From contig JAEOTM010000076.1 in assembly GCA_016839815.1 (NCBI GenBank), positions 7,247 through 71,246 on the forward strand: a stretch of 64,000 nucleotides of DNA. The letters run 5' to 3'. The DNA comes from Candidatus Hodarchaeota archaeon. GTDB lineage: Archaea; Asgardarchaeota; Heimdallarchaeia; Hodarchaeales; Hodarchaeaceae. The translations under genes were made by a program, and so were the position numbers. This document shows positions 1-64,000 of the stretch, one piece after another. Below the pieces are notes generated by a model. It saw nothing but the letters and a program-made list of their open reading frames with translations, had not been told where the DNA came from and did no database searches. Within the stretch, counting starts at the first letter, position 1. Each line of letters begins with the position of its first letter.

Positions 1-921
1 TCCCTCATTTAGATGGGCAATAATGAATTTTGACATGTCAGATGCAGTTGTATAAAGAGAACCTGCTGGATAAGCCATGAAATAAAGTAGCGGTTCTAAG
101 GGAGTCAGCTCCCCATCCTCCAGATAGTATCCTGGTGCGAGATCCTCAAGATAATTAGGATGAATAGGTTGTTTAAAACCAGATGAATTCATGCCTAATG
201 GATCAAAAATATTAATCTTCACATATTGGTCGAATTGAACACCAGTGATTACCTCTACTAAATAACCAGCTAATGCATATCCATAATTAGAATAGCAGAA
301 CACTTCCCCTGGTGCATAGATACGTTTAGGTAAGTTTGTTGCGAGGTACTCCTCTAAGTTTGAACTACTATTAGCAAGATATGTGTGATTCCATACTTCA
401 TCTAGGCCAGCAGTATGAGTTAAAAGATGATGGAATGTTATGGAACGATTAGGATAAGTATTAGGGATTTTGAAAGTGGGTAAATACGTGTTAATATCTG
501 TAGTTAAATTAAGAAGACCTTTTTCATAAAGTTGCATTACCGCAGTTGCAACAAATGTTTTCGAAACGGATCCTGCTCGAAATATCGTCTTATTCGGATT
601 AATAGGTATAGTTGAGGACAAGTTTGCCTGTCCAAATCCTTTTACAAAGAGAGTTTCGTTGTTTTGGACAGCAGATATTACAAGCCCCGGAACAAAGAGT
701 GCATTGAGTATTTCTTCATCACAAATATTATCAATGAATTCTTCTATTGCAGTCGAGTTTATTGTTGAAAAATCTCCCTTAGAGAAAAAGCCAATGTCTT
801 GTAACTCATAAGCAACACCCTTTCTCACTTTTATAGGGAGTTTACTTGGTTCAACATTGCTCCCAAGTGATAAAAAAAGGATCAGAAAAAGGAATAACGT
901 CTTGATTTTACTAATATACAT
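1..921 (-). CDS. serine hydrolase, beta-lactamase/PBP-like family (C-terminal part runs off the window; N-terminal signal peptide)
   Basis: Minus-strand frame is open from ATG at 921 to the window edge (not in the ORF track because there is no stop). My translation: MYISKIKTLFLFLILFLSLG... with SxxK (RAGSVSKTF) and YxN (CYSNYGY) motifs. Confidence 0.8.
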   Translation of the reverse strand, partial: MYISKIKTLFLFLILFLSLGSNVEPSKLPIKVRKGVAYELQDIGFFSKGDFSTINSTAIEEFIDNICDEEILNALFVPGLVISAVQNNETLFVKGFGQANLSSTIPINPNKTIFRAGSVSKTFVATAVMQLYEKGLLNLTTDINTYLPTFKIPNTYPNRSITFHHLLTHTAGLDEVWNHTYLANSSSNLEEYLATNLPKRIYAPGEVFCYSNYGYALAGYLVEVITGVQFDQYVKINIFDPLGMNSSGFKQPIHPNYLEDLAPGYYLEDGELTPLEPLLYFMAYPAGSLYTTASDMSKFIIAHLNEG

Positions 922-960
922 TTTCAAATGGATGGAGCGGTATAAACTCTTTTAAGCCTG

Positions 961-1527
961 ATGAAAGTGGAATATTTTATTCAATTTGCACTTACTCGAG
1001 ATGATGTCATGTCAGAGGCAGTTACAAAGTTAGAATCTTATGCAATTAAGACAGTTTGTATGTCTGCTTCATTAACCGTTTTAAGCTATCTAGCAGGAGC
1101 CGTTGTCTTATATTTCCTATATCCAATCTTAGGGGCATTTTATCTTGGCCTTGCAGTGCTCACCCTCATAGTTAGCATGAAACTCCGTTGTACTCATTGT
1201 TACTATTTGGGGAAATACTGCAATTTCGGTTTGGGCAAGCTCGCCTCATTTCTCTTTAGTAAAGGAGATCCAAGTGAATTTAGTGATTCTAAAAAGGTCG
1301 GTATCACTGCAATCATGAGTTTTGGTACAATGCTCATTCCAGTAGTTGTTGGATTACTGTTACTTGTAATTAATCTTTCTATAGGAACTTTAGGATTGTT
1401 AATTGGGTATATTCTTATCGGTATTGTACCAAATTTCCTTATACGAGGGGATTTGTGTGAGAAATGCATGCAGGGGGACCTTGGTTGTCCGAGTTATGAT
1501 CGAATGCTGAAACGTAAGCTAGATTAG
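961..1527 (+). CDS. hypothetical multi-pass membrane protein with Cys clusters
   Basis: 188-aa ORF with several hydrophobic helices. CxxC-type clusters CTHCYYLGKYC and CEKCMQGDLGC. No family recognised. Confidence 0.5.
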   Translation: MKVEYFIQFALTRDDVMSEAVTKLESYAIKTVCMSASLTVLSYLAGAVVLYFLYPILGAFYLGLAVLTLIVSMKLRCTHCYYLGKYCNFGLGKLASFLFSKGDPSEFSDSKKVGITAIMSFGTMLIPVVVGLLLLVINLSIGTLGLLIGYILIGIVPNFLIRGDLCEKCMQGDLGCPSYDRMLKRKLD

Positions 1528-1657
1528 ATAGCCCTTCTCTTATATAAATAATGCATCAGAATTACTTCTTTCACTGGAGTGATTTGCCTTAAGAATTCTT
1601 GTAAATTTTATAGGTGTAAGTCACTATTTTAACTCACGTCCAGTTGATTCTGTGTTT

Positions 1658-2092
1658 TTATTGGTTTTTCACTTTCTCAATGTCTTCTACGGGTAACCAA
1701 TCATCCATATTTCCATATTCAGATCTATCAATTGCGAATGGTGATACTTCTTCCACATCTTTGATTGAAATAAGAACAAGATAGCGTTTACCTGCCCAGC
1801 GTTTGATCTGTTTCTCTGTTAAATTCAACTTGGGTTGATTTTCTTCTACTAAGTGGATTGAAGCTTCCTTTGTCAACTTATCTGTATTTACAACGTTCGT
1901 TACCACACATTTTACTCGAATCAAACCCTCTCCATTATTACGTATTAGATATAATGTGTCATCTTCGTGAACTCTTCCATAAGGTAGTTTGCGTCCAGTT
2001 GCTCCACGAATGATCATCGTTCGTTTTCCTGCAACAATTTCCTCCATATCTGTTGCTTTTGCTTTTGCATCTACATAGACTACGTGATCCAT
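1658..2092 (-). CDS. ASCH/PUA-like domain protein (tentative)
   Basis: 144-aa ORF. Size and the pattern GKRTMIIRG...DTLYLI...IRVKCVV...KRYLVLISI resemble ASCH-type beta-barrel proteins. Family call is weak. Confidence 0.4.
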   Translation of the reverse strand: MDHVVYVDAKAKATDMEEIVAGKRTMIIRGATGRKLPYGRVHEDDTLYLIRNNGEGLIRVKCVVTNVVNTDKLTKEASIHLVEENQPKLNLTEKQIKRWAGKRYLVLISIKDVEEVSPFAIDRSEYGNMDDWLPVEDIEKVKNQ

Positions 2093-2221
2093 TGATTTAC
2101 ACCTTAACCTATCAGCTGTACCACAAGTTACCCAGAGTATTCTGAAGGAAAGTAAAAGAATTCACACATGACTCTGATGGTATGGTTAAAAACTAAGCTT
2201 GTAAATTTTTCACTCGTGCAT

Positions 2222-2350
2222 TTATTGAAAAACTAAAGCGGGATCTACGCCATTAAGATTAATTGTTGCTTCATAATTCAAATATTCCAGAATTTTTATG
2301 AGATCTTTGATCTCACCATCAGCTGAAGATTCTTTTGATTCAGTTGTCAT
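2222..2350 (-). CDS. possible small acidic protein (42 aa)
   Basis: My translation is MTTESKESSADGEIKDLIKILEYLNYEATINLNGVDPALVFQ. A strong SD (GAGGTGA) lies 9-15 nt upstream in an otherwise empty 430-bp gap. No homology support. Confidence 0.25.
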   Translation of the reverse strand: MTTESKESSADGEIKDLIKILEYLNYEATINLNGVDPALVFQ

Positions 2351-2526
2351 TTTTCCTTCACCTCACTTATACCTCTTCTGGTTTATAAGTTTAATCTCTG
2401 AGGCAGAAGAGAAAACCTCCTGATTATCTGAATTTCATCCACACCTCGTTTGGATATATCTATGATCATTTATAATAACTAGCTTAAGATTAAGCACTAA
2501 GAAAAGGAAGGAAGGGGAAAAGGTCC

Positions 2527-3288
2527 TTACTTTTGTTTTCGTGAAATAATTACTAGGTATAATATACCAACTACAAGTAAAAATCCCTGAAATCCAGGAG
2601 TACTCGCGGTCTGAGTTGAAGTAGTCAGTTCATCTTGAGAAATCGTAACTGAGACTGTCATTGTAGTACTCTCTTGCGGAGTACTGATGGTCATACTTGA
2701 GGAGCCTCGAGTTCCACCATGATACTCACTAAAGCTATCAGATACACCATATGCCCAAATGATGTCGATTTCACCAGATAAAGGGATATCACTATCATAT
2801 TGATCTCCAGTAGCGAGAAGACGAGTAAACTCAATCGTTGTACTAGTTGTATTCTCGAGACCAGCATATGAGAGGATATCATTGGTTCCTCCCAGATCAG
2901 TGTCCTCTGGGTGGTTTGAGCCTGTTGCAACAAGGGAATAAGCATCTTTAATAACAACGGTACCATTTGATTCTACCCATGCATAAATAATATCTGCATC
3001 CTTCATCTGCACTGATGGATTAAAACCTATAGCTAACCACCCTGTAGTTTTTACAGTTATACCAATTGATATGTTAGTATCATCTATTACTTCCCAATTA
3101 AGATTATAATTCCCACCTCCAAGTGATAATGAGGAAGTATATTCATCTGAAGAGATAACTCCATCAACTTCCGGTACTCGCAGTATGGAATATGTAAATG
3201 TGTAAGTACTGACCATTTGGATACTAGCGACGAGAAGAATAAAGGAGAAAAATATAAGAAGTATTTTTATTGATTTTTTTTGTAACAT
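2527..3288 (-). CDS. secreted DOMON-domain protein with PGF-CTERM-type C-terminal sorting signal
   Basis: N-terminal signal. DOMON-like core: GWLAIGFNPSVQMKDADIIYAW...TIEFTRLLATGDQYDSDI...IIWAYG. S/T-rich stalk, then TPGFQGFLLVVGILYLVIISRKQK (PGF + TM helix + basic tail). Confidence 0.7.
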   Translation of the reverse strand: MLQKKSIKILLIFFSFILLVASIQMVSTYTFTYSILRVPEVDGVISSDEYTSSLSLGGGNYNLNWEVIDDTNISIGITVKTTGWLAIGFNPSVQMKDADIIYAWVESNGTVVIKDAYSLVATGSNHPEDTDLGGTNDILSYAGLENTTSTTIEFTRLLATGDQYDSDIPLSGEIDIIWAYGVSDSFSEYHGGTRGSSSMTISTPQESTTMTVSVTISQDELTTSTQTASTPGFQGFLLVVGILYLVIISRKQK

Positions 3289-3529
3289 GACAATTACCTT
3301 GTGAACTTGTGCTGATAGATACGCATATGCTAGTTTTTTTTAGATAATTGCCAATGATTCTCGAAGATTTCGATTATCGAAGAGAATTTAAGCACAGAAA
3401 GGACTAAAACTAAATCAAGACGAGAAGTCTATCTAATTATTTTCCATTTTCTACAATTCTTATTTTCAATTCAAAACAGAAAGTTATTGAGCATTCTAAA
3501 ATTCAAATTCGGAGATATCTACAATCGTA

Positions 3530-5002
3530 TTGACTCAACTATATGAAATTAATACCAGAGTGTGGTTATACTCTCTGCAGAAAGAACTTAACAGAAAACT
3601 AACCCTATTAACTATTCCTGATGAACTTTGGATCGATATTATTGAAAAAGGATTTGAGTGGATTTGGTTGATGGGAGTATGGGAACATTCTCCCCTTTCT
3701 CAAGAAGAATTAGCTAAACTTCCAGGTTTAGCTACAGAGATAACGAAAGCTTTTCCCTCTTGGGCCCCTATCGATGTAATTGGTTCACCTTATTCAATCA
3801 TAGATTATAAATTAAATTCGATGTTAGGCAAACCAGGAGATTTACAACGTCTCAAGCAAAAATTAAATGATTTTGGAGCTAGATTGATTCTAGATTTCGT
3901 TCCTAACCATTATGGAAATGCTTCTAAGTTGGTCTTGACAAACCCAGAATTTTTTATTTCAATCGAAGACACACCAAATGATCAATCATTGTTTAAACTG
4001 GTAAATACCAAAAAAGGAAAACGCTGGATAGCCTATGGGAAGGATCCTTACTTTTCTCCATGGACTGATACATTTCAGTTGAATTACTTTAGTGAAAAGA
4101 CACGTGAATACATGATCACAAAATTACGCGATATCGCTCTCGTATGTGATGGTATTCGATGTGATATGGCTATGTTATGTCTGAATGAAATTATTCAGAA
4201 AACTTGGGGGCTTTATCTTGACGGAAATAAAGCTGCTGAGCCAAATAGATCTGAATTCTGGACTCAGGCAATTGAAACTATTAAAACCGATCATCCCAAC
4301 TTTCAATTTCTCGCAGAAGTATATTGGAACCTTGGTGGACGATTACAACAAATGGGGTTTGATTATACTTATGATAAAGACCTGTATGATTTACTAGAAT
4401 CAGGTTCTGCAGAAAAAATTCACTCCCATATCAATTCAAGCAATAAGACTCTATCAAATACAATTAGTTTTATCGAGAATCATGATGAAAAACGAGCTAT
4501 TGAAGTTTTTGGAAGAAAAAGATCAATTGCAGCAGCTATTGTTATGGGTACCCTTCCTGGGATGAGTTTATACCATCAAGGTCAGTTAGAGGGGATGAAG
4601 ATAAAAATTCCTGTTCAGTTGAGACAGAAACAGTCAGAATATCCTGATAATGAAATTAAATCTGTATATAATCGTATTCTTGGATTTACACGACAAATAA
4701 TTTACAATCATGAAATATGGTCAATGTTATCTTCCTCAAATCCCCATGTCCTCGCTTGGCAATGGAGTACTCCTAATTCCGATAAGTACCGTCTCGTAGC
4801 AGTTAACTATTCATCCACTCCTGCTCAAGGACATATTTTTCTTCTCAAAGAATTCATTCAAAGCCATATTGAACAATTTATCTTTAATGATATCTTGAAT
4901 CAGGAGAAATATAAGTGGGATAGTATACACTTATCTAAACACGGTCTTTATGTCGATCTTCCCCCGTTTGAGAGTCATCTCTTCACTGTAAATCCAATCT
5001 AG
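3530..5002 (+). CDS. glycoside hydrolase family 13 (alpha-amylase catalytic domain) protein
   Basis: All four GH13 regions are present: LILDFVPNH (I), GIRCDMA (II, nucleophile D), FLAEVYW (III, acid/base E), FIENHDE (IV). TTG start; no signal peptide. Confidence 0.8.
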   Translation: MTQLYEINTRVWLYSLQKELNRKLTLLTIPDELWIDIIEKGFEWIWLMGVWEHSPLSQEELAKLPGLATEITKAFPSWAPIDVIGSPYSIIDYKLNSMLGKPGDLQRLKQKLNDFGARLILDFVPNHYGNASKLVLTNPEFFISIEDTPNDQSLFKLVNTKKGKRWIAYGKDPYFSPWTDTFQLNYFSEKTREYMITKLRDIALVCDGIRCDMAMLCLNEIIQKTWGLYLDGNKAAEPNRSEFWTQAIETIKTDHPNFQFLAEVYWNLGGRLQQMGFDYTYDKDLYDLLESGSAEKIHSHINSSNKTLSNTISFIENHDEKRAIEVFGRKRSIAAAIVMGTLPGMSLYHQGQLEGMKIKIPVQLRQKQSEYPDNEIKSVYNRILGFTRQIIYNHEIWSMLSSSNPHVLAWQWSTPNSDKYRLVAVNYSSTPAQGHIFLLKEFIQSHIEQFIFNDILNQEKYKWDSIHLSKHGLYVDLPPFESHLFTVNPI

Positions 5003-5055
5003 GAATTCTTTCTGAATATTACTTCCCACTAGGAATAAGAAATCTGTTCTTTAAC

Positions 5056-5889
5056 TTACAAATTACCAACTGGTGCGCTATGATATACTTCTCGAATGTG
5101 TTGAAGTCCTTCAATCAATAGTGGTTTTAAAGAATCTTTTGAATATAAAGTATCTTCATTGACTACTCCCATAAAATTGTCTATCATTATTCGAAATCGG
5201 GGGGCAAGTCCTTCAGTTTGTTCATAAACTTGTGTTCTTGCCTCTACTAATCTCATTTTCAGATCTAAACCCGAGATTTCAAGTAAGTCGGTTGAGAGGT
5301 CAGAAATCAAGTTGTCTATAATTGTCAAAATATTAGCTTTATCTTGTTCTGATAAACAGACTATCTGTGATCGAATTTTTGATAGTTCTTGTTGAATAGT
5401 TCTTTCAGAGACACTTGAAGGTTCACTCTTTCGTATAGGGATTTCTAATTGAGAGTTTATTACCGATATATCCGATTTGATAACTAAAATTGCTTTCTCA
5501 ATCGTATTCATTCCTTGAGTGAACTGGGAGTTAATGGTTTCCTGATAATTCGCAAAAGATTTGGAAATTTCTTTAAGTTGACTGGTTAACAAGACTATTG
5601 CATCGTGCATTTCACTTATTGAGTCCGATTGTCCGTTGGGAGAATCAGTATCGTCAGTAATTTGAGAAATCGAACCGAGTAAGTTTTCGATTTTTTCCAG
5701 CCCTGCTATCTGGGAGACCTCAAGAGATTTTAGATTTGCTTCTGTTGTTGAAAGATCATCTAATTTTTCATTAACACTCCGCAACACACTTGTTGTGTTT
5801 CGGTTACTCATTCGGATCCATTCAATAAAATTATTTATTGTTTCTTCAAGAGATTTTCCTGGATTTAGTTTGGGATCATATGGTTTCAT
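5056..5889 (-). CDS. hypothetical coiled-coil protein
   Basis: 277-aa ORF rich in heptad-like S/E/Q/L/I segments. No TM segment and no recognisable catalytic motif. Confidence 0.5.
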   Translation of the reverse strand: MKPYDPKLNPGKSLEETINNFIEWIRMSNRNTTSVLRSVNEKLDDLSTTEANLKSLEVSQIAGLEKIENLLGSISQITDDTDSPNGQSDSISEMHDAIVLLTSQLKEISKSFANYQETINSQFTQGMNTIEKAILVIKSDISVINSQLEIPIRKSEPSSVSERTIQQELSKIRSQIVCLSEQDKANILTIIDNLISDLSTDLLEISGLDLKMRLVEARTQVYEQTEGLAPRFRIMIDNFMGVVNEDTLYSKDSLKPLLIEGLQHIREVYHSAPVGNL

Positions 5890-6034
5890 CTTAATACCCA
5901 GAAAGAAGTTGTTATATCAAAGCTTTGGAAGGAATAAGGATTAAAAACTTTATTTCTGAATTTAGCTTTAGTTACCTGATTGGAGTAAACAATCATCTCT
6001 TATAATCATTTGTAAATCCTATTTATTGGTTGGT

Positions 6035-6856
6035 TCAATCAACCCATGAGAGATGGAGGTTTAAGGCGATGAGAGCGACTATTGCTATTATTATCTGAAT
6101 ATGAATCCCTCTCGCAATTCTACGAGCATTTTTCATCAATGGTGCTTTTTTCCACCAATTTATTCTTAGAATAAGTCCTGCTAACGATAAATAGACTCCA
6201 TAAGCCATTGCTGTCCACGCAAAGAAAAAATTTGGTCCATTATGATCCTCAAACAAGCTGATCATATGAAGAATCACGAAGATACATAACATAAGACATC
6301 CGATACAATGAATATTTAGTAAAACTCTCCGAATTGTAAAGTAAATGGATTTACTCAGTTTTTTAGGATTATATATTCTAACTCCATCATTTTCTTCTTC
6401 AACCATTCCTTTATTTCGATAATAGCTATATTTCATGACAATTTTTTCTAATGTATAAACTATTAGATCTTTCAAGTATATCCACAGTACGAATGGTAAG
6501 ATTAAGATTAGTACAAAAGAATTTGCTGTTTCTCCAAATGATTTTCCTAAATCTTTCTCTGTCTCCAGTGAAAGATCAAGGTTTGATTTAAGTAAATCAG
6601 CAGTTAGAGCAAATAATAGAAGTAATGAGAGCGAAAAAAGAAGAGTTCTAGGATATTTCACCTGTTTCTTGATTGCACGATTTCCCGTCTTTTTAAGTAG
6701 TAGAATGAGTTCGCCACTCAACAGAGTTCCTTCCAGTATGGAATTAGAGCAATACTTCCAGATCTGACCCGTATCCTTTAATAAAGTTACTTTTTTTAAT
6801 GGTAGGGTATGTAGTCGTAAGGAACGATTATGAGGTAATAAGACTATGAAAATCAA
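6035..6856 (-). CDS. hypothetical multi-pass membrane protein (paired His in two C-terminal helices; start uncertain)
   Basis: 273-aa ORF. Its 5' end overlaps the divergent gene at 6846 by 11 nt, so the true start may be internal. Helices NIHCIGCLMLCIFVILH and GIHIQIIIAIVALIALNLH each carry two His. Confidence 0.45.
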   Translation of the reverse strand: MIFIVLLPHNRSLRLHTLPLKKVTLLKDTGQIWKYCSNSILEGTLLSGELILLLKKTGNRAIKKQVKYPRTLLFSLSLLLLFALTADLLKSNLDLSLETEKDLGKSFGETANSFVLILILPFVLWIYLKDLIVYTLEKIVMKYSYYRNKGMVEEENDGVRIYNPKKLSKSIYFTIRRVLLNIHCIGCLMLCIFVILHMISLFEDHNGPNFFFAWTAMAYGVYLSLAGLILRINWWKKAPLMKNARRIARGIHIQIIIAIVALIALNLHLSWVD

Positions 6857-7457
6857 TCAGACCCAAAAAGTAATGATTACGATTGTTTTATCGATAGCTG
6901 TCTTTTCTAGCATTTTAATCACGATAATTAATCAGCAATCAGCCACTGCAAGTATAGATGGATCTACTGATATATCCGCTGTAGCTACTTCGTTATATCT
7001 GAAGCTTACCGGCGAAACCCAAGGTGATATCAATGGTGGTGTCACTAGAGCTTCATATGAAAATTGGATTGAAGTTCTGAGTTATTCACATACTATCAAG
7101 GCTCCCTACGATCCTGATACAGGTCTTCCTACTGGGAAACGTCAACACTCTCCGTTTCGAGTAACAAAATCAATAGATCAAGCCACCCCCTTATTGATGA
7201 GTGCACTTTCAAACAATGAATTACTTGTTAGTTTCGAATTTCGAATTTTAACCCCCTCAAATACAGGTCAAGAGGTTCATCTGATGACTATTGAGCTTCA
7301 CAATGCGCGTATTGTTTCGTATCAAGGATCTGGATCAACTGCTTTTGATTCTAATGTACTTACCGAGACATTCTCCTTTGTGTACACCAAAATAACTTGG
7401 ACGTGGATGGATGGTGGTATTACTTCTGAAGATGACTGGAATCCTCCACCTGTATAA
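6846..7457 (+). CDS. hcp: Hcp/TssD-family (T6SS tube protein fold) homolog with N-terminal Sec-type signal peptide
   Basis: LYLKLTGETQGDI...ENWIEVLSYSH...TGLPTGKRQHSPFRVTKSIDQATPLLMSAL...FEFRI...TIELHNARIVSY...TETFSFVYTKITWTW matches the Hcp pattern (IEVxxFxH, TGxRxHxPxxxTKxIDxxSPxL, EKITWTY). N-terminus KVMITIVLSIAVFSSILITII...ATA|S. Confidence 0.75.
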   Translation: MKINQTQKVMITIVLSIAVFSSILITIINQQSATASIDGSTDISAVATSLYLKLTGETQGDINGGVTRASYENWIEVLSYSHTIKAPYDPDTGLPTGKRQHSPFRVTKSIDQATPLLMSALSNNELLVSFEFRILTPSNTGQEVHLMTIELHNARIVSYQGSGSTAFDSNVLTETFSFVYTKITWTWMDGGITSEDDWNPPPV

Positions 7458-7480
7458 AGCTACGAATGCATCAATTATAG

Positions 7481-8161
7481 TTGATTAGCATGCGACATAA
7501 TAAATTCAGCCCTTGGCTAATTATTGCAATTTTTATTTCTCTTACTCCCGCAGCTGCAATTACCGAACCTGTGGAAGTATTAAATATCTACCATGAAGGG
7601 GCACTGATTTCTGTTCAACTTACAGATTATTCTTTAGCGGATCGAGATCGAGAAGATTGTTTTGTTCTTTTCATTGTGATTTCACCTACTGAAGATCCAT
7701 TCGAAATTCATGCAGCCATTCTACTGTTTGAGACGGCTGGTGGAGGATCACACTATTGTTTTTGGATCCTTGAAAATCCTTATTTCAGTGCCACATGGCA
7801 TTCAGGATATGTAAATGAGCATTTCTTTGTAATGGACCTTCAATATGATTTTATGTTTAGTGAGTATACCCATATCGCAAGCCCCTCTGTCTCAATCCTT
7901 GCTCTTGCGGGGATTATTCCAAGTTTCCCAGTAAGTTCTGAAACAAATGAGTTTTCTCCAATTTTGGATGAGTTTGCTGACATACTATTGACCTACAACG
8001 TTACTATCTCTCCTCCTGTTACTACTTCATCTACCACTACAACATCTACATCAATCCCCTTATCTACAACAACTGACTCCATTAGCTCAGGAATAGGTGT
8101 ACTTCTAGGACTTCTGACATTATTTTCTGTGGTAATCCTTAGAACCAAGAAAAATCGATGA
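7481..8161 (+). CDS. hypothetical secreted protein with S/T-rich stalk and C-terminal membrane anchor
   Basis: Starts 23 nt after the Hcp-like gene. N-terminal signal (WLIIAIFISLTPAAA). TTSSTTTTSTS stalk, then GIGVLLGLLTLFSVVILRTKKNR. Confidence 0.5.
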   Translation: MISMRHNKFSPWLIIAIFISLTPAAAITEPVEVLNIYHEGALISVQLTDYSLADRDREDCFVLFIVISPTEDPFEIHAAILLFETAGGGSHYCFWILENPYFSATWHSGYVNEHFFVMDLQYDFMFSEYTHIASPSVSILALAGIIPSFPVSSETNEFSPILDEFADILLTYNVTISPPVTTSSTTTTSTSIPLSTTTDSISSGIGVLLGLLTLFSVVILRTKKNR

Positions 8162-8266
8162 ATTATCCTCTTCCCTCCCTTTTTTAAGAATATTGAGAAT
8201 TCCTAAATCAACATTACTCATGGGGAAAAAACCAGAGAGATCCTGAATCTCGTTATTTACTGTTGT

Positions 8267-9334
8267 TCAATAAATTCGGGCTAATGCGAATAAGAAACCA
8301 CCTAAAGCCAAAAACATGGTTCCTGCAATTAACAAATAAATACCTACTCCAATATCTAGGGAAATGATCCCACCTACAATGAAAAAAGTTCCTAAGGCCA
8401 GCGAAAGAATTCCATTCCGAATATTTCTTCGTCGAACTACACTCGCTTGAGATCGTGTTTTCGCTACTGCATCTCTAACAATTGTATCTGATTCTTCCTG
8501 AGATAAATGATATGGTTTGGTTTCAGAAGAAGTGTAACTAGATGTACTTGCTGATGATTTTGATATCTGTGGTTGCGTGATCGTTTGGGGAGTCTTAACT
8601 CGTTTCTTTTTGGAGGAATTAAAACGATATAAGCCAATTCCTATAACTGCAAGTACTCCTACAATCGCCATTAATGGAAGTAATTGATCTATTAATGAAG
8701 GAGAATCAGAATCCTCCTCTACCTGAAGTTTCATTCCTGTCATGTCTACATCAGGTTTTCCTCCACTCACAAATAAGTAACAATCAATCTCAATATAAGT
8801 GGATTCCTGATCCTCATCTCCATTCAAAAAGATAAAGGCCCAAGGTGTTGAGTAATCGATACCTAAAAAAGTCTGGAATTCTGACATACTTGACCCTTCA
8901 AACAGAATGTATGAAGTAATTGAATATGAATCTGAAAAAGCCCAAGAATCAAAGGAAGCATTTGTCATGGCTGACAACTCGATATCGACATCTGAATTAC
9001 TTCCTGTGAAGAAGTAATCAAGTTCATAATCCTCATCCACATCATTATCAGTCCAAAATACGTAATATTCGTTATAATCAAGTGTACCTTCCCATGTTAT
9101 ACGTGTATATTCAGAGGAAGAAGTTTTAAAACTTTTAATTGGTTTACAATATTCAGTGTCAGTGGTATTTTGATGAAGGGATTTTTCTTGGAAAATTATT
9201 GGTAATGTGATAGTCAAAGCTAGAATGAATACTGTTACGATTACCAATGAGTTGGTACAAACTCTTCCCTTCCGTAAACAATTGAATTCCTTTATTCTCA
9301 TCTGAATTTCCTCCCGAATCACCCCACTTGGCAT
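8267..9334 (-). CDS. hypothetical membrane protein (acidic ectodomain, S/T/K-rich linker, C-terminal helix pair)
   Basis: 355-aa ORF with TM segments near residues 30-50, 220-240 and 310-355. No family recognised. Confidence 0.5.
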   Translation of the reverse strand: MPSGVIREEIQMRIKEFNCLRKGRVCTNSLVIVTVFILALTITLPIIFQEKSLHQNTTDTEYCKPIKSFKTSSSEYTRITWEGTLDYNEYYVFWTDNDVDEDYELDYFFTGSNSDVDIELSAMTNASFDSWAFSDSYSITSYILFEGSSMSEFQTFLGIDYSTPWAFIFLNGDEDQESTYIEIDCYLFVSGGKPDVDMTGMKLQVEEDSDSPSLIDQLLPLMAIVGVLAVIGIGLYRFNSSKKKRVKTPQTITQPQISKSSASTSSYTSSETKPYHLSQEESDTIVRDAVAKTRSQASVVRRRNIRNGILSLALGTFFIVGGIISLDIGVGIYLLIAGTMFLALGGFLFALARIY

Positions 9335-9468
9335 CTTTAAAACTTTTTTGCTTGACTGAATTTAGTTACAAACACTTCTATCATGAACTAAAATCTATGA
9401 ACTTAAGAATCAGTCTTTTCATAGTATAAAGGAGGACTTTATATTTAATTCTTTTATGGAAATCAATC

Positions 9469-9993
9469 ATGACTCAGGAAAAATCTTCTCGGTGGTTATT
9501 GCCTAAACGGGCATTTGGTGATTGTTTTGGGTGTGCCCCACATAATACAAAAGGATTGAAACTACGATTTTGGCTTACTGAAGAAGGGTGTGAGAGTTAC
9601 CATGCTATACCCAAAGAATATTGTGGATTCACTGGATTAGTGCATGGAGGTATTATTGCAACCATCTTAGATGAAGTAGCGGCTTGGACAATAATAACAC
9701 AGTTTTTTCGTATAGGGATTACTGCTCAGGCTAAAGTTAAGTATCTTAAACCTGTCCCAACTGAAGAAGAGTTAATAATTAAAGGAAATATCCGAGAACA
9801 GACTGGAAAGCAGATTGTAGTTCTTTCTCAAATCACCACAAAAGACTCCACTGTACTTGCAGAAGCAGAGAGTAAATGGTTACTGCCAGATAAAACGATG
9901 TTACAAAAGCTTACTGGATTAACAGCTGAAGAACTGAATTACATTATTGATGAAGTGGTTGAACCATTAAAGAAGATACGTTCTGAAAGCTAA
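9469..9993 (+). CDS. PaaI-family hotdog-fold thioesterase
   Basis: CFGCAPHNTKGLKLRF N-terminal motif and LVHGGIIATILDEVAAW core, both typical of the PaaI/thioesterase superfamily. Confidence 0.75.
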   Translation: MTQEKSSRWLLPKRAFGDCFGCAPHNTKGLKLRFWLTEEGCESYHAIPKEYCGFTGLVHGGIIATILDEVAAWTIITQFFRIGITAQAKVKYLKPVPTEEELIIKGNIREQTGKQIVVLSQITTKDSTVLAEAESKWLLPDKTMLQKLTGLTAEELNYIIDEVVEPLKKIRSES

Positions 9994-10004
9994 CGTCTTA
10001 CTTT

Positions 10005-11288
10005 TTGTTATTAAATTCGGTGATATCAAGAATGGAAGAGCAATCCACACCAGATAGACCATTCACATCTGATTTCAGCTCAATGCTTAATCTAATTACA
10101 TTAAATAGTTTAGGTATGTTTTTTTTCGGCTTTTTAATTCCTTTCGTTGTTAGTCAGCAAATTGATGCATCAGGTACAGAAATGGGTTTAGTCTTTTCGT
10201 CTAATGTAATTGGATATATGATATCATCGCCTATTGCTGGAATCTTAGTAGATTATGGACTGAGTAAGAAGAAAATGGTATTAATTGGATCGTTTGGAAG
10301 GGCGATGTCATATATAATCTTATTCCTAGCAATCTTAACCGATTTTTTGGTTGGAATACTCGCTGGAATGTTCTTTCTTGGATTTATCGTCAGTTTATTC
10401 TGGATTCCTCTTAATACTATGATTGCTGAGAAATCATCGAAATTCCATAGAGCCAAAGCTTACGGTCTCAGGGATTCTAATATCGGGAAAGGCCAATTAA
10501 TTGGTGCCTTCATTGGATTTGGCATTTGGGGATATGCTAACTCATTTACAAATCCTAATCCTCTTTTTGTTTATAGCCCACTTTTAATCTATTGCTTAGG
10601 AAATATGCTTGCAGGAATTTTATTTTTTTTTAATGTGGATGAGGACATCAAATTTATTTCTTCAGATGAACCTCAAGTAAAAATCGTGGAAAATAACCAA
10701 ATAGCGAGGTATTACAGACTGAGTATCTTATTCTTTTTGTTTGTACTTCTATTAGGTTCTATAAATGGCTCGCTTGCTAAACCCTTTTTGTTAGTTTACT
10801 TATTAGAGAATCTTACGACTGATCCAAATATTGCAACGTATATTTACATTCCTGCAGGGGTCGCTTCAGTATATCTTGCCCCAAAGCTTGGGGACCTTGC
10901 TGATAAAATTAATCCCTATAGTGGTATTACTTTGGCTAGCTTATTAGGAGCAGTTACTACATTCTTTCTAATAAATACCTCAAGTCTATTAATTTTTACC
11001 CTCCTTTTAACCCTAGATACAATTATTGTATCAGCGGGAATTCTAATCATCCAGAATTTTTTAAGTCGTGTCTCAAAAAGCCATCGTGGAAGGTTGTTCG
11101 GATTACAGTCCACTTTTAATAATTTAGGAGGAATAATTGGCCCTCTTGTAGGTGGAATGTTATGGGATACATTCGGTCAAAAATCCCCATTCTATTTATC
11201 GATAGGTGTAGAATTGTTTCTTATCCCTTTTTTCATAATTGCGGTCTTTCTGATCTATCCACACCTGGAAGAATCAATCGTGAGGTAA
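10005..11288 (+). CDS. MFS transporter
   Basis: 427 aa with about 12 predicted TM helices. MFS-like loop GILVDYGLSKKKMVLIGSFGRA between TM2 and TM3. TTG start. Confidence 0.7.
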   Translation: MLLNSVISRMEEQSTPDRPFTSDFSSMLNLITLNSLGMFFFGFLIPFVVSQQIDASGTEMGLVFSSNVIGYMISSPIAGILVDYGLSKKKMVLIGSFGRAMSYIILFLAILTDFLVGILAGMFFLGFIVSLFWIPLNTMIAEKSSKFHRAKAYGLRDSNIGKGQLIGAFIGFGIWGYANSFTNPNPLFVYSPLLIYCLGNMLAGILFFFNVDEDIKFISSDEPQVKIVENNQIARYYRLSILFFLFVLLLGSINGSLAKPFLLVYLLENLTTDPNIATYIYIPAGVASVYLAPKLGDLADKINPYSGITLASLLGAVTTFFLINTSSLLIFTLLLTLDTIIVSAGILIIQNFLSRVSKSHRGRLFGLQSTFNNLGGIIGPLVGGMLWDTFGQKSPFYLSIGVELFLIPFFIIAVFLIYPHLEESIVR

Positions 11289-11418
11289 GGAATTTTCCTA
11301 GTTTCTCTCCCCAGAAATGAGTCTTAAGAATCAGTTTAACGAATTCAGTCTAGATTAGCTCTTAAAGAAGAGTATCTACTGTGTGTATATGCAAATTACC
11401 TTACTGTGATGATTAATT

Positions 11419-11889
11419 ATGGCTAAAAAGAAACGGGGAAGAAAATCAACAACTGTCAAAAAAGCATCCGAGAAAAAAACATCCAAAATGGTGCCTTTGT
11501 CAAAGATATATGATTCAGCTTCGATGTATACAACCCATCCTATTAGGAATTACGAAATTTCAAAGAAATTCTATGAGGAAGTCTTAGAACTATCTGTAAA
11601 TCTAGAAATCCCCATGGCAGGATGGTATGAGTTTTGCTTACCAGTAAAAGGAGCTTTCTTAGGGTTAAGTCAATATCGAGAAGAATCAGGAGATTTTAAA
11701 CCTGCAAATTCGCTAAACATTTCAATTAATGATGTTGAGAAAGCAAAAGCATCACTTGAATCAAAAGGAGTTACTACTTCTGATATTATTGACTACCCCG
11801 AAATGGTATCAATGATTTCGTTCGAAGATCCAGATAAAAACAATATTTTTTTGATCGGTCCTCCTAGAGTAAAAAGTGAGTCAAAGTAA
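11419..11889 (+). CDS. VOC/glyoxalase-family protein with basic N-terminal tail
   Basis: KKKRGRKSTTVKK tail followed by a glyoxalase-like beta-alpha-beta-beta-beta pattern (ISKKFYEEVLELSV...FEDPDKNNIFLIG). Confidence 0.55.
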   Translation: MAKKKRGRKSTTVKKASEKKTSKMVPLSKIYDSASMYTTHPIRNYEISKKFYEEVLELSVNLEIPMAGWYEFCLPVKGAFLGLSQYREESGDFKPANSLNISINDVEKAKASLESKGVTTSDIIDYPEMVSMISFEDPDKNNIFLIGPPRVKSESK

Positions 11890-12005
11890 GCATTCTTTAT
11901 TCTTAAATTTCTTTTTACTTCTCAAAAACACGATTTATAACAATTTTCTTCAAGCTCTAACCTTATGAAAACTCCCAAAAGGTGTATCTATAGAGGTAAT
12001 TCAGT

Positions 12006-13034
12006 GTGAAAACATCCATTCTTAGTCCTTCTCCCTCAAAGACAGATATAGTGCAAGAAGTTGAGCGTTTATATAAGATAATGAAAACATTGAATTGGAC
12101 TAGAGAACAATGTGAACTAATTGCTCCGCTTACTTGGGAAATCAATCAAAGAAAGAAAGAACAGAACGCAGTGATCCTCGCTCATTCCTATCAAATGCCT
12201 CAAGTTATTTTTGGTGTTGCAGACTTTGTGGGAGATAGCTATGGCCTTAGTCGTCAAGCTATGGAAGTTGAGGCAGATACTATTATTTTTTGTGGAGTGG
12301 AATTTATGGCGGAAACAGCTAAAATCCTAAATCCGGAAAAAAGGGTCTTAATCCCCTCACTCGAAGCTGGTTGCTCTTTAGCTGAAGGAATTACCGCAGA
12401 GGATATAATTAATTTACGTAATCAACATCCTGAAACTCCTGTTGCCTGTTATGTTAACACCTCTGCTGCTGTAAAAGCTGAATGTGATGTGTGTGTTACA
12501 AGTGCGAATGCTGTAGAGATAATCAAGAAATTAGACTCCGATAAGGTAATCTTTGTTCCAGATAAGCACATGATGAATAATCTTGGGCCACTTACAGGTA
12601 AAGATATTGTAGGTTGGACAGCAGAATGCATTGTCCATAACCAGTTTACGAAAGAACAAGTTCAACAACTTCGCTCAGAGCATTCTGGTATTAAAATTCT
12701 AGCACATACCGAATGCGATCCTTCTGTTGTCATGGTAGCTGACTTTGTAGGGAGTACAGGAGGTATGATCAAATATGTTAAAACATCTTCAGCAGAGAAA
12801 TTCGCTTTAATAACTGAATGCGGATTAGCAGAGCGTTTAAAAGTTGAGGTTCCAAACAAAACAATCTTAGGAAGTTGTGTACTCTGCCCACATATGAAAA
12901 GCATTAATCTGGAAAATACCTTACAAGTTCTTCGTTCTCCCTCTCCAGAGCATGAGATTGAAATTCCTTCAACTGTTTCAACCAGAGCAAAGGCATCTTT
13001 ACAAAAAATGTTTGAACTAACAACCGAGAAGTAA
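12006..13034 (+). CDS. nadA: quinolinate synthase
   Basis: ILAHSYQ, VGDSYGLS, FCGVEFMAETAKILNP, SLEAGCSLAEG, TAECIVH, ALITECGLAERL and VLCPHMK motifs, with three cluster Cys. GTG start. Confidence 0.85.
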   Translation: MKTSILSPSPSKTDIVQEVERLYKIMKTLNWTREQCELIAPLTWEINQRKKEQNAVILAHSYQMPQVIFGVADFVGDSYGLSRQAMEVEADTIIFCGVEFMAETAKILNPEKRVLIPSLEAGCSLAEGITAEDIINLRNQHPETPVACYVNTSAAVKAECDVCVTSANAVEIIKKLDSDKVIFVPDKHMMNNLGPLTGKDIVGWTAECIVHNQFTKEQVQQLRSEHSGIKILAHTECDPSVVMVADFVGSTGGMIKYVKTSSAEKFALITECGLAERLKVEVPNKTILGSCVLCPHMKSINLENTLQVLRSPSPEHEIEIPSTVSTRAKASLQKMFELTTEK

Positions 13035-13060
13035 AAACAACTTAATTTTTTGGCATCAAA

Positions 13061-13897
13061 CTAATCCACGGAATTTGTTAAGTCTCGAAACGCAGATTTT
13101 ACTTTTTTTATGCTTGTTTCTGAAGTTCTCCAGATATCTCCTAACTGTGATGAGATTTCAGTTCTTAGCTCACTCATTATGTCTATCAATGAGTCACAAG
13201 CGTTCATCAATGAAGTTTTTTCAGGTATCGGAAAGAGATTTTTTAAGAGATCCAAGTCTTCAAGAGAGAATTTTGATTCTAACCTTCTTGTACCAAATGG
13301 TGAACGATACCGAAAATGTGCAATCCATTTTTCAACGATCCCTCGAAGCATAAAGAAATCTGCAGCCAAGGTATAATATTCCCCCCTAGCAATATGGAGG
13401 TAACAATAGAAAAGCCAGGCCCAAATACGTTCATCATCGTGAATAATTTCTTCTACATCAAGGGATGAAGGGATTTCTGTTGATTTCACATTCAGATTAT
13501 TACTTACATTCCAATCACTTATCTTAGAATTATCTACATAAGTTAAAAGATATGGTCCTCCTTCTGGAGGAGGAAGTGTATCCATTGTATACAATACGAT
13601 ATCTGCTTTCACATCAGGGTAGAAAAAATATATGATAAAATGATCTCTAACATGATCTGCATCAAATCTATGAAACCATTTGGGTAAAGCCCATTTCCAC
13701 CTATTTTTCCAGATAGAATCCCGATTGTCATCGGAGTTCACCACAATTCCTATATCTATGTCGCTAAATTTATCCATAGAATCAGTAGCACTACTTCCGC
13801 TTAGAAAAATCCCAATAACTGATTTAAATGATTTGAAGTAGGCTACTAGTTCTGAGTAAACACGATAATGTTCCGGTAACTCTTGTAGAACTACCAT
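13061..13897 (-). CDS. Pol-beta-superfamily nucleotidyltransferase (aminoglycoside adenylyltransferase-like architecture)
   Basis: GS...D.D motif (LSGSSATDSMDKFSDIDIGIVV) plus a helical C-terminal domain (LHIARGEYYTLAADFFMLRG) as in ANT(6)-type enzymes. Substrate unknown. Confidence 0.6.
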   Translation of the reverse strand: MVVLQELPEHYRVYSELVAYFKSFKSVIGIFLSGSSATDSMDKFSDIDIGIVVNSDDNRDSIWKNRWKWALPKWFHRFDADHVRDHFIIYFFYPDVKADIVLYTMDTLPPPEGGPYLLTYVDNSKISDWNVSNNLNVKSTEIPSSLDVEEIIHDDERIWAWLFYCYLHIARGEYYTLAADFFMLRGIVEKWIAHFRYRSPFGTRRLESKFSLEDLDLLKNLFPIPEKTSLMNACDSLIDIMSELRTEISSQLGDIWRTSETSIKKVKSAFRDLTNSVD

Positions 13898-13923
13898 TAT
13901 GTCACCTTGTGTTTCATAACTTT

Positions 13924-15177
13924 TTATAAGTAGGTTGAGCTGCCAAAGTACCCTTCTTCTCCAAGTGTCACACTGGAGAGCAAAAAAGCATTTACACCAA
14001 CTCCATCTCCATTATCATCATAATGCGGATGCTCTGCTCTACTATCCATTACTAAGGCATAATTAAAGGCTTCTCTCATCGAAATAAAGCCGTCAGTATT
14101 TACATCATGCCAAGTAACAGGTGTACCGTCAGGTGTTTGCATATTTACAGCAACCATGAAATGATATACAAATTCGTCATATGATCCTTCATTGTCACAT
14201 GACCATGAGCTTTCAGTCCCAGAGGCTGCAGTCATAATAACACGATTGGATCCAGATAGCGCAGGTATGAAAATACCTGAATTACATTGTTCCATGACGA
14301 TTATCATCTTAGCATAATCTATTGGATCTAATACTTCTGCAAAATGTTCTGGAGATATCGTTTCGTAATAATACAAACATAATCCTTCTTCCCACCCATG
14401 GTTTGTTGTGTATATAAACAAACTATCTTTTGGATCCATAATTTGTGCAAGGTAGTTAAATGTGTTGTTGAAATGCTGTGAATTGGCAGAAATATTGACA
14501 GGCATATCTGTATCTTCTGCTATTCCATCTTTATAAATAACAATGATATTTTGTGGGTCATAAGCGTATTTATTAACAAGGATTGAATACATGAATTTCA
14601 AATCGTTCCAATACCGGCTATAGGCTTTAGCAGCACGATAACCTCCACTGATTAAAACAGCATATCTATTCGCATATGTTTGAGCTGAATAATTCATAAG
14701 AATATGATAAATGCTTTCTCTGTACTGTGGATGTCTTGTCATTACGGTATATGAGGATTTTTCAAGAAGATACTCAAGTCCACCTACTCCTTCCGATTCT
14801 TCTGCCCAAGTTATATTTCCTTTAATCCTAATCCAGCTACCTGTTTCACGAGAAAGTACACTTGGTACGTCTCCTAATACTTCCATATACTTTGTGGTAG
14901 GTATAATAGTATTTTGTTGAAAATCATCCACATTTTTGAGTAATAGCGCCTTGTGTGATCCACCAAGAACATAATATCCTTCCATGGTCACAATCTTGCC
15001 TAAAAATTGTGTTACATTTTCCATTACTTCAGTAATATCCCGCGGAACGTCTTCCTCGGGAATTCCAGGAGGGGGAATTTCAGGAGGGGAAATTTCAGTA
15101 AAATAGTAAAATTGGAACATATTTGCTCCAAGAAGAACAATGACTAATATCAAAAGAACACTTGTTGTTTTTCCCAT
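13924..15177 (-). CDS. secreted peptidase C13 (legumain-like, clan CD) with EF-hand/dockerin-like Ca-binding loop
   Basis: Signal/anchor at the N-terminus. YAVLISGG...RYWND, catalytic His (FIYTTNHG) and Cys (VMEQCNSG). C-terminal DVNTDGFISMRE loop and DDNGDGVGV. Confidence 0.75.
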   Translation of the reverse strand: MGKTTSVLLILVIVLLGANMFQFYYFTEISPPEIPPPGIPEEDVPRDITEVMENVTQFLGKIVTMEGYYVLGGSHKALLLKNVDDFQQNTIIPTTKYMEVLGDVPSVLSRETGSWIRIKGNITWAEESEGVGGLEYLLEKSSYTVMTRHPQYRESIYHILMNYSAQTYANRYAVLISGGYRAAKAYSRYWNDLKFMYSILVNKYAYDPQNIIVIYKDGIAEDTDMPVNISANSQHFNNTFNYLAQIMDPKDSLFIYTTNHGWEEGLCLYYYETISPEHFAEVLDPIDYAKMIIVMEQCNSGIFIPALSGSNRVIMTAASGTESSWSCDNEGSYDEFVYHFMVAVNMQTPDGTPVTWHDVNTDGFISMREAFNYALVMDSRAEHPHYDDNGDGVGVNAFLLSSVTLGEEGYFGSSTYL

Positions 15178-15272
15178 TATAAATCACGTATTCCAATTAA
15201 TAAACGGTTTTTCCGATAATCAGATACCTACCTTAAATCCATTGCCACCATTACATATTCGGAGTTAAAAAT

Positions 15273-16148
15273 CTAAAGTAAATCAATTAGTTGAAAAAGA
15301 GTATCGACTGCATAGAAAGTGTTTTCCAGAGTAGCGATTCCAGTGTAAGGAGTTCTAGAAAACCCACCGAGGGTTGTTTGACATCCTTTGACTAATTTGA
15401 GAGTTGTATCTAAATATTTTGGTTTATAGGATAACATCCTTGAAACAATGAAACCAGCGTGGATATACTCCAAGAAAGATAACGAAGTTCCAGGTATGTT
15501 CGTGAATGACTGATGTGGACTGTTACAACTTGAGATGAATCTAGTTACATTGTTTATCTCATTAATGGGAAAATCCAACCAGTTGAGAATTTGAACCGCC
15601 TGCATAGTCTCAGTTAAAGTCGATAAATTTGAACTCCCAAAACCATAATCTTGATTCCTAAATGATAATATAAAGGAAATTATTTCTTTTTTTAATTCAG
15701 GATATAACTCATGCTTTAATGTAGTAGTAAGACTTGTTAAGAAATAGATTTTTCGAAAAACGGATATTTCTACAGGCAGATTTTGATCATGGAATGAATG
15801 GTATTTATCTAAGATGAACTGGGAAGGATCCTTTGTTGGAGAACTTAGAAAAAGAGAAAGAGTGTTTATTACATAATATGCTTGAATTATACTGAAGAAT
15901 CCCCCATCAGGATGTTGTAGTCCGTGTAGATATGAAATAGTGGCGGAACTCTCAATCGACTTCTCATCAACCAGTTTTTGGATAGCAATTGCATAATATG
16001 TGTCGGAGCTGTTCGCTTCATCCTGACGATAAAAGCAATATCCTCCATTTGTGCATTTACGTTCCTCAATGTATTTTAGTATGTTTTCAATTTCATTTTG
16101 ATTAAGAAGTCCTTTTCTTTGTAATTTTTGCACATTTGTCAGAAGCAA
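15273..16148 (-). CDS. prenyltransferase/squalene-oxidase repeat (alpha-alpha toroid) protein
   Basis: Five PFTB-like repeats: NGGYCFYRQDEANSSDTYYAI, HPDGGFFSIIQAYYVI, NQDYGFGSSNLSTLTETMQAV, SPHQSFTNIPGTSLSFLEYIHAG, TLGGFSRTPYTGIATLENTFYAV. No signal peptide. Confidence 0.65.
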   Translation of the reverse strand: MLLTNVQKLQRKGLLNQNEIENILKYIEERKCTNGGYCFYRQDEANSSDTYYAIAIQKLVDEKSIESSATISYLHGLQHPDGGFFSIIQAYYVINTLSLFLSSPTKDPSQFILDKYHSFHDQNLPVEISVFRKIYFLTSLTTTLKHELYPELKKEIISFILSFRNQDYGFGSSNLSTLTETMQAVQILNWLDFPINEINNVTRFISSCNSPHQSFTNIPGTSLSFLEYIHAGFIVSRMLSYKPKYLDTTLKLVKGCQTTLGGFSRTPYTGIATLENTFYAVDTLFQLIDLL

Positions 16149-16178
16149 TTCCCTTCCTAATTTGATCTTCCTTAGTTC

Positions 16179-16802
16179 TCACCATATGAAAGGAATAAAT
16201 CGCTTAGTTTTTTTCTGGTATTCACCATACTCTTTCTCGAAATATTTTCTTAAGATCTCTTCCTCATACTTTGAGATACTCACATAACCTGGAATTCCCA
16301 GAAGAAGTAACAATAAAAGAGGATTTTGTAAAACTAAAAGGAAGCCAAGAAAATAGTAACAATATGAAGCATATAACGGATGTCGAATATATTTATACAT
16401 CCCTCCTGTTTCTAATATAATAGGGATTCCCCATGAAAACGCACGTTTCCCTCGTGAAAGACGACCAACGACAGCGACCACTGTACCTACAGAAATAAGA
16501 AGAATCCCAATGAACTGAATACAAATCCCATAAAATCCTAGGTTTGAACCAAGCGGATAGTAAAAAAAGTTGGACTCAAATATCTGCTCGAATGGTATTA
16601 ATATAAACAGGACCCATACGGTTAATGAAGACAAATAGGTGAGAGTTGACAGAATATCTTGTTTTGCCTTAGGACGTATCTTTTTTTTCCGTGTACTTTC
16701 TTCACGTCTGTATGTCATAAGATCCAATGGAAGAGTAATAATCAGATACAACAGTAGATTTATACCGATTATTATTCCAATATGTACGTAAGCTAGCATC
16801 AT
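16179..16802 (-). CDS. isoprenylcysteine carboxyl methyltransferase (ICMT/PEMT) family membrane protein
   Basis: About 5 TM helices. GMYKYIRHPLYASYCYYFLG and C-terminal EEEILRKYFEKEYGEYQKKTKRFIPFIW match the ICMT-family signature. Confidence 0.75.
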   Translation of the reverse strand: MMLAYVHIGIIIGINLLLYLIITLPLDLMTYRREESTRKKKIRPKAKQDILSTLTYLSSLTVWVLFILIPFEQIFESNFFYYPLGSNLGFYGICIQFIGILLISVGTVVAVVGRLSRGKRAFSWGIPIILETGGMYKYIRHPLYASYCYYFLGFLLVLQNPLLLLLLLGIPGYVSISKYEEEILRKYFEKEYGEYQKKTKRFIPFIW

Positions 16803-16874
16803 TTCTCACTTAAAAGATGTGAATTTAGTAGTCAGGGTGTAAGGTATTCAATTCTATCTTTTTTATAGACGATT

Positions 16875-17786
16875 CTAGCGTTTTGTTGTTTCCTTATATA
16901 GTTCTGCAAGTTCATCGATATCAAATTCGTCAACAACGTCTTTTTGCTCTTTTAATGCCTTACCCGTTTCCTTCTCATCCAGAATTGCCCGTAATTTTTC
17001 ATGTTTGGTTCCTTTTATGAGATCTGGATCTTGTAATTTCCCTCGGCCTTTATCGGTTATTTTCCAGACTTGTTTGAAATCATCATACTCCAAGTCACCT
17101 TTTGTACGCAACTTCCTAAGAAGAATGAGAATTTTGTCGCGATTATATTCTACTTGACCCGTCCTGGATATAATTTCTAGCTGACCCAATAGCGCTAGTA
17201 ATGGTAAACCTTCTTTCTTTTCTACGAGCATATCGAAGATATAGATGGTGAGTAGTCTTGAAACTTTATCCTCTAAAGGAAATTTATCCTCTTCCATGCA
17301 TTCATGGATCCAGACAAGAACATCCCCGAATGACTTTGGAATTTTGCAGGTTGTGGAAAAAACACGATGTGGACGGTCATATCGGTTTAAAATATCCAAA
17401 CGATCGATCACTACTGAAGGATGTGTTCTAGAAATATCTACTTTGTTAAACACAACAGCTAGAGGTTTTCCAAGTGTAATTGGATTGTTTAATATCCGTA
17501 GAAATTCTCTTCTAACCTCAGAGAAGGTTGTTTCATCACTACCGTCAATCACAAAAATCGTGGCATCGACATGGGGGAGATATTCCTCAACAAACCTGCG
17601 TACCTCTTTTCTTCCACCCACTTCGATAAGTGAAAAAGTTGCCTTCCCTTCAACGACTATATCATATGATTGATGTGCTGTAGATGGAATTCCAGGCCTA
17701 AATTCTCCTTTTTGATATGATGAAATAAGTGTAGATTTTCCACTTCTTTCTAGGCCGTATAAAAGTACTTGTATCGCTCCTTTCAA
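16875..17786 (-). CDS. Arf/Arl/Sar-like small GTPase fused to a C-terminal winged-helix-like domain and acidic tail
   Basis: G1 GLERSGKST, G3 IEVGGRKEVRRF (compare WDVGGQ), G4 FNKVD, G5 STTCK. Residues about 170-260 are wHTH-like (LPLLALLGQLEIISRTGQVEYNRDKILILLRKLRTKGDLEY...WKITDKGR). Confidence 0.85.
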   Translation of the reverse strand: MKGAIQVLLYGLERSGKSTLISSYQKGEFRPGIPSTAHQSYDIVVEGKATFSLIEVGGRKEVRRFVEEYLPHVDATIFVIDGSDETTFSEVRREFLRILNNPITLGKPLAVVFNKVDISRTHPSVVIDRLDILNRYDRPHRVFSTTCKIPKSFGDVLVWIHECMEEDKFPLEDKVSRLLTIYIFDMLVEKKEGLPLLALLGQLEIISRTGQVEYNRDKILILLRKLRTKGDLEYDDFKQVWKITDKGRGKLQDPDLIKGTKHEKLRAILDEKETGKALKEQKDVVDEFDIDELAELYKETTKR

Positions 17787-17792
17787 AGTTAT

Positions 17793-18131
17793 TCATTCCT
17801 CGTTTTGTTCTACTCTTTCGATTTTAAAATAGACTGGTCGAATCCAGTCAGTACAACCCACAATATTACTGTTTTCGCTGGCCATATGAGGAATTGTACC
17901 ACCATATGCCAGTGCTAGAATATCATGACGAATATCTGCCCATGCCCATTCACAAAATCCCTCTGGAGATTTATAACTAGTCTCCTCGGTAACCATAAAC
18001 TCCTGTCCATCCTTGAGACGTTCACAACTCTTGATAGCATGATATTTTTCTTTTACATATTTTTTTATTAGATCGTGATTGACGGTTCTCTTCACTACAG
18101 TTATTTTACAATCAAACATAATTTTCACCAT
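17793..18131 (-). CDS. TIGR04076-family protein (function unknown)
   Basis: CKITVVKRT...CERLKDGQEF...PEGFCEWAWADIRHDILALAYGG...CTDWIRPVYFKIERV matches my recollection of the TIGR04076 pattern. Lies 6 nt upstream of the GTPase gene. Confidence 0.65.
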   Translation of the reverse strand: MVKIMFDCKITVVKRTVNHDLIKKYVKEKYHAIKSCERLKDGQEFMVTEETSYKSPEGFCEWAWADIRHDILALAYGGTIPHMASENSNIVGCTDWIRPVYFKIERVEQNEE

Positions 18132-18274
18132 ACTGTGACGTTCAAAAGCAAATCTCGGAATAAAAATGTTATTTACCTTTCATTCTGAAAAAGATCTTAA
18201 AAAATCTCCTGAAAATCTGATTTAGCTGAAATGGTAATGAACCATATCCAATATCCCTATTTGAGGAAACCAGA

Positions 18275-18667
18275 ATGAGTGTGATAACATCAATTACAGC
18301 AGTACTAGTAATTATAATCTTCATAGGACTTAGTATCTTTCAACTTCTCCTTGCTCTTGGAAAACCGTATGGGAAGGCAGCCTATGGAGGAAAGTAAGAA
18401 GTTTTACCTGATAATTTAAGAAGATTAAGTGTAATTACTCTCTTTATATTCTCAATTGCCACGATTTTCGTTGCAGTTCAAGCTGAATTTATTATAAACT
18501 TCCCATTTCCTGATATAGCCAATCTAGGTATCTGGGTTTTTGCGATATATTTAACAATTAACACGATTGCCAACTTTATGTCTCGGAGAGAATTGGAAAA
18601 GAAGATAATGACACCTTTGTCTTTTACTGCTGCGGTGTGCCTTTCCATAATAGGATTAAATCTATAA
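18275..18667 (+). pseudogene. small 4-TM membrane protein gene interrupted by one in-frame TAA (18395-18397)
   Basis: My translation: MSVITSITAVLVIIIFIGLSIFQLLLALGKPYGKAAYGGK*EVLPDNLRRLSVITLFIF...MTPLSFTAAVCLSIIGLNL. Both halves are in the same frame. GAGGA SD lies 7 nt before the ATG. Confidence 0.5.
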
Positions 18668-19954
18668 ATCGGTATTCACAGAATTTTGAAGAAGAAGACT
18701 AAATCCGATTAAACTTAAAAATTGGCTTATTCCCAAAATTAATTTGGAGAATAAAAAAGTAAATATACGAAAGATCATATCAGGTTCATCCATCTCTTGT
18801 GATGATAAAAGTATCAGTGAATCAGCAACAGAAACTGTTATTAAGAGTACCGGTACCAGTAAACAGGTAGTTAAAAGTATTCGCCCTGTCCTATTTCTTT
18901 CAAAGTTTTCTGGTCTTTGAACTGTTAGAAAGATGAGAATTAATATTACCAATGAAGGGATAATTGGAAATAGGTGTGCGAACGAGGGAAATAATCTTCC
19001 AGTTGTCGGTAATACAGGAGGAGGAGTAGCGAAATATTGTGGGTCGATATCATATTCCAAATTCTCTGTTAATATTGAGAGAATCCCTAGTGAAAATCCG
19101 GATATTAACCAGAAGTGAGGCTGTGTAAATAATCTGATTTTACTCAATGTTAACATACTCTCTTCAGGGATCTTGTTTTCTTGAAAACCTGATATTAAAG
19201 ACATAAGTAGGAATACAAGCGTATAAATTCCAAGCCAGATAAAGATTATTGAATTTCTTGTTATAATCGGAGATTGAAAGATTATTCCATGATCATACTG
19301 TTCATTGAAAATCCAAGTTGTTAAAATTCGAGGAAACTTATCATGATCAAAGCCAAAATTTAGAGCTGCAAACGCTATAGCAACACCAATGATGTACAAA
19401 ATCAATAGAGTAAAGGAATTATGAAAAGCGATTGAAAGGGATAATTTCTGACTTTTTATTTTCCATAGATAGGTAAATAAGTAAATCATTGGAAAAATAA
19501 GCACTATCCCATACATAAAGGAATATAATAAATCTAAATCTGTAAATATTGTTGTCGATATGCCTAAAAGTATAGTAAAGAGAACACCAACCCCTAATGT
19601 AATGTAAAGTAGTAGCAAAAAGTCTTTTCTAAATTTAAAACTCATATCTTCAGACTTTACTGAAATTGCTTCTTGAGGGTCTGATTCTAACTTAATCTCT
19701 CCATTCTCAAACTTAAGCAATAAGAAGTAGATTTTCTCTCCCAAAGGAGTTAATTCGTATAGACCACTAGTATTTTTGTGAATAAGAGAAGATAATTTCT
19801 CCAAATGAAATGATAATTTGCTAGTTGACTCTAATGATAGCTCCTTCAAAAAATCTGAAAAAGAACGCGGTTCATTATCGAGAAATTTTATAATATCGAC
19901 TCTAATAGGGTTTGCCACCAAGCTCAACAGTTTTGCTAAATCTTCTGAATCCAT
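18662..19954 (-). CDS. membrane-tethered ArsR-like wHTH protein (N-terminal HTH + about 8 TM helices)
   Basis: N-terminus LVANPIRVDIIKFLDNEPRSFSDFLKEL...LSFHLEKL...LYELTPLG is ArsR/wHTH-like. The remaining ~330 aa are polytopic membrane domain. Confidence 0.6.
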   Translation of the reverse strand: MDSEDLAKLLSLVANPIRVDIIKFLDNEPRSFSDFLKELSLESTSKLSFHLEKLSSLIHKNTSGLYELTPLGEKIYFLLLKFENGEIKLESDPQEAISVKSEDMSFKFRKDFLLLLYITLGVGVLFTILLGISTTIFTDLDLLYSFMYGIVLIFPMIYLFTYLWKIKSQKLSLSIAFHNSFTLLILYIIGVAIAFAALNFGFDHDKFPRILTTWIFNEQYDHGIIFQSPIITRNSIIFIWLGIYTLVFLLMSLISGFQENKIPEESMLTLSKIRLFTQPHFWLISGFSLGILSILTENLEYDIDPQYFATPPPVLPTTGRLFPSFAHLFPIIPSLVILILIFLTVQRPENFERNRTGRILLTTCLLVPVLLITVSVADSLILLSSQEMDEPDMIFRIFTFLFSKLILGISQFLSLIGFSLLLQNSVNTDL

Positions 19955-20176
19955 CCTGTTTCAAATGACCTGAAATCCCAAATTTTAAAATAATTTTGAC
20001 AATTTTATCCTGTCAGGTTTAATTGACTATTTGAATCCTCTGCTTGAATTTATAATTTTTCGCCATAGAACCATTCCCCCAATCCAAACTCTAGGAAATA
20101 GTCATTATTCTCTCAATATTCTGTACTTATTTGTTATTTTCTTCTACACACTCAAAGTATGTTTAATAATTAAAAT

Positions 20177-20719
20177 TTATTTTGATTCAGCCAAGTATTT
20201 TTCTAATATCTCATTAGTAGTTACTAATTTCGCAAAATAACCTCCAAGAACGTTATTATGATGCCTAATAATCTGCGAAGCCGAAAGATCTTCAGAATTC
20301 CAGGTACTATGGCAATCTTTCACTAGTAATACATTATACCCTAGAGTATAGGCACGTCTAACAGTCGTATCGATACAATATTCTGTTTGGAGACCAAGAA
20401 CTATTAGTGTTTGTACATTCATTGATTTTAGAACTACATCAAGTTCGGTTTTGAAAAATGAATCAGGTGTTGTTTTCTGAAGAACAACTTCATTGTTTTG
20501 GGGTTTAATACTAGGATGAATTTCCCATCCTTTAGTTCCAGGTTCATCTGGATCTCCTGTCCCACCCATATGTTGAATAAAAATTACTTTCGCTTTAACT
20601 TTTCTTGCTGCACTTAAAATTTCTCCTGTGTTTTCAAGTAGAAATTTTCCTTGGAATATTGGTGGTGAACCAACAAAGTTTCCCAATTGTAAATCCAAAA
20701 TAAGGAGAGTATGACTCAT
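20177..20719 (-). CDS. isochorismatase-family cysteine hydrolase
   Basis: LLILDLQ, VIFIQH and LIVLGLQTEYCIDTTVRRA (catalytic Cys) motifs. Confidence 0.8.
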   Translation of the reverse strand: MSHTLLILDLQLGNFVGSPPIFQGKFLLENTGEILSAARKVKAKVIFIQHMGGTGDPDEPGTKGWEIHPSIKPQNNEVVLQKTTPDSFFKTELDVVLKSMNVQTLIVLGLQTEYCIDTTVRRAYTLGYNVLLVKDCHSTWNSEDLSASQIIRHHNNVLGGYFAKLVTTNEILEKYLAESK

Positions 20720-20808
20720 CTAATTTCCCTTTTACAAAGACTGATTCAAAATGTCCTTTACGAAGAGGGAATAAAAAGTACTTTATCTTCATTATTTTTG
20801 TTTCATTT

Positions 20809-21237
20809 ATGGCAGAATTGAAGACAAAGAAGAATGATCTTAATGTAGAGGAATTCCTGAATTCAGTAACAGATCAAGAGAAGCGTAAGGATTGTTTTGA
20901 AGTACTGGAACTAATGAAATCAGTAACTCAGGAAGAACCTTCGATGTGGGGTGACAGTATTGTTGGATTCGGTGAATATCATTATAAGTACAAAAGTGGT
21001 CGAGAAGGTGATTGGCCCTTAATTGGATTCTCTCCTCGTAAACAGTACCTTACACTATACATCATGTCAGGTTTTGATCGCTACGATCATCTATTGTCTA
21101 AACTGGGAAAATACAAAACAGGAAAATCTTGTTTATATCTTAAAAAGCTTTCAGATGTGGATCACAATGTTCTGGAAAAGTTAGCTAGTGAATCGGTGGA
21201 ATATGTCAAGATTCATTTAGATTCTCGAAATGACTAG
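20809..21237 (+). CDS. DUF1801 (YdhG-like) domain protein
   Basis: VEEFLNSV...KRKDCFEVLELMKSVT...PSMWGDSIVGFGEYHYKYKSGREGDW...IGFSPRKQYLTLYI is the typical DUF1801 pattern. Confidence 0.65.
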   Translation: MAELKTKKNDLNVEEFLNSVTDQEKRKDCFEVLELMKSVTQEEPSMWGDSIVGFGEYHYKYKSGREGDWPLIGFSPRKQYLTLYIMSGFDRYDHLLSKLGKYKTGKSCLYLKKLSDVDHNVLEKLASESVEYVKIHLDSRND

Positions 21238-21415
21238 TAATATAACTATTAATTGCAAAACCTATCCCTTAACCCTTTTTAAACAAACCATACTCAAATC
21301 CTCAATTCGTATGGTAATTTTTCTTTTCTCTTCTCGCAGATCATATACTGCTTTCGTGGAGCTCTTAAACGGGAATGTATATTCTTTACACAAAACCTAA
21401 TCTGGTGAAGTGTGA

Positions 21416-22132
21416 TTGTCAACTGCTTCGTTGCTGTTTATTATTCTTGGAATTAGCATAATAATACTAGAATTGGTAATTATTAGAAAAAATTATATCA
21501 GTACTAATTCCAAAGTTGTAAGCAAAAAATATTATTTTTTACCAATAACTACAGTTATTAATGTAGGTATAGTTCTCCTAGGATTAATATTAGGTGTATC
21601 TATTGATTCTCCTTATGCAACCGCCATCTTATTAGGGATGAGTATTGGTCTTCTCGGTGATATAAACAATGTGTCAATTAATGACAATACACAAGCGTTT
21701 GTTGTTGGGAGTTTTATCTTCATTGTAAGTTATTTATTTTATACGATAGCCCTTCTTTATACAAGTGGAGGATTTTTTCTTCCGTTGGACATTTTAATAC
21801 TCAGTGGTGCTCTTCTCCTCTATACATTATCCCTAAAATCAAACTGGGATGCTACTTATATTCATCAAATGGGTAAATTTCGCGTAATAACCTGTTTTTA
21901 TCCAATTATGCTTTTATATCTCTTATCACGAGCTATTATTAATTGGTTTGGAAGCATATTGCCTTTAGTAAGTGTGATTATACTTACATCAGGATTATTC
22001 CTTATTTTTATTACAGATATTGAATTCTCCATGAATAAGTTCTTCAAACCCATGGACAGGATGATTGGTCCGATACTATATCCTCTTGGACAGTTAGCAA
22101 TTGCTTTATCCACTATTGTTTTACCGATATAA
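21416..22132 (+). CDS. YhhN-family (lysoplasmalogenase-like) membrane protein (tentative)
   Basis: 238 aa with about 8 TM helices. IGLLGDI and LIFITDIEFSMNKF resemble the two YhhN GD/SD motifs. TTG start. Confidence 0.45.
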   Translation: MSTASLLFIILGISIIILELVIIRKNYISTNSKVVSKKYYFLPITTVINVGIVLLGLILGVSIDSPYATAILLGMSIGLLGDINNVSINDNTQAFVVGSFIFIVSYLFYTIALLYTSGGFFLPLDILILSGALLLYTLSLKSNWDATYIHQMGKFRVITCFYPIMLLYLLSRAIINWFGSILPLVSVIILTSGLFLIFITDIEFSMNKFFKPMDRMIGPILYPLGQLAIALSTIVLPI

Positions 22133-22161
22133 CGGAAAAATATCCTCATTCCTTACAGTGA

Positions 22162-22986
22162 TTAAAAAGGGCGCGGAGGTAATTGATCCTTTATTCCTTC
22201 ATAGAGCTGGGAATTAATTTTATTCAACAAGGTCTCTAGGTAGGGTTTAATATCATTATTGTAGAAGAAACGACACATTAACAGAAAGTCAGTATTTTCT
22301 CCAATTCGTTTAATAATCCATCCCTCACGATCCATTTCTTCTAATTCATCAGATTCAGTTCGTATGGCTTCTAACCATAAGTCTTTTCCAGAAGGAATAA
22401 TAGGTATAAACGACTGAAAAATTGCCCGTTCATTCGGATTATTTTTACCAAAGTTCTTAATTATTCCTTCATCCAGATCTGCTATATATAGACTAAGAAA
22501 CCGCATACCCATCATATTTTTTGCTTCAAAACGGTTGATTTCAGCAGTAATTGAATCCGAGAGGGAATCTGGAAAATGTTGGGAAAACTGAATAATTGTT
22601 TTCATTCGTTTCTGTTCATTGGCTGGGATAACGCTTAGTTTAGAGAAATTTGAATCAATTATTGTTGATAAAAAAACGTTCAAATTTTTGTCTATTGCAT
22701 CAATTTTAGCTTTTGTATAGCCTACATTATCATAAATATCCTGTAGTACGATATAGGCTATTGGTATGGTGTTTTCTTCCTTCGGATTGTACATAACTAA
22801 CTGAAATTCAGCTAGATGAACGCTACGTAAGGATCCTTCGCCTGCAAATTCTCTAGAAAATGCTGTCAATGCACTTACTAATGGCCAGAGGAGAGTTGGA
22901 TCTATTTTCAATTTAATATCCTTATTCACAAAGATTTCGTGGCCTATCCCAGTTTCAATGTTACAAATAGCAAAAAGATGAATCAT
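22162..22986 (-). CDS. hypothetical protein; possible tandem longin/roadblock-like alpha/beta domains
   Basis: MIHLFAICNIETGIGHEIF...DPTLLWPLVSALTAFSREF...LRSVHLAEFQLVMY...IAYIVLQD, with a second similar stretch RFLSLYIADLDEGIIKNF. Pattern-level call only. Confidence 0.4.
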   Translation of the reverse strand: MIHLFAICNIETGIGHEIFVNKDIKLKIDPTLLWPLVSALTAFSREFAGEGSLRSVHLAEFQLVMYNPKEENTIPIAYIVLQDIYDNVGYTKAKIDAIDKNLNVFLSTIIDSNFSKLSVIPANEQKRMKTIIQFSQHFPDSLSDSITAEINRFEAKNMMGMRFLSLYIADLDEGIIKNFGKNNPNERAIFQSFIPIIPSGKDLWLEAIRTESDELEEMDREGWIIKRIGENTDFLLMCRFFYNNDIKPYLETLLNKINSQLYEGIKDQLPPRPF

Positions 22987-23078
22987 TTCAAATTTTCACA
23001 CACTACTTCTTCCTTTTATAGGACTATTGTATGAGTGATGAATCATAATGTATATTAGTATGATATAAAACAATACTA

Positions 23079-23100
23079 TACCGTATTATCGTATATCGTA
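23079..23100. promoter_or_regulatory. heptamer repeats upstream of the PNPOx-MarR operon (candidate operator)
   Basis: taCCGTATTATCGTATATCGTA contains TATCGTA twice in tandem plus a related ACCGTAT, 23-44 nt upstream of ATG 23123. A-T-rich TATA-like elements flank it. Confidence 0.2.
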
Positions 23101-23122
23101 CAAATATTTAAACGGGTTCACG

Positions 23123-23584
23123 ATGAATGAAAAAGAAATGAAAGACTTTAGTGCTAAGTTGATGCAAGAATCAAAGACGGCATGCTTCACAACAATTGAT
23201 AAAAACGGGTACCCTCATACGAGGGCTGTATTTAATCTTAGAAATAAAGAACAGTTTCCAGAGCTTGTTAAAATTTTTGATGCTCATAAAGAAGACCTCT
23301 TAATTTATATCTCTACAAATACTTCATCATCAAAAGTAGCACACATCCAAAGTAATACAGCTGTTTCTCTCTGTATTAGTGATCCTGAAAACTTCAGAGG
23401 ACTCACACTGGGAGGAGCCATTGAAATTGTGACAGATAAAAACATAAAGAGTGCGCTATGGCTTGATTGGTGGGATAGATATTATCCGAAAGGCAAAGAA
23501 GATGAAGACTATACTATCCTGAAGTTGATTCCGAAAACTGTTGAGGTTTGGTACAAAGGTAAGTTTAAATTTCAATTTACGTGA
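23123..23584 (+). CDS. pyridoxamine 5'-phosphate oxidase-like FMN-binding split-barrel protein
   Basis: 153 aa. CFTTIDKNGYPHTRAV...ISTNTSSSKVAHIQSN..V.L...GLTLGG.IEIV pattern matches general-stress-protein-26/PNPOx-like proteins. Confidence 0.65.
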   Translation: MNEKEMKDFSAKLMQESKTACFTTIDKNGYPHTRAVFNLRNKEQFPELVKIFDAHKEDLLIYISTNTSSSKVAHIQSNTAVSLCISDPENFRGLTLGGAIEIVTDKNIKSALWLDWWDRYYPKGKEDEDYTILKLIPKTVEVWYKGKFKFQFT

Positions 23585-24048
23585 AGTGTATGAGTTCTAT
23601 GAAAGACCAGCGTGCTGCTGGTTATTTAATTGCTAAAATTCACCAACGTAGTGGACGGATCTTTACAAAAAAACTAAAGACTCACCAAATCCAAGATATT
23701 AATCCTGCTCAAGGAAGGATACTATTTGCCCTATGGAAACAAGATGGTTTATCCATAATAGAACTTGCAAAAGAAACTGGACTTAGTAAATCAACTTTGA
23801 CATCTATGCTGGATCGTCTGGAATCCTCCGATCATATTAAACGAATTCATTCAACAGAAGATAGAAGGAAAATACTTGTTTACATAACAGATAAAAATAA
23901 ATCCCTCCAATCAAAATATGTGCAGGTTTCTCAAGAGATGACTGAAATTTATTATGAGAATTTTACAGAAAAGGAGCGAGATCAGCTTGAAAGCTATTTA
24001 GGACGTCTGCTTGATAATCTAGTGAAAGAAGAAAATCAAGATCTATGA
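23581..24048 (+). CDS. MarR-family transcriptional regulator
   Basis: INPAQGRILFALWKQDGLSIIELAKETGLSKSTLTSMLDRLESSDHIKRIHSTEDRRKILVYITDK is a classic MarR wHTH. GTGA overlap with the upstream stop; an alternative ATG is at 23590. Confidence 0.8.
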   Translation: MKCMSSMKDQRAAGYLIAKIHQRSGRIFTKKLKTHQIQDINPAQGRILFALWKQDGLSIIELAKETGLSKSTLTSMLDRLESSDHIKRIHSTEDRRKILVYITDKNKSLQSKYVQVSQEMTEIYYENFTEKERDQLESYLGRLLDNLVKEENQDL

Positions 24049-24623
24049 GTCGAAGATCCACACTTCGGACAGTATCGCTCATTAAATTCAATGATTGCTC
24101 CACAAGTTGAACAAAAAAGTTCTGTATTCTGATAGCTATCCCTAATTGGTGAACGCAAATCTCCAAGCGACTGTTGAAATACTTCTCGTTCTTTTTGAAT
24201 AGCTCTTGATCTTCTTGGCTTTGTAAACCGAAATGTAACCAAATATATCCCTACGAAGATGATAGGAATAAGAATGAACATTGGTACAAAGACCCAGAAT
24301 ATTATACTAAAACTCTGTGAATCACCAATAAACATGAAAAGAAACGCCAGAATAAAAAGGAAAAAACCAATAAAGATCGCAACAAAAATTAGTGGGAAAA
24401 CTATCCCAATCCTGTTTGAGGTTGCCTGTCTTTTTTCCTCGGCTTCATAATAACAATTCGGACAAAGTACCGTTTTTGGAGAAAAAATATCTGGCCTTTG
24501 AATTCGGGTTCTATTGGCACGAAGTATCTTCTTACACTCTAAGCAAATATAAATGGAACAATTTTCGCATTTGTCAACAGCATTTCGATTAGGATGATAA
24601 CTGCAAGAAAATTCGGAGCTCAT
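24036..24623 (-). CDS. membrane protein with N-terminal B-box-like and C-terminal zinc-ribbon Cys clusters
   Basis: CSYHPNRNAVDKCENCSIYICLECKK, CPNCYYE, two TM helices, then CSTCGAIIEFNERYCPKCG. Confidence 0.6.
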   Translation of the reverse strand: MSSEFSCSYHPNRNAVDKCENCSIYICLECKKILRANRTRIQRPDIFSPKTVLCPNCYYEAEEKRQATSNRIGIVFPLIFVAIFIGFFLFILAFLFMFIGDSQSFSIIFWVFVPMFILIPIIFVGIYLVTFRFTKPRRSRAIQKEREVFQQSLGDLRSPIRDSYQNTELFCSTCGAIIEFNERYCPKCGSSTHRS

Positions 24624-24687
24624 ATCTTCTCAGGGGTCTAGTCTTATTCTTAACGAAAAAGCTTTCTGAACTGGATTTTCGAAAGAA

Positions 24688-25305
24688 TTATGCGAAACAT
24701 TCTTTCTTGGAGTTCCTTTTCAATGCACCAAAAAAGGCCAGAGATAATAGGAAAGGCCAGACTTCGATATTTGTGATTTGGTTATTTGTTATTGTGGTTT
24801 CATTTAGTGTAAAAGTATAATTTATTGTTACGTTTTCCAATCCCCCAATAATATGAATTCTAATTGTTTCTGAATCTGCCTTATGGAACTCTTGATATTT
24901 CCACGCAAGGGGAACAAGGTTAAATTCCAATGTTTCCCATAAAAGAGCCTCACATGAATCATTGTTTGCATCATGACTTAGAAGAACGTAAGTTTGAGCA
25001 GGAGAGGATGCTAAATACTCATTGGATCCAATTAGACGAAAAATATGATCCTCACATCCTCCCCCATACGTGATGTTAATCGTTAGGATGTCACCATCAA
25101 GAAAAAGACTCATAATAGTGAAAGAGTCTCTTGGTGCTGATTGATAGAGAGAATTATCCAAGAGAATATCGGTTGCATCTTGATTTATTGAGAAAGTGGA
25201 TTTGTATCCTCCGACCATTATTAGATTTGTCATAATCATACATAGTAAAAGAAAAGTTGTTTTCTCACAAGGTATCCGCATCTCATTACCCTTCTTAATT
25301 CTCAT
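24688..25305 (-). CDS. secreted/anchored protein, paralog A of a YGGGC-DH domain family
   Basis: Track ORF runs to 25506 but would overlap the GNAT gene. Plausible starts are 25305 or 25281, the latter with a GGTAA-like SD. NSLYQSAPRDS...ITYGGGCEDHIFRL...LLSHDANNDSCEA. C-terminal TM + basic tail. Confidence 0.55.
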   Translation of the reverse strand: MRIKKGNEMRIPCEKTTFLLLCMIMTNLIMVGGYKSTFSINQDATDILLDNSLYQSAPRDSFTIMSLFLDGDILTINITYGGGCEDHIFRLIGSNEYLASSPAQTYVLLSHDANNDSCEALLWETLEFNLVPLAWKYQEFHKADSETIRIHIIGGLENVTINYTFTLNETTITNNQITNIEVWPFLLSLAFFGALKRNSKKECFA

Positions 25306-25389
25306 GAGGGGGATTAGTTCGATAGTATAAAAAGTTTCAAGAGAAATCGAAAAAGCAAATTCCTCGATCAAGTCTGATGGGAAAAAACG

Positions 25390-25932
25390 ATGATGATTGG
25401 AGAAAAAGAAGGAGTAGTTCTTCGGTATGCGGAAAAGAAAGATTTTCCAGAGATAGATGAAATTACGGTTGTATGCTATTCTGAAATTTACGAGAGCTTT
25501 GTACAAAGAGTAGGCGAAGAAGTGTTTAAAGGAATATATTTTAACCCCGAGCTACCTTGGCCTGAAAGCAAAACAACTCAAAATCACAAATTGTATTCAG
25601 AACATCCAGAATGGATATGGGTATTGGAGAATCAAGAGGGAGTTTTTGGATATGTTTCTTTTATACTAAGACCAGAAAAAAACTATGGTATAATTGAGAA
25701 CAATGGGATTCTTCCTTCATACACAGGTGAAGGTTGGGGAAAATATATGTACAGACATGTACTTAAATTCTTCCGATCGTCTGGTCTCAGATTTGCACTT
25801 GTCGAGACGGGTTTAGATGATGCACATATTCCCGCTCGTCGGGCATATGAGGGAGTAGGGTTTGATCATCAGGATCGCATTACAGTTTATTACCAGGATT
25901 TAGATATGAATAATCCAGGATCAGAGATTTAA
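25390..25932 (+). CDS. GNAT-family N-acetyltransferase
   Basis: LPSYTGEGWGKYMYRHVLKFFRSSGLRFALVETGLDDAHIPARRAYEGVGF is an acetyl-CoA binding motif A-like segment. Confidence 0.75.
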   Translation: MMIGEKEGVVLRYAEKKDFPEIDEITVVCYSEIYESFVQRVGEEVFKGIYFNPELPWPESKTTQNHKLYSEHPEWIWVLENQEGVFGYVSFILRPEKNYGIIENNGILPSYTGEGWGKYMYRHVLKFFRSSGLRFALVETGLDDAHIPARRAYEGVGFDHQDRITVYYQDLDMNNPGSEI

Positions 25933-25962
25933 ATATTAAAAATCAATGTAATCTCGCTTATC

Positions 25963-26439
25963 TTAGAATGAGAAGTCGATTCCTATATAATCTGTCCCAC
26001 CTTCGATCCTCAGATGGATCGTCGCTGAAGTCTCCCTATATAGTTCCTGATATCGCTCTTTTAACGGATTTAAATTAAAGCTGAACAATTCGGTGAAAAA
26101 TGCTTCGCACATATCGTCATTTGATTCATGACTGAATAAGACGGGTGTTTGGACAGGATAAGACTCTAACCATGAATCAGAGGCAATTAATCGAAATAAA
26201 TGATCTTTACATCCTCCACCATAAGAGACATTAATTACTATTTTCTTCCCTATAATCGAGACATCATTAATTAAAACACTGTCACGAGGAGCAGATTGAT
26301 ATAAGGAATTGTTTACGATAATATCCTCACTTTCTAGAAAAAATACAGGATTCATTATAAATGCTCCAACAACAATCAAACCCAGAAGTCCCACGGTGAT
26401 AAAAGACCCTATTACTAGCTTCAGTGAAATTGACATCAA
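25963..26439 (-). CDS. secreted protein, paralog B of the YGGGC-DH domain family
   Basis: About 50% identical by eye to 24688..25305 over ~115 aa: NSLYQSAPRDS...VSYGGGCKDHLFRL...LFSHESNDDMCEA...FNLNPL. N-terminal TM/signal; no C-terminal anchor. Confidence 0.6.
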   Translation of the reverse strand: MMSISLKLVIGSFITVGLLGLIVVGAFIMNPVFFLESEDIIVNNSLYQSAPRDSVLINDVSIIGKKIVINVSYGGGCKDHLFRLIASDSWLESYPVQTPVLFSHESNDDMCEAFFTELFSFNLNPLKERYQELYRETSATIHLRIEGGTDYIGIDFSF

Positions 26440-26578
26440 AATATCTCCATATTTTTGAGAAGAGTCATTTTTAGAGATTCTCTTCAGGAATACCTAGAAG
26501 TGTAAATGCAATAAGTGCTTATTTGTGTAGGAAAGAACACTAGCAATAGTCCTCCCCAACACTTAAGCTAAACGTAGA

Positions 26579-27712
26579 TTATTTTAATTTTGTATAGAGC
26601 TGGGAAGCTCTATCTTTGTAATTCTGAACCGCGGGTTGGTCAAATGGATTAGATCCTTTTAATTGGCATAATCTAATTGTTAACGCATGAAAAAAACCCA
26701 CACATTTAGCTGTTTCTGCAACGGTATTTTTTTCTAGTTCTATCTGAAATACTGGCCCAGGAAAAGTATCAGCAACGGCCTTAGAGGTGATATTCAAATG
26801 TTGTCCTGCCTTCGCCTTTATTCCAGGTACAATTTTCCCTAGTTTTTTTGGAAAGTCTTCCTCCACTAGATCGTTGAGATATTCGCTGCAGAATATTGAA
26901 AAGAGAAAAGAATCGTTAATCCCACCATACCATCGTTGTACATCTGAATGAGCACTTCGAGGCATTAGATGTAATGATGTATCTAAAGCATCACTAGAAT
27001 GTTTTGGGACAGATTCATTCAAGAGTTGTGTTAATAAAATTCCTAAACCATTAGTATAATGACCAGAAGGAAGAATCTTGGCCTTAGAAATGCCCGATTG
27101 TTCTAAATTCCAAATCTTAATAGCTGCTTCTTCTGCCGAGGAACCTTTCTTAAAAAATTTCCCATAACTCTTCTTTAAATTCGATAAGAATTCATCTGGA
27201 TCGAGCCCCATTGCAATCATTGGAACAACACCTAATTCATTCTGGATTGCGAATCGACCTGAAATATCATGAGTAACAGAGACGATGGACCACCCGAACT
27301 GGTTTGCGACTTCCAATAAGGCTCCACCGTTGGTAACAACAAGAGAATCATAATCCATAAGATAAGGAATAAAACTTAGTACTTCATTTGTCGTGCCTGA
27401 ACGTGAGCAATATATAACACGAGTATCTTTGATGTCCTGTTTCAGAAAATCATTCAAGATATAAGGATCTGGAACTTCCAGATGTGTAGTAGGAAAGGAG
27501 CAATGTGGTTTGAATATTAAGGGTTGAACTTGAGAACCACCAATACCAACTATTCCCAGGTGTTTATATTCACCCAATACACTTGGAACGCTTGTTTTTA
27601 GTTGTTTAGCTCGTGAAATAAACTCATTCATTTTTTTAACAAAGTCAGGAATAAGAAATGAGTCCATCTCTGATGGAGGTTCATTAAAGTTTTCTGGAAC
27701 GACAATTTTCAT
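26579..27712 (-). CDS. pgi: glucose-6-phosphate isomerase-like (SIS/PGI family) protein
   Basis: GIVGIGGSQVQP, CSRSGTTNEVLS and ISGRFAIQNELGVVP resemble the PGI GIGGS, SKSGTT and GGRYS motifs. 377 aa (short archaeal-type length). Confidence 0.6.
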   Translation of the reverse strand: MKIVVPENFNEPPSEMDSFLIPDFVKKMNEFISRAKQLKTSVPSVLGEYKHLGIVGIGGSQVQPLIFKPHCSFPTTHLEVPDPYILNDFLKQDIKDTRVIYCSRSGTTNEVLSFIPYLMDYDSLVVTNGGALLEVANQFGWSIVSVTHDISGRFAIQNELGVVPMIAMGLDPDEFLSNLKKSYGKFFKKGSSAEEAAIKIWNLEQSGISKAKILPSGHYTNGLGILLTQLLNESVPKHSSDALDTSLHLMPRSAHSDVQRWYGGINDSFLFSIFCSEYLNDLVEEDFPKKLGKIVPGIKAKAGQHLNITSKAVADTFPGPVFQIELEKNTVAETAKCVGFFHALTIRLCQLKGSNPFDQPAVQNYKDRASQLYTKLK

Positions 27713-27817
27713 AGAATTTCACCTTTCTTAGTAGAAGGGGTCTCACGATACTTTCAAGTCATGACCTAGTAGGTTTGAAAGAAAGAGACAATAAAAAATC
27801 TATCTGTTAAGATAGTC

Positions 27818-28411
27818 TCATTTAATCTTCTTGAAGTAACGTTCCCGAATAATCACAATAATTACTATCAGAAATGTACCCACTACAGTTATCAGGACTA
27901 AGTATCGCATAAATGTTCCGGTAGGATCAATAAATGGTGATTCATAAGAAAATCCTGCCTCTTTCCAAGCATTGAAACCTCCTAACATGTTAAATACCAT
28001 TGTATAATTCAAATCGACTAAGGAAAGTGAAGCAATGACGGATCTTGTCCCCGATCTACAGTAAACTAGAATGGGACGCGATTTATTATCTGGAAGTTCA
28101 TTTTGTCTCGAAAGTATTTCAGTATGAGGAATCAACGTCGCATTTGGTATATGGCCACTCGAATATTCATCTTGGGTCCTCACATCAAGTATAAAGAGAC
28201 TGGTCGTATTTTCTATTAGATTGCGCGCTTCAGTTACCGAAACATCGGTATAGCCGTTAGATAACTTGGCTTGAGACGTAAAAAAATTCATTGAACCATA
28301 AGAAAGGAATGAAAAGAACATTAGGGATATAAGAAGGTAGTTTTTCTTTGTTAACATCAAGTTCAATCCTGAATGTATAGATTTTTGAAAGAAATTAAAT
28401 CTGATTATCAT
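27818..28411 (-). CDS. extracytoplasmic single-domain rhodanese (sulfurtransferase) with C-terminal TM anchor
   Basis: Signal/anchor at the N-terminus. FILDVRTQDEYSSGHIPNA, active-site loop VYCRSGTRS, GGFNAWKEAGF. C-terminal LVLITVVGTFLIVIIVII + RERYFKKIK. Confidence 0.8.
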   Translation of the reverse strand: MIIRFNFFQKSIHSGLNLMLTKKNYLLISLMFFSFLSYGSMNFFTSQAKLSNGYTDVSVTEARNLIENTTSLFILDVRTQDEYSSGHIPNATLIPHTEILSRQNELPDNKSRPILVYCRSGTRSVIASLSLVDLNYTMVFNMLGGFNAWKEAGFSYESPFIDPTGTFMRYLVLITVVGTFLIVIIVIIRERYFKKIK

Positions 28412-28452
28412 TTTTTAGCATTGTGTTGGGAAAGGTAACACTTAAACGGAGA

Positions 28453-29469
28453 TTATCCTTCTAGATTTAATTTTATAGCATTCTCAGGACAGATTTCAAC
28501 ACAACGATTACAATAATAGCATTCACCTTTATTACTATCAGCCGATGCTTCTTGAGTTGGACAAATCTGTTCACAAAGTCCACAATCTGTACAATCGTCA
28601 GTTCTTATGTAATTATTCTTTGCATATCGACTACAAATATCTGAACCTGCTCCAAATGGGCAAAAAATTCTACAATACGGCCGATAAATAAAGAAACTCG
28701 CAATTCCTACAACTACAAGACCGAGGAATGAAATTAATACGAATCCAGTTACAGAAGGTCGGAGAACAGAAAAACCAGAGAATGGATCCAAGAGTGCGAG
28801 GCTATTGAGGAAGTTAATCCCGAAAATAGCAAAGACAAATAGAAATCCAGTGTAATATATCCGCATCCAAACGGTATATTGCCGTGAGAGCTCAATATGA
28901 TACTTATTAGCTCTTTGTGCTTTTATGTTTGATTTAAAATTAAACATAGATAGTAATTCCTGAAACGTACCTAGAGGACAGGCAAATCCACAAAAAACCC
29001 TTCCAACAAGGAGAGATGAGCCAAATAAAATTGTGAGAATTGCTAAAACTGGAAGAAGATACCATAAATCTTCTTTTTCAGCTATTGCTGTAAGAATCTC
29101 TGAAAAAGGAATGAGTGTATTGGGAATAGAAACCAATAACATTCCCCCTATTATCAGAGTTACGAAATAGATAATCTTTGCAGTTTTCTGGGACATTAAT
29201 TCTGCATCAAGTAATATAATACAAAAAATATAGGTAATTAACCACAAGAAAAGCATAAAGACTCCTGAAATCGCTCCATAAGTGTCAAAGGGAAGGGGAT
29301 TTGTTTGAAATGATCTATTAATGGTGCCAAAACCAATTTGTTCAATAATTTCCATACTTATTCCAGCTAGTTGGTCGTTAATCGGTTTTACATTTGGATT
29401 GGATAAGGAACTACTTATTTTTATCTCTGGGAAAATAGAAATGATTGGAAATATGAAGAGATTCTCCAT
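28453..29469 (-). CDS. membrane-bound polyferredoxin (NapH/MauN-like 4Fe-4S protein)
   Basis: TM helices with CGFACPLG and CRIFCPFG motifs, plus two C-terminal ferredoxin motifs CTDCGLCEQICP and CYYCNRCVEICP. Confidence 0.8.
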   Translation of the reverse strand: MENLFIFPIISIFPEIKISSSLSNPNVKPINDQLAGISMEIIEQIGFGTINRSFQTNPLPFDTYGAISGVFMLFLWLITYIFCIILLDAELMSQKTAKIIYFVTLIIGGMLLVSIPNTLIPFSEILTAIAEKEDLWYLLPVLAILTILFGSSLLVGRVFCGFACPLGTFQELLSMFNFKSNIKAQRANKYHIELSRQYTVWMRIYYTGFLFVFAIFGINFLNSLALLDPFSGFSVLRPSVTGFVLISFLGLVVVGIASFFIYRPYCRIFCPFGAGSDICSRYAKNNYIRTDDCTDCGLCEQICPTQEASADSNKGECYYCNRCVEICPENAIKLNLEG

Positions 29470-29490
29470 ATTTCCTTAATGGATGGAGGA

Positions 29491-30339
29491 CTAAGATTTT
29501 TGTTTCGGTGCTTGGACAAGTCGCTCCCACAGAGTTGGCCAAAGTGGAATGATTAACAGGATTGTTGCTAGGATCGGGGCCATAAAGAACATAGAGAATT
29601 TATTAAAACTGAGAGAGGAGGCCAAAGCTACAGGATAACCAGCAATAACTCCTAGGAGGGATGCCCCTATTGTTAGAATTCGAACCCAATCTTTATTTGG
29701 TCTACGGAGAACTCCAATAGTTACAATGCCAAAACCAATGGCAGCTACCCAATTAACCCGTTGTAACGCTCTAAATACGGAATGTACAGTCACTATAGGA
29801 TCTGGGACAGGGGGATAGGATTCTGGACTTGGCGGATATAGATACATTCGATTTGTACTGGCGATTCCATTTAAAAAGCACATAACATATGCTATTCCAG
29901 TAATTAAAGCAAATAATATTGTTATCCATGGGATATTTTGGACATATCGATTCATTAAAAAGAATATGAACAGGTTAGGGAGAAAAATTAATCCCCATAA
30001 CGGAACCAATCCCATTTGCATGGCAGGAATTGCGGGCCAGAACCCCGCAAGAAGGCATAAAGTATTTCCAACAACAGCAAACGAAACGGCCCATTTCTCA
30101 TCAGTGTAAAATCCGTAAGCACTTAAGGCAAATAATATTCCACCAATAAAACTAAGGTCGAAAATATAAGGGAGAAAATCCTTTACAATGACTTCACATC
30201 CTGACTCAGCAGCAAGATTTGTCATTTCTTCTAGAATGTAAGGTTCATAGGTTAATACAAAGAGACCTAAACCTCCTACAATCCCTACAATCGCTCCAAA
30301 AAATGAGAGGAGAAATCCTAATCGTTGATTATTATCCAT
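29491..30339 (-). CDS. hypothetical polytopic membrane protein
   Basis: 282 aa with about 8 TM helices. First gene of the minus-strand run 30339->27818 (gaps of 21 and 41 nt). Confidence 0.5.
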   Translation of the reverse strand: MDNNQRLGFLLSFFGAIVGIVGGLGLFVLTYEPYILEEMTNLAAESGCEVIVKDFLPYIFDLSFIGGILFALSAYGFYTDEKWAVSFAVVGNTLCLLAGFWPAIPAMQMGLVPLWGLIFLPNLFIFFLMNRYVQNIPWITILFALITGIAYVMCFLNGIASTNRMYLYPPSPESYPPVPDPIVTVHSVFRALQRVNWVAAIGFGIVTIGVLRRPNKDWVRILTIGASLLGVIAGYPVALASSLSFNKFSMFFMAPILATILLIIPLWPTLWERLVQAPKQKS

Positions 30340-30354
30340 TTGAATTCTTCCATA

Positions 30355-30371
30355 ATTACGTTAATCGTAAT
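30355..30371. promoter_or_regulatory. 6-N5-6 inverted repeat, candidate TrmB-family operator
   Basis: ATTACG-ttaat-CGTAAT has perfect 6-nt arms. It sits in the 129-bp divergent intergenic region between 29491..30339 (-) and the TrmB gene at 30469 (+). Confidence 0.25.
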
Positions 30372-30468
30372 ATTCCGATGAAAATGTAACTCACAACAAT
30401 TAGTGGTTAAATATATCTTTTATACTCAGTATTCCACAATTTTCTGTTGAAAACTATAAAAGACCTTC

Positions 30469-31335
30469 ATGCAGTTTATTGATTTGGTGTCATTCCCAGT
30501 GAAGGAAGTAGATTATGAGAAAATATCTCCCGAGGAACTTGAGGTATTTGGTTTATCAAGTTATGAGTCTCGGGTTTACCTTTCTTTATTATCTTCAGGT
30601 ATTCGAACGGCAAAGAACATTTCTAGCGATTCAAAAATTCCGTTTGGAAGGGTTTATGATGTTTTGAGTTCTTTAGAAGATAAAGGGCTTGTCGAAAAAC
30701 AGGAATCTCGGCCTAAGAAATTTATTGCTAAGGATCCAAAATCAGCACTAAATAATCTCTTAAACATTAAGAATTCAGAATTAGAATCTATAACTCAAAA
30801 AGCTGTTCTCGTTGAAGAAAAACTTTCACTACTACACACAGTTAAACCAGAAGAGAGCTTATTTTGGAGTGTTGCCCTAGGTGAGAAAGCAATAGGCCAA
30901 TATATTGAAAAAATAGGAGAAGCAAAAAAAGAACTAAATACTATTCTCAATCTTCGTGTCGCGTCTCGTATGCCACGAAAGGATATTATTATGGCTCTAA
31001 TCGATACGATTACGCAGTTAAACGTGAGGGGAGTTTCGAATAGAATTTTATTAAGTGGTGTAACCCCTGGTAGTTTGGAAGAAGAGTATATGGCTTCCAT
31101 CGCGAAATTCTTTGATGTATTTGATCGGAAAGTTGTCAGATATTGCTTGAAATGTACAACCGCTTTTGATATTATTGACAATGAAAAGGTCATTGTCAAG
31201 GTAATGAATCCAGTAAAGCCCGATGAGTTTTTTGCTTGGATATTTGTTTGGCAGAAGAAGTTTGCTGAGGAATTAAAACCCAAATTTGACGAAATGTGGT
31301 CAAACGCAAAAGAGTTACGTATTGAACTGAGATAA
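30469..31335 (+). CDS. TrmB-family transcriptional regulator
   Basis: LEVFGLSSYESRVYLSLLSSGIRTAKNISSDSKIPFGRVYDVLSSLEDKGLVEKQESRPKKFIA is the TrmB N-terminal wHTH. 288 aa with a C-terminal effector-type domain. Confidence 0.8.
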   Translation: MQFIDLVSFPVKEVDYEKISPEELEVFGLSSYESRVYLSLLSSGIRTAKNISSDSKIPFGRVYDVLSSLEDKGLVEKQESRPKKFIAKDPKSALNNLLNIKNSELESITQKAVLVEEKLSLLHTVKPEESLFWSVALGEKAIGQYIEKIGEAKKELNTILNLRVASRMPRKDIIMALIDTITQLNVRGVSNRILLSGVTPGSLEEEYMASIAKFFDVFDRKVVRYCLKCTTAFDIIDNEKVIVKVMNPVKPDEFFAWIFVWQKKFAEELKPKFDEMWSNAKELRIELR

Positions 31336-31341
31336 GCAATT

Positions 31342-31725
31342 TCAAATTATTAAAAGAATTACTGAAATCAGGGAAATTGTGCTCCATAACGCGAACGCGT
31401 CTTTTTTTCGAAATTTTCCATATTCTAGTAAACCATTTAGGAATATTAGTGTCGTACCAACTATAAATAGTTGAGGTATGAATAATATTGATACAAGTGA
31501 AATAGAAAGAAGTAAAAATCCGAGTACAAGCATTTGAATCACTTTATGGCGGACAATCTGATCATTAACTTGAGAAGGAAGTTCTTTTCCGTGCTGTCTT
31601 CTAGGGAGGTTCCAGTTGTTTGTAAGAAGATAAAAAGCGTTTGTAAACAATTCAAAAAAACCAAACACAAATCCAAAAAGTCCTATACTCACACCCTGTA
31701 AAAGAGATAACTGGAATTCCGTCAT
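31342..31725 (-). CDS. hypothetical small membrane protein (4 TM)
   Basis: 127-aa ORF with four hydrophobic helices. No family recognised. Confidence 0.45.
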   Translation of the reverse strand: MTEFQLSLLQGVSIGLFGFVFGFFELFTNAFYLLTNNWNLPRRQHGKELPSQVNDQIVRHKVIQMLVLGFLLLSISLVSILFIPQLFIVGTTLIFLNGLLEYGKFRKKDAFALWSTISLISVILLII

Positions 31726-31922
31726 TAGTTTTCACTTAGTAGAAATTATTCTTGATCTACATTCATATTTCCAATTCTCTTTAATACCTCCCGAACTTTC
31801 TAGCTTAGATATCTCACAGAGTTTTAACTACCAAGAGAGTTCTCTGCCCTGTCAATCAAGAAATTTTCCGCTATCGTTTAATTCTAAGGAGTCATTAGCG
31901 TCCTAAATTATCTATTTCTGCA

Positions 31923-32279
31923 TTATGAGGTAAATTGTACAATTTCGTGCACATTTCCAAAAGGATCTGTAAACGCATTAAAAAGGCCAGCAGGGAACTC
32001 TAACATATCATTGTAGATAAATTGAACACCTTTCGCCTTAAGTTCTTCCATTGTTTTTTTTAACTCATCTGTTTTGAAAATAATAATGGATTGAGCTTGA
32101 TTGGGATAATCAATGACTGTCTCCTTTTCCACTTGATATAATAGTAGCCTTATATCTCCTTTTTGAACCAGATCAACTGCTCTTGGAGGATAATGATGCT
32201 CTTTTGAGAGTTCAAAACCCAGAATCTCTGTATACCATAGAATTGCCTCATCCATATCTGTCACATTAATTTGATTCAT
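31923..32279 (-). CDS. VOC/glyoxalase-family protein
   Basis: MNQINVTDMDEAILWYTEILGFEL...IRLLLYQ...IIFKTDELKKTMEELKAKGVQF...FTDPFGNVHEIVQF. I prefer Met at 32279 over the track start at 32330. Confidence 0.65.
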   Translation of the reverse strand: MNQINVTDMDEAILWYTEILGFELSKEHHYPPRAVDLVQKGDIRLLLYQVEKETVIDYPNQAQSIIIFKTDELKKTMEELKAKGVQFIYNDMLEFPAGLFNAFTDPFGNVHEIVQFTS

Positions 32280-32509
32280 AGCAATTTCTAGCTTCAAATT
32301 GAATACCACTCCATTCCTGTATAGAATCAATGAATGTTTTTTGGAAACCCCATTAAAAAATTTTTGATCTCCACAATCTTTTATTCCTATATCGTAAGTC
32401 TGTTAGTATAAATCGCATAATTCTTTTCTTTCAATTTCACACACAGTATTTAATCTTCAATTATGTCTTGTTATACAATTTAAAATTAATTTTGTTTAAA
32501 TTCAGTTCT

Positions 32510-33196
32510 TTAGTTAAGATTAACTATTCTATAACGCCAGATACCATAACTCTGGATCAAAAAACACAAAAGAAGACTGTAAACAACAACTTTCTGCATA
32601 GTAACCCGAATAAGGAGGTCATTGTAGGTGATAATTTCAGGGATTAGAAAGAACAATCCACCATAAGCAAGTATGACAATAATCAGGAGTATATATGTCA
32701 GAGTGTAAAACTTTGAAAACTTAGGATCATTTAATGTTAGGACGAGTAATAATCCGAGTAGTATTGCTACTAATGAGAATCCCGTGACCACTAGTGCATC
32801 GTGAATAGGTGCAACTAAGTTTGCAGGGGTAACAGCCACTCCCATAAAGGTAAAAGCTGCTATAGTACCGATGTTTGCAATGATTTTACCCAATTTTTCT
32901 TCCATTTCATTTTGGTTAAAAATTTCTGGGATTATACGAAAATAAGCTAGAAATGTAACCCCCAGTCCAGTAAGAGCAAGAACGAATAATATCACAGATA
33001 CTAGATTCCCCTCCCTAGAATAGGTAGTGGTTCTCCCTAGATCACTTAAAAAATTCGTAAAAAAATTATAACCCTCAGTTGTTTTATCAATTCTCGTTCC
33101 CCCTGTATAGAACATCATTGCTATAATTGTCAAAATTACAAATTGGAGAGTTCCAATAACAATTACAGGAAAGATCTGTTTTTTCTCAAGATACAA
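32510..33196 (-). CDS. hypothetical polytopic membrane protein
   Basis: 228 aa with about 6-7 TM helices. No family recognised with confidence. Confidence 0.5.
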   Translation of the reverse strand: MYLEKKQIFPVIVIGTLQFVILTIIAMMFYTGGTRIDKTTEGYNFFTNFLSDLGRTTTYSREGNLVSVILFVLALTGLGVTFLAYFRIIPEIFNQNEMEEKLGKIIANIGTIAAFTFMGVAVTPANLVAPIHDALVVTGFSLVAILLGLLLVLTLNDPKFSKFYTLTYILLIIVILAYGGLFFLIPEIITYNDLLIRVTMQKVVVYSLLLCFLIQSYGIWRYRIVNLN

Positions 33197-33293
33197 TGTG
33201 CTACCTCTAGTGTAGTTGTTACCTAAATCCTTTTTTACATATTTGTATTGAGGAAAAATCTGTATATCCTATCAAAATAAAGGATTCCTAGTA

Positions 33294-34079
33294 ATGTTAG
33301 GTCGATGGTTAGAAACTAATTTCGAGAATGTTCACTATAATCTCGCTCTGGAACATGCAATTCTGTTTCTCTCATCTCAAAATGATTTTTCTGCCACCGT
33401 TCGTGTGTGGACAAATCCTAAAGCTGTTATTCTAGGACGGAGTCAACAAATTAGTGAGGAAGTAGATTTAACTTATTGTTCAGAAAATGAAATCACGATA
33501 GGCCGTCGAATATCAGGAGGGGGGACAGTTTATCATGATTTGGGCAATATTAACTTATCGATTTTTTTACCAAAAACAAAACTATTCCCAAAAGCACGAG
33601 ATGTTAAATCTATTTCGAGAATGTTTTCAGAACTCATAATTAATCAATTGAAACTAGAATTAAAGACTGGAACATTTTCTATCTATAACGAAAATTCGAT
33701 TCTGTATAATCAAAAGAAGTTCTCAGGATCTGCAGGGTATTTCCGGAGTGATTGGTTCCTTCATCATTTTACTCTTCTCTTCGAGACAAATCAAATTCAT
33801 TTAAATCATGTTCTCCGGGCTGGAAGAAGTGATTATTCAAGCAAAAGGCCTAGTAGCTTTATTCCAACAGCTAATTTACCTCCTTTATCCAAATCTAATC
33901 TGATAAAAAGCATCATCGATCAGTTGGAAAACACTTTCGATGTAGTATTCGAATTTAAACCATTAACAGAGTCAGAAATCCAATTAGCTACTCGTCTCGC
34001 CAATGAAATGTATTCCCAAAAATCATGGATCTGGAATAAAAAAAGAAGGTTAATTGAAGAAAGGTTTTCTCCGAGTTAG
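33294..34079 (+). CDS. lplA: lipoate-protein ligase A-type catalytic domain protein
   Basis: VRVWTNPKAVILGRSQ, RRISGGGTVYHDLGNINLSIF and KKFSGSAGY (lipoyl-AMP Lys motif). Convergent with the E3 gene 7 nt away. Confidence 0.8.
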   Translation: MLGRWLETNFENVHYNLALEHAILFLSSQNDFSATVRVWTNPKAVILGRSQQISEEVDLTYCSENEITIGRRISGGGTVYHDLGNINLSIFLPKTKLFPKARDVKSISRMFSELIINQLKLELKTGTFSIYNENSILYNQKKFSGSAGYFRSDWFLHHFTLLFETNQIHLNHVLRAGRSDYSSKRPSSFIPTANLPPLSKSNLIKSIIDQLENTFDVVFEFKPLTESEIQLATRLANEMYSQKSWIWNKKRRLIEERFSPS

Positions 34080-34086
34080 TTAATTT

Positions 34087-35514
34087 TTATTTTTTTTTTC
34101 TAACAAGAGTTACTTGATGGATAGCCTTGTCTAAAGCTGCGTCAGCAGCTTCCATAATCATTTCAGGAAGAGTGGGATGAGGATGTACAGTAAGACTTAA
34201 GTCTTCAAGCGTCGCGCCCATTTCAAGAGCTAGTGCGATTTCGGAAATTTGATCTGATGCATCTGGTCCGACAATCTGGACACCAAGTAGTTGATTGGTA
34301 GTTCTATCAGCGACAACCTTAACGTATCCATCTTCAACTAACTGGGTCATCGCTCTCGCAGAGGTACCAAACGCAGCTCTTCCAGTAATAACATCGAAAC
34401 CAGCATCTTTTGCTTGTTTTTCCGTAAGTCCTGCATACGAGATCTCGGGTTCTGTGAAAATTGCCACTGGGATAGTTTGAAAATCACTTTCAGAAGGTAA
34501 ACCATTGAGTACCTCTGCAGCTATGATTCCTTGCTTTGTTGCACGGTGAGCTAAGAATGGTGGACCTGTACAATCTCCCACAGCATAGATTCCTTGAATT
34601 GAGGTCTGTTGTTTTTCATTTACAACAATATAACCTTTATTATCTATTTTTAAATTGAGAACTGATAGATTCAGATCCTCTATCTGAGCTTTTTTCCCTA
34701 CTGCTAAGAGCACTTTATCCACTGTAATCTTTTTCTTCTCACTTTTTGTTTCAATCTCAACTGATAGTTTTCCATTTTTCTGTGGCGAATAACCTTTAGA
34801 AGTCGCAGAAGTGAATATCGATACTCCTAATTGTTTTATCTTTGCGCTTATTAATCGTTTGATTGGGAGATCGACCCCTGGTAATATTTCAGGTAATAAC
34901 TCTACAATAGTTACTATAGACCCAAGTTTTGCAAACAATGTTCCTAATTCGAGTCCAATCACTCCTCCTCCAATAATGAGTAGATTACCGGGAATTTCCT
35001 TTACTGATAATAATCCTTTTGCGCTGAGTATCTTCTTCTCATCAATTTTAAAATTAGGAAGAGAAATAAACGTTGTTCCAGTTGCCAGAATCACCTCAGA
35101 GTATTTTACTGTATTCTTAGTTCCATCTTCATTTGTAACTGTTACTTCACCATGTTTCTCGAATTTTGCTGTTCCTAAGACCGTTGTTACACCATTTCTT
35201 GTAAGTAACTGCTTGATTCCATTAATTAATTTTGTTTGAATTCCCGTTTTCCATGCTTGGAGTGTGGTGAAATCTAATTCAACCTCTTTTACCCTAATAC
35301 CCATCTTGGGAGCGTCATACTTCAATTTATGAAAGAATTTAGCCGCAGAAATCAATGCCTTGCTTGGGATACATCCCCAATTTAGACATTCTCCTCCAAT
35401 GTATTCTTTCTCTACAATTACCACTTTTTTTCCTAATTGGGCTGATCTTATTGCCGCTGGATATCCTCCAGGACCAGATCCTATTACAAGTACATCTGTT
35501 TCTATCAAATTCAT
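34087..35514 (-). CDS. lpd: dihydrolipoyl dehydrogenase (E3)
   Basis: VIGSGPGGY FAD motif, redox disulfide GGECLNWGCIPSK, NAD motif IIGGGVIGLELG, C-terminal HPHPTLPE. Confidence 0.9.
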   Translation of the reverse strand: MNLIETDVLVIGSGPGGYPAAIRSAQLGKKVVIVEKEYIGGECLNWGCIPSKALISAAKFFHKLKYDAPKMGIRVKEVELDFTTLQAWKTGIQTKLINGIKQLLTRNGVTTVLGTAKFEKHGEVTVTNEDGTKNTVKYSEVILATGTTFISLPNFKIDEKKILSAKGLLSVKEIPGNLLIIGGGVIGLELGTLFAKLGSIVTIVELLPEILPGVDLPIKRLISAKIKQLGVSIFTSATSKGYSPQKNGKLSVEIETKSEKKKITVDKVLLAVGKKAQIEDLNLSVLNLKIDNKGYIVVNEKQQTSIQGIYAVGDCTGPPFLAHRATKQGIIAAEVLNGLPSESDFQTIPVAIFTEPEISYAGLTEKQAKDAGFDVITGRAAFGTSARAMTQLVEDGYVKVVADRTTNQLLGVQIVGPDASDQISEIALALEMGATLEDLSLTVHPHPTLPEMIMEAADAALDKAIHQVTLVRKKK

Positions 35515-36774
35515 TTAAAATTCCTCATTTAGGAGTAATAGCGCTGGATTCTCCATATACTTGATTAATTCATTCGTAAACATTGCTCCAACTGCCCCAT
35601 CAACTACTCTATGATCAATCGTAAGGGACAACATCATTATTTTTCGAATAGCAATTTCTGGCTTTCCATTTTGTTCAATTACAACCGGTCGTAATTTACT
35701 ACGCATCAATCCTAGAATCGCCACCTCTGGCCACCGAATAATTGGAGTAGCTGCAAATCCACCAATATTACCAACAGAAGTTATTGTAATTGTACCCCCA
35801 GTTACATCATCTAAAGTAAGTGAATTATTCCGTGCTTTATCTGCTAGGATCTGAACTTCCTGTACTAGTTCCCAGATACTTTTTTGATCTACATTCTTAA
35901 TTACAGGGACAATTAATCCCTCGTCTGTATTTACAGCAATACCTATATTTATCGATCCTTTCAAAACTATTTCTCCAGCATCATCTTCAAGTGTAGAATT
36001 TAAATGTGGAAATTTACGTAATGCTGGGACTAAACATTTAATGACTAATGGAATATAGGTGAGTTTAACTCCATATTGCTCCGCTAGAGGCTTTGCATCC
36101 TGACGAAGGGCTTCTAATGCACTCATATCGACTTCTTCGAAATAAGTATAATGAGCGGCAGTATCTTTTGAATTTCTCATTGCTTTAGCAATATTTCGTC
36201 GTAACCCCCGTATTGGAATTCTCTGGTCCTCTCTTGATATGATTCCTTTACTTTTCCGAGTCCAAGGAATTGTTGAAGATTGTTTTTCTGTAAAATTGTT
36301 GAAATCTTGATGTGTAATTCTTCCTGCTGGACCTGTACCTTTTACTTCATTTAAGTTTATACTTAGCTCTCGTGCTTGTTGTCTTATTGAGGGAGCCGCA
36401 AGTGGTTTTTCTGATCTTAAATATCCTTCACTCTTCGACGATTTTATTTGTTTAAATGGTTTAGCAGCCGTGAAAAGCGAATCATCTTCTTCAGATGGTT
36501 CATCAATGTCAGTAGGTGAATCTGAGTTTTTCTCCTTTACAGGCTCGATTGTTACCAATACTGCCCCAACTCTTACGATATCTCCTTCCTGATATTCCAA
36601 CGTTAGTATTTTCCCGTTTATTGGTGAGGCCAGTTCTACAGTCACTTTCTCCGTCATTACTTCAACCAGAAGCTGTTCATTCTTGACTATTTCACCAGCT
36701 TTCACATGCCACTGTAATATCTCTCCTTCATGGACTCCTTCCCCTGGATCTGCAAACTTGAATTCATATGTCAT
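35515..36774 (-). CDS. dihydrolipoamide acyltransferase (E2) of a 2-oxoacid dehydrogenase complex
   Basis: Lipoyl domain with VEVMTEKVTVEL (lipoyl-Lys), peripheral subunit-binding domain (APSIRQQARELSINL) and catalytic LTIDHRVVDGA. Confidence 0.9.
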   Translation of the reverse strand: MTYEFKFADPGEGVHEGEILQWHVKAGEIVKNEQLLVEVMTEKVTVELASPINGKILTLEYQEGDIVRVGAVLVTIEPVKEKNSDSPTDIDEPSEEDDSLFTAAKPFKQIKSSKSEGYLRSEKPLAAPSIRQQARELSINLNEVKGTGPAGRITHQDFNNFTEKQSSTIPWTRKSKGIISREDQRIPIRGLRRNIAKAMRNSKDTAAHYTYFEEVDMSALEALRQDAKPLAEQYGVKLTYIPLVIKCLVPALRKFPHLNSTLEDDAGEIVLKGSINIGIAVNTDEGLIVPVIKNVDQKSIWELVQEVQILADKARNNSLTLDDVTGGTITITSVGNIGGFAATPIIRWPEVAILGLMRSKLRPVVIEQNGKPEIAIRKIMMLSLTIDHRVVDGAVGAMFTNELIKYMENPALLLLNEEF

Positions 36775-36793
36775 TATATCTCACTCCTTGTTT

Positions 36794-37774
36794 TCAAAAA
36801 TTATACACCTTAACAATGGTATCTACCGTCCTTTTAGCTGTTGGAAGATATTCCTGCTCTAGAGCTAATGGAAAAGGTGTGTCATACCCTGTAACTCGCA
36901 TGATTGGGCCTTCCATGTACTCAATCCATCTTTCAGCTACTAATGCTGATAATTCCGCACTAAAACCGCTCGTTTTAGGAGCTTCAGTAACAGATATCAT
37001 ACGACCAGTTTTCTTTACGGTTTTCTCTATCGTTTCAAGATCTAAGGGAACTAGAGTACGTAAATCAATAACTTCACATTCAATTTGATGTTCTTTGGAA
37101 GCAAGTTCCGCTGCTTCTAATGCAACATGGAGCATAGCCCCATAAGCAAGGACTGAGACATCGTTCCCCTCCCGAGCCACTCTTGCTTTTCCTAATGGAA
37201 TTGTGTAATCTCCTACAGGGACTTCTTCCTTAAATGCACGGTATAGTCGCTTAGGTTCAAGAAACAGGACAGGATCTTGTTCACGCATTGCCGTGGTTAG
37301 TAATCCTTTAGCCTGGTATGGTGAACTGGGTATTACAACTTTTAATCCAGGTGTATGTGTAAAATATGCTTCAGGAGACTGACTATGATAATGTGCTCCA
37401 CGGACTCCACCTCCGTATGGAGAACGAATAACCATTGGCGAAGTAAACATTCCTCCACTTCGGTAACGAAATTTTGCAGCTTCAGATATTAATTGGTCAA
37501 ATCCAGGGTATATAAAATCCACAAATTGAATCTCAGCAACAGGCATTAATCCCATTAATGCCATTCCAATTGCAAACCCAATAATCCCATTTTCCGATAA
37601 TGGGGTGTCTAATATTCGTTTTGACCCGTATTTTTCAAGAAGGCCCTGAGTTGCCCGAAAAACACCGCCATTCGGTCCAATATCTTCACCTAAAATTATC
37701 AACTTGCTATTTCGTTGTAATTCTTCGTCTAATGCCAATCGAACTGACTCAACTAAGGTTAGTTCTGGCATCAA
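36794..37774 (-). CDS. 2-oxoacid dehydrogenase E1 component, beta subunit
   Basis: ILGEDIGPNGGVFRATQGL...DTPLSENGIIGFAIGMA...EIQFVDFIYP is the typical E1beta transketolase-like fold. Confidence 0.9.
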   Translation of the reverse strand: MMPELTLVESVRLALDEELQRNSKLIILGEDIGPNGGVFRATQGLLEKYGSKRILDTPLSENGIIGFAIGMALMGLMPVAEIQFVDFIYPGFDQLISEAAKFRYRSGGMFTSPMVIRSPYGGGVRGAHYHSQSPEAYFTHTPGLKVVIPSSPYQAKGLLTTAMREQDPVLFLEPKRLYRAFKEEVPVGDYTIPLGKARVAREGNDVSVLAYGAMLHVALEAAELASKEHQIECEVIDLRTLVPLDLETIEKTVKKTGRMISVTEAPKTSGFSAELSALVAERWIEYMEGPIMRVTGYDTPFPLALEQEYLPTAKRTVDTIVKVYNF

Positions 37775-38862
37775 TCATTCATCCTCTGTAAAGCACTGAG
37801 TTCTTCAAATTGTTCCCTTAAATGCCAAGGTTGATCACTATACACATCGGTAAATAATGTTTCTAAGGATGGAGGAGGCAGTTTTTCTGCTTTGGTTATT
37901 AGTTCATTAATTTCAGTATCATATGAGGAACGAATTTCCTCTACTCGATTATCAGAAATTATACCTTTCTTGAGCAAATAATTTTCAAAACGCTTAATAG
38001 GATCTAATTTCTGCCAAGTTGCGAGTTCTTTCTTTGGTCTATAACGTGTTGGGTCATCCGATGAAGTATGCGGTCCTGCGCGATATGTCACTGCTTCTAT
38101 GAATGTTGGCCCATTTCCCATCCTAGCTTGTTTAACGGCATCTTTCACAGCTGTATAGACAGCTAAAATATCGTTCCCATCAATTCGAATACCTGGAATA
38201 CCATAACCCAGAGCTTTATCAACTAAGGAGGAAGCACCAGTCTGTTTAGATAATGGAACTGAAATTGCCCACTGATTATTTTGACAAAAGAATATTGTTG
38301 GCGTTTTAAATACAGCACCAAAATTCATTCCCGCATGAAAATCACTTGAAGAGGTAGCTCCATCACCAAAAAAGACTATATTCACAGCTTTTTCTGATAA
38401 AAATTTGTTCGCAAATCCTGCTCCAGCAGCTTGAATAATTTGAGTCCCAATCGGTGCTGAAGGATTAACATAACGATGTTCTTTAGAACCAAAAAGTCCT
38501 GGTAATCGTCGTCCTTTTTGAGGATCCTCTTCATTCACAAACCAGTGATTGATTAGGTCAAATAGAGGTAATCCACGATAGAAGGCCATTCCAGGTTCTC
38601 GATAAGCAGGAAATATCCAATCTTCAGGATTCAATGCTGCTACTGCTCCAATTTGAGTAGCCTCCTGTCCAGTACTTGGTATGCTAAAGCTTATTCTTCC
38701 TTGACGCTGTAAACGCATACCTTTTTCATCTAAAAGACGGACTAGGATCATGTACTGTAGCATTTTTACTAATTCTTTCTCAGGAATATCGGGTTCTAGC
38801 TCAGAATTAACCTTACCCGAAGAATCCAATATTTGCATCAAATTCATGGTAATGTCCCTCAA
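37771..38862 (-). CDS. 2-oxoacid dehydrogenase E1 component, alpha subunit (TPP-binding)
   Basis: TPP motif FFGDGATSSSDFHAGMNFGAV...N, YRAGPHTSSDDPTRYR. 4-nt overlap with the E1beta start. Confidence 0.9.
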   Translation of the reverse strand: MRDITMNLMQILDSSGKVNSELEPDIPEKELVKMLQYMILVRLLDEKGMRLQRQGRISFSIPSTGQEATQIGAVAALNPEDWIFPAYREPGMAFYRGLPLFDLINHWFVNEEDPQKGRRLPGLFGSKEHRYVNPSAPIGTQIIQAAGAGFANKFLSEKAVNIVFFGDGATSSSDFHAGMNFGAVFKTPTIFFCQNNQWAISVPLSKQTGASSLVDKALGYGIPGIRIDGNDILAVYTAVKDAVKQARMGNGPTFIEAVTYRAGPHTSSDDPTRYRPKKELATWQKLDPIKRFENYLLKKGIISDNRVEEIRSSYDTEINELITKAEKLPPPSLETLFTDVYSDQPWHLREQFEELSALQRMND

Positions 38863-39050
38863 GAGGTCTGGATTATCAAATGTTAATAATTCTTCATTGG
38901 GGTTTTTCGTAAAAAATAGGCATCATATAACGAGTTTTTCTTTTTCGTAATTAAAAGATCTTAAACAAATGCTTAAACAATCCAAATTAAGGAATAGGAA
39001 TTTAAACCCTTAATGATTACTAGTGAATCACTTCTCTACTAATTGGTGTA

Positions 39051-39242
39051 TTGATTTTGGTCCATTCAAATAAAAATAATCCCCTAAAGACTGATTTAGC
39101 TATTCTGGAACGGTTTTCAAGTGATGAGCTTTGGCTACTTTTCGTAGAAAAGAAATGTCAAGAATGTAACATACCTGAGGAAGAATGCGATAGCCTGAAG
39201 GCACAAAACTGTCGTAATGAGTGGATCAGAGGATGCGATTAA
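39051..39242 (+). CDS. possible small Cys-rich protein (63 aa)
   Basis: Only ORF in a 400-bp gap. TTG start, CQEC...C...C...C pattern, no recognisable family or clear SD. Confidence 0.2.
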   Translation: MILVHSNKNNPLKTDLAILERFSSDELWLLFVEKKCQECNIPEEECDSLKAQNCRNEWIRGCD

Positions 39243-39269
39243 AGCCCCGATGCAAAATCATCAATATAA

Positions 39270-39974
39270 TTAGCTTAAAATTTTAACAGTCCCATCCTCT
39301 TGCCCAATATAAGCCTTATCCACCATGTTGACAAACAATCCAGAGTCTACCACCCCAATCATTGATTTCAGCTTAGTACTTAGCTTTTTTGGGTCAATTA
39401 TTTTTCCAAAATTAACATCCAATATGAAATTTCCATTATCGGTTATTAAAGGACCAATTTTTGCCTTTCCTTCTCTTAATTTCACCTTTCCTCCCATTTC
39501 TTTCAATCTTTGAGTAAGGGGAATCTGGGCTTTAGCAATAATCTCGATTGGAACTCCTTTTTTCCAAGACTCACCCAGTGTCATAGAGACCTTTTTCCAA
39601 TCACCAATGATCACAAGCTTTATTGAATTATCAGCGACAATCTTTTCCTGAACTAAACATCCTCCACCTCCCTTGATCGCAGTTAAATCAAGTGTAATTT
39701 CATCTACGCCATCAATTGTTACATCAACATGAGGATGTTGGTCTAATGATCCTAGGGGAAGATGATTGTTGATAATCAATGCTTCAGCCTGATAAGAAGT
39801 AGGAATACATACAATATTCCAGTCATTCTTCTCAACCATGGCTGCTATCTCTTTAACAGCGTAAACAATTGTGGAACCACTGCCAATTCCTACTATCATT
39901 TCATCATGAACATTTTCGATAACTGCTAATTTTGCGGCCTCTTGTTTGGCACGTTCTACAGGTGAAAGAGTCAT
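39270..39974 (-). CDS. rpiA: ribose-5-phosphate isomerase A
   Basis: VGIGSGSTIVYAV, TIDGVDEI and KGGGGCLVQEKIV motifs. Confidence 0.85.
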   Translation of the reverse strand: MTLSPVERAKQEAAKLAVIENVHDEMIVGIGSGSTIVYAVKEIAAMVEKNDWNIVCIPTSYQAEALIINNHLPLGSLDQHPHVDVTIDGVDEITLDLTAIKGGGGCLVQEKIVADNSIKLVIIGDWKKVSMTLGESWKKGVPIEIIAKAQIPLTQRLKEMGGKVKLREGKAKIGPLITDNGNFILDVNFGKIIDPKKLSTKLKSMIGVVDSGLFVNMVDKAYIGQEDGTVKILS

Positions 39975-40022
39975 GTAATGTCCTCCAAAGGAGTTAAGCT
40001 CCTAACGTAATGCAATCTTAAG

Positions 40023-41789
40023 CTAGGTTTTTGATCGTTCTTCACTTTTTAAGACGCGTCTTAATACTTTTCCAATATCTGACAGTGGTAATTCAGTTCG
40101 AATCTCAACGTACCGCTCATCATGAGGTTGTTTATATTTCACTAGCTTTCTACGCGCATACTCCAAGATTTCTTCTTTAGTTAGTTCCACATTAGGTTTA
40201 GGGACAACGAATAGTTTTACTGTTTCTCCAACCGAAGGATGGGTCACACCAATGCATGCAGCATTGGAAATTTTCGGATGTTCTATCATGACTTCTTCGA
40301 TTTCGCGTGGATATGCCTTGAATCCTCCAACGTTAATTAAATCCTTCTTTCTATCTGTAATATAGAAATAATAATCAGAATCATATTTACCAATGTCACC
40401 GGTCAGGAAATAACGCTTTCCATCGATTTCTCTCATAACTTCAGCTGTTTCCTTTGGTTTCTTGTAATATCCTTTCATCACCTGAGGTCCAGAAATTGCA
40501 ATTTCTCCCTCTGTATCAATTCCTAATTTTTTTGTCCCTGTTTCAACATCAAGGACTATAGCATCAGTATCAGGGAGAGGAATACCAACAGATCCTTCCT
40601 TCTTTAATGGTTTATCTGAACCTGGAGCAGGTGCCATTGGAATGATATGAGTCACAGGTGATGTCTCAGTAAGGCCATATCCCTCTGCTAAATTAGCTCC
40701 TGATACAGCTTCGAATTCCTGCAACACTGAAACGGGAAGTGGGGCTGCTCCACTTGAACTGGTTAACAAAGAACTTAAATCATATTTTTCTAGATCTGGG
40801 TGGTTCAATAAAGCCATATACAAAGTAGGTACTGTATTGAAGAGCTGTACTTTATATTTCTCTAAAAGATGCAAAATCTGACTGAATTTGTTTTCACGTG
40901 GGTCCAGCATTAAAACCATTAATCCTGCAAAATAAATGCCTAAGTTCATCGAAGTGGTTGCCCCATAGCTGTGGAAAAATGGTAAACTACCAATTCCAAT
41001 CATTGTACCCCTTTCAGGAGGAGGTTCCATCCAAAGAGAGCATTGTACCAAATTACTAACAAGATTTCCGTGAGTTAACATGGCACCTTTAGGGGTACCT
41101 GTTGTTCCGCCGGTAAACATAATTACTGCGATTTCGTCAGGAGTATTAGTAACATTTGGACGATTTTCAGGCGAATATTCCCGGAGAATGTCTTTCATAT
41201 ATTTATCCTGTTTATCTAGCTTACTAATCTTACCTAATAATCCTCCCAACACTCCTTTAATTTTAGAAAGGTACGGTTTGACACTCGCAACTACTATAAA
41301 TTCTAATGGGGTTTTTCCTTCATCTCTTACTTCTTTGCAGATTTCATATGGGGAAGCAGCTGTTGTGATCATATCTGCACATACTATACCTTTTGCTTCA
41401 CTTTGGATAAGTTGTCCGGCAAGTTCGCTTGTGGGATACTGAAAATTTAAGCTCACTACTGTTGCTCCTACTTTTAAAATGCCATAATATGCAACAACAA
41501 ATTCAACCATATTCGGAAGAAATACTGCTACTTTATCCCCTTGTTTAATTCCTTTATCGACGAGAAACGAAGCGAACCTATCAGTTTGATCCCCTAATTC
41601 GCTATAAGTAACCTTGGCGATTTTGTCAAAACTTAATGTTTCTAGTACAAGGGCATCATTATTAGGAAAATCAGCTACTGCATCATCAAGAAACTTGAAA
41701 AGAGGAATTTCAGGATAATCCATTGTTTTTGGTACTTTTTCTGGGTACAAAGGAATTTCAGTGGGATTAACCATAATTTCGTCCACCAT
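40023..41789 (-). CDS. long-chain acyl-CoA synthetase (AMP-forming, ANL superfamily)
   Basis: AMP-binding motif MFTGGTTGTPKGAMLTHGN, EGYGLTETS, TGDIGKYD, ITDRKKDLINVGGFK. Confidence 0.85.
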   Translation of the reverse strand: MVDEIMVNPTEIPLYPEKVPKTMDYPEIPLFKFLDDAVADFPNNDALVLETLSFDKIAKVTYSELGDQTDRFASFLVDKGIKQGDKVAVFLPNMVEFVVAYYGILKVGATVVSLNFQYPTSELAGQLIQSEAKGIVCADMITTAASPYEICKEVRDEGKTPLEFIVVASVKPYLSKIKGVLGGLLGKISKLDKQDKYMKDILREYSPENRPNVTNTPDEIAVIMFTGGTTGTPKGAMLTHGNLVSNLVQCSLWMEPPPERGTMIGIGSLPFFHSYGATTSMNLGIYFAGLMVLMLDPRENKFSQILHLLEKYKVQLFNTVPTLYMALLNHPDLEKYDLSSLLTSSSGAAPLPVSVLQEFEAVSGANLAEGYGLTETSPVTHIIPMAPAPGSDKPLKKEGSVGIPLPDTDAIVLDVETGTKKLGIDTEGEIAISGPQVMKGYYKKPKETAEVMREIDGKRYFLTGDIGKYDSDYYFYITDRKKDLINVGGFKAYPREIEEVMIEHPKISNAACIGVTHPSVGETVKLFVVPKPNVELTKEEILEYARRKLVKYKQPHDERYVEIRTELPLSDIGKVLRRVLKSEERSKT

Positions 41790-42332
41790 TTTTGAGCGGA
41801 AAATGTTCTCCTCCTCCCAAACGACTATGTATTAATAAGGTTAATTACATCCTAATCATCAGTAATTTTCCCCACCCTTAGAGAAATTTCTAAAAAATTA
41901 GCTTTTACTCGTTTGAATAATTAATAAAAAAGGTACAGGAAATGGAGAAAATTTAATGCCAATTCCATTTCTCTGAAGGTTCGATCTTGGGTTCCAGTCC
42001 ATACTTTAATTCTAAAGGATGAAGTTTATCTTTATTTTGCAGTCCCTTCTTAAGATTCATTTCATCCGCCTTTTTATCAGTAGTCGGGTCCACCTTTTCT
42101 CATTCCTGGGGCTTTAATTGAATTTAATTCTCTAAAAGTCCCGTGAAATAATAGAGTTAATTTACTAATAAATGACGTTACTACCAGAGTGCTACTAATC
42201 AAATTCGGGAGAAATCGGAAACAATTATAAAGCAAGATAAGTGTAATTTCAAGTCAGGAACAAAAAACGGATTTTTCAGTTCTCCTGTGGTAAGTTCTTT
42301 TTAGTGTGTTCTAATTCTCTCTTAACTGTTGA

Positions 42333-43757
42333 ATGATAGTGTCTCCTCGAACTAAAGAAACGAAAGACCCTGCTAAGCTCGTACGATCGGGAGTTTTTGC
42401 ATTAAATAACAAAAAATGGAAAAAAGCTGTACGGAAATTCCAGGCAGCTCTAAATGATGAAGAAATGCAGAATAATGCCATTGTATGGGCCAATTATGGT
42501 ATCGCCCTCATCAATGTAAAAAACCTCCCAGAGGCTTTAAATGCGTTTTCAGTAGCAGTTCAAATTGAAAAAAAGAATGATACATTCTGGTCAAAGAAGG
42601 GACTTGTTGAATTTCAGCTGGAGCTCTATCAGGAGGCAGAAAATAGCTTTAGACAAGCAGAAAAGCTCAATAAAACGAATGACGAACTACCGATACTCAG
42701 GTCAAGGAGTTTACGGAAACAAGACCAAATAAAAAAAGCTGTCAAAGTTCTTGAATCAGGAAGGAAAAGATATCCCAATTCTGCGAAAATCCCTATTGAA
42801 TTGGCTAGGATCTGGGAGGAACAAAATGATCTCGAGAAATCGCTCTCTGTACTTAATAAGGCTCTTAATGAAACAAATCATCCTGATCCAGGGCTTTTAC
42901 TCGGTCAGTTGTGCTTAGATAAGCAGGAATATGCAAAAGCAATTAAAACCTATACAACGGTGCTAGAGCGGTTTCCCGATTCATATCACGCCCAATATGG
43001 AATTGGAGTTGCTTATCATGCTAAAAAAGATTATCACAACGCATTAGAAGCATATCGTGGTGTAATTACCAAATATAAGAATACTAAACCTCCTCAAAGC
43101 CTCTATATTAATATTTCACGTGTTCTACGAGAAATGAAACGACCAAAAGAAGCATTAGACGCGTTGTATCGGGCTAAAAAGCTGGGAAAGCCATCATTGG
43201 AAATCTTCTTACTGCTAGCCGATCTTTATATAGATACAAATCGTCCAGATAAAGCCAAACGATCTTTAGAGGATGCAGTTCTAATGGATAAGACTAATCC
43301 AGCGCTTCACTATTACCTTGGTATGACACATCTTAGCTTAAAATCATATAAAGAAGCAGAAAATTGTTTTAAACGTAGTATAAAACTTGATTCATCATTT
43401 CACGATAGTAGGATCCAATTATCCCTCCTTGCAATAAATGCAAAAAGATATAATGAAGCATACTCAATAGTGAATGAAATTTTAGCTCTAGATCCCGATA
43501 ATATAAAAGCAATGCGACTCACCGCTCAACTAGCATTTGATTTGAGAGATTTTCGTCGTACAATTGAGATTCTCAAGCCTCTTGTTCAAAAGGATCCTTC
43601 TCATACAAAAGATCTCGAGATACTATTAAATGCATGGTTAATTCTCAGTCAACCCGAAAAAGCACATACCTTTATGGTTGAGCTTTTAAATAATCATAAA
43701 GAATTACGTTCACAACTTAAACCTATTGCGTTTTTCAATCAATTTTTGGAGAAGTAG
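42333..43757 (+). CDS. TPR-repeat protein
   Basis: 474 aa with more than 10 recognisable 34-aa TPR units (for example WANYGIALINVKNLPEALNAFSVAVQIEKKN, HAQYGIGVAYHAKKDYHNALEAY). Confidence 0.75.
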   Translation: MIVSPRTKETKDPAKLVRSGVFALNNKKWKKAVRKFQAALNDEEMQNNAIVWANYGIALINVKNLPEALNAFSVAVQIEKKNDTFWSKKGLVEFQLELYQEAENSFRQAEKLNKTNDELPILRSRSLRKQDQIKKAVKVLESGRKRYPNSAKIPIELARIWEEQNDLEKSLSVLNKALNETNHPDPGLLLGQLCLDKQEYAKAIKTYTTVLERFPDSYHAQYGIGVAYHAKKDYHNALEAYRGVITKYKNTKPPQSLYINISRVLREMKRPKEALDALYRAKKLGKPSLEIFLLLADLYIDTNRPDKAKRSLEDAVLMDKTNPALHYYLGMTHLSLKSYKEAENCFKRSIKLDSSFHDSRIQLSLLAINAKRYNEAYSIVNEILALDPDNIKAMRLTAQLAFDLRDFRRTIEILKPLVQKDPSHTKDLEILLNAWLILSQPEKAHTFMVELLNNHKELRSQLKPIAFFNQFLEK

Positions 43758-43767
43758 GGAACATAAA

Positions 43768-44559
43768 GTGACCTTAAGTTTACAGGAAAAGACCCATATT
43801 TTAATGGATTGTGATGGTGTAATTTGGAAAGGGAATCAGGCAATTCCAGGAGCGAAAGAAGCATTAGAAAATCTGGAATCATTGGGCTATCAATTAGGAT
43901 TTGTAACTAATAACTCAAGCCTCTCACGTGATGGATTTTCCCAAAAATTCGATTCCTTGGGATTTCCCTCGGAAAAATACGTTATTCTTAATTCAGGTTA
44001 TGGAGCAGCTGTCTATTTACGGGATAATAAGCTCACAAAAATCTTTATGATAGGAGAGAAGGGTCTACAAGACGAATTAGAGTACCAAGATTTAACTGTC
44101 TCAGAAAACTATCATCAGGACTTACAGGCTGTTTGTATTGGATGGGATCGCAAACTAACTTGGACTAAATTGGCTGATGCGATGTGGGTGATATTGAATA
44201 ATAATAGTCAATTCGTAGGAACCAATCCAGATAATAGTTTTCCATCTGTAGATAGATTAGTTCCTGGTGCTGGTGCTGGAATTGCTGCTCTTGCAAACGC
44301 ATGTGGAAAGGATCCTGATATAATCATTGGTAAGCCTAATCCCTATTTACTAAATTTAAGCTTAAAAGAGATGAATTGTTCCGATTCCACTAGGGCAGTC
44401 TTCATTGGGGATCGTTTATCTACAGATATTCTAGCAGGGATTAATGCAAATATGGATACGATATTAGTTCAGACTGGGATTTCCGATTATCATCTGAAAA
44501 AAACAATTTTACCGACTTATACTCTCGACTCACTTGCACAGATTGATCAATTGATTTGA
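43768..44559 (+). CDS. HAD-superfamily subfamily IIA hydrolase (NagD/phosphoglycolate phosphatase-like)
   Basis: ILMDCDGVIW (DxDG), GFVTNNSS, IGKPNP, FIGDRLSTDI. I prefer GTG 43768 (GGAG upstream) over the track start 43726, which overlaps the TPR gene. Confidence 0.75.
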   Translation: MTLSLQEKTHILMDCDGVIWKGNQAIPGAKEALENLESLGYQLGFVTNNSSLSRDGFSQKFDSLGFPSEKYVILNSGYGAAVYLRDNKLTKIFMIGEKGLQDELEYQDLTVSENYHQDLQAVCIGWDRKLTWTKLADAMWVILNNNSQFVGTNPDNSFPSVDRLVPGAGAGIAALANACGKDPDIIIGKPNPYLLNLSLKEMNCSDSTRAVFIGDRLSTDILAGINANMDTILVQTGISDYHLKKTILPTYTLDSLAQIDQLI

Positions 44560-44595
44560 ATTTCCTTTACCGCTTTACTGAAGGACTGAAAATTT

Positions 44596-47322
44596 ATGCG
44601 TAGAATAGGATTTCTGCAAAAAAAAGGTCTTGTTTTGTTGTTGTTTATTGTTTTCCCACTTATAGGCAGTTTTGGGTATAATTCTAATTTAGCTGTGAGA
44701 ATAACTGCATCTACTTCTAATATTTATCAAGAGACTGATGATTTTCATCCTCAAAGAAACTACATCTCTTCTATTCCATCTGATTTAGTTTCGATCCAGT
44801 CACCAATTTCAACAGAGATATTTGATGTTAATGCTAGCTTTGAAGAAAAATTAAGCTTAATTAATCCATTAAAGGATGATACACTGACTGGGAAAGATAT
44901 CAAAATCGCAGTTTTAGATTCTGGAATAAATAATTCACTTTGGATAAGAGAAACTTCAATTATCAACCGCTCAAGAGTAGTTGCTAGTGTTTCTTTTAAC
45001 GATAGTATCGGACATGGGACACTGGTTGGAAGTATTATCTCTAAAATAGCTCCAGAGTCCAATCTATACAGCATTAAGGTTGTCGATGAATCAGGGGTAG
45101 CAACCCAAGAAAATGTTGAGAAGGGACTACTTCTCGCTCTCTCTTTGAATGTGTCAATTATTCATGCTTCACTTGGATCACAGGATATAATGGCTATTAA
45201 TTCGTCTTTAATCTCAAGCTTAATAAACAATAATATCTCTCTAATAGTATCTGGGGGAAATAACGGCCCCTTTGGTAGTAGTATTACTTCTCCAGCGATT
45301 TTCAATGAAGTGATAGCTGTAGGCATGACCTACAATCAAACATACATACCCTCCATCTCTTCTGTTGGTCCACGGCCTTCAGGTATACTAGGTCCAGATA
45401 TAGTTGCCCCAGGAGTATATATTCCTTCCTACAATAATTCAGAAACCTACCAAAATGTTTCAGGAACCTCTTTCTCTGCACCATTTGTTACTGGCTCTGT
45501 TGCGCTTTTACGTCAGGCTTTTCCAAAAATTTCTCCATTAACCATAAAAACTGCTCTTCTTTCTTCTGCAACTTTTATTGAGGGTATTTCACCTTCTCGA
45601 CAAGGTAATGGTCTCCTCAATGTAGTAGAAGCTTATAATGTTCTTGAAGAGGTAAATAAGTCTCCTTTAATTACTTTCACACCTAGAGAAATATCATCCG
45701 ATTTTTATTACTTCGGTCAATCGATAAATGGACAAAATCAGACGTATAATTTAGGTATTTATTCCTCATTGAAATGTAATTTAACAAAGATGGATAGCAG
45801 CACATTACTTCCAATCATTGCAGAAATACCACAAACTGACAGTTCCAATCTCAAAATACCCATCAATGTGGGATTCAATTCAATCAAGTTATCTCTCACC
45901 ATCCCAGAGACACTATCTATGAATGAATGGATTGGTAATATTATATTCGATTTTGAATATAATAAATCATTTATGGGTAATAAACCTCTTGAACACCTGA
46001 CTCAAAGAGAAATACCAGTTCATATCGAAAATCGCTATCCTGGAGGACGAATTCTTTTCTATCAGGGCTATGATAACGATAGTTTTATTCCCGATGGACC
46101 CACAGGTAGATTTAGCCAGTTACATTACTTTTTTGAAGATATATTTGGGATGCAAACTATAGGGGCAATCCCAGCAACTCTCGGGTTGTCCATCGCAGGT
46201 CCACTTCAAAATACTGCTTCATCACAAGGTAATATTTCCCCAGAAGACCTGGAGAACTATGATATTCTTGTCTTGGCTGACATTGAGAAAGGATTAGCAG
46301 AAGAAGACAATAAAATTATTCACGAATGGGTAAACGATGGTCATTCATTACTTGTTCTCTCATATCCTTCCTTCACTATAGGTCAGACTGAATATTTATC
46401 AAATCGGACAGCAGTAAATTTACTTTTAGAACCGTTTGACCTATCAATTGATGAAGATTCCTCTAATTTCACAATGAACCGGTTTATACAGGCCGAGCTC
46501 GCCCCTTCAAGTCCAATTGATGATATTGACGGTCTTATGTTTGACTATAATGGTACTTCTGTGAGTGTAAGCCCAGGTGGTTACGCTGAAGTACTTGCTA
46601 CTGCTACAAATGTGCTTAATGATACTGATGATATCCCAATTGCTGGTTTCTGGCACAATCCTGATACGAATGGAAAAGTAGTCGCATTCGGAAGTTTAGA
46701 TCCGTTTAGGGACAGTAACTTCTACTCACCTAATCTTAATCATAACTTTTATCTAGCCTCTCAAATCTTCCGCTGGCTGATACGAGATCAAGAACCTGCC
46801 ATGGATGTAAATCTTGCCGGAAATCCTAGTAAGGGGACATCTACTAAGATTCAAATCTCTTTTCCAGATGCTGATCCCACTGGGGATTTCAATGGAACAA
46901 TAGTTGAACCAAATGGGTCTTATACGCAAATTACTTTTAAATTCAAGGTCAATGCTTATATTGGATCATGGAAACCACTAAAGACAGGTACTGCTATTTT
47001 ATGGTTAAATCTCCATATAGAAGGATACGTTCCCTCAAATGGGTTATTTATTCTTACAGTGTACAACCCAGCTCAACAGGAAATCTTCTTGCTATTTCTC
47101 CTCTCGAGTTTTATCATTTTTGCTGTTGTATATTATTGGATTTCATCCCGTAGATCAAAACCACGGCTTACACTTCAAGAACAGTTAGCCATGCAATACA
47201 CGAAACCTAATGCACATGTAGGTACAAAATCTATGGAACCAGGTGAAATCTGTACTCGGTGTCGTACTCCCCGTCATAATGACAATTCACACTATTGCTA
47301 CAAATGTGGTAAAGAACTGTGA
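44596..47322 (+). CDS. subtilisin-like serine protease (S8) with large ectodomain, TM helix and cytoplasmic zinc-ribbon tail
   Basis: Catalytic D (IAVLDSGIN), H (GHGTLVGSII) and S (SGTSFSAPFVTGS). TM helix IFLLFLLSSFIIFAVVYYWI. C-terminal CTRCRTPRHNDNSHYCYKCG. Confidence 0.85.
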   Translation: MRRIGFLQKKGLVLLLFIVFPLIGSFGYNSNLAVRITASTSNIYQETDDFHPQRNYISSIPSDLVSIQSPISTEIFDVNASFEEKLSLINPLKDDTLTGKDIKIAVLDSGINNSLWIRETSIINRSRVVASVSFNDSIGHGTLVGSIISKIAPESNLYSIKVVDESGVATQENVEKGLLLALSLNVSIIHASLGSQDIMAINSSLISSLINNNISLIVSGGNNGPFGSSITSPAIFNEVIAVGMTYNQTYIPSISSVGPRPSGILGPDIVAPGVYIPSYNNSETYQNVSGTSFSAPFVTGSVALLRQAFPKISPLTIKTALLSSATFIEGISPSRQGNGLLNVVEAYNVLEEVNKSPLITFTPREISSDFYYFGQSINGQNQTYNLGIYSSLKCNLTKMDSSTLLPIIAEIPQTDSSNLKIPINVGFNSIKLSLTIPETLSMNEWIGNIIFDFEYNKSFMGNKPLEHLTQREIPVHIENRYPGGRILFYQGYDNDSFIPDGPTGRFSQLHYFFEDIFGMQTIGAIPATLGLSIAGPLQNTASSQGNISPEDLENYDILVLADIEKGLAEEDNKIIHEWVNDGHSLLVLSYPSFTIGQTEYLSNRTAVNLLLEPFDLSIDEDSSNFTMNRFIQAELAPSSPIDDIDGLMFDYNGTSVSVSPGGYAEVLATATNVLNDTDDIPIAGFWHNPDTNGKVVAFGSLDPFRDSNFYSPNLNHNFYLASQIFRWLIRDQEPAMDVNLAGNPSKGTSTKIQISFPDADPTGDFNGTIVEPNGSYTQITFKFKVNAYIGSWKPLKTGTAILWLNLHIEGYVPSNGLFILTVYNPAQQEIFLLFLLSSFIIFAVVYYWISSRRSKPRLTLQEQLAMQYTKPNAHVGTKSMEPGEICTRCRTPRHNDNSHYCYKCGKEL

Positions 47323-48233
47323 AGCTTGTTACACATACCGATTTAGATGGATTATGTTGTGCAGCACTATTTATTCGAAAATATGGTTCATCTATTGATA
47401 TCATTTATGCCACAGTACAAGAGGCTAAACAACTGTCTATCGATAATTTTCAAGCAAGTTATACCTGTGATTTACCTAAAGTATCGCAATCAGTAAATAT
47501 AGACCATCATAAAACCAATTTTAATGACCTAGTTACCTCAAATCGCTTAACAGAAAACGATAGGGTTGTACCAGAAGCTTCCTCCGCTACTGATCTTGTC
47601 TTTGAATATTTAGGATTTCAAAACGATCCAATTGCAGAAGAAATTAGGGAAATAGGGCATCTTGCAGATATAGCTCTCCTACCAGTGGAATACAAACCAC
47701 TTGATATTGTACTAAATCTAAATGTGGAAAATAAGCTAATACTAAGAGAAATTAGCGAGCTCTTAGCAGAGAATGGAAAAGATGTTTTACAGACTCCATG
47801 GTTGAAGAAAAAACATATAGAAGTTGTATTCATATATCAAGAGACTCATCAAGCCATTAGTAAGTTTTTAGAGGTTCACACAGTTATTCCACGGTTTGTA
47901 CTCATAGATTCACGTGATTTTATTCCTGGAAAGTTAGCTAAAGAGATTTTTAAACCATTGTTTGATCATGGAGCAGTTGTCATTGCTTTGATCTACAATA
48001 AAACAACCAATGAAATTCCAAGAATTAGTTTCCGAGTAACCAAGGCTGAGCAAGATAATTATGATGTTTCGGTTGTAGCCAGACATTTTGGTGGTGGTGG
48101 ACACCGTATGGCAGCTGCTTGTACTCCTAATCCCCACGATATCCCTGAAGAAGTCATGAACCAAATGAAAACAATCATGCTTCCTATCGATACTGTGGAG
48201 TTCCTTTCTCTTGACTTAAAATCGCAATTATGA
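47319..48233 (+). CDS. DHH/DHHA1-family phosphoesterase (NrnA/RecJ-like)
   Basis: THTDLDG (motif I), NIDHHKTN (DHH), FGGGGHRMAAA (DHHA1 GGGH). GTGA overlap with the protease stop. Confidence 0.8.
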   Translation: MKLVTHTDLDGLCCAALFIRKYGSSIDIIYATVQEAKQLSIDNFQASYTCDLPKVSQSVNIDHHKTNFNDLVTSNRLTENDRVVPEASSATDLVFEYLGFQNDPIAEEIREIGHLADIALLPVEYKPLDIVLNLNVENKLILREISELLAENGKDVLQTPWLKKKHIEVVFIYQETHQAISKFLEVHTVIPRFVLIDSRDFIPGKLAKEIFKPLFDHGAVVIALIYNKTTNEIPRISFRVTKAEQDNYDVSVVARHFGGGGHRMAAACTPNPHDIPEEVMNQMKTIMLPIDTVEFLSLDLKSQL

Positions 48234-48365
48234 AAAAAAAGCCCCAGAGTAAAATTCTAAGTTAATTATTCTGTATCAGATTAATAAATAAATCTACCGA
48301 GATTTTTAATAACCTTGGACTCTTGGCTACAAACCAGTAAAGCACGATATTACAGGTAAATCAAA

Positions 48366-49562
48366 TTGAAAATTGGTATTTTTACAGATTCATGGGTCCC
48401 TAATCTTAACGGTGTGGTCGTCTCTATTATCAACGAAATACAATCTCTAAAAAAGAACCACGAATTTGTCGTTTTTGCTCCAAAACTTAGAAAAAGCGTC
48501 CCGTTTCGAATTGAAGATGTTCCAATTTATGAGCTTCCAAGTGTTCCTTTTCCCCCGTATCCTGGGTATAATGTTGCTTTTCCGAGTGTTGGCCTTTCAA
48601 GAGTGTTACGTAAGGAAAAATTTGATCTTATCCATTGTCATTCCCCTTTTTCCCTTGGTTATTTCGCAACATTAACTGCAAGAAAATTTTATGATATTCC
48701 CCTACTTAATACCTACCATACACACTTGGTTGAATATTCTGCCCATTTGGTTGGGGGAATTTATGCAGACAAAATTACTGCATTACTGGAACAAGCAGTG
48801 TGGTTGTATATTCGTTGGTTCTATAAACACTCCGATGTAGTCGTTACTCCATCCAAAACACTCCAACACGATTTACTTGCTCATGGTGTGAAGCCTCCTG
48901 TGTATTCACTACCTAATATGATTTCTAAAGTATTTCTGACTAATACTAAAGACACAAATGAGGATATCGATCTTCAAAATAAAATTCGCGAGAAATATGG
49001 AATTAAACCCTCAACAAACATAATTATTTACTGTGGTCGCGTTTCATATGAGAAAAAGCTGGAAGTTATGCTGGAGGCTTATAAAAGTATTCAAGATTCA
49101 TTTCTGGATAGTTTTCTCTTGATTGTGGGTGATGGTCCTCATCTGCAAACGTATCAGAACATGGCTATTGAATTAAACCTTAAAAATTGCGCCTTCACGG
49201 GTTTTATAAGTCATACTAAACTTCCTGCTATATATCGAATGGCTAATTTTATGGTTACTCCAAGTGATACAGAAACTCAAGGTTTAACGGTCTTAGAAGC
49301 GATGAGTCAAAGTCTACCAGTAATAGGAGTCTCAGGAGGAGGTGTGGTAGACTATATTTTCCATAAAAGGAATGGGTTACTCTCTCCACCTGGAGAAGCA
49401 CAGGCCTTTGCGGAATCCATGAAAACTTTGCTTGAAGAGCCCGATACATTGAAATCATATTCAATAGCTGCGAAAAAAACCGCAACACAATTTTCTTCAA
49501 AAGGTTATACTTCTTTACTCGAAAAAGCATTCCGATTAGCTGTTCAACTCCACACAAAATAG
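48366..49562 (+). CDS. glycosyltransferase family 4 (GT-B)
   Basis: MKIGIFTDSW...NGV, IIYCGRVSYEKK, PSDTETQGLTVLEAMSQSLPVIG (E-x7-E region). TTG start. Confidence 0.85.
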   Translation: MKIGIFTDSWVPNLNGVVVSIINEIQSLKKNHEFVVFAPKLRKSVPFRIEDVPIYELPSVPFPPYPGYNVAFPSVGLSRVLRKEKFDLIHCHSPFSLGYFATLTARKFYDIPLLNTYHTHLVEYSAHLVGGIYADKITALLEQAVWLYIRWFYKHSDVVVTPSKTLQHDLLAHGVKPPVYSLPNMISKVFLTNTKDTNEDIDLQNKIREKYGIKPSTNIIIYCGRVSYEKKLEVMLEAYKSIQDSFLDSFLLIVGDGPHLQTYQNMAIELNLKNCAFTGFISHTKLPAIYRMANFMVTPSDTETQGLTVLEAMSQSLPVIGVSGGGVVDYIFHKRNGLLSPPGEAQAFAESMKTLLEEPDTLKSYSIAAKKTATQFSSKGYTSLLEKAFRLAVQLHTK

Positions 49563-49704
49563 TGGTAAGCAATTTCAACTCGTTCCCTCTATTTCATACT
49601 TCCGACTCATAGCTTAAGTTGGGAAATAGCTTTTTATTACGTCCATTTCTGATAGTTAGAATACAAACAACTTATTTATATCAGAAGAAAACTTAATAGA
49701 AGAT

Positions 49705-50151
49705 GTGACAATTATGGCCTTACAACAAAACAACACTAGTGACATTGAAACTCTGTTATTGCTAATTATTGCTGTTGTGCTTGTTACTATAATTTTGTAT
49801 TTTGGAGCACGCTTGATAGCAGGTAAGAAAAATACTGATACTGGTTATATAATCCGGTTACTGGTCATTGCGCTTATTATCGTAATTTTGGTCGCTGTGG
49901 TCATTGGAGCAATTGTTGGTGCTGTTAATGAAATACCCTTTGTTTCAACAGCAGCATATCAATTAGTACCAGTATTGATTTACCTAGCCATTGTGTATTT
50001 ACTCAAATTTTTGCTTATTCCCGAGAAATCCGAATCAACCAATTGGCATGCTTCAGTTTGGATTGCGGTGATTACTTTATTCTTGATCTATTTAATAAAC
50101 GCCATTGCGATTGAGTTAAGTTTTCCTCCACTAATTGATGCGGGTGTTTAA
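49705..50151 (+). CDS. hypothetical membrane protein (4 TM)
   Basis: 148-aa ORF with four hydrophobic helices. No family recognised. Confidence 0.45.
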   Translation: MTIMALQQNNTSDIETLLLLIIAVVLVTIILYFGARLIAGKKNTDTGYIIRLLVIALIIVILVAVVIGAIVGAVNEIPFVSTAAYQLVPVLIYLAIVYLLKFLLIPEKSESTNWHASVWIAVITLFLIYLINAIAIELSFPPLIDAGV

Positions 50152-50157
50152 CTCCCC

Positions 50158-50176
50158 TTTTTTCCTTTTTTTTTAT
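50158..50176 (+). terminator. oligo-T tract (archaeal-type termination signal) after 49705..50151
   Basis: ccccTTTTTTccTTTTTTTTTa begins 7 nt after the stop codon and is followed by a complementary A-rich run (aaaaaagaaaaaaa). Confidence 0.35.
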
Positions 50177-50318
50177 TGAAAAAAGAAAAAAATTCTATCT
50201 ACTGAATTCTTCAAGAAAAAACTTCAAATAGATTTCATTAAAAAAGATCTTGAATCTAACTAGTTCAGATTATAAAATCATCCAGCTATTTGACAACTAA
50301 TGGATAGGTCAAGTTAAA

Positions 50319-51137
50319 ATGCACAAATTCCCACGTTCAACCTCCAGATATTCAAGTTATCCTCTAGGTCTTCTTCGATCCTTAGTCGTGATTTCTGATT
50401 GGGTTTCTTTTACAGATACCTCTGGAGAAATGGAAACGCAATGGACTTACAAGAACCAATCTATCAATTCAATCAAAAATGCCAGTGTGATCTTTATCCC
50501 AGTTGATTTCTCTCGTGTAATCCAAGGAAATACTTCGTATATACTGTTATATGGAGCTGGTATATATTGGACCAATTTTTCCATAACAAGTCCCCATTCT
50601 TTTACAACCGATCATCGATACTTGACTGGCCTTTTACTACCAGAGAATAAATGGCTTGATAATCATTTTAATACTGAACCTTTTATTTTCCCTCCTGGAA
50701 ATGACTTTATCGCCAGTGATCATCTCTTAGAATTTCCCTTCACCTCTTTAGGAGAACAAACTGATATCGCTGGTCAAAGAAAACGTGCATTTGGCCGAGG
50801 GATTATCCTTGCCCAGTTGGTTTTTCCTTTTAAAGAACCCCTTCTACTGTTACGAAAAGCAACAGAAGGATATAATGAGTTTGATTCCCCGGATTCACCT
50901 ATGCGGGTACTGATTTCCGAATTCGATAATGGACAGCGAAAAAATCAAATCACTCTTGAAAAAATGATTCCCTCTTATGAAATAACCATTCCAGGAGTTA
51001 ATTCAATTAATGCTGATCTTCTAGATTTCTTCCCAAACAAATGGAGTAATGAAATTTACCTACATGGTTTACGTAAAGAAGTTGCGAAAATTGCTAAGGA
51101 TTTCGCATTTATTGGTGCTCCTCTTATCTTAAAATAA
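50319..51137 (+). CDS. hypothetical protein
   Basis: 272-aa ORF with no TM segment and no recognisable motif. Confidence 0.45.
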   Translation: MHKFPRSTSRYSSYPLGLLRSLVVISDWVSFTDTSGEMETQWTYKNQSINSIKNASVIFIPVDFSRVIQGNTSYILLYGAGIYWTNFSITSPHSFTTDHRYLTGLLLPENKWLDNHFNTEPFIFPPGNDFIASDHLLEFPFTSLGEQTDIAGQRKRAFGRGIILAQLVFPFKEPLLLLRKATEGYNEFDSPDSPMRVLISEFDNGQRKNQITLEKMIPSYEITIPGVNSINADLLDFFPNKWSNEIYLHGLRKEVAKIAKDFAFIGAPLILK

Positions 51138-51280
51138 TTCTCAGAAAATATCTGATTCTAATCAAAAGAAGCACAAATTCAACCTTAAAACTCAATTTCC
51201 TATTGCAGAATATTTATATTTGACAATTCCATTTGTGAACCTATTTTATAGAATTAAATACAATACATGGTTTAAATCTA

Positions 51281-51562
51281 TTGGAACTCCCCTCTGAATG
51301 GAATTCATCTGGGAAAATTATGATTGGGAAGGGACATCTTCCAAATCCTAATTCAGAAGGAGGCAAAGATTATGATGCGTTTAGTAATACCCTTGGGGGT
51401 AATAGTTTAACTCAATTTGATAAGTTTTCTCTTGAATATTCTACAGATTCAGATCCTCCTTTCATCACACCCTCTGTAAGTTTTAGTTATTTCTTACTAT
51501 CCCTGGTCATCATTAGTTGGTTTTCCAAATCTCATAGAAAAAATAAAGACTATAAGAGATAA
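51281..51562 (+). CDS. hypothetical small protein with C-terminal TM + basic tail
   Basis: TTG start (alternative ATG 39 nt downstream). Ends ...FSYFLLSLVIISWFSKSHRKNKDYKR. No N-terminal signal, so it may be a fragment. Confidence 0.3.
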   Translation: MELPSEWNSSGKIMIGKGHLPNPNSEGGKDYDAFSNTLGGNSLTQFDKFSLEYSTDSDPPFITPSVSFSYFLLSLVIISWFSKSHRKNKDYKR

Positions 51563-51628
51563 AAACTTTTAAGAGTAATTGGTCGCTAGACATTCATCAA
51601 TTTTAATCGCAGTTAGGCCGTTTGAGAT

Positions 51629-51964
51629 ATGTCACTCCTCTGGACTGAAGATCAAACAGATTTATTAAATTACTCTTTAAGAAATTTCTTAATGGCTTTA
51701 CATAGTATTGATAGATTCAAGTCAAAATATTATTACTTGGCTACACCTTTCAGTAGGGGCTACAGATTTTTTGATGTAGAAAATAGCTCACTGCAAGAAA
51801 CAATAATTTATGCTTTAGAAATTCTTAATGAACAAGAAATTGATCGAATTAATGTAGAAAACGATGGTGGGTTCCCTATACTGACAATTTTCTTAGAATC
51901 TGGTCCTACAATCATAATAGAGGATTATGTATCGGGCAAACCTCTAGCAAATGTAAAACTATAG
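51629..51964 (+). CDS. hypothetical protein
   Basis: 111-aa ORF. No family recognised. Confidence 0.4.
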   Translation: MSLLWTEDQTDLLNYSLRNFLMALHSIDRFKSKYYYLATPFSRGYRFFDVENSSLQETIIYALEILNEQEIDRINVENDGGFPILTIFLESGPTIIIEDYVSGKPLANVKL

Positions 51965-51999
51965 CTTCGAGGGAATGTTTCTACAAATCAAGCATAATA

Positions 52000-52524
52000 T
52001 TACGATTCCGAATTTTTTAAACTTAACCGTAGTAGATCTGTGCTTGCAGAGCGAACTTGGTCGAATTTAGAAAAACCCATGGATAAATAGAAGTTCATCG
52101 CAGCATCATTATTCTGTTGTACACCCAATTCAATGGATTTGATGCCATTTTGTCTGCACTCATTAATTAGGAATGTCATTATCTGATAACCAATATTCTG
52201 CCGTTGCCATGCTTTCTTTAATACAATAGATGTAATCCATAATGTATCTACTTCTTTATTCATCCAGAGAAAACCGATTTTTTGATCGGAAATCTGAATG
52301 AGCTGAATAAGATGAGAATCAAGGCTAAATGCTTCAGTAATATCGTTATACCAACTTTCCCACCTGAACCTACCTTTCCATGCTTCATTAACAATTTTAT
52401 CCATTTCGGTGCGCAATAGGCCCTTGATAAATTCCATATCATTCAAAGTAGCCTTTTTTAACAAAATTGGAGGATCCTCTGAAATATATACTTCTTCAGT
52501 AGACAGCATCTTGATAAGTCTCAT
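52000..52524 (-). CDS. GNAT-family N-acetyltransferase
   Basis: VLKKAWQRQNIGYQIMTFLINECRQNGIKSIELGVQQNNDAAMNFYLSMGF. I prefer an internal Met (52524 or 52509) because the track start 52665 overlaps the divergent GT4 gene. Confidence 0.7.
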   Translation of the reverse strand: MRLIKMLSTEEVYISEDPPILLKKATLNDMEFIKGLLRTEMDKIVNEAWKGRFRWESWYNDITEAFSLDSHLIQLIQISDQKIGFLWMNKEVDTLWITSIVLKKAWQRQNIGYQIMTFLINECRQNGIKSIELGVQQNNDAAMNFYLSMGFSKFDQVRSASTDLLRLSLKNSES

Positions 52525-52665
52525 TACTAAAGAGAAAGCATTTGTTATCAATAAAAAAAATTGATTGCATTTAAAAATTATCGGCTTTTCCACGATTTCA
52601 TTAATGATTTCAGGTACATAGTTGTAGAATGAGTTCTTGTTTAAAGGGAAGTGTTTAGTCATCAA

Positions 52666-53694
52666 ATGAAGGTTAATTTCATTCTCGATATGGAGAAAGG
52701 TCTAGTAGGAAGTGGAGTTTATAACTCTGCGGTCCGCCTAGCTAAACAATTAGAAACTTTTGGGATAAAGACTGATATTAATGGAAAAAATCCTCCTTAT
52801 GATATTTATCACTTTCAAACTGCTCTTCCCCAATCATTATTACGGGCTAGAATCTTAAACCGACGTACACACCGAAAATATAAAATAATCATGACTGGCC
52901 ATACGACTATTGAAGATTTCCGCAATAGCTTTCTTTTTTCAAATAAAATTGATTATGCTTTGACCCCCTACTTAACGAAATACTATTCATATGCTGATTT
53001 CTTGGTTGCAGTTAGCGATTACAATAAAACGATTTTATTAAGATATGGTTTTCATCCTTCGATTATCCAAGTAATTTCTAACGGAATAGACCTTTCAACT
53101 AATCGAAAAAACGCTGTAATCCGCAAAAATGCTAGAAAGCGCCTTGGTTTAAATGAAAAAACATTTCTCATAATTTCTGTAGGATTATGTATTTATCGGA
53201 AGGCCCCTGATGTTTTTACAGAAACGGCATTGAAGACTCCTGACCACAAATTTATGTGGATTGGTAAGTACCTTCCTCTGGGTACGATTGCTCATTCTCC
53301 TTATCTTCGGAAATATTTCAGGAAAGCAAAAAAATCTTCAAACATGCAATTTACAGGTTATATTTCAAAAGCAACACTAGAAGCACTATGGAATGCAGCT
53401 GATATTTTTCTTTATGTCAGTCGGGAGGAAAATCAGGGTATTGCTCTACTTGAAAGTATTGCATATGGAAATATCCCAATAGTCAGAGATCATCCTGTAT
53501 TTGATTGGCTTACACATGGAAAAAACTGTTTAAAAGGGAAAAATCCGGTTGATTTTTCAGACCACATTGTCAAGCTTTCCTCAAATAAATCTCTTCAATC
53601 TAAATTAGTGAAACAAAGCAATAAAACATTATTGAAGCATGATATTAATAAATCAATTCAAGAACTCGCTGATTTATACACTGAACTTGTATAG
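52666..53694 (+). CDS. glycosyltransferase family 4 (GT-B)
   Basis: MKVNFILD...GSGVY start at ATG 52666. ISVGLCIYRKAPD, VSREENQGIALLESIAYGNIPIV. Confidence 0.8.
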   Translation: MKVNFILDMEKGLVGSGVYNSAVRLAKQLETFGIKTDINGKNPPYDIYHFQTALPQSLLRARILNRRTHRKYKIIMTGHTTIEDFRNSFLFSNKIDYALTPYLTKYYSYADFLVAVSDYNKTILLRYGFHPSIIQVISNGIDLSTNRKNAVIRKNARKRLGLNEKTFLIISVGLCIYRKAPDVFTETALKTPDHKFMWIGKYLPLGTIAHSPYLRKYFRKAKKSSNMQFTGYISKATLEALWNAADIFLYVSREENQGIALLESIAYGNIPIVRDHPVFDWLTHGKNCLKGKNPVDFSDHIVKLSSNKSLQSKLVKQSNKTLLKHDINKSIQELADLYTELV

Positions 53695-53769
53695 CTTGCA
53701 CGAAGGCCTTTTAAGATTAAGAGAAAAAGAAAATAGAGTGTTGGTAAATTTCATCACTCATTTTTGGAT

Positions 53770-56661
53770 TTAGGATTTATTTATCCTAAACATAAGTCCA
53801 GCTCCAATTACACTCAGAGCGATAAAGATACCAAATCCAGCAATGCCAACAAAAATATCAAAAAAGTCTAGTTCGTCACCTGTAGGATCGTCACGCTCTA
53901 ATACTGTGAATTCGATTGACCCGAGAGGTTCAGTTCTACCCGACACAAAAATTTCGATATTGTAATTCTTTGCCTCCATGGAACTATCGACAACGATGTC
54001 TATAAAGTATACTCCCTGTTGTTCATAAACAATAAGATTTGCATCTAGATTTCCACCTATTAAAGATGAGATTAAATCTAAGCCTCCAATTCGTTTCTCA
54101 GTATCGGAAAGTTCCACCGTGAAATTGACGGTGACTTGTTCACCTTGAGTAACTGTAGGGGTTGATGAAGGAGGAATTATTTCAAGAGTTCCTTGAATAG
54201 ATATCGATAATTGTGTTATTGCAACTTCAGCAAAACTTGTTGCATTCTGTGAGTAAGGAGTATTCCATCGAATACGAAAAGTGTATGTTCCAATTTCCAG
54301 ATTTGGATCAATAAAATCAAACCATAAGATCGTATTTCCAACATGATGAGAATGGAATTCTTGGGCAATCTCAACATTTAGGGGGGTAGTTCCTGTTTCA
54401 TCAAGAAAGAGTACTAAATCGAGGTCGGTAATTGGAATATCAAGGACCGAACTAATATTTCTTGCTGGGAAATTCGTTTCTAAGGTATTATTTATATTTA
54501 GAAACTCTAAAGTGACATTTCCACCAATGTAATCAGTTAAGTAAAAATCAGTCGTAGGAAGGTGTTCTTCCGTTACATTGATCAGAAACTCGACTCTTGG
54601 TAAGTCGATTGGTATAACAAGAGACAAAACTGGTTCTCCGACTCCGTTTGGTTTAACATTTGACGATACGAGGTTTAACGAAATATTTCCTGTTATATTT
54701 CCAAAAATTCCTCGGTTAGGGACCTGAAAATTAATTGCAAACGTTTGTGTGTTATTTAAAGGATGTGTAAAATTACCATCAACAACGTATTCACCATCAA
54801 TATTATGAGGGATAAATCCAAAAACATCCCAGGTAATTACTTCCTTTGATTTCCACTCACTTTCCCATTGATATTTCGTAAAGGCTTGACCGATTTCTAG
54901 ATATTCAAGGTCATACCATTCAGTGGGTGTAGAATTTGCTTCTAAATATCCCAAAATTGTTACGTTATCACCAGGAGATATCGAACTAATTTCAGTCTCC
55001 TGTGAAAAGTACTCAGTAAAAACTGATTCATTTGCCACAGTTTTATTTGTTGAACCTCGTAAGAGGTAGTAATCCTGAATTTTGAAATTCATAGGTTCTT
55101 CAACAACAAATGAGATATTTATTGTTTGAGTTTGAATTTCTGTGGGAGGTTCACCCGTGTCAATTTGGTGGATTTTAAATAGAAAGATCCAAGAACCCAT
55201 ATAAATTTGATGACTAGGTAATTGTACCTTCATTTCAGCACGAACGTCTGATGCAACGGTTACATTTTCGGGAGAATCAACATCAATCTCAAAAGTACTT
55301 GATAAATCTTCTCTAAAACCTTGATGGAACCACGTTGAATTGATGTAATTACTATAATGATTTTTCACGTTTGAAATTGGCCCTGTAAATGATTCAGTTT
55401 CTGTGACAATATTTACTGCAATATTATCTATCAGCCAATATCCAGTTTTATTATTGGCAAAGGAATTAGTATCTAACAATATAAAACGCATGGTTTTCGT
55501 ATTTGAAGGCATTGATGATTCGGTATTAAAATAAAACTCTGCTTCTTCCCACGTGTGTGTATCGAGTTCAAGAGTCTCGTTCTTCCATATATCGTTGGTA
55601 CCATAGGAAAAAACTAATTTGGGTGGAGTTTCTGATAGGATGAAAGAATCTATAAATCCTGTATAATATTCATCACCTTGACTACCCGTATCTCTTCCAA
55701 CAAAAATTGCCTTAACTGATGTGGTATTCTCTGGTAGTGTGTACTGTAAAATTCCATGAGTATACCCCTTTTCATCAGGTTCATGATTTCGCGAGTCATC
55801 AGAGCCAGAGGAAATCCAATCAATCATATCTCCAGTTGAATTTAGGGCTTCTAAGCGAAGATACCAATAATTTGCATCAGTATTACCAGTTGCTCGCGCC
55901 GATAAAGTAACCGTTCGACCTGCAGTAAAACCTAGTACCGTTTGATTGAGGATGAAGCCTTCGGTTGCATTGATACTGGCATGATAGTCACCCTGACTAG
56001 CATTTTTCGGACTGTTAATTACAGTAAGATTACTTCCAGTCCATCCAGTTGTGTCTCCAGTTTCAAAACTTGGATTTACTAACATATTTTCTCCTTGAGA
56101 ATAATAATCAAAGGTTACACGATATTTTGTATTTGTTGCTAAAGCGGAATTATTGTTATAAATTTCTATCGCATCGAGATCAGGATCTGCTTCTTCTGTA
56201 ATATTTAAATAGCCATCAACGGCTGAAATGTAATCGAAACCGTCATTTTCCCAATCAGTAGTAATACCTGCATCAAATTCAGGGTCTACAAATACATCTT
56301 GATAATAGCTCTTGAAATCAAAGCTTACTTCGCTAATAGGAGATTCTACTCGCCATTCGAGCGATCCATTCATTTCATCAGTATCACTTTCAGCTGTTAT
56401 CGTCACCCAATCCCCTGGAGCATATGTATCGGCGTCTGTGGTTAAAGTTGTGCGTCCAGAAGTCACTTGAGAACCTATTTTGTAATTAGGGGAATAACCA
56501 GAAGATTCTGGATGAATTTTCTCCTGTGGTGATTGAAGTTGATTCACAAGGTCTTGGTTGAAGGAAAAAGAAGTCTGTTGAGTTTGACCATAGATTCCGA
56601 CAATAAACAACAAAATTATACTTAATGGAATGATCTTATTTTGGATTTTCATTGATTTCAC
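53770..56661 (-). CDS. large (963 aa) cell-surface protein with CBM4_9/galactose-binding-like module and C-terminal TM anchor
   Basis: N-terminal signal. NPSFETGDTTGWTGSN...GDYHASINATEG...TLSARATGN is CBM4_9-like. Many N-x-S/T sequons. C-terminal FVGIAGFGIFIALSVIGAGLMFRINKS. Confidence 0.7.
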   Translation of the reverse strand: MKSMKIQNKIIPLSIILLFIVGIYGQTQQTSFSFNQDLVNQLQSPQEKIHPESSGYSPNYKIGSQVTSGRTTLTTDADTYAPGDWVTITAESDTDEMNGSLEWRVESPISEVSFDFKSYYQDVFVDPEFDAGITTDWENDGFDYISAVDGYLNITEEADPDLDAIEIYNNNSALATNTKYRVTFDYYSQGENMLVNPSFETGDTTGWTGSNLTVINSPKNASQGDYHASINATEGFILNQTVLGFTAGRTVTLSARATGNTDANYWYLRLEALNSTGDMIDWISSGSDDSRNHEPDEKGYTHGILQYTLPENTTSVKAIFVGRDTGSQGDEYYTGFIDSFILSETPPKLVFSYGTNDIWKNETLELDTHTWEEAEFYFNTESSMPSNTKTMRFILLDTNSFANNKTGYWLIDNIAVNIVTETESFTGPISNVKNHYSNYINSTWFHQGFREDLSSTFEIDVDSPENVTVASDVRAEMKVQLPSHQIYMGSWIFLFKIHQIDTGEPPTEIQTQTINISFVVEEPMNFKIQDYYLLRGSTNKTVANESVFTEYFSQETEISSISPGDNVTILGYLEANSTPTEWYDLEYLEIGQAFTKYQWESEWKSKEVITWDVFGFIPHNIDGEYVVDGNFTHPLNNTQTFAINFQVPNRGIFGNITGNISLNLVSSNVKPNGVGEPVLSLVIPIDLPRVEFLINVTEEHLPTTDFYLTDYIGGNVTLEFLNINNTLETNFPARNISSVLDIPITDLDLVLFLDETGTTPLNVEIAQEFHSHHVGNTILWFDFIDPNLEIGTYTFRIRWNTPYSQNATSFAEVAITQLSISIQGTLEIIPPSSTPTVTQGEQVTVNFTVELSDTEKRIGGLDLISSLIGGNLDANLIVYEQQGVYFIDIVVDSSMEAKNYNIEIFVSGRTEPLGSIEFTVLERDDPTGDELDFFDIFVGIAGFGIFIALSVIGAGLMFRINKS

Positions 56662-56857
56662 AGCAATCGATCTTGTTCAAGATATTTCACAATTCTCTGG
56701 GAAGACTGGTCTTCCAAGATCTATCTGGAGGGTTTTAGTAAATGGTTTTTAACTTTACCAATCTCTTAGTTCCAAAACGTGAATACTCGTTACTTGGAAA
56801 ATTAGATGATATATCAAAAATTTTAAGAAATTTCAATAACCTCATAAGATTGAGATT

Positions 56858-58699
56858 ATGACAGAACCGCTTCTACTCTTAAATCAGCGAATCAGAGAAG
56901 GTAAACAAGCACTCTTCAACAAAGAATATGATATAGCAATTAAAGCTTTTGAAGAAGCAACTGTCATTGGTAAGACCATTTCTCCGCGCTTAGACAACAT
57001 CATTGGTATCTCTTTTGCGAATATTGCCCTTGCATTAGCTCATCAAGGGAAATCTGATCAAGTATTCGATTTCATAGTCCGTGCAGCTGATAATCTAGCA
57101 ACAATTACTGAAAAACCACTAATCTATACTTCAATCCTTCATGGATTAGGCTTAGACTTCCAGAAACTTGACCAACATGACTCTGCTATCATCTTACTAA
57201 AACTAGCATTAGACTTAGCTCGTAAGAATGCACCCGTGAATGACACACAACTAATTTCCCTAATTGCTCGTCAGTTAGCCTTTTCATACAGTGTAATCAA
57301 CAATTTATATGCTGCAGCAAAATTATTCCGAATATCTGGTGACTTAGAAGAGCAAGCTACAATCGCGGTTGATCTATACAAAAATTCAGCCTACCTTTAT
57401 TATAAGGATGGTGTAAGGGAAGAAGCCCTGAATATTCTTGAAACTGCTTTCGATAAAGCTCGAATCATTGGTGATAATACAAACCAGAATACAATCGCGA
57501 AATCTCAGGTAACAATTTCCTATGAAATAATGAGAAAATTTGCTTCACATGGTTTATCGCAACGAGCGGTAGCTTATTCAGAGATTTGTATTAACAAATC
57601 TCGTTTTTTAAAAGATCATATCTCGTCAACTAAGGTTCTATATGAAGCTGCGTTAATACTTCAATCCATTGGGAAGCTTTGGCAGCGGAATAATCTATTG
57701 AAGCAAATTATGTTAGAAGATACCACAACCGAAACTAATCGAATTCGTCAACGTGCTATTTTACTTCTTGCAGTTCATTACTTGGAAATTGATAATTTTA
57801 GTGAAGCATATTTCTACTTAGAACAACTCTCTTTAGAGAATATAGGAGAGATTAATCCCCAATTATCACAGAAGCTAATGGAAGTATCAAAAAGTCTTGA
57901 AAAATCCCAACAACGAGGTTTAATTCAGTCTGATCTCCACTTCTCACGTAGTGATCTTGATTTACCAGTGGATCAGCTTCTTGCGGAAGAAGATGAAGAA
58001 ATAATGACTTTTTCAGCACCAGAAAAACCCTCATCATTAGAACTTCAACAATTAAGTGTAAACTTACAGAACGAACAGCTATCAGCCAATCTTAAACCTC
58101 CCTCTGTAGAATCTCTGCAAGCGTTATTTGATACAGAGACCGTTCAACCAATGGATCCTGAATATCCATCTCATCCAACTCCAGAAGTTGAGCTTATTCA
58201 TTCCGAGCAAGAGGTTCCCCAACAAGAAATTGAGATAGAATCGGTTAGAGAATCTCAAATCGATCGTGTTTTTAGTGCACATCAGGAAAGCTCGAATTCC
58301 CATCTCCCAAGTACTGAAGAAATATATGAAATGATTCAACCTTCACGACAGTCTGTTATTCATACCCCCACAGAACAGATTAGTGAACCTCAAGGAAATA
58401 TAAGATATGAGGTCGGTAGACGGTTACAAAGAGCGGGTTGGTCTGTTCATTTGAATTTTTCCACTGATATCCGCCAAGGTGCTGAACCAGATATTCTTGC
58501 AGAAAAAGGACTCATTAGGAAAAGAAAAAAATTGATCTTTTTTGCTGACCATGTTCCCGATGCAGAAATCTGTTCATTTCTATTGCAATCTAATCCTGAC
58601 TCAGGAGAAAGAATAATTTATCTTCTCGATGGAAATCCTGCAGAAGCAGACGTTTCAACTCATGTTAAAGTAATTAATCGAATTGATCAATTATTCTAA
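56858..58699 (+). CDS. TPR-like helical-repeat protein with disordered Q/E/P/S linker and C-terminal Hjc/Mrr-like (PD-(D/E)xK-fold) module
   Basis: About 340-aa helical-repeat N-terminus. Low-complexity residues about 370-500. C-terminal YEVGRRLQRAGWSVHL...GAEPDILAEKG...KKLIFFADH resembles the Hjc ER..L...GF.V.R...PDI.A.K core, but the ExK position reads ADH. Confidence 0.55.
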   Translation: MTEPLLLLNQRIREGKQALFNKEYDIAIKAFEEATVIGKTISPRLDNIIGISFANIALALAHQGKSDQVFDFIVRAADNLATITEKPLIYTSILHGLGLDFQKLDQHDSAIILLKLALDLARKNAPVNDTQLISLIARQLAFSYSVINNLYAAAKLFRISGDLEEQATIAVDLYKNSAYLYYKDGVREEALNILETAFDKARIIGDNTNQNTIAKSQVTISYEIMRKFASHGLSQRAVAYSEICINKSRFLKDHISSTKVLYEAALILQSIGKLWQRNNLLKQIMLEDTTTETNRIRQRAILLLAVHYLEIDNFSEAYFYLEQLSLENIGEINPQLSQKLMEVSKSLEKSQQRGLIQSDLHFSRSDLDLPVDQLLAEEDEEIMTFSAPEKPSSLELQQLSVNLQNEQLSANLKPPSVESLQALFDTETVQPMDPEYPSHPTPEVELIHSEQEVPQQEIEIESVRESQIDRVFSAHQESSNSHLPSTEEIYEMIQPSRQSVIHTPTEQISEPQGNIRYEVGRRLQRAGWSVHLNFSTDIRQGAEPDILAEKGLIRKRKKLIFFADHVPDAEICSFLLQSNPDSGERIIYLLDGNPAEADVSTHVKVINRIDQLF

Positions 58700-58730
58700 A
58701 ATAAAAGAAAGTATCTTCTCCCCCGAAATT

Positions 58731-59369
58731 CTAATGAAATCGATTTTCTAAAAGAAGTTTTACTTTTTGACGCATTTCTTCAATTGTACCATCGCTAATA
58801 AGAGTTTGAAGCAAATTTTGGGATGAATAATACTCAATAAGTGGTTTCGTCTGTTTATCATAAGTATTTAAGCGGTTCTTCACTGTTTCCTCTGTATCAT
58901 CCTCACGTTGAAATAATTCACCTGAACATTTGTCACAAATACCTTCTTGTGAAGGGGGTTGGTATTCAATATGATATATCGCACCACACTCTTTGCAAGT
59001 TCGTCGTCCTGTAATTCGTTTGACTAAGAGTCCATGATCCACACTAATATTAATTACTTGATCGATCTCGGTAATTTTTGCTAGTTCATCTGCTTGAGTA
59101 ATATTCCGTGGATAACCATCTAATATGAATCCTTTTGAGCAGTCATCCTTCATTAACCGTATTTTTAACAATTCAAGTACAATCGCGTCAGGTACTAAAT
59201 TTCCAGTGTTCATGTATTCTTTAGCCTTTACTCCAAGGGCATTTTCTCGCTTCACTGCATCACGAAGTAAGTCACCTGTACTAACCTGTGGAATTTGGTA
59301 TAGCTGAGTTATAAATTTCGCTTGAGTGCCTTTCCCTGAACCGGGAGCACCTAAAACAATTAATTTCAA
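58731..59369 (-). CDS. adk: adenylate kinase (long form with zinc-ribbon LID)
   Basis: P-loop VLGAPGSGKGTQA, FILDGYPRN, LID CKECGAIYH...CDKCSGEL. Confidence 0.9.
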   Translation of the reverse strand: MKLIVLGAPGSGKGTQAKFITQLYQIPQVSTGDLLRDAVKRENALGVKAKEYMNTGNLVPDAIVLELLKIRLMKDDCSKGFILDGYPRNITQADELAKITEIDQVINISVDHGLLVKRITGRRTCKECGAIYHIEYQPPSQEGICDKCSGELFQREDDTEETVKNRLNTYDKQTKPLIEYYSSQNLLQTLISDGTIEEMRQKVKLLLENRFH

Positions 59370-59384
59370 TTATCCGACCTCTTT

Positions 59385-60110
59385 TCAATTTGAAGAGATT
59401 TCATTGTTCAGTTTCAGTAAAATATCCCTTGCCTTTGAGGCATGTTGCTCATTTATTACAAAAACAATTATCAAATGGTCTTCATGGAGCACCATTGTAT
59501 CATATATACTTATTGCTTGATCAGCCAATAGTGAAGATATATGTGCTAGAATACCAGGGATTTCCGCTGCTTGTTGAGGTAACATCAATCTAAGAAGACT
59601 AAGTGAATCGTGTAATTTAATAAGATCGACTCCAGAAATATTTCCTAGAGTCTCCAGAAATCCATTCTCAGCCATCTTCTTTACATATAATTCAACACTA
59701 TTCTGACCTAAATAAGCCGAACTAAGATTATCATTCTTAATCTGCTTGAATATGATATCTAATATTTCCTTACTATCCAAATCTGAATGAATATTGATTT
59801 TATAATGTTTTAATCCATCAAGTACTTCAGTTGTGCCCCTTTTCAGTACACTTTGAACGCGTTTTACTCCAAGAAACTCTTCTTGCTGTTCACGAAGACG
59901 TTTAAGATACCGTGTTATTGCTACTGCTACATTTCCTTCTAGCTTAACTGGGTCTTTTGAGGAAAAATCTGTATTGTCAATCAGTTGCGCTTTGATTTTT
60001 TTCGCAATTTCTCGTTGAGCCCTTTTTCGCTGTTGAAGTTCATGAACAAGAGAGGGATCTTGATCCAAAATTTCATGTACAATCTTCGAGACAGACTTGT
60101 CCGTTGCCAT
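59385..60110 (-). CDS. hypothetical protein, possibly with C-terminal ACT-like ligand-binding domain
   Basis: 241 aa. C-terminal EIPGILAHISSLLADQAISIYDTMVLHEDHLIIVFVINEQHASKARDILLKL has an ACT-like beta-alpha-beta-beta-alpha-beta pattern. 15 nt upstream of adk. Confidence 0.45.
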   Translation of the reverse strand: MATDKSVSKIVHEILDQDPSLVHELQQRKRAQREIAKKIKAQLIDNTDFSSKDPVKLEGNVAVAITRYLKRLREQQEEFLGVKRVQSVLKRGTTEVLDGLKHYKINIHSDLDSKEILDIIFKQIKNDNLSSAYLGQNSVELYVKKMAENGFLETLGNISGVDLIKLHDSLSLLRLMLPQQAAEIPGILAHISSLLADQAISIYDTMVLHEDHLIIVFVINEQHASKARDILLKLNNEISSN

Positions 60111-60528
60111 CTCAATTCTCCATGTAAAGTTTAATTCTTATATTATTTGGCCTGTGTTGGGTAATATCAAAAAGTTTGGAGCAATTGCTTATAATTTAAA
60201 TTTCACTAGCTATTTCAGCCAATTTCATGAAAATTCATAGACTAATGCTTCAAATTTACTCATATACGCCATGTGATGGCTTCTTACATTTGTTTTTATT
60301 CTTTCTGAAAAAAATTACGAGTATTGAATTTTTATACGTAATGCAAAAATAAAGAAGAAATAAAGAAATAAACAAGATTGATTTAACAATCTACTAAGAC
60401 CTAACATCAATGAAACTCCAATTCTAATAACTCAACAGAAGAATAGGACTACTTAGATAATCTTTTATCTACAGAATTTAAATTTATTTGAATTAAAGAG
60501 TCACATCTTAACATAGAGGGATTTTTCG

Positions 60529-61269
60529 TTGTTAGCTAAAGAATTCATGGTTATCTTGCCTGCTTATAATGAGGAACTTACAATAGCAAGAGTTATCCAC
60601 AAACTAGATAACTATATTACTAGAAAACAAATTTTAGTAGCTGATGATGGATCAATCGACAACACATCATTATTAGCAAGACAACTAGGTGTTGAAGTTA
60701 TCAGGAATCGGACAAATCAAGGAAAAGGGTCTATTCTACGCAAAGCATTCCAAACTATTGTATTACACAAACCGAATATAAAGTGGGTATTCACTTTAGA
60801 TGCTGACGGTCAGCATAGTCCAGAAGATATCCCAAGATTCGTATCAATTATTTCTACACAACCTAACCTAGGAATAATAAATGGAAGAAGACAGTATTTG
60901 CAAATGCCGTTAATAAATCGAATTTCCAATACACTGACTTCAAATTGGTGTAATTTCTGGTTGAAGTGGAAAATTGACGATTTACAATGTGGATTTCGAT
61001 TGTACAATGTGGATTGTCTGAAAGACATAATAAACTACGGATTAACGTCTAGAAAATTTGATTTAGAAACTGAATTATTGTTTATTGCATGGTTAAATGA
61101 TATAAAAATGGTTCAAGTTCCAATCACTACCATGTATGGGAAACAAAACCGAAAATCTCGAATTAAACCCGCTTTAGATACATTTCGTTGGATTATTCTT
61201 GGAATGAGGTTTGGATTTAAATTAAGATTCTTTCACAAGATATGGTTGGTACGAAGAATGGATCAATAG
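60529..61269 (+). CDS. glycosyltransferase family 2 (dolichyl/polyprenyl-phosphate glycosyltransferase-like)
   Basis: VILPAYNEE, VADDGSIDNT, TLDADGQH. TTG start, or ATG at 60547. Confidence 0.8.
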   Translation: MLAKEFMVILPAYNEELTIARVIHKLDNYITRKQILVADDGSIDNTSLLARQLGVEVIRNRTNQGKGSILRKAFQTIVLHKPNIKWVFTLDADGQHSPEDIPRFVSIISTQPNLGIINGRRQYLQMPLINRISNTLTSNWCNFWLKWKIDDLQCGFRLYNVDCLKDIINYGLTSRKFDLETELLFIAWLNDIKMVQVPITTMYGKQNRKSRIKPALDTFRWIILGMRFGFKLRFFHKIWLVRRMDQ

Positions 61270-61486
61270 TCTAATAGGAAAAATATCATTGCTAGACAAA
61301 CAAAATCATGATGCAAAACAATGAATTCTGGATAATAAGAAGAGGAGGAGGGAGTTCAGCTAGTGGAGGTTTCTTTAGGTTTATTTCGATTTTTTTATAT
61401 ACTGGATGAAATACACTTATTCCAAATACAAAAAGGATGGAATCAGAATCACAGAAAATTATCGGGCAGGACAGGGGATTCGAATT

Positions 61487-62035
61487 ATGAAACAGAAATT
61501 AGTACTGAAATTAGTTCTTTTAGGTGACCCTGGTGTGGGTAAAACTTCTTTAATTTCCCAATTTGTCCATGCCAAGTTTAGAAATTCCTATCAACTCACA
61601 GTTGGCTTAGATATTTCTTCAAAGCAAATTAAATTAGATGACGGTCGTACTGTCACTCTTAGTATCAATGATATTGGTGGTCAAGCTCGGTTTGCTGCTA
61701 TACGCCATATGTTCTTTAAAGGTGCTCATCTTGCTATGTTTGTCTTTGATGTAACAAGAGCTGAAACACTGAGAAATATTGTTGATCCATGGCATAAAGA
61801 ACTCATGGAATTTTGCAGTCAACCTGATTCTACAAGATCCGCAATTCAAACAATATTGGTTGGTAATAAAACTGACCTAGAAGATTACCGAATGGTTGAG
61901 GATGATGAGGGGAAAGCCTTAGCAAAGAAAATTGGTGCTCAAGGTTACATTTCAGCCTCTGCAAAAGAAAATCTCCAAGTTGATGAAGCTTTCAAACGGC
62001 TAGCTCAATCGTTCTTTGATCAAGTTCGCACATAA
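61487..62035 (+). CDS. Rab/Ras-like small GTPase
   Basis: G1 LLGDPGVGKTS, switch I YQLTVGLD, G3 NDIGGQARF, G4 VGNKTDL, G5 SASAKE. I prefer ATG 61487 (GGGGA 9-14 nt upstream; TATA-like ttttttatata at 61391) over the track start 61406. No C-terminal Cys. Confidence 0.85.
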   Translation: MKQKLVLKLVLLGDPGVGKTSLISQFVHAKFRNSYQLTVGLDISSKQIKLDDGRTVTLSINDIGGQARFAAIRHMFFKGAHLAMFVFDVTRAETLRNIVDPWHKELMEFCSQPDSTRSAIQTILVGNKTDLEDYRMVEDDEGKALAKKIGAQGYISASAKENLQVDEAFKRLAQSFFDQVRT

Positions 62036-62062
62036 GAGAACTAGGTAAATAATCAATAAAAG

Positions 62063-62938
62063 ATGATTCCTTTGGATATTGACAATAGTTTCTTGGATCA
62101 ATTTCCTACTTATGTCTTCACAGAATTAATCAATAAGTGGCAAAACACCCATCTTTCACTCAAACCAAATGGGTTACTGTCTGAAGAAAACATAGAAAAA
62201 ACTAAATCGATTCTCCAATCCCTTAGCTTAAATCGAATTAATTCTTTGCAGAAACTTGCAGGAACACTTACACTTACAAATGTCTGGTGGAATGTCTATC
62301 AACTATCAAATCCTTTGTCACTATCTAAAATTCGTCTTAGACCGGGAGAAATTGATCTAAAAAAACATTTTGCAGATACTGCAAGCAAAATAACTGCAAA
62401 ATTCTCAGTAATTGATCTTTGTGAACATGCCCTTCTTTTAGTTATTGATTTCTCATCAAGAACTAGGTCATTGCGGGATTCATTCCGTTTTATTTATCTT
62501 CCTTCTATTTCCAAGATTCTCCTTGAAAAAAAGCCCTTAGCACCCATATTATTAGAAGAAGAGCTACTCCCTTATCTTAGCTCAACCCCAGAGAATTTTT
62601 CCTCAAAACCTATCCGAGCAAGGTTAATCAAAAAATTAGCAATATCTCCCGATGATCCACAACACCGTTTGAATATTTCTTTTTTAAAAATTAGAATTTC
62701 TCTGGAAACATCTGGAATAGAGGGACTTCAACATATAATTATTGAGGGAGATAACGTGATAAGAGGTGTGGAAACACTCGAACAGAGACATGAAATTTCT
62801 TTAAAGTTCATGGACTCTGGACCATGGGTAGGCGTTGGAACAAGCGATTTTCATATTGAGATCCGAAAGGGCATTAAGATTCATCAATTAGAAACTGACA
62901 CCTTCATGAGATTGAATACTGTTCTGAACTGGTATTGA
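62063..62938 (+). CDS. hypothetical protein (27 nt downstream of the Rab-like GTPase)
   Basis: 291-aa ORF with no TM segment and no recognisable motif. Spacing suggests co-transcription with 61487..62035. Confidence 0.5.
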   Translation: MIPLDIDNSFLDQFPTYVFTELINKWQNTHLSLKPNGLLSEENIEKTKSILQSLSLNRINSLQKLAGTLTLTNVWWNVYQLSNPLSLSKIRLRPGEIDLKKHFADTASKITAKFSVIDLCEHALLLVIDFSSRTRSLRDSFRFIYLPSISKILLEKKPLAPILLEEELLPYLSSTPENFSSKPIRARLIKKLAISPDDPQHRLNISFLKIRISLETSGIEGLQHIIIEGDNVIRGVETLEQRHEISLKFMDSGPWVGVGTSDFHIEIRKGIKIHQLETDTFMRLNTVLNWY

Positions 62939-63171
62939 GCTATGAAGAGTAGGATTAGTACACAAAGTTATCTTCTGTCAATTAATATTGAATTACTTCT
63001 TCTAAAAGAGTAATTCAGGATTAGTGCATCTAATGTGCACCTATTCTGAATATGAGTAGTTTTTTACACAGATAGAAGGGAAAAAGAATGATCTAGAATC
63101 AACAATCATGATTAATATTTCAACTAAACTTATTAGTCAAATGGCAAAAGTCAGTGTAAAGTGGTTTGTTT

Positions 63172-64000
63172 ATGAGTCAAGATCGTATCCAAGTAGTTCT
63201 GATGAGGATAATTGAGGGATTTTCGGATTATTTTGTCTCTCATTTAGAAAAAACTTACAATAGAGCGCCAAATAATATAGATGTAAAAAATATTACCGTA
63301 GAAAAGAAATTAGGATCAACAGGCATACATATTGTTAAGGTTACCCTTGATTCTGATATCGGTTCTGATGAAGCCAGTATTGCTGTGAAGATCTATGATA
63401 AGTCAGAACAAGCATTAGATGTAGTTAAACGTATTAACATGTTGGAAAAACGATTAAACAACTTTGAAAAAATGGGAATAGCGTCAGCTTCTGTTATTTT
63501 CTTCTCAGGTAGTGTCATTATTATGGAGGGAATTCAGGGTGATGTTTTTCGGGAATCTAAGATTCCTAAACCCCAAAAATATCGTTATGCGGGTCGAGGA
63601 TTAGCTGCTTTTCATGGTAAGGAAAAAAATCGAGTTTGGTTTGACAAATACAAACTCCTCTTGACTCGTAGCATTGACTCATCACCAATTCCTCCTGAAA
63701 AGAAGTTACAGATCCATGAAAGTTTCAATCGTGTTCTTCCTTTGTCAGAACAAGCATCTCTACATTCTGGTTGCCCAAGTTTTGGTGATTTCCATCCTGG
63801 AAACCTTATTTTCGATATCCGAGTTGGAAGAAATCCTATGATCCAAACCCATATAATAGATCCGGAATTTCTTGACATTACTTCAGAGCATGATCGGTTG
63901 GAAGACATTTGTAACTTTTTTGCTGTAGAAGCTGTAGATCTATATCGGAATGATAAATCATTAACGAAGTTAGCAATGAATATCAAGTCATTCTTGGCTG
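63172..64000 (+). CDS. protein-kinase-fold (APH/ABC1/RIO-like) protein, C-terminus beyond window
   Basis: Plus-strand frame is open from ATG 63172 to the window end (my translation). IAVKIY (ATP Lys), FGDFHPGNLIF (catalytic loop, HxDxxxxN-like) and IIDPEF (DFG-equivalent). Confidence 0.65.
   Translation, partial: MSQDRIQVVLMRIIEGFSDYFVSHLEKTYNRAPNNIDVKNITVEKKLGSTGIHIVKVTLDSDIGSDEASIAVKIYDKSEQALDVVKRINMLEKRLNNFEKMGIASASVIFFSGSVIIMEGIQGDVFRESKIPKPQKYRYAGRGLAAFHGKEKNRVWFDKYKLLLTRSIDSSPIPPEKKLQIHESFNRVLPLSEQASLHSGCPSFGDFHPGNLIFDIRVGRNPMIQTHIIDPEFLDITSEHDRLEDICNFFAVEAVDLYRNDKSLTKLAMNIKSFLA

What the first reader, a model, noticed from the sequence alone, without database searches (positions are those of the whole stretch)
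6846..7457. Hcp/TssD-family tube protein homolog with a Sec signal peptide and no T6SS context
Seen: a strong motif match to the Hcp family (IEVLSYSH, TGLPTGKRQHSPFRVTKSIDQATPLL, FSFVYTKITWTW). It is preceded by a classical n-h-c signal (K..VMITIVLSIAVFSSILITII...ATA|S). The window contains no sheath (TssB/C), VgrG, PAAR, baseplate or ClpV-like genes. Established: Hcp is a cytoplasmically assembled hexameric tube subunit exported by the contractile machine without a signal peptide, and T6SS is regarded as bacterial. Inference: this is either a horizontally acquired Hcp fold repurposed as a Sec-exported surface/ring protein or chaperone, or part of an unrecognised archaeal system.
Basis: partly seen in the sequence, partly recalled or inferred. 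Interest (0 to 1): 0.65.

Follow-up and report, generated by a model that had tools for sequence, protein, structure and literature searches.

The report
Exported Hcp paired with surface-anchored partner
An Asgard (Heimdall/Hodarchaeales-type) archaeon carries a genuine type VI secretion tube protein (Hcp) that has gained an export signal, has no injection machinery nearby, and is always encoded next to a new stalked cell-surface protein, which points to a bacterial weapon part reused as an archaeal surface module.

Summary
ORF 6846-7457 (+) is a true Hcp/TssD: PF05638 scores 114 bits, TIGR03344 scores 125 bits against a cutoff of 59, and the AF2 model matches Hcp crystal structures at TM 0.85-0.9. 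It has a 46-aa N-terminal extension: a basic n-region, a 20-residue hydrophobic helix, "ATA|S", and a disordered linker. The only canonical starts (M1, M10) precede the helix, and the extension is conserved under purifying selection. No T6SS or CIS family was found in any window ORF. The host is a Heimdallarchaeia/Hodarchaeales-like Asgard archaeon.

The gene is not an orphan. The next gene (7490-8161) encodes a signal peptide, a novel ~150-aa β-rich ectodomain, a Ser/Thr-rich stalk, and a C-terminal TM with a basic tail (Heimdall-CTERM-like across the family). This signal-Hcp plus partner pair recurs in all 10 distinct archaeal-type loci examined, including four found through the partner alone. 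The closest canonical Hcp (Desulfocapsa, 49% identity) lies in a complete T6SS operon.

Best reading: a horizontally acquired T6SS tube protein was converted into a Sec-exported component of a two-gene archaeal surface module. Ring or tube assembly, and signal cleavage versus membrane anchoring, remain untested.

The parts
6832..6836 (+). GAGGT Shine-Dalgarno-like motif 9 nt upstream of the ATG at 6846. An in-frame TGA at 6831-6833 closes the frame upstream.
   Evidence: Read directly from the sequence. M10 has no such motif.
6846..7457 (+). Signal-bearing Hcp/TssD homolog, 203 aa (whole CDS including stop).
6846..6950 (+). Export signal, aa 1-35: basic n-region MKINQTQK, uncharged hydrophobic run aa 9-28, polar c-region NQQSATA with small-x-small ATA at aa 33-35. 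Putative signal-peptidase site after A35, or alternatively an uncleaved N-in/C-out anchor.
   Evidence: Hydropathy and start-codon analysis. Family-wide table of n/h/c features. AF2 helix 5-29. dN/dS of the h-region is 0.03-0.37.
6951..6983 (+). Disordered linker aa 36-46 (SIDGSTDISAV) between the signal and the first β-strand.
   Evidence: AF2 pLDDT is below 50 for aa 24-44. Alignment A3 shows canonical Hcps start at the position of aa 46/47.
6984..7442 (+). Hcp β-barrel domain aa 47-199. It includes the L2,3-equivalent loop KAPYDPDTGLPTGKRQH (aa 85-101), which is retained, and a shortened, sequence-unrelated loop at aa 161-172.
   Evidence: TIGR03344 matches aa 47-199. PF05638 matches aa 51-187. 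Alignment A3. The role of the loop is taken from PMC4650826.
7490..8161 (+). Partner gene, 223 aa from the ATG at 7490 (the mechanical ORF starts at TTG 7481), 32 nt downstream of the hcp stop on the same strand and probably co-transcribed. Architecture: signal peptide aa 1-23 (…LTPAAA|ITEP), β-rich ectodomain about aa 24-170, Ser/Thr-rich stalk about aa 175-199, C-terminal TM (SGIGVLLGLLTLFSVVIL) and basic tail RTKKNR.
   Evidence: No intrinsic terminator lies between the genes on the + strand.
8012..8158 (+). Stalk plus C-terminal sorting/anchor region of the partner (aa 175-223). Family members carry (P/S/T)GF-TM-KK termini that hit NCBIfam Heimdall-CTERM below its cutoff. The window copy has SGIG instead of PGF and gives no hit.
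   Evidence: AF2 shows disorder at 173-200 and a helix at 201-221.

Best explanation
This is a two-gene archaeal cell-surface module built around a captured T6SS tube protein.

Shown:
- Gene 1 is a true Hcp/TssD domain preceded by a conserved N-terminal export signal.
- Gene 2, immediately downstream on the same strand, encodes a signal peptide, a novel β-rich ectodomain of about 150 aa, a Ser/Thr-rich stalk, and a C-terminal hydrophobic anchor with a basic tail.
- The two genes are inherited together across diverged lineages.
- The host is a Heimdall/Hodarchaeales-type Asgard archaeon, and no contractile-injection gene is nearby.

Inferred:
- The Hcp is translocated unfolded through the Sec translocon and folds outside the membrane. 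The positive-inside n-region places the Hcp domain outside whether or not the signal is cleaved after ATA35.
- It associates there with the stalked, membrane- or lipid-anchored partner, giving a tethered extracellular Hcp assembly that works without sheath, baseplate or ClpV.
- The loop that mediates ring-on-ring stacking in T6SS Hcp (L2,3) is retained, and the barrel is about 50% identical to working tube subunits. A hexameric ring, possibly a short stack, is therefore the most likely quaternary form.
- In T6SS biology the gene downstream of an hcp often encodes the small cargo held in the ring lumen. The partner ectodomain (about 17 kDa) is in that size range. A specific proposal is that the ring caps or encloses the partner's ectodomain at the tip of its stalk.
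- The biological role (envelope or appendage structure, adhesion, or capture of ligands or other proteins) is not determined.
- The module most likely arose by horizontal transfer of an hcp from a T6SS-bearing sediment bacterium of Desulfobacterota type, followed by gain of a signal and of the partner.
For: - Hcp identity.
- Signal: n-region +2/+3 with no acidic residues, an uncharged run of 17-22 residues, a polar N/Q break, then small-x-small around aa 29-35 in 12 of 13 family members. Only L013 lacks the small-x-small and only the truncated P0060 lacks the n-region.
- Start codons: only M1 and M10 are available.
- Selection: dN/dS of the extension is 0.2-0.56, and of the h-region as low as 0.03.
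- Pairing: a partner-family gene lies 9-44 nt downstream of a signal-Hcp in the window, L004, L011/L012, L001 (two tandem pairs), L013, L014, L015/L016, L017 and L018/L019. That is 10 of 10 distinct loci with downstream DNA. L013-L016 were retrieved using the partner only, and each had an Hcp ORF immediately upstream.
- Co-divergence of the two genes (Hcp / partner identity): window-L004 60/55%, window-L011 57/53%, window-L013 34/31%, window-L015 33/30%, L013-L015 43/36%.
- Partner family: 35 representatives in 1.8 billion proteins, sharing SP, S/T stalk, (P/S/T)GF-TM-basic tail. Ten of the 19 partner-family proteins scanned hit Heimdall-CTERM at 14.5-23.9 bits against a cutoff of 24.
- Partner model: confident at pLDDT 83, with no PDB fold match.
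- Contrast: the Desulfocapsa Hcp (49% identity) sits in TssM-TssA-TssB-TssC-Hcp-TssE-TssF-TssG-ClpV-VgrG.
- No T6SS/CIS families in the window.
- Host.
- L2,3 loop function: PMC4650826.
Against: - There is no experimental or transcript evidence. No RNA runs hold the locus.
- Oligomeric state was not tested because no multimer prediction was available.
- Cleavage of the signal is not established. The 17-22-residue hydrophobic run looks more like a signal anchor than a typical Sec signal peptide.
- A physical Hcp-partner interaction is inferred only from gene linkage and co-divergence.
- The window's own partner lacks the PGF-like motif and gives no CTERM hit. All Heimdall-CTERM hits in the family are below the curated cutoff.
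- The most divergent clade (L013, L015) has lost the GLPTGKRQH loop sequence, so stacking may not be a conserved property.
- Only 64 kb of the genome was seen, so a distant T6SS/CIS locus is not excluded.
- The NJ tree does not resolve the donor or whether there was a single origin.
Confidence: 0.55

Rival explanations
1. Membrane-anchored Hcp. The N-terminal segment is an uncleaved type II signal anchor, so six helices hold an Hcp ring directly on the outer face of the cytoplasmic membrane. The partner, a type I anchored protein, sits beside it or in it. The assembly could act as a membrane-proximal portal or receptor rather than a released or stalk-tethered ring.
For: The hydrophobic run is 17-22 residues in every family member and is predicted as one continuous helix, aa 5-29. 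That is TM-length rather than the 7-15 residues typical of Sec signal peptides (general knowledge). The h-region is under very strong purifying selection between L004 and L011 (dN/dS 0.03), more than expected for a disposable signal.
Against: A small-x-small motif (ATA/ASA/GAS/GLS...) 4-7 residues after the helix is conserved in nearly all members, preceded by a polar N/Q helix break. That is the signature of a signal-peptidase I site. Archaeal signal peptides are often longer than bacterial ones (general knowledge, not tested here).
Confidence: 0.25
2. An ordinary orphan hcp of a T6SS or contractile injection system encoded elsewhere in the genome. In this view the N-terminal extension is irrelevant or regulatory.
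For: Orphan hcp genes away from the main cluster, often followed by a cargo gene, are common in T6SS-bearing bacteria (general knowledge). Only 64 kb of this genome, 20 kb of L001 and about 10 kb of L013 and L015 were inspected.
Against: A Sec-type signal would remove the protein from the cytoplasm, where T6SS tubes assemble. The signal is conserved and selected. The downstream partner is itself an exported, anchored surface protein, not a cytoplasmic effector. No T6SS/CIS gene appears in any inspected flank. T6SS has not been reported in archaea, and literature searches found nothing for Asgard or Heimdall.
Confidence: 0.05
3. A defensive decoy or sponge. The exported Hcp rings on the archaeal surface bind and neutralise T6SS effectors or tube tips delivered by neighbouring Desulfobacterota, exploiting the ring lumen's natural affinity for effectors.
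For: The archaeal Hcp is closest to Hcps of sulfate-reducing Desulfobulbales. These are named in Logan/JGI sediment datasets like those holding this locus (marine sediment metagenomes). Hcp rings are known effector chaperones/receptors (stated in PMC4650826).
Against: This is purely inferential. It does not explain the obligate partner gene. T6SS effectors are delivered inside the target, not at its surface.
Confidence: 0.05
4. Virus- or mobile-element-borne tail-tube-like gene pair (a remnant of an archaeal virus or tailocin).
For: Hcp is homologous to phage tail tube proteins (general knowledge). There is a weak PHROG hit (phrog_27303, E 6e-5, unknown function). The neighbouring coiled-coil ORF 5056-5889 has faint tape-measure PHROG hits (E 0.002-0.004).
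Against: No relative was found in IMG/VR by the close-relative scan. Flanking genes are housekeeping (amylase-family, thioesterase, MFS, NadA). The upstream amylase-family gene is syntenic in L013. GC of the pair (0.38-0.39) is close to the window's (0.356). The partner has no phage-part fold match. The sequence is much closer to T6SS Hcp than to any phage tube.
Confidence: 0.03

Closest known systems
T6SS(i) tube protein Hcp/TssD (PF05638, TIGR03344), e.g. Desulfocapsa/Electrothrix Hcp, P. aeruginosa Hcp3 (3he1), V. cholerae Hcp (5mxn)
   Same: Same sequence family and fold. It is 49-53% identical to Desulfobulbales Hcps over aa 46-203. The L2,3 loop (GLPTGKRQH) and the C-terminal KITWTW...DDW motif are retained.
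   Different: It has a 46-aa N-terminal export signal plus linker. The host is archaeal. There is no TssB/C, VgrG, TssE-G, TssM or ClpV nearby, whereas the bacterial relative sits in a full operon. The flexible loop equivalent to BpHcp1 124-140 is replaced and shortened, by 4 residues here and 8-11 in sister clades (A3). It is obligately paired with an anchored surface protein.
Orphan hcp-effector islands of T6SS bacteria (Hcp as lumen chaperone of the downstream-encoded small effector)
   Same: The gene order is hcp followed directly by a small (~150-aa functional domain) protein gene on the same strand.
   Different: Here both products carry Sec-type signals. The downstream product is a stalked, membrane-anchored surface protein rather than a cytoplasmic toxin, and no immunity gene or T6SS is present. 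The resemblance is a lead from general knowledge and was not tested.
Archaeal C-terminal sorting-signal surface proteins: PGF-CTERM/archaeosortase A substrates (e.g. Haloferax S-layer glycoprotein), and NCBIfam Heimdall-CTERM (NF045529) and Loki-CTERM (NF033507)
   Same: The partner family has the tripartite ending: Thr/Ser-rich (probably glycosylated) stalk, (P/S/T)GF motif, hydrophobic helix, basic tail. Ten of the 19 partner-family proteins scanned give C-terminal Heimdall-CTERM hits.
   Different: All hits are below the curated cutoff of 24 bits (best 23.9). The window's own partner has SGIG in place of PGF and gives no hit. No archaeosortase gene was seen in the window. The ectodomain is a new family with no Pfam, NCBIfam or PDB match.
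Extracellular contractile injection systems reported in some Euryarchaeota (PVC/Afp-like)
   Same: Tube-type protein in an archaeon.
   Different: Those use gp19/Afp1-type tubes with sheath, baseplate and AAA+ genes in one cluster, assembled in the cytoplasm and released by lysis (general knowledge; PMC3482391 lists the PVC pathway in Euryarchaeota). Here there is a T6SS-type Hcp, a Sec signal and no other CIS gene.

Membership tests
Hcp/TssD protein family (PF05638 / TIGR03344) | Sequence profile match above the curated thresholds over the full domain | tested here: met
   PF05638 scores 114 bits against 23.5, covering profile 1-129/129. TIGR03344 scores 124.8 bits against 58.9, covering profile 2-165/167.
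Hcp/TssD protein family (PF05638 / TIGR03344) | Hcp β-barrel fold with one flanking helix | tested here: met
   AF2 pLDDT is above 90 across aa 49-197, with a helix at 114-122. Foldseek's top 22 PDB hits are all Hcp, with TM(target) 0.73-0.92.
Hcp/TssD protein family (PF05638 / TIGR03344) | Assembly into hexameric rings that stack into a tube | not testable with these tools
   No multimer prediction or coordinates were available. The only indirect sign is that the stacking loop L2,3 equivalent is retained.
Type VI secretion system (as a system) | Tube subunit lacks a signal peptide, is assembled in the cytoplasm and expelled by sheath contraction | tested here: not met
   A conserved N-terminal n-h-c segment is present. 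No alternative start lies downstream of it, and it is under purifying selection.
Type VI secretion system (as a system) | Co-occurrence with core genes TssB/C, VgrG, TssE/F/G/K, TssM/L/J, ClpV | tested here: not met
   None is present in the 64-kb window or in the called genes around L001, L004, L011, L017 and L018. The rest of the genome is not available. The bacterial control locus L008 has them all.
Sec/signal peptidase I-type signal peptide | Positively charged n-region, hydrophobic h-region, polar c-region with small residues at -3/-1 | tested here: inconclusive
   The n-region is +2 and ATA is at -3/-1 before S36, which meets the criteria. The h-region of 20 residues (17-22 in the family) is longer than typical, so a signal anchor is not excluded. 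SignalP/DeepTMHMM were not available.
Archaeal class III (type IV pilin-like) signal | Short basic leader ending in G/A at -1 immediately before the hydrophobic stretch (prepilin peptidase site) | tested here: not met
   The window has ...TQK|VMIT with K at -1. Among 13 family N-termini only P0016 (…AKG|LMP) fits (and direct reading).
Heimdall-CTERM (NF045529) / PGF-CTERM-type sorting domain (partner protein) | C-terminal (P)GF-like motif, TM helix and basic tail scoring above the model cutoff | tested here: inconclusive
   The window partner gives no hit. Family members score 14.5-23.9 bits against a cutoff of 24 in 10 of the 19 partner-family proteins scanned, always at the extreme C-terminus. 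The architecture is visibly present.

The most novel reading that the evidence does not exclude
Heimdall/Hodarchaeales-type Asgard archaea, and related sediment archaea carrying the same pair, build a sheath-independent extracellular structure from a bacterial T6SS tube protein. Sec-exported Hcp hexamers would assemble outside the cell as rings or short tubes that cap or thread onto a glycosylated, lipid- or membrane-anchored stalk protein. This would be a new class of archaeal surface appendage or receptor, derived by domesticating an interbacterial weapon part, in the archaeal lineage closest to eukaryotes.
Probability: 0.3. Interest if true: 0.8.

Novelty: new variant of a known kind. Interest (0 to 1): 0.68.

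Why it matters
Hcp is the textbook example of a protein that leaves the cell without a signal peptide, pushed out by a contractile sheath, and T6SS is considered bacterial. Here a conserved family has the same tube protein routed through the general secretory pathway in Asgard archaea, always with a dedicated stalked surface partner.

If confirmed, this would show that the Hcp ring can be used as a stand-alone extracellular building block. It would add a concrete, testable component to the almost unknown cell-envelope biology of the Heimdall/Hodarchaeales lineage. It would also document a clear case of inter-domain transfer followed by change of export route. Finally, it defines a new protein family (the partner ectodomain) with no known fold relatives. 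Practically, annotation pipelines that label these genes 'type VI secretion system secreted protein Hcp' (as JGI does for P0023) wrongly imply a T6SS in these archaea.

Tried and rejected
- Exact-sequence lookup of the window Hcp found nothing on record, so the source record could not be retrieved.
- The genome-contig scan with the single protein returned only canonical bacterial Hcps. The window's genome is apparently not among the representatives, so a genome-wide T6SS search was impossible.
- BLASTP of the window partner against the L001 partners was not significant (E 1.4 and 12). Homology was only recovered with a family HMM (58.6 and 46.3 bits, with some compositional bias).
- The metagenome scan with the full partner alignment failed for lack of a conserved stretch. 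A tighter subfamily worked but returned only 4 loci.
- Fold searches of the partner against PDB and BFVD gave no meaningful match. The BFVD hits to herpesvirus m04-type glycoproteins have TM about 0.24 and reflect only the SP-ectodomain-TM topology.
- No tRNA or Rfam feature exists in the window. The promoter/terminator scan is a bacterial consensus scan and was uninformative.
- No RNA-seq run holds the locus.
- Literature searches for Hcp with a signal peptide, in archaea, in Asgard or Heimdall, and for Heimdall-CTERM, found no prior description. 'hcp' hits in Asgard papers appeared from titles and abstracts to concern unrelated uses of the abbreviation.
- The class III pilin-signal idea was rejected (see the membership test).
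- The NJ phylogeny could not establish monophyly of the signal-bearing Hcps or a donor. It is distance-based, arbitrarily rooted, and built on a sample biased by word-seeded retrieval.
Full report
**1. The observation**

It is unambiguously an Hcp/TssD.
- Pfam T6SS_HCP (PF05638) matches aa 51-187 across the whole 129-position profile at 114 bits, E 7e-33, against a cutoff of 23.5.
- NCBIfam TIGR03344 'type VI secretion system tube protein TssD' scores 124.8 bits against a cutoff of 58.9 over aa 47-199.
- Thirteen solved Hcp structures match by sequence. The best are P. aeruginosa Hcp3 3he1 at E 1e-21 and the V. cholerae sheath-tube Hcp 5mxn at 4e-21.
- An AlphaFold2 model built from 31 homologs has mean pLDDT 82, above 90 over most of the barrel.
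- Its best Foldseek matches in the PDB are exclusively Hcp proteins (6a2v, 4hkh, 5mxn, 3he1...) with E down to 1e-16 and target-normalised TM 0.85-0.92.

**2. The N-terminal extension is real and is not a start-codon artefact**

Canonical relatives are 162 aa and begin 'MALNAYLKLTGETQG'. The window protein aligns to that from A47 ('ATSLYLKLTGETQG') and has 46 extra residues (alignment A3).
- In the first 70 codons the only ATG/GTG/TTG codons are M1 and M10, and both precede the hydrophobic stretch.
- The frame is closed by a stop five codons upstream of M1. A GAGGT lies 9 nt before M1.
- The extension consists of a basic n-region (MKINQTQK, +2/0) and an uncharged run of 20 residues. The best 19-residue window, aa 10-28, has mean Kyte-Doolittle 2.64.
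- A polar break and small-x-small motif follow (NQQSATA|S), then about 11 polar residues.
- AF2 predicts a helix at aa 5-29 followed by a disordered linker up to the first β-strand at aa 49.
- Against two diverged orthologs with DNA available (L004, L011), the extension shows dN/dS 0.2-0.56, and the hydrophobic core 0.03-0.37. Synonymous sites are near saturation, so these ratios are approximate.

The same layout holds in 12 of 13 family members examined: +2/+3 n-region, 17-22 uncharged residues, an N/Q break, and small-x-small near position 29-35. Only L013 lacks the small-x-small, and only the truncated P0060 lacks the n-region.

The charge distribution places the Hcp domain outside the membrane in either case. 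I cannot decide whether signal peptidase removes the segment. The A-x-A motif argues for cleavage, while the TM-length helix argues for a signal anchor. No SignalP-type tool was available. A class III (pilin-type) signal does not fit, because there is no G/A at -1 before the hydrophobic stretch.

**3. Host and context**

The window's NadA is 77-78% identical to proteins named 'Candidatus Hodarchaeales archaeon' and 'Candidatus Heimdallarchaeota archaeon B3_Heim' (80% to an unnamed one). Thorarchaeota and Promethearchaeota follow at 65-69%, and bacteria lie below 58%.
- The window also encodes an Arf-family and a Ras-family small GTPase, TrmB, and the archaeal DUF7347 and DUF7436.
- The DNA is found in marine-sediment metagenomes.
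- I scanned all 55 ORFs of at least 150 aa and the 8 intergenic ORFs of 93-148 aa against Pfam. Nothing matched sheath, VgrG/gp5, PAAR, gp25/TssE, TssF/G/K, TssM/L/J, TssA or ClpV.
- HMMs built here find only one Hcp and one partner in the window.
- There are no tRNA genes or Rfam matches.
- GC of the gene (0.39) is close to the window average (0.356).

**4.

Thirty-two nucleotides downstream, on the same strand, lies ORF 7490-8161 (223 aa from its ATG).
- Its sequence runs as follows: a short classical signal peptide (…SLTPAAA|ITEP), then about 150 aa, a Thr/Ser-rich stretch, a hydrophobic helix, and RTKKNR.
- It has no Pfam or NCBIfam hit.
- Word-seeded search found only two relatives. An exhaustive HMMER search of 1.84 billion cluster representatives, using a 3-sequence profile, found 35 proteins (23 at E < 1e-10). 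Nearly all are 210-285 aa.
- Almost all have an N-terminal signal, a conserved core (…FWMLGDP…W..G.E.EH[FY]…DF..IL..F…), a Thr/Ser-rich linker, and a C-terminal '(P/S/T)GF + hydrophobic helix + Lys/Arg tail'.
- That ending is the pattern of archaeosortase-type sorting signals. Ten of the 19 partner-family proteins scanned hit NCBIfam 'Heimdall-CTERM domain-containing surface protein' (NF045529) at their extreme C-terminus with 14.5-23.9 bits against a cutoff of 24. One also hits Loki-CTERM.
- All these hits are below threshold, and the window copy (SGIG instead of PGF) gives none. I therefore treat membership as inconclusive, while the architecture is clear.
- Another window protein, the DOMON-domain protein at 2527-3288, also has a Heimdall-CTERM-like end at 17.3 bits. 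This genome therefore appears to use that signal.
- AF2 models the partner confidently (pLDDT 83, core above 90). It shows a β-rich domain (strands between aa 26 and 143), a helix (156-169), a disordered stalk (173-200) and a terminal helix (201-221).
- Foldseek finds no credible relative. The best PDB hit is E 0.017 with TM below 0.3. BFVD hits are topological look-alikes at TM about 0.24.

**5. The pair is inherited as a unit**

A signal-bearing Hcp is followed within 9-44 nt, on the same strand, by a partner-family gene in each of these loci:
- the window;
- L004 (GCA_012974705.1; the partner is interrupted by assembly Ns; an Arf-like GTPase lies next door);
- L011/L012;
- L001, a 104-kb JGI contig with two tandem pairs. 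Their partners score 58.6 and 46.3 bits against the family HMM, although pairwise BLAST is not significant;
- L017 and L018/L019, confirmed by HMM.

As an independent test I scanned the metagenome contig collection with a partner subfamily that excludes the window's clade. All four loci returned (L013-L016, the last two from contigs named WOR8 and SMTZ1) have an Hcp-family ORF immediately upstream. The three complete ones carry an N-terminal hydrophobic signal; the L014 copy is cut by the contig end. That makes 10 of 10 distinct loci.

Identities of the two genes fall together (Hcp / partner):

| Locus pair | Hcp | Partner |
|---|---|---|
| window-L004 | 60% | 55% |
| window-L011 | 57% | 53% |
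| window-L013 | 34% | 31% |
| window-L015 | 33% | 30% |
| L013-L015 | 43% | 36% |

. No third gene is consistently linked. Only an amylase-family gene upstream is shared between the window and L013.

Signal-bearing Hcps also exist outside this module.
- P0061 and P0065 lie in a 55%-GC, sulfatase/PTS context without a partner. They carry a distinctive 'GSLTPTN.PAPTM.TLDEIY' segment.
- L020 has two tandem copies, one fused behind a lipobox-bearing N-domain.

**6. Relationship to real T6SS Hcp**

The best canonical relatives (49-53% identity over the domain) are 162-aa Hcps of Desulfobulbales (Desulfocapsa, Electrothrix) and other sediment bacteria. I checked one of these loci. The Desulfocapsa hcp sits in IcmF/TssM - TssA - TssB - TssC - Hcp - TssE(gp25) - TssF - TssG - ClpV - VgrG. 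The archaeal gene therefore derives from the working tube lineage and not from a distant Hcp-like fold.

Two loop features stand out in alignment A3.
- The window clade and the 195-aa clade keep the segment equivalent to loop L2,3 (window aa 85-101, KAPYDPDTGLPTGKRQH). In B. pseudomallei Hcp1 (Asp40-Arg56) this loop makes the ring-to-ring contacts, and mutating it abolishes stacking and secretion (PMC4650826).
- The segment equivalent to the disordered 124-140 loop of that structure (canonical 'EMLNNKYPENMQHKERE') is replaced and shortened in every signal-bearing form. It is 4 residues shorter here and 8-11 in sister clades.

The most divergent paired clade (L013, L015) has also lost the GLPTGKRQH sequence. 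An NJ tree places the signal-bearing forms as several long branches outside a tight canonical cluster. It cannot resolve single versus multiple origin.

**7. Interpretation**

Shown:
- a bona fide Hcp domain with a conserved, selected export signal;
- an archaeal (Heimdall/Hodarchaeales-like) host;
- no T6SS/CIS genes in 64 kb;
- strict linkage and co-divergence with a new family of stalked, C-terminally anchored surface proteins;
- nearest relatives in bacterial T6SS operons.

Inferred:
- Sec-dependent translocation places the Hcp domain outside the cell.
- There it associates with the partner.
- It probably still forms rings, given 50% identity to tube subunits and retention of the stacking loop.

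More speculative: hcp genes are typically followed by the gene for the small protein their ring lumen carries, and the partner ectodomain is about 17 kDa. The ring may therefore hold or cap that ectodomain on its stalk.

Rivals, in order of weight:
1. An uncleaved anchor giving a membrane-proximal ring.
2. A decoy for bacterial T6SS effectors.
3. An ordinary orphan hcp of a distant T6SS. This is disfavoured because a Sec signal is incompatible with cytoplasmic tube assembly.
4. A viral or mobile origin. This has no support: and the flanking housekeeping genes.

**8. Novelty**

I found no description of signal-peptide-bearing Hcp, of Hcp in Asgard archaea, or of the partner family in the searchable literature. 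Absence from this library is not proof of absence. One source annotates a family member simply as 'type VI secretion system secreted protein Hcp'.

I rate it a new variant of a known kind. The protein family is known. The export route, host domain, genomic context and obligatory partner are new, and the partner ectodomain is itself a new family.

Noticed in passing
window 2527-3288 (-): DOMON-domain protein (PF03351, 95 bits) with a signal peptide and a C-terminus that hits NCBIfam Heimdall-CTERM at 17.3 bits (below the cutoff of 24). It also scores 21 bits against my partner HMM, probably through the shared signal and anchor regions. This suggests the genome uses a Heimdall-type C-terminal sorting signal on several surface proteins.
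   Followed up: partly
window 16875-17786 (-) and 61406-62035 (+); L004 4357-4824 (-): Arf-family (77 bits) and Ras/Rab-family (152 bits) small GTPases, which are eukaryote-signature proteins typical of Asgard archaea. An Arf-like GTPase also lies next to the Hcp-partner pair in L004.
   Followed up: partly
window 3530-5002 (+) and L013 1645-3141 (+): An alpha-amylase-family gene 2-3 kb upstream of the Hcp-partner pair is 52% identical between the window and L013 (E 2e-180). This indicates local synteny around the module in two diverged genomes. Whether the link is functional is unknown.
   Followed up: no
window 6035-6856 (-): A mechanical 273-aa TTG-start ORF on the opposite strand overlaps the hcp start by 11 nt. 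It is TM-rich, has no significant family hit, and is not conserved next to the pair in other loci. It is either shorter in reality (internal start) or spurious. If so, about 400 nt upstream of hcp is non-coding.
   Followed up: partly
window 33294-38862: A complete 2-oxoacid dehydrogenase complex gene set: E1 alpha 37771-38862, E1 beta 36794-37774, E2 35515-36774, E3 34087-35514, all on the - strand. A lipoate-protein ligase (33294-34079, +) lies adjacent.
   Followed up: no
window 44596-47322 (+), 53770-56661 (-), 13924-15177 (-): Large signal-bearing proteins are present: a 908-aa subtilase (PF00082), a 963-aa protein with no family hit, and a C13 legumain-like peptidase. Together with several glycosyltransferases (48366-49562, 52651-53694, 60529-61269), the region appears rich in envelope and secretome functions.
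   Followed up: no
window 5056-5889 (-): A coiled-coil-like 277-aa protein just upstream of the module has only faint hits (PHROG tape-measure families at E 0.002-0.004, and various coiled-coil Pfams). These are probably compositional.
   Followed up: no
L005 1535-2188 / L006 766-1419 (P0065) and P0061: These are Hcp homologs (216-217 aa) from 55%-GC contigs with a sulfatase/PTS/Na-H exchanger context, probably bacterial. They have a signal peptide followed by a conserved 'GSLTPTN(A/T)PAPTM(H/R)TLDEIY' segment before the Hcp domain, and no partner gene. This is a second, different kind of exported Hcp.
   Followed up: partly
L020 818-2460: Two tandem Hcp genes. One is 187 aa with a short signal directly abutting the Hcp domain. 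The other is 352 aa with a lipobox-like 'LLLAGC' and a 190-aa N-terminal domain fused in front of Hcp. A small lipoprotein-like ORF ('SLAGC') follows. The contig is too short to see more.
   Followed up: no
L001 8525-11368: Tandem duplication of the whole module (Hcp 202 aa + partner 236 aa, then Hcp 195 aa + partner 256 aa) on a 28.6%-GC, 104-kb contig. This shows the pair duplicates as a unit.
   Followed up: yes

Follow-up and report, generated by a model that had tools for sequence, protein, structure and literature searches.

An Arf-like GTPase beside a prenyltransferase-fold toroid without zinc-site residues in a clade-specific gene cluster of Hodarchaeales

Hodarchaeales are the closest archaeal relatives of eukaryotes, and a locus in one of their genomes places an Arf-like GTPase gene beside genes for a membrane methyltransferase and a protein built from prenyltransferase repeats, raising the question of whether these archaea lipidate a GTPase. 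The original prediction, made from a 64,000-nucleotide stretch of DNA from a Candidatus Hodarchaeota archaeon (the window), read the locus as a possible module for prenylation and carboxyl-methylation tied to the GTPase. Taking the cluster jointly with the identities of its components, we are confident that it is real, that it is specific to one Hodarchaeales clade and probably co-transcribed, and that it is not a CaaX-type prenylation and methylation pathway. Its features are the following.

18159..18168, minus strand: TATA-like A/T box CATTTTTATT, candidate cluster promoter (read from the sequence)
17793..18131, minus strand: TIGR04076-family small protein, first gene of the cluster (NCBIfam TIGR04076, 1.3e-18)
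16875..17786, minus strand: Arf-like GTPase with winged helix and helical tail (PF00025, 1.4e-21)
16179..16802, minus strand: ICMT/PEMT-superfamily membrane methyltransferase (PF04191, 32.2 bits)
16151..16158, minus strand: Shine-Dalgarno-like, purine-rich AGGAAGGG, 3-10 nt before the TTG start of the toroid (read from the sequence)
15273..16148, minus strand: stand-alone cytosolic (alpha/alpha)6 toroid with the prenyltransferase-beta fold (PF00432, 8.4e-20; AF2; Foldseek)
15267..15271, minus strand: T5 run starting two bases past the toroid stop codon, candidate archaeal terminator (read from the sequence)

The ORF coordinates (18131..17793, 17786..16875, 16802..16179 and 16148..15273) bear out the predicted arrangement of four co-directional minus-strand genes with intergenic gaps of 6, 72 and 30 nt, and the gene calls were right, with TIGR04076, Arf, PEMT and Prenyltrans all above cut-off in profile searches. 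The TIGR04076 gene, 6 nt upstream of the GTPase gene, encodes a protein of 112 aa with four Cys and no TM segment, which scores 67 bits against a cut-off of 33 in the NCBIfam profile. Hydrophobic segments are present in the methyltransferase (about 4-5) and absent from the toroid, the GTPase and the TIGR04076 protein. Co-transcription is favored by the operon-like spacing, by the Shine-Dalgarno-like site, which is consistent with translation of the toroid as an internal operon gene, and by the T-run after the toroid, a likely end of the transcription unit. The TATA-like box, 28-37 nt upstream of the TIGR04076 ATG, counts for little because the genome is A+T-rich. The next gene after the toroid encodes a membrane-anchored Peptidase_C13 of the legumain/GPI8 family (13924-15177) and has its own upstream TATA-like TTTATTAATT.

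The predicted likeness of the toroid to prenyltransferase beta subunits held up, as its closest solved folds are protein prenyltransferase beta subunits. The protein scores 71.8 bits with Prenyltrans PF00432 (cut-off 26.5), its best sequence-profile match is RabGGTase beta (4e-9), and its AF2 model (pLDDT 93.6) has 12 barrel helices forming six hairpins, not the five PFTB-type repeats first counted. The best PDB folds found by Foldseek were RabGGTase and FTase beta (TM 0.73, 14% identity, E about 3e-7); the top 35 matches, reaching TM 0.75, consisted solely of these two subunits, and squalene-hopene cyclases ranked lower. The beta subunits of RabGGTase/GGTase-II, FTase and GGTase-I share with the window protein the (alpha/alpha)6 toroid of about 12 helices and the GGF-type repeats, whereas the latter is prokaryotic, stand-alone and compact (291 aa versus 330-440 aa), and is only 14% identical to them. 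It also lacks their Zn triad and diphosphate-binding Arg/Lys/His, and has no alpha-subunit partner and no CaaX/CC/CxC substrate nearby.

The catalytic residues were mapped by profile alignment to RabGGTase beta, which reproduced the known numbering of D238, C240, H190, R232 and K235; the Zn-site comparison is thus a sequence alignment, not a coordinate superposition. The Zn ligands D238/C240/H290 of RabGGTase beta align with S224/E227/E275 of the toroid (H290 with E275/N276), Asp/Cys/His being replaced by Ser/Glu/Glu(Asn), and the diphosphate-binding H190, R232 and K235 align with E180, I and T. The corresponding Zn ligands of FTase beta are D297/C299/H362. Across 79 family members, the Zn-equivalent columns hold S/A/G/P in the first, E (78/78) in the second, and E (70/79) or N/D/Y/F in the third, with no Cys or His at any of them, and the diphosphate-site columns consist of the E180 position, an aliphatic I/V and T/S. 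A well-supported reading of these alignments is that, where prenyltransferases carry Zn ligands, members of the toroid family retain the generic consensus of the repeat, with acidic helix N-caps.

The GTPase is equally atypical. Arf PF00025 matches residues 4-162 of 303 (77 bits, cut-off 22.3), and the G domain (1-165) is followed by a winged helix (about 174-243) and a helical tail ending DEFDIDELAELYKETTKR. Its best PDB matches, by sequence (4e-23) and by fold, are Arl3/Arl13B, on which the G domain of the AF2 model (pLDDT 83.5) superposes with a target-normalized TM of 0.73-0.89 in Foldseek. Fold and sequence of the G domain are alike in the Arf family (Arl3/Arl13B/Arl8 and Asgard ArfR; bioRxiv 10.1101/2024.02.28.582541; PMC11914678), but the window GTPase adds about 140 aa of C-terminal winged helix and conserved tail, reads EVGGR instead of DxxGQ at G3, and lacks the N-terminal amphipathic helix and Gly2, whereas the described HodArfR1 is 184 aa long and has an amphipathic helix. 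The protein begins MKGAIQV, with beta1 at residue 5 of the model, leaving neither an amphipathic helix nor a Gly2 myristoylation site, and none of the 18 orthologs aligned has an N-terminal extension. In these 18 orthologs EVGGRKEVR is invariant, with Asp-to-Glu and catalytic Gln-to-Arg changes, the canonical DxxGQ with its catalytic Gln is absent as it is from the window protein, and the tail is conserved as ...ELYKKTT..KRK, without Cys. Full-length orthologs at 50-87% identity occur in Hod-, Heimdall-, Thor- and Promethearchaeota, and the assignment to a pan-Asgard orthogroup, that is, a native Asgard gene for an atypical Arf-like protein with a winged helix and a conserved acidic/basic tail, is well supported. 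The second small GTPase of the window (61406-62035, plus strand), of the Ras family, ends in ...FFDQVRT; as had been cautioned, neither small GTPase ends in CaaX, CC or CxC, and neither has a terminal Cys.

For the methyltransferase, the "ICMT-family" label proved accurate at the superfamily level and failed at the family level. The protein passes PEMT PF04191 (cut-off 25) and falls below ICMT PF04140 (19.5 bits, cut-off 24) and far below the NCBIfam isoprenylcysteine methyltransferase equivalog NF040696 isopcys_mtase (54 bits, cut-off 160). It has 207 aa, about 4-5 TM segments and a C-terminal RHPLY...EE..L...F..EY motif, the SAM-binding motif reading RHPLY...EEEILRKYFEKEYGEY, and its PDB matches, Tribolium ICMT (1e-7) and Methanosarcina ICMT (6e-7), align over the SAM-motif region. 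The multiple TM segments and the C-terminal RHPxY...EE...L...F...Y SAM motif are thus held in common with ICMT/Ste14 (Methanosarcina 4A2N, Tribolium 5V7P) and the PEMT/DUF1295 superfamily, but no prenylcysteine candidate substrate was found among the ORFs of the 64-kb window. It is well supported that this enzyme, too, belongs to a pan-Asgard orthogroup of the ICMT/PEMT superfamily and is a native Asgard gene, and the orthogroup is far more widespread than the toroid.

In five distinct Hodarchaeota genomes (the window and loci L001, L003, L012 and L013) the GTPase gene is followed by the toroid gene, whether or not a methyltransferase gene is present. In all five the toroid comes one or two genes behind the GTPase, on its strand and with gaps of 30-50 nt, and the genes further downstream vary. 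The methyltransferase is facultative in the cluster: in the window, L003 and L012 it precedes the toroid by 30-35 nt, and it is absent between GTPase and toroid in L001/L002 and L013 (2/5 syntenic relatives), where the toroid is kept. The TIGR04076 gene precedes the GTPase in L003, L012, L013 and L092 and is missing from that position in L001/L002, where the only copy, 38% identical, lies elsewhere on the opposite strand. L092 belongs to the syntenic relative B3_Heim, which carries a GTPase 81% identical to that of the window and has neither toroid nor methyltransferase. Gene order is kept in close, globally syntenic relatives and not beyond them, and GTPase-toroid conservation is a weak argument because the adjacency is confined to genomes that have the whole syntenic block in common.

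Outside Hodarchaeota, the toroid family offers a second line of evidence. It is large (226 clusters at E below 1e-30) and nearly always single-domain, with members of about 270-310 aa, typically ~280 aa, and its motifs C-x2-GG(Y/F)CFY(R/K), DxGFG...(E/D)T, xLE(Y/H) and GGF(S/A)R...GIATLE(N)T are all present in the window toroid. Relatives at 40% identity occur in Syntrophales and methanogens, and a patchy distribution among anaerobes (Hodarchaeota, Syntrophales, Methanomicrobiales, Methanoperedens) is well supported. So is the identity of the commonest genomic partner in bacteria and methanogens, a dynamin-like GTPase, which lies within 5 kb of the toroid in 44/91 loci with duplicates counted and, once duplicates are removed, in 29/51 bacterial and 15/24 Methanomicrobiales loci; it directly adjoins the toroid in at least 12 loci, many with a 4-nt overlap, in three gene orders. 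Dynamin-linked toroids are scattered over the entire family tree, in which the toroids of Hodarchaeota group as a single clade within those of bacteria. No dynamin-like ORF is present in the 64-kb window or in any Hodarchaeota toroid locus, and the gene upstream is that of the Arf-like GTPase instead. Other conserved partners outside Hodarchaeota, cytoplasmic like the dynamin-like GTPase, are enolase and HIT, and a more distant family member adjoins an MFS transporter, not a GTPase. As in the bacterial dynamin-like operons (DLP1/DLP2, PMC6104087), the dynamin-family GTPase (Dynamin_N 1e-26) is co-oriented and often translationally coupled with a second gene, but a prenyltransferase-fold toroid takes the place of the second dynamin-like protein, and the window GTPase is Arf-like. 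Our literature search found no description of a pair formed by a dynamin-like GTPase and a prenyltransferase-fold toroid, and hhalign detected no toroid-binding region common to the Arf-like and dynamin-like GTPases.

Because the partner most strongly conserved with the family in other lineages is a GTPase as well, a GTPase-related role of the toroid gains in prior probability. We tentatively lean toward a non-Zn, GTPase-associated accessory that took an Arf-like GTPase as its new partner in one Hodarchaeales clade. The GTPase link of the original prediction survives in the dynamin-like neighbors and is lost as far as prenylation of the GTPase is concerned. The toroid, probably non-catalytic, would act as a ligand-binding accessory of a membrane-related GTPase cycle and would accommodate the head group of a lipid, or the basic tail of a peptide, in its acidic central funnel. 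It would have been transferred into Hodarchaeota and then paired with the Arf-like GTPase instead of a dynamin-like one. The membrane methyltransferase, with a membrane lipid or small molecule as its substrate, would be a dispensable extra.

We rank nearly as likely as this accessory role the possibility that the neighbors are unrelated, the toroid and sometimes the methyltransferase having landed in a variable islet downstream of a GTPase with which the toroid's role is unconnected; co-transcription may then be read-through. The stretch between GTPase and NadA varies from genome to genome: in the window it holds PEMT, toroid, C13 and NTP, in L003 PKcyc2 and one further gene come in addition, PEMT and C13 are missing from L001, and PKcyc2 is all that L092 has. 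No gene of the block evolves faster than the toroid (51-55% identity across relatives, versus 81-87% for the GTPase and 77-80% for NadA), and other Hodarchaeota toroids (L057/L097 and L095) have no GTPase neighbor and lie beside a peptidase and an amidase, or a TPR gene. The GTPase orthogroup, for its part, is pan-Asgard without the toroid, its orthologs in other Asgard lineages having unrelated neighbors outside the Hodarchaeota relatives. Small GTPases are 2 of about 58 genes in the window, giving a random gene a chance of about 7% per context of adjoining one, which rises to roughly 19% over three independent Hodarchaeota contexts. What speaks against this view is the position of the toroid, close behind the GTPase and on its strand in five genomes, and the GTPase partnership of the family elsewhere.

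It is unlikely that toroid and methyltransferase form a two-step module independent of the GTPase, in which the toroid would bind or present an isoprenoid-type or other amphiphilic substrate for the membrane enzyme to methylate. Isoprenoid and lipid chemistry offers examples of both folds, the two genes are closely spaced in the window, L003 and L012, and in the outgroup Hodarchaeota locus L057 a different PEMT-family paralog lies two genes from the toroid. However, that copy is a distant paralog on the opposite strand, the toroid persists without the methyltransferase in L001/L002 and L013, the surroundings of the toroid in about 80 loci of bacteria and methanogens hold no PEMT/ICMT-like gene, and the methyltransferase orthogroup is much wider than the toroid.

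We consider it improbable that the stand-alone toroid family is the prokaryotic sister group of the beta subunit of eukaryotic protein prenyltransferases, or its precursor, and was linked to GTPases before eukaryogenesis, to dynamin-like ones in syntrophic bacteria and in methanogens and to Arf-like ones in Hodarchaeales. If it were, the acidic funnel would bind the basic C-terminal tail of the GTPase, or lipid, eukaryotes would have added the Zn site, the alpha subunit and CaaX chemistry later, and the adjacent ICMT-superfamily enzyme would foreshadow the later prenyl-methyl pathway.

Far less probable still is the hypothesis from which the analysis started, that lipidation by a prokaryotic protein prenyltransferase and carboxyl-methylation by an ICMT act on the GTPase next door or on some other Cys-terminal protein. 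The fold of the toroid, its PF00432 score and the adjacent ICMT-superfamily enzyme speak for it, and the literature, in which prenyltransferases were not found in Asgard archaea, had suggested the operon neighbors of GTPases as a place to look (PMC4917890). Against it, the Zn and diphosphate-binding residues are replaced, and toroid and methyltransferase are both dispensable in syntenic relatives. A C-terminal Cys is likewise absent from the 18 GTPase orthologs, from the 47 dynamin-like partners, none of which ends in a Cys motif, and from every credible ORF of the window, where only three stop-to-stop ORFs of 61-70 aa end in Cxxx. Pfam searches of the window agree with the earlier remark that no alpha-subunit-like gene is adjacent, nor is there one in about 95 related loci examined; the TPR neighbor in L095 matches only generic models (TPR_12 and MalT-type), protein prenyltransferase alpha-subunit (PPTA) repeats not being among its Pfam matches. 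The cluster is not an archaeal forerunner of Ras/Rab lipidation, because the toroid lacks the residues for prenylation and the GTPase has no Cys to prenylate.

Least probable of all is the alternative first offered beside it, processing of the C-terminal lipid anchors of PGF-CTERM-type surface proteins, a task of the unrelated archaeosortase: the membrane-anchored Peptidase_C13 just downstream and one PGF-CTERM-like protein in the window speak for it, but the C13 gene has other genes between it and the toroid in L003 and is missing from L001, L013 and L092, the toroid is cytosolic, without signal peptide or TM segment, and the conserved partners of its family elsewhere are cytoplasmic. PGF-CTERM proteins had been called abundant here; a simple tail search of the window returned one, at 2527-3288 on the minus strand.

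The cluster comprises four minus-strand open reading frames separated by intergenic gaps of 6, 72 and 30 nt, just as the original prediction had laid them out, and the names of the homologues place the window in the Hodarchaeales, an Asgard group. These genes, together with the protease gene that comes next and a second small GTPase gene of the window, are as follows:

18131..17793, minus strand: TIGR04076 protein (NCBIfam TIGR04076, 1.3e-18)
17786..16875, minus strand: Arf GTPase (PF00025, 1.4e-21)
16802..16179, minus strand: PEMT/ICMT-superfamily methyltransferase (PF04191, 32 bits, which passes)
16148..15273, minus strand: Prenyltrans toroid (PF00432, 8.4e-20)
13924-15177, minus strand: Peptidase_C13, legumain/GPI-transamidase family (3.9e-18), membrane-anchored at its N terminus
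61406-62035, plus strand: second small GTPase, Ras/Rab-like (PF00071, 1.4e-44)

The TIGR04076 protein, the GTPase and the toroid have no hydrophobic segments, and the methyltransferase has about four or five. A TATA-like box lies upstream of the TIGR04076 gene, a Shine-Dalgarno-like AGGAAGGG precedes the TTG start of the toroid gene, a T5 run starts two bases past the toroid stop codon, and the Peptidase_C13 gene has a TATA-like box of its own, making it plausible that all four genes form one transcription unit. Rfam and repeat scans of positions 13000-20500 returned no RNA families and no mobile-element boundaries.

Modeling of the toroid with AlphaFold2 from a 31-sequence alignment gave 12 barrel helices arranged as six hairpins (pLDDT 93.6, pTM 0.92). 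RabGGTase beta and FTase beta ranked first when the model was compared with the PDB using Foldseek (TM 0.73, ~14% identity), with squalene-hopene cyclases below them, so the prenyltransferase-beta fold originally assigned to this protein was right. In a profile alignment with RabGGTase beta, where counting along the printed segment recovers the known D238, C240, H190, R232 and K235, these residues align with S224, E227, E180, an aliphatic residue and Thr of the toroid, respectively. The in-register alignment of the last repeat stops at GGF(A/S), the motif at which the HMMER profile of the last two toroid repeats ended in a PDB search, and the equivalent of His290, eleven residues on, was set by ungapped extension and counting as E275, or N276 with one gap. 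Across 79 family members, the Zn-equivalent columns hold S/A/G/P, Glu (78/78) and Glu again (70/79, otherwise N, D, Y or F), with no Cys or His in any of them; the idea that the toroid performs prenyltransferase catalysis therefore failed at the level of its catalytic residues. Because the conserved acid-Thr pairs of the family (D49-T50, E/D180-T181, E227 and E275-x-T277) coincide with the generic helix N-cap consensus of the prenyltransferase-type repeat, the family has the look of an ordinary toroid, not of a Zn enzyme that has been remodelled. Two invariant residues, Arg265 and Glu227, line an acidic funnel. Cys32, Cys208 and Cys256 were considered as a metal or Fe-S site and rejected, as all three occupy the repeat-consensus 'CQ' position of prenyltransferase beta repeats; Cys38 is the conserved Cys that this consensus does not explain.

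Both the GTPase gene and the methyltransferase gene are native to Asgard archaea. The GTPase family extends across Asgard phyla at 50-87% identity over its full length, with an invariant G3 motif, EVGGRKEVR, that carries Asp-to-Glu and catalytic Gln-to-Arg changes. Its closest G domains are those of Arl3 and Arl13B, it is without an N-terminal amphipathic helix, and its C-terminal part is an H-H-H-beta-beta winged helix followed by a helical tail, which is strongly conserved in the orthogroup as DEFD(I/L)DELAELYKKTT..KRK. We know of no described function for this pan-Asgard orthogroup. A metagenome scan with the GTPase alignment returned nearly only eukaryote-like Arf matches at ~25% identity, along with two short contigs carrying true orthologues. 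The methyltransferase (about 206 aa) is also a pan-Asgard orthogroup, scoring 19.5 for PF04140 ICMT against a cut-off of 24 and 54 against 160 for the ICMT equivalog.

The toroid is not Asgard-specific. Relatives with 30-45% identity occur in Syntrophales and other Thermodesulfobacteriota, Methanoregula, Methanolinea, Methanospirillum, Methanoperedens, Thermoplasmata and Methanosuratincola, and an exhaustive profile search gathered 226 clusters at E < 1e-30 and 832 at E < 1e-10 (50% identity clusters), nearly all members having a single domain and a length of 270-310 aa. The Hodarchaeota toroids form one clade, nested among bacterial toroids, in a neighbour-joining tree, which is consistent with horizontal acquisition. 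When toroid neighbours were clustered over 91 loci, the commonest was a dynamin-family GTPase of ~560-620 aa (Dynamin_N at 1e-26), located within 5 kb at 44 of the 91 loci and nearly always on the same strand; with duplicates removed, it is present at 29/51 bacterial and 15/24 Methanomicrobiales toroid loci. The two genes are directly adjacent in at least 12 loci, many with a 4-nt start/stop overlap, and three gene orders were seen, with DYN as the dynamin-like gene: DYN-toroid-enolase, enolase-toroid-DYN and DYN-enolase-(AAA16-DUF6062-142 aa)-toroid-HIT. Such a GTPase neighbour is not universal in the family, as MFS transporters lie near the toroid in 12 loci and a distant member adjoins an MFS gene.

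Several features of these loci deserve mention. In L011, L047, L060, L062, L067, L068, L070, L074, L077, L079 and L080, where the toroid mostly lies at about 6001, the dynamin-like gene overlaps the start of the toroid by 4 nt or stops a few nt short of it, and enolase is a third recurrent member of the block (30 loci). Syntrophales and Methanomicrobiales are classic syntrophic partners, and the sharing of the dynamin-toroid block by these bacteria and archaea suggests inter-domain transfer of the unit. In many Syntrophaceae (L006, L010, L015, L022, L030, L075, L084), a conserved trio of AAA_16 ATPase, Cys-rich DUF6062 and a helical ~142-aa protein without a Pfam match lies 5′ of the toroid, which is followed by a HIT or HEAT/zinc-ribbon protein; the arrangement is an uncharacterised conserved module.

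Among Hodarchaeota, the GTPase lies upstream of the toroid in five distinct genomes (the window, L001/L002, L003-L005, L012 and L013). All five share a wider block (MarR, PNPOx, YhhN, DUF1801, isochorismatase ... NadA), so the kept adjacency counts for little as a sign of function. In B3_Heim (L092), which also has this block and whose GTPase is 81% identical, both methyltransferase and toroid are missing. The segment from the GTPase to NadA (window 13061-16802, compared with L001, L003, L013 and L092) has different gene content in each genome and is therefore a variable islet, a hot spot where the methyltransferase, toroid, Polyketide_cyc2, a 219-aa gene, Peptidase_C13 and a nucleotidyltransferase have been gained or lost amid otherwise collinear genomes. 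Its fastest-evolving gene is the toroid, with 51-55% identity across relatives against 77-80% for NadA and 81-87% for the GTPase, whose orthogroup evolves very slowly. The neighbours of the GTPase orthologue are unrelated in L094, a Heimdallarchaeota genome, and in L093, a metagenomic contig. Other Hodarchaeota toroids are flanked by an S15 peptidase and an amidase (L057, L097) or adjoin a TPR gene (L095), and none of these three loci has a GTPase neighbour.

We tentatively favour an accessory role for the toroid, as a non-Zn protein associated with GTPases. Its ancestral partner would have been a dynamin-like GTPase; in one Hodarchaeales clade its gene follows that of the Arf-like/winged-helix GTPase, which it may serve. 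This reading is preferred because the GTPase link exists at the family level and because the position of the toroid right after the GTPase is constant while the downstream genes vary. Nearly as credible, if still doubtful, is that the variable islet carries the toroid as a passenger with no relation to the GTPase, a view to which the loss of the toroid from B3_Heim, its rapid evolution and its other Hodarchaeota contexts all point. Arf-like and dynamin-like proteins also have no region in common, as the C-terminal domain of the GTPase, compared with dynamin-like proteins by hhalign, showed no shared toroid-binding region (probability about 1%), and chance too speaks for the passenger view, since two of about 58 window genes are small GTPases, giving ~7% per insertion and ~19% over three Hodarchaeota contexts. 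A lipid module formed by the toroid and the methyltransferase, independent of the GTPase, is unlikely; of the five genomes, just three (the window, L003 and L012) have the methyltransferase between GTPase and toroid.

That the cluster prenylates and carboxyl-methylates its GTPase, as originally proposed, is very improbable, being contradicted on enzyme, substrate and conservation grounds. The GTPase ends in ...DEFDIDELAELYKETTKR, and a Cys-free tail, conserved as ...ELYKKTT..KRK, is shared by 18 orthologues drawn from Hod-, Heimdall-, Thor- and Promethearchaeota. The Ras-family GTPase, which has an N-terminal extension of ~30 aa, ends in ...FFDQVRT without a C-terminal Cys, Cxxx endings in the window are confined to three stop-to-stop ORFs of 61-70 aa, and no Cys-motif end was found among the toroid-linked dynamin-like proteins checked. 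No alpha-subunit-like gene adjoins the toroid in the window or any related locus. Taken together, sequence evidence indicates that the locus is not a prenylation system. Processing of surface-protein anchors by the cluster is the least probable reading of all.

Dey, Thattai and Baum reported that no prenyltransferase, CaaX box or GDI is known from Lokiarchaeum, and recommended that the genes next to GTPases in operons be examined (PMC4917890). The locus is a neighbour pair of that kind in the archaeal order closest to eukaryotes, and touches on how Asgard small GTPases get to membranes and where eukaryotic prenylation arose. Asgard Arf papers mention neither prenylation nor gene neighbourhoods, and in the literature on Asgard prenylation, dynamin with prenyltransferase, TIGR04076 and Asgard ICMT we found no account of the cluster or the dynamin-toroid pair, nor a description of TIGR04076 function or Asgard ICMT; the four-gene cluster is therefore undescribed. 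It shows a known fold in a variant that stands alone, is Zn-less and recurs in the neighbourhood of GTPases, not an archaeal prenylation pathway, an outcome that takes away an attractive but wrong lead. As a by-product, we have a large uncharacterised prenyltransferase-beta-fold family, with a dynamin-like GTPase as conserved partner in Syntrophales and Methanomicrobiales, which appears to have moved among syntrophic anaerobes and into Hodarchaeota. This family is a candidate outgroup for the origin of the eukaryotic beta subunit, and the dynamin-toroid partnership makes binding between both proteins a concrete, cheap question.

Peptidase_C13, a eukaryote-typical protease family here found in a Hodarchaeales genome, is conserved in L003/L005 and not in other relatives; it was rejected as a CaaX-protease analogue, as it is not conserved beside the toroid. 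By simple search, the sole PGF-CTERM-like tail in the window is ...TPGFQGFLLVVGILYLVIISRKQK, at 2527-3288 (minus strand). At L057, the toroid has a distant, shorter PEMT/ICMT-family paralogue (8447-8953, minus strand, 168 aa) two genes away on the other strand, which may be coincidence or a second case of a toroid associated with a methyltransferase. A gene for a small three-TM protein (18275-18667, plus strand), with 70% identity to L003:5459-5857(-), carries TAA in frame at codon 43, a Tyr codon in the orthologue, with the remaining frame intact; recent pseudogenization, a sequencing error or stop-codon read-through could each explain it. No gene of the block is more highly conserved than that for a 274-aa protein without a Pfam match (22162-22986, minus strand), with 87-89% identity to its counterparts in L001, L003, L012 and L092.
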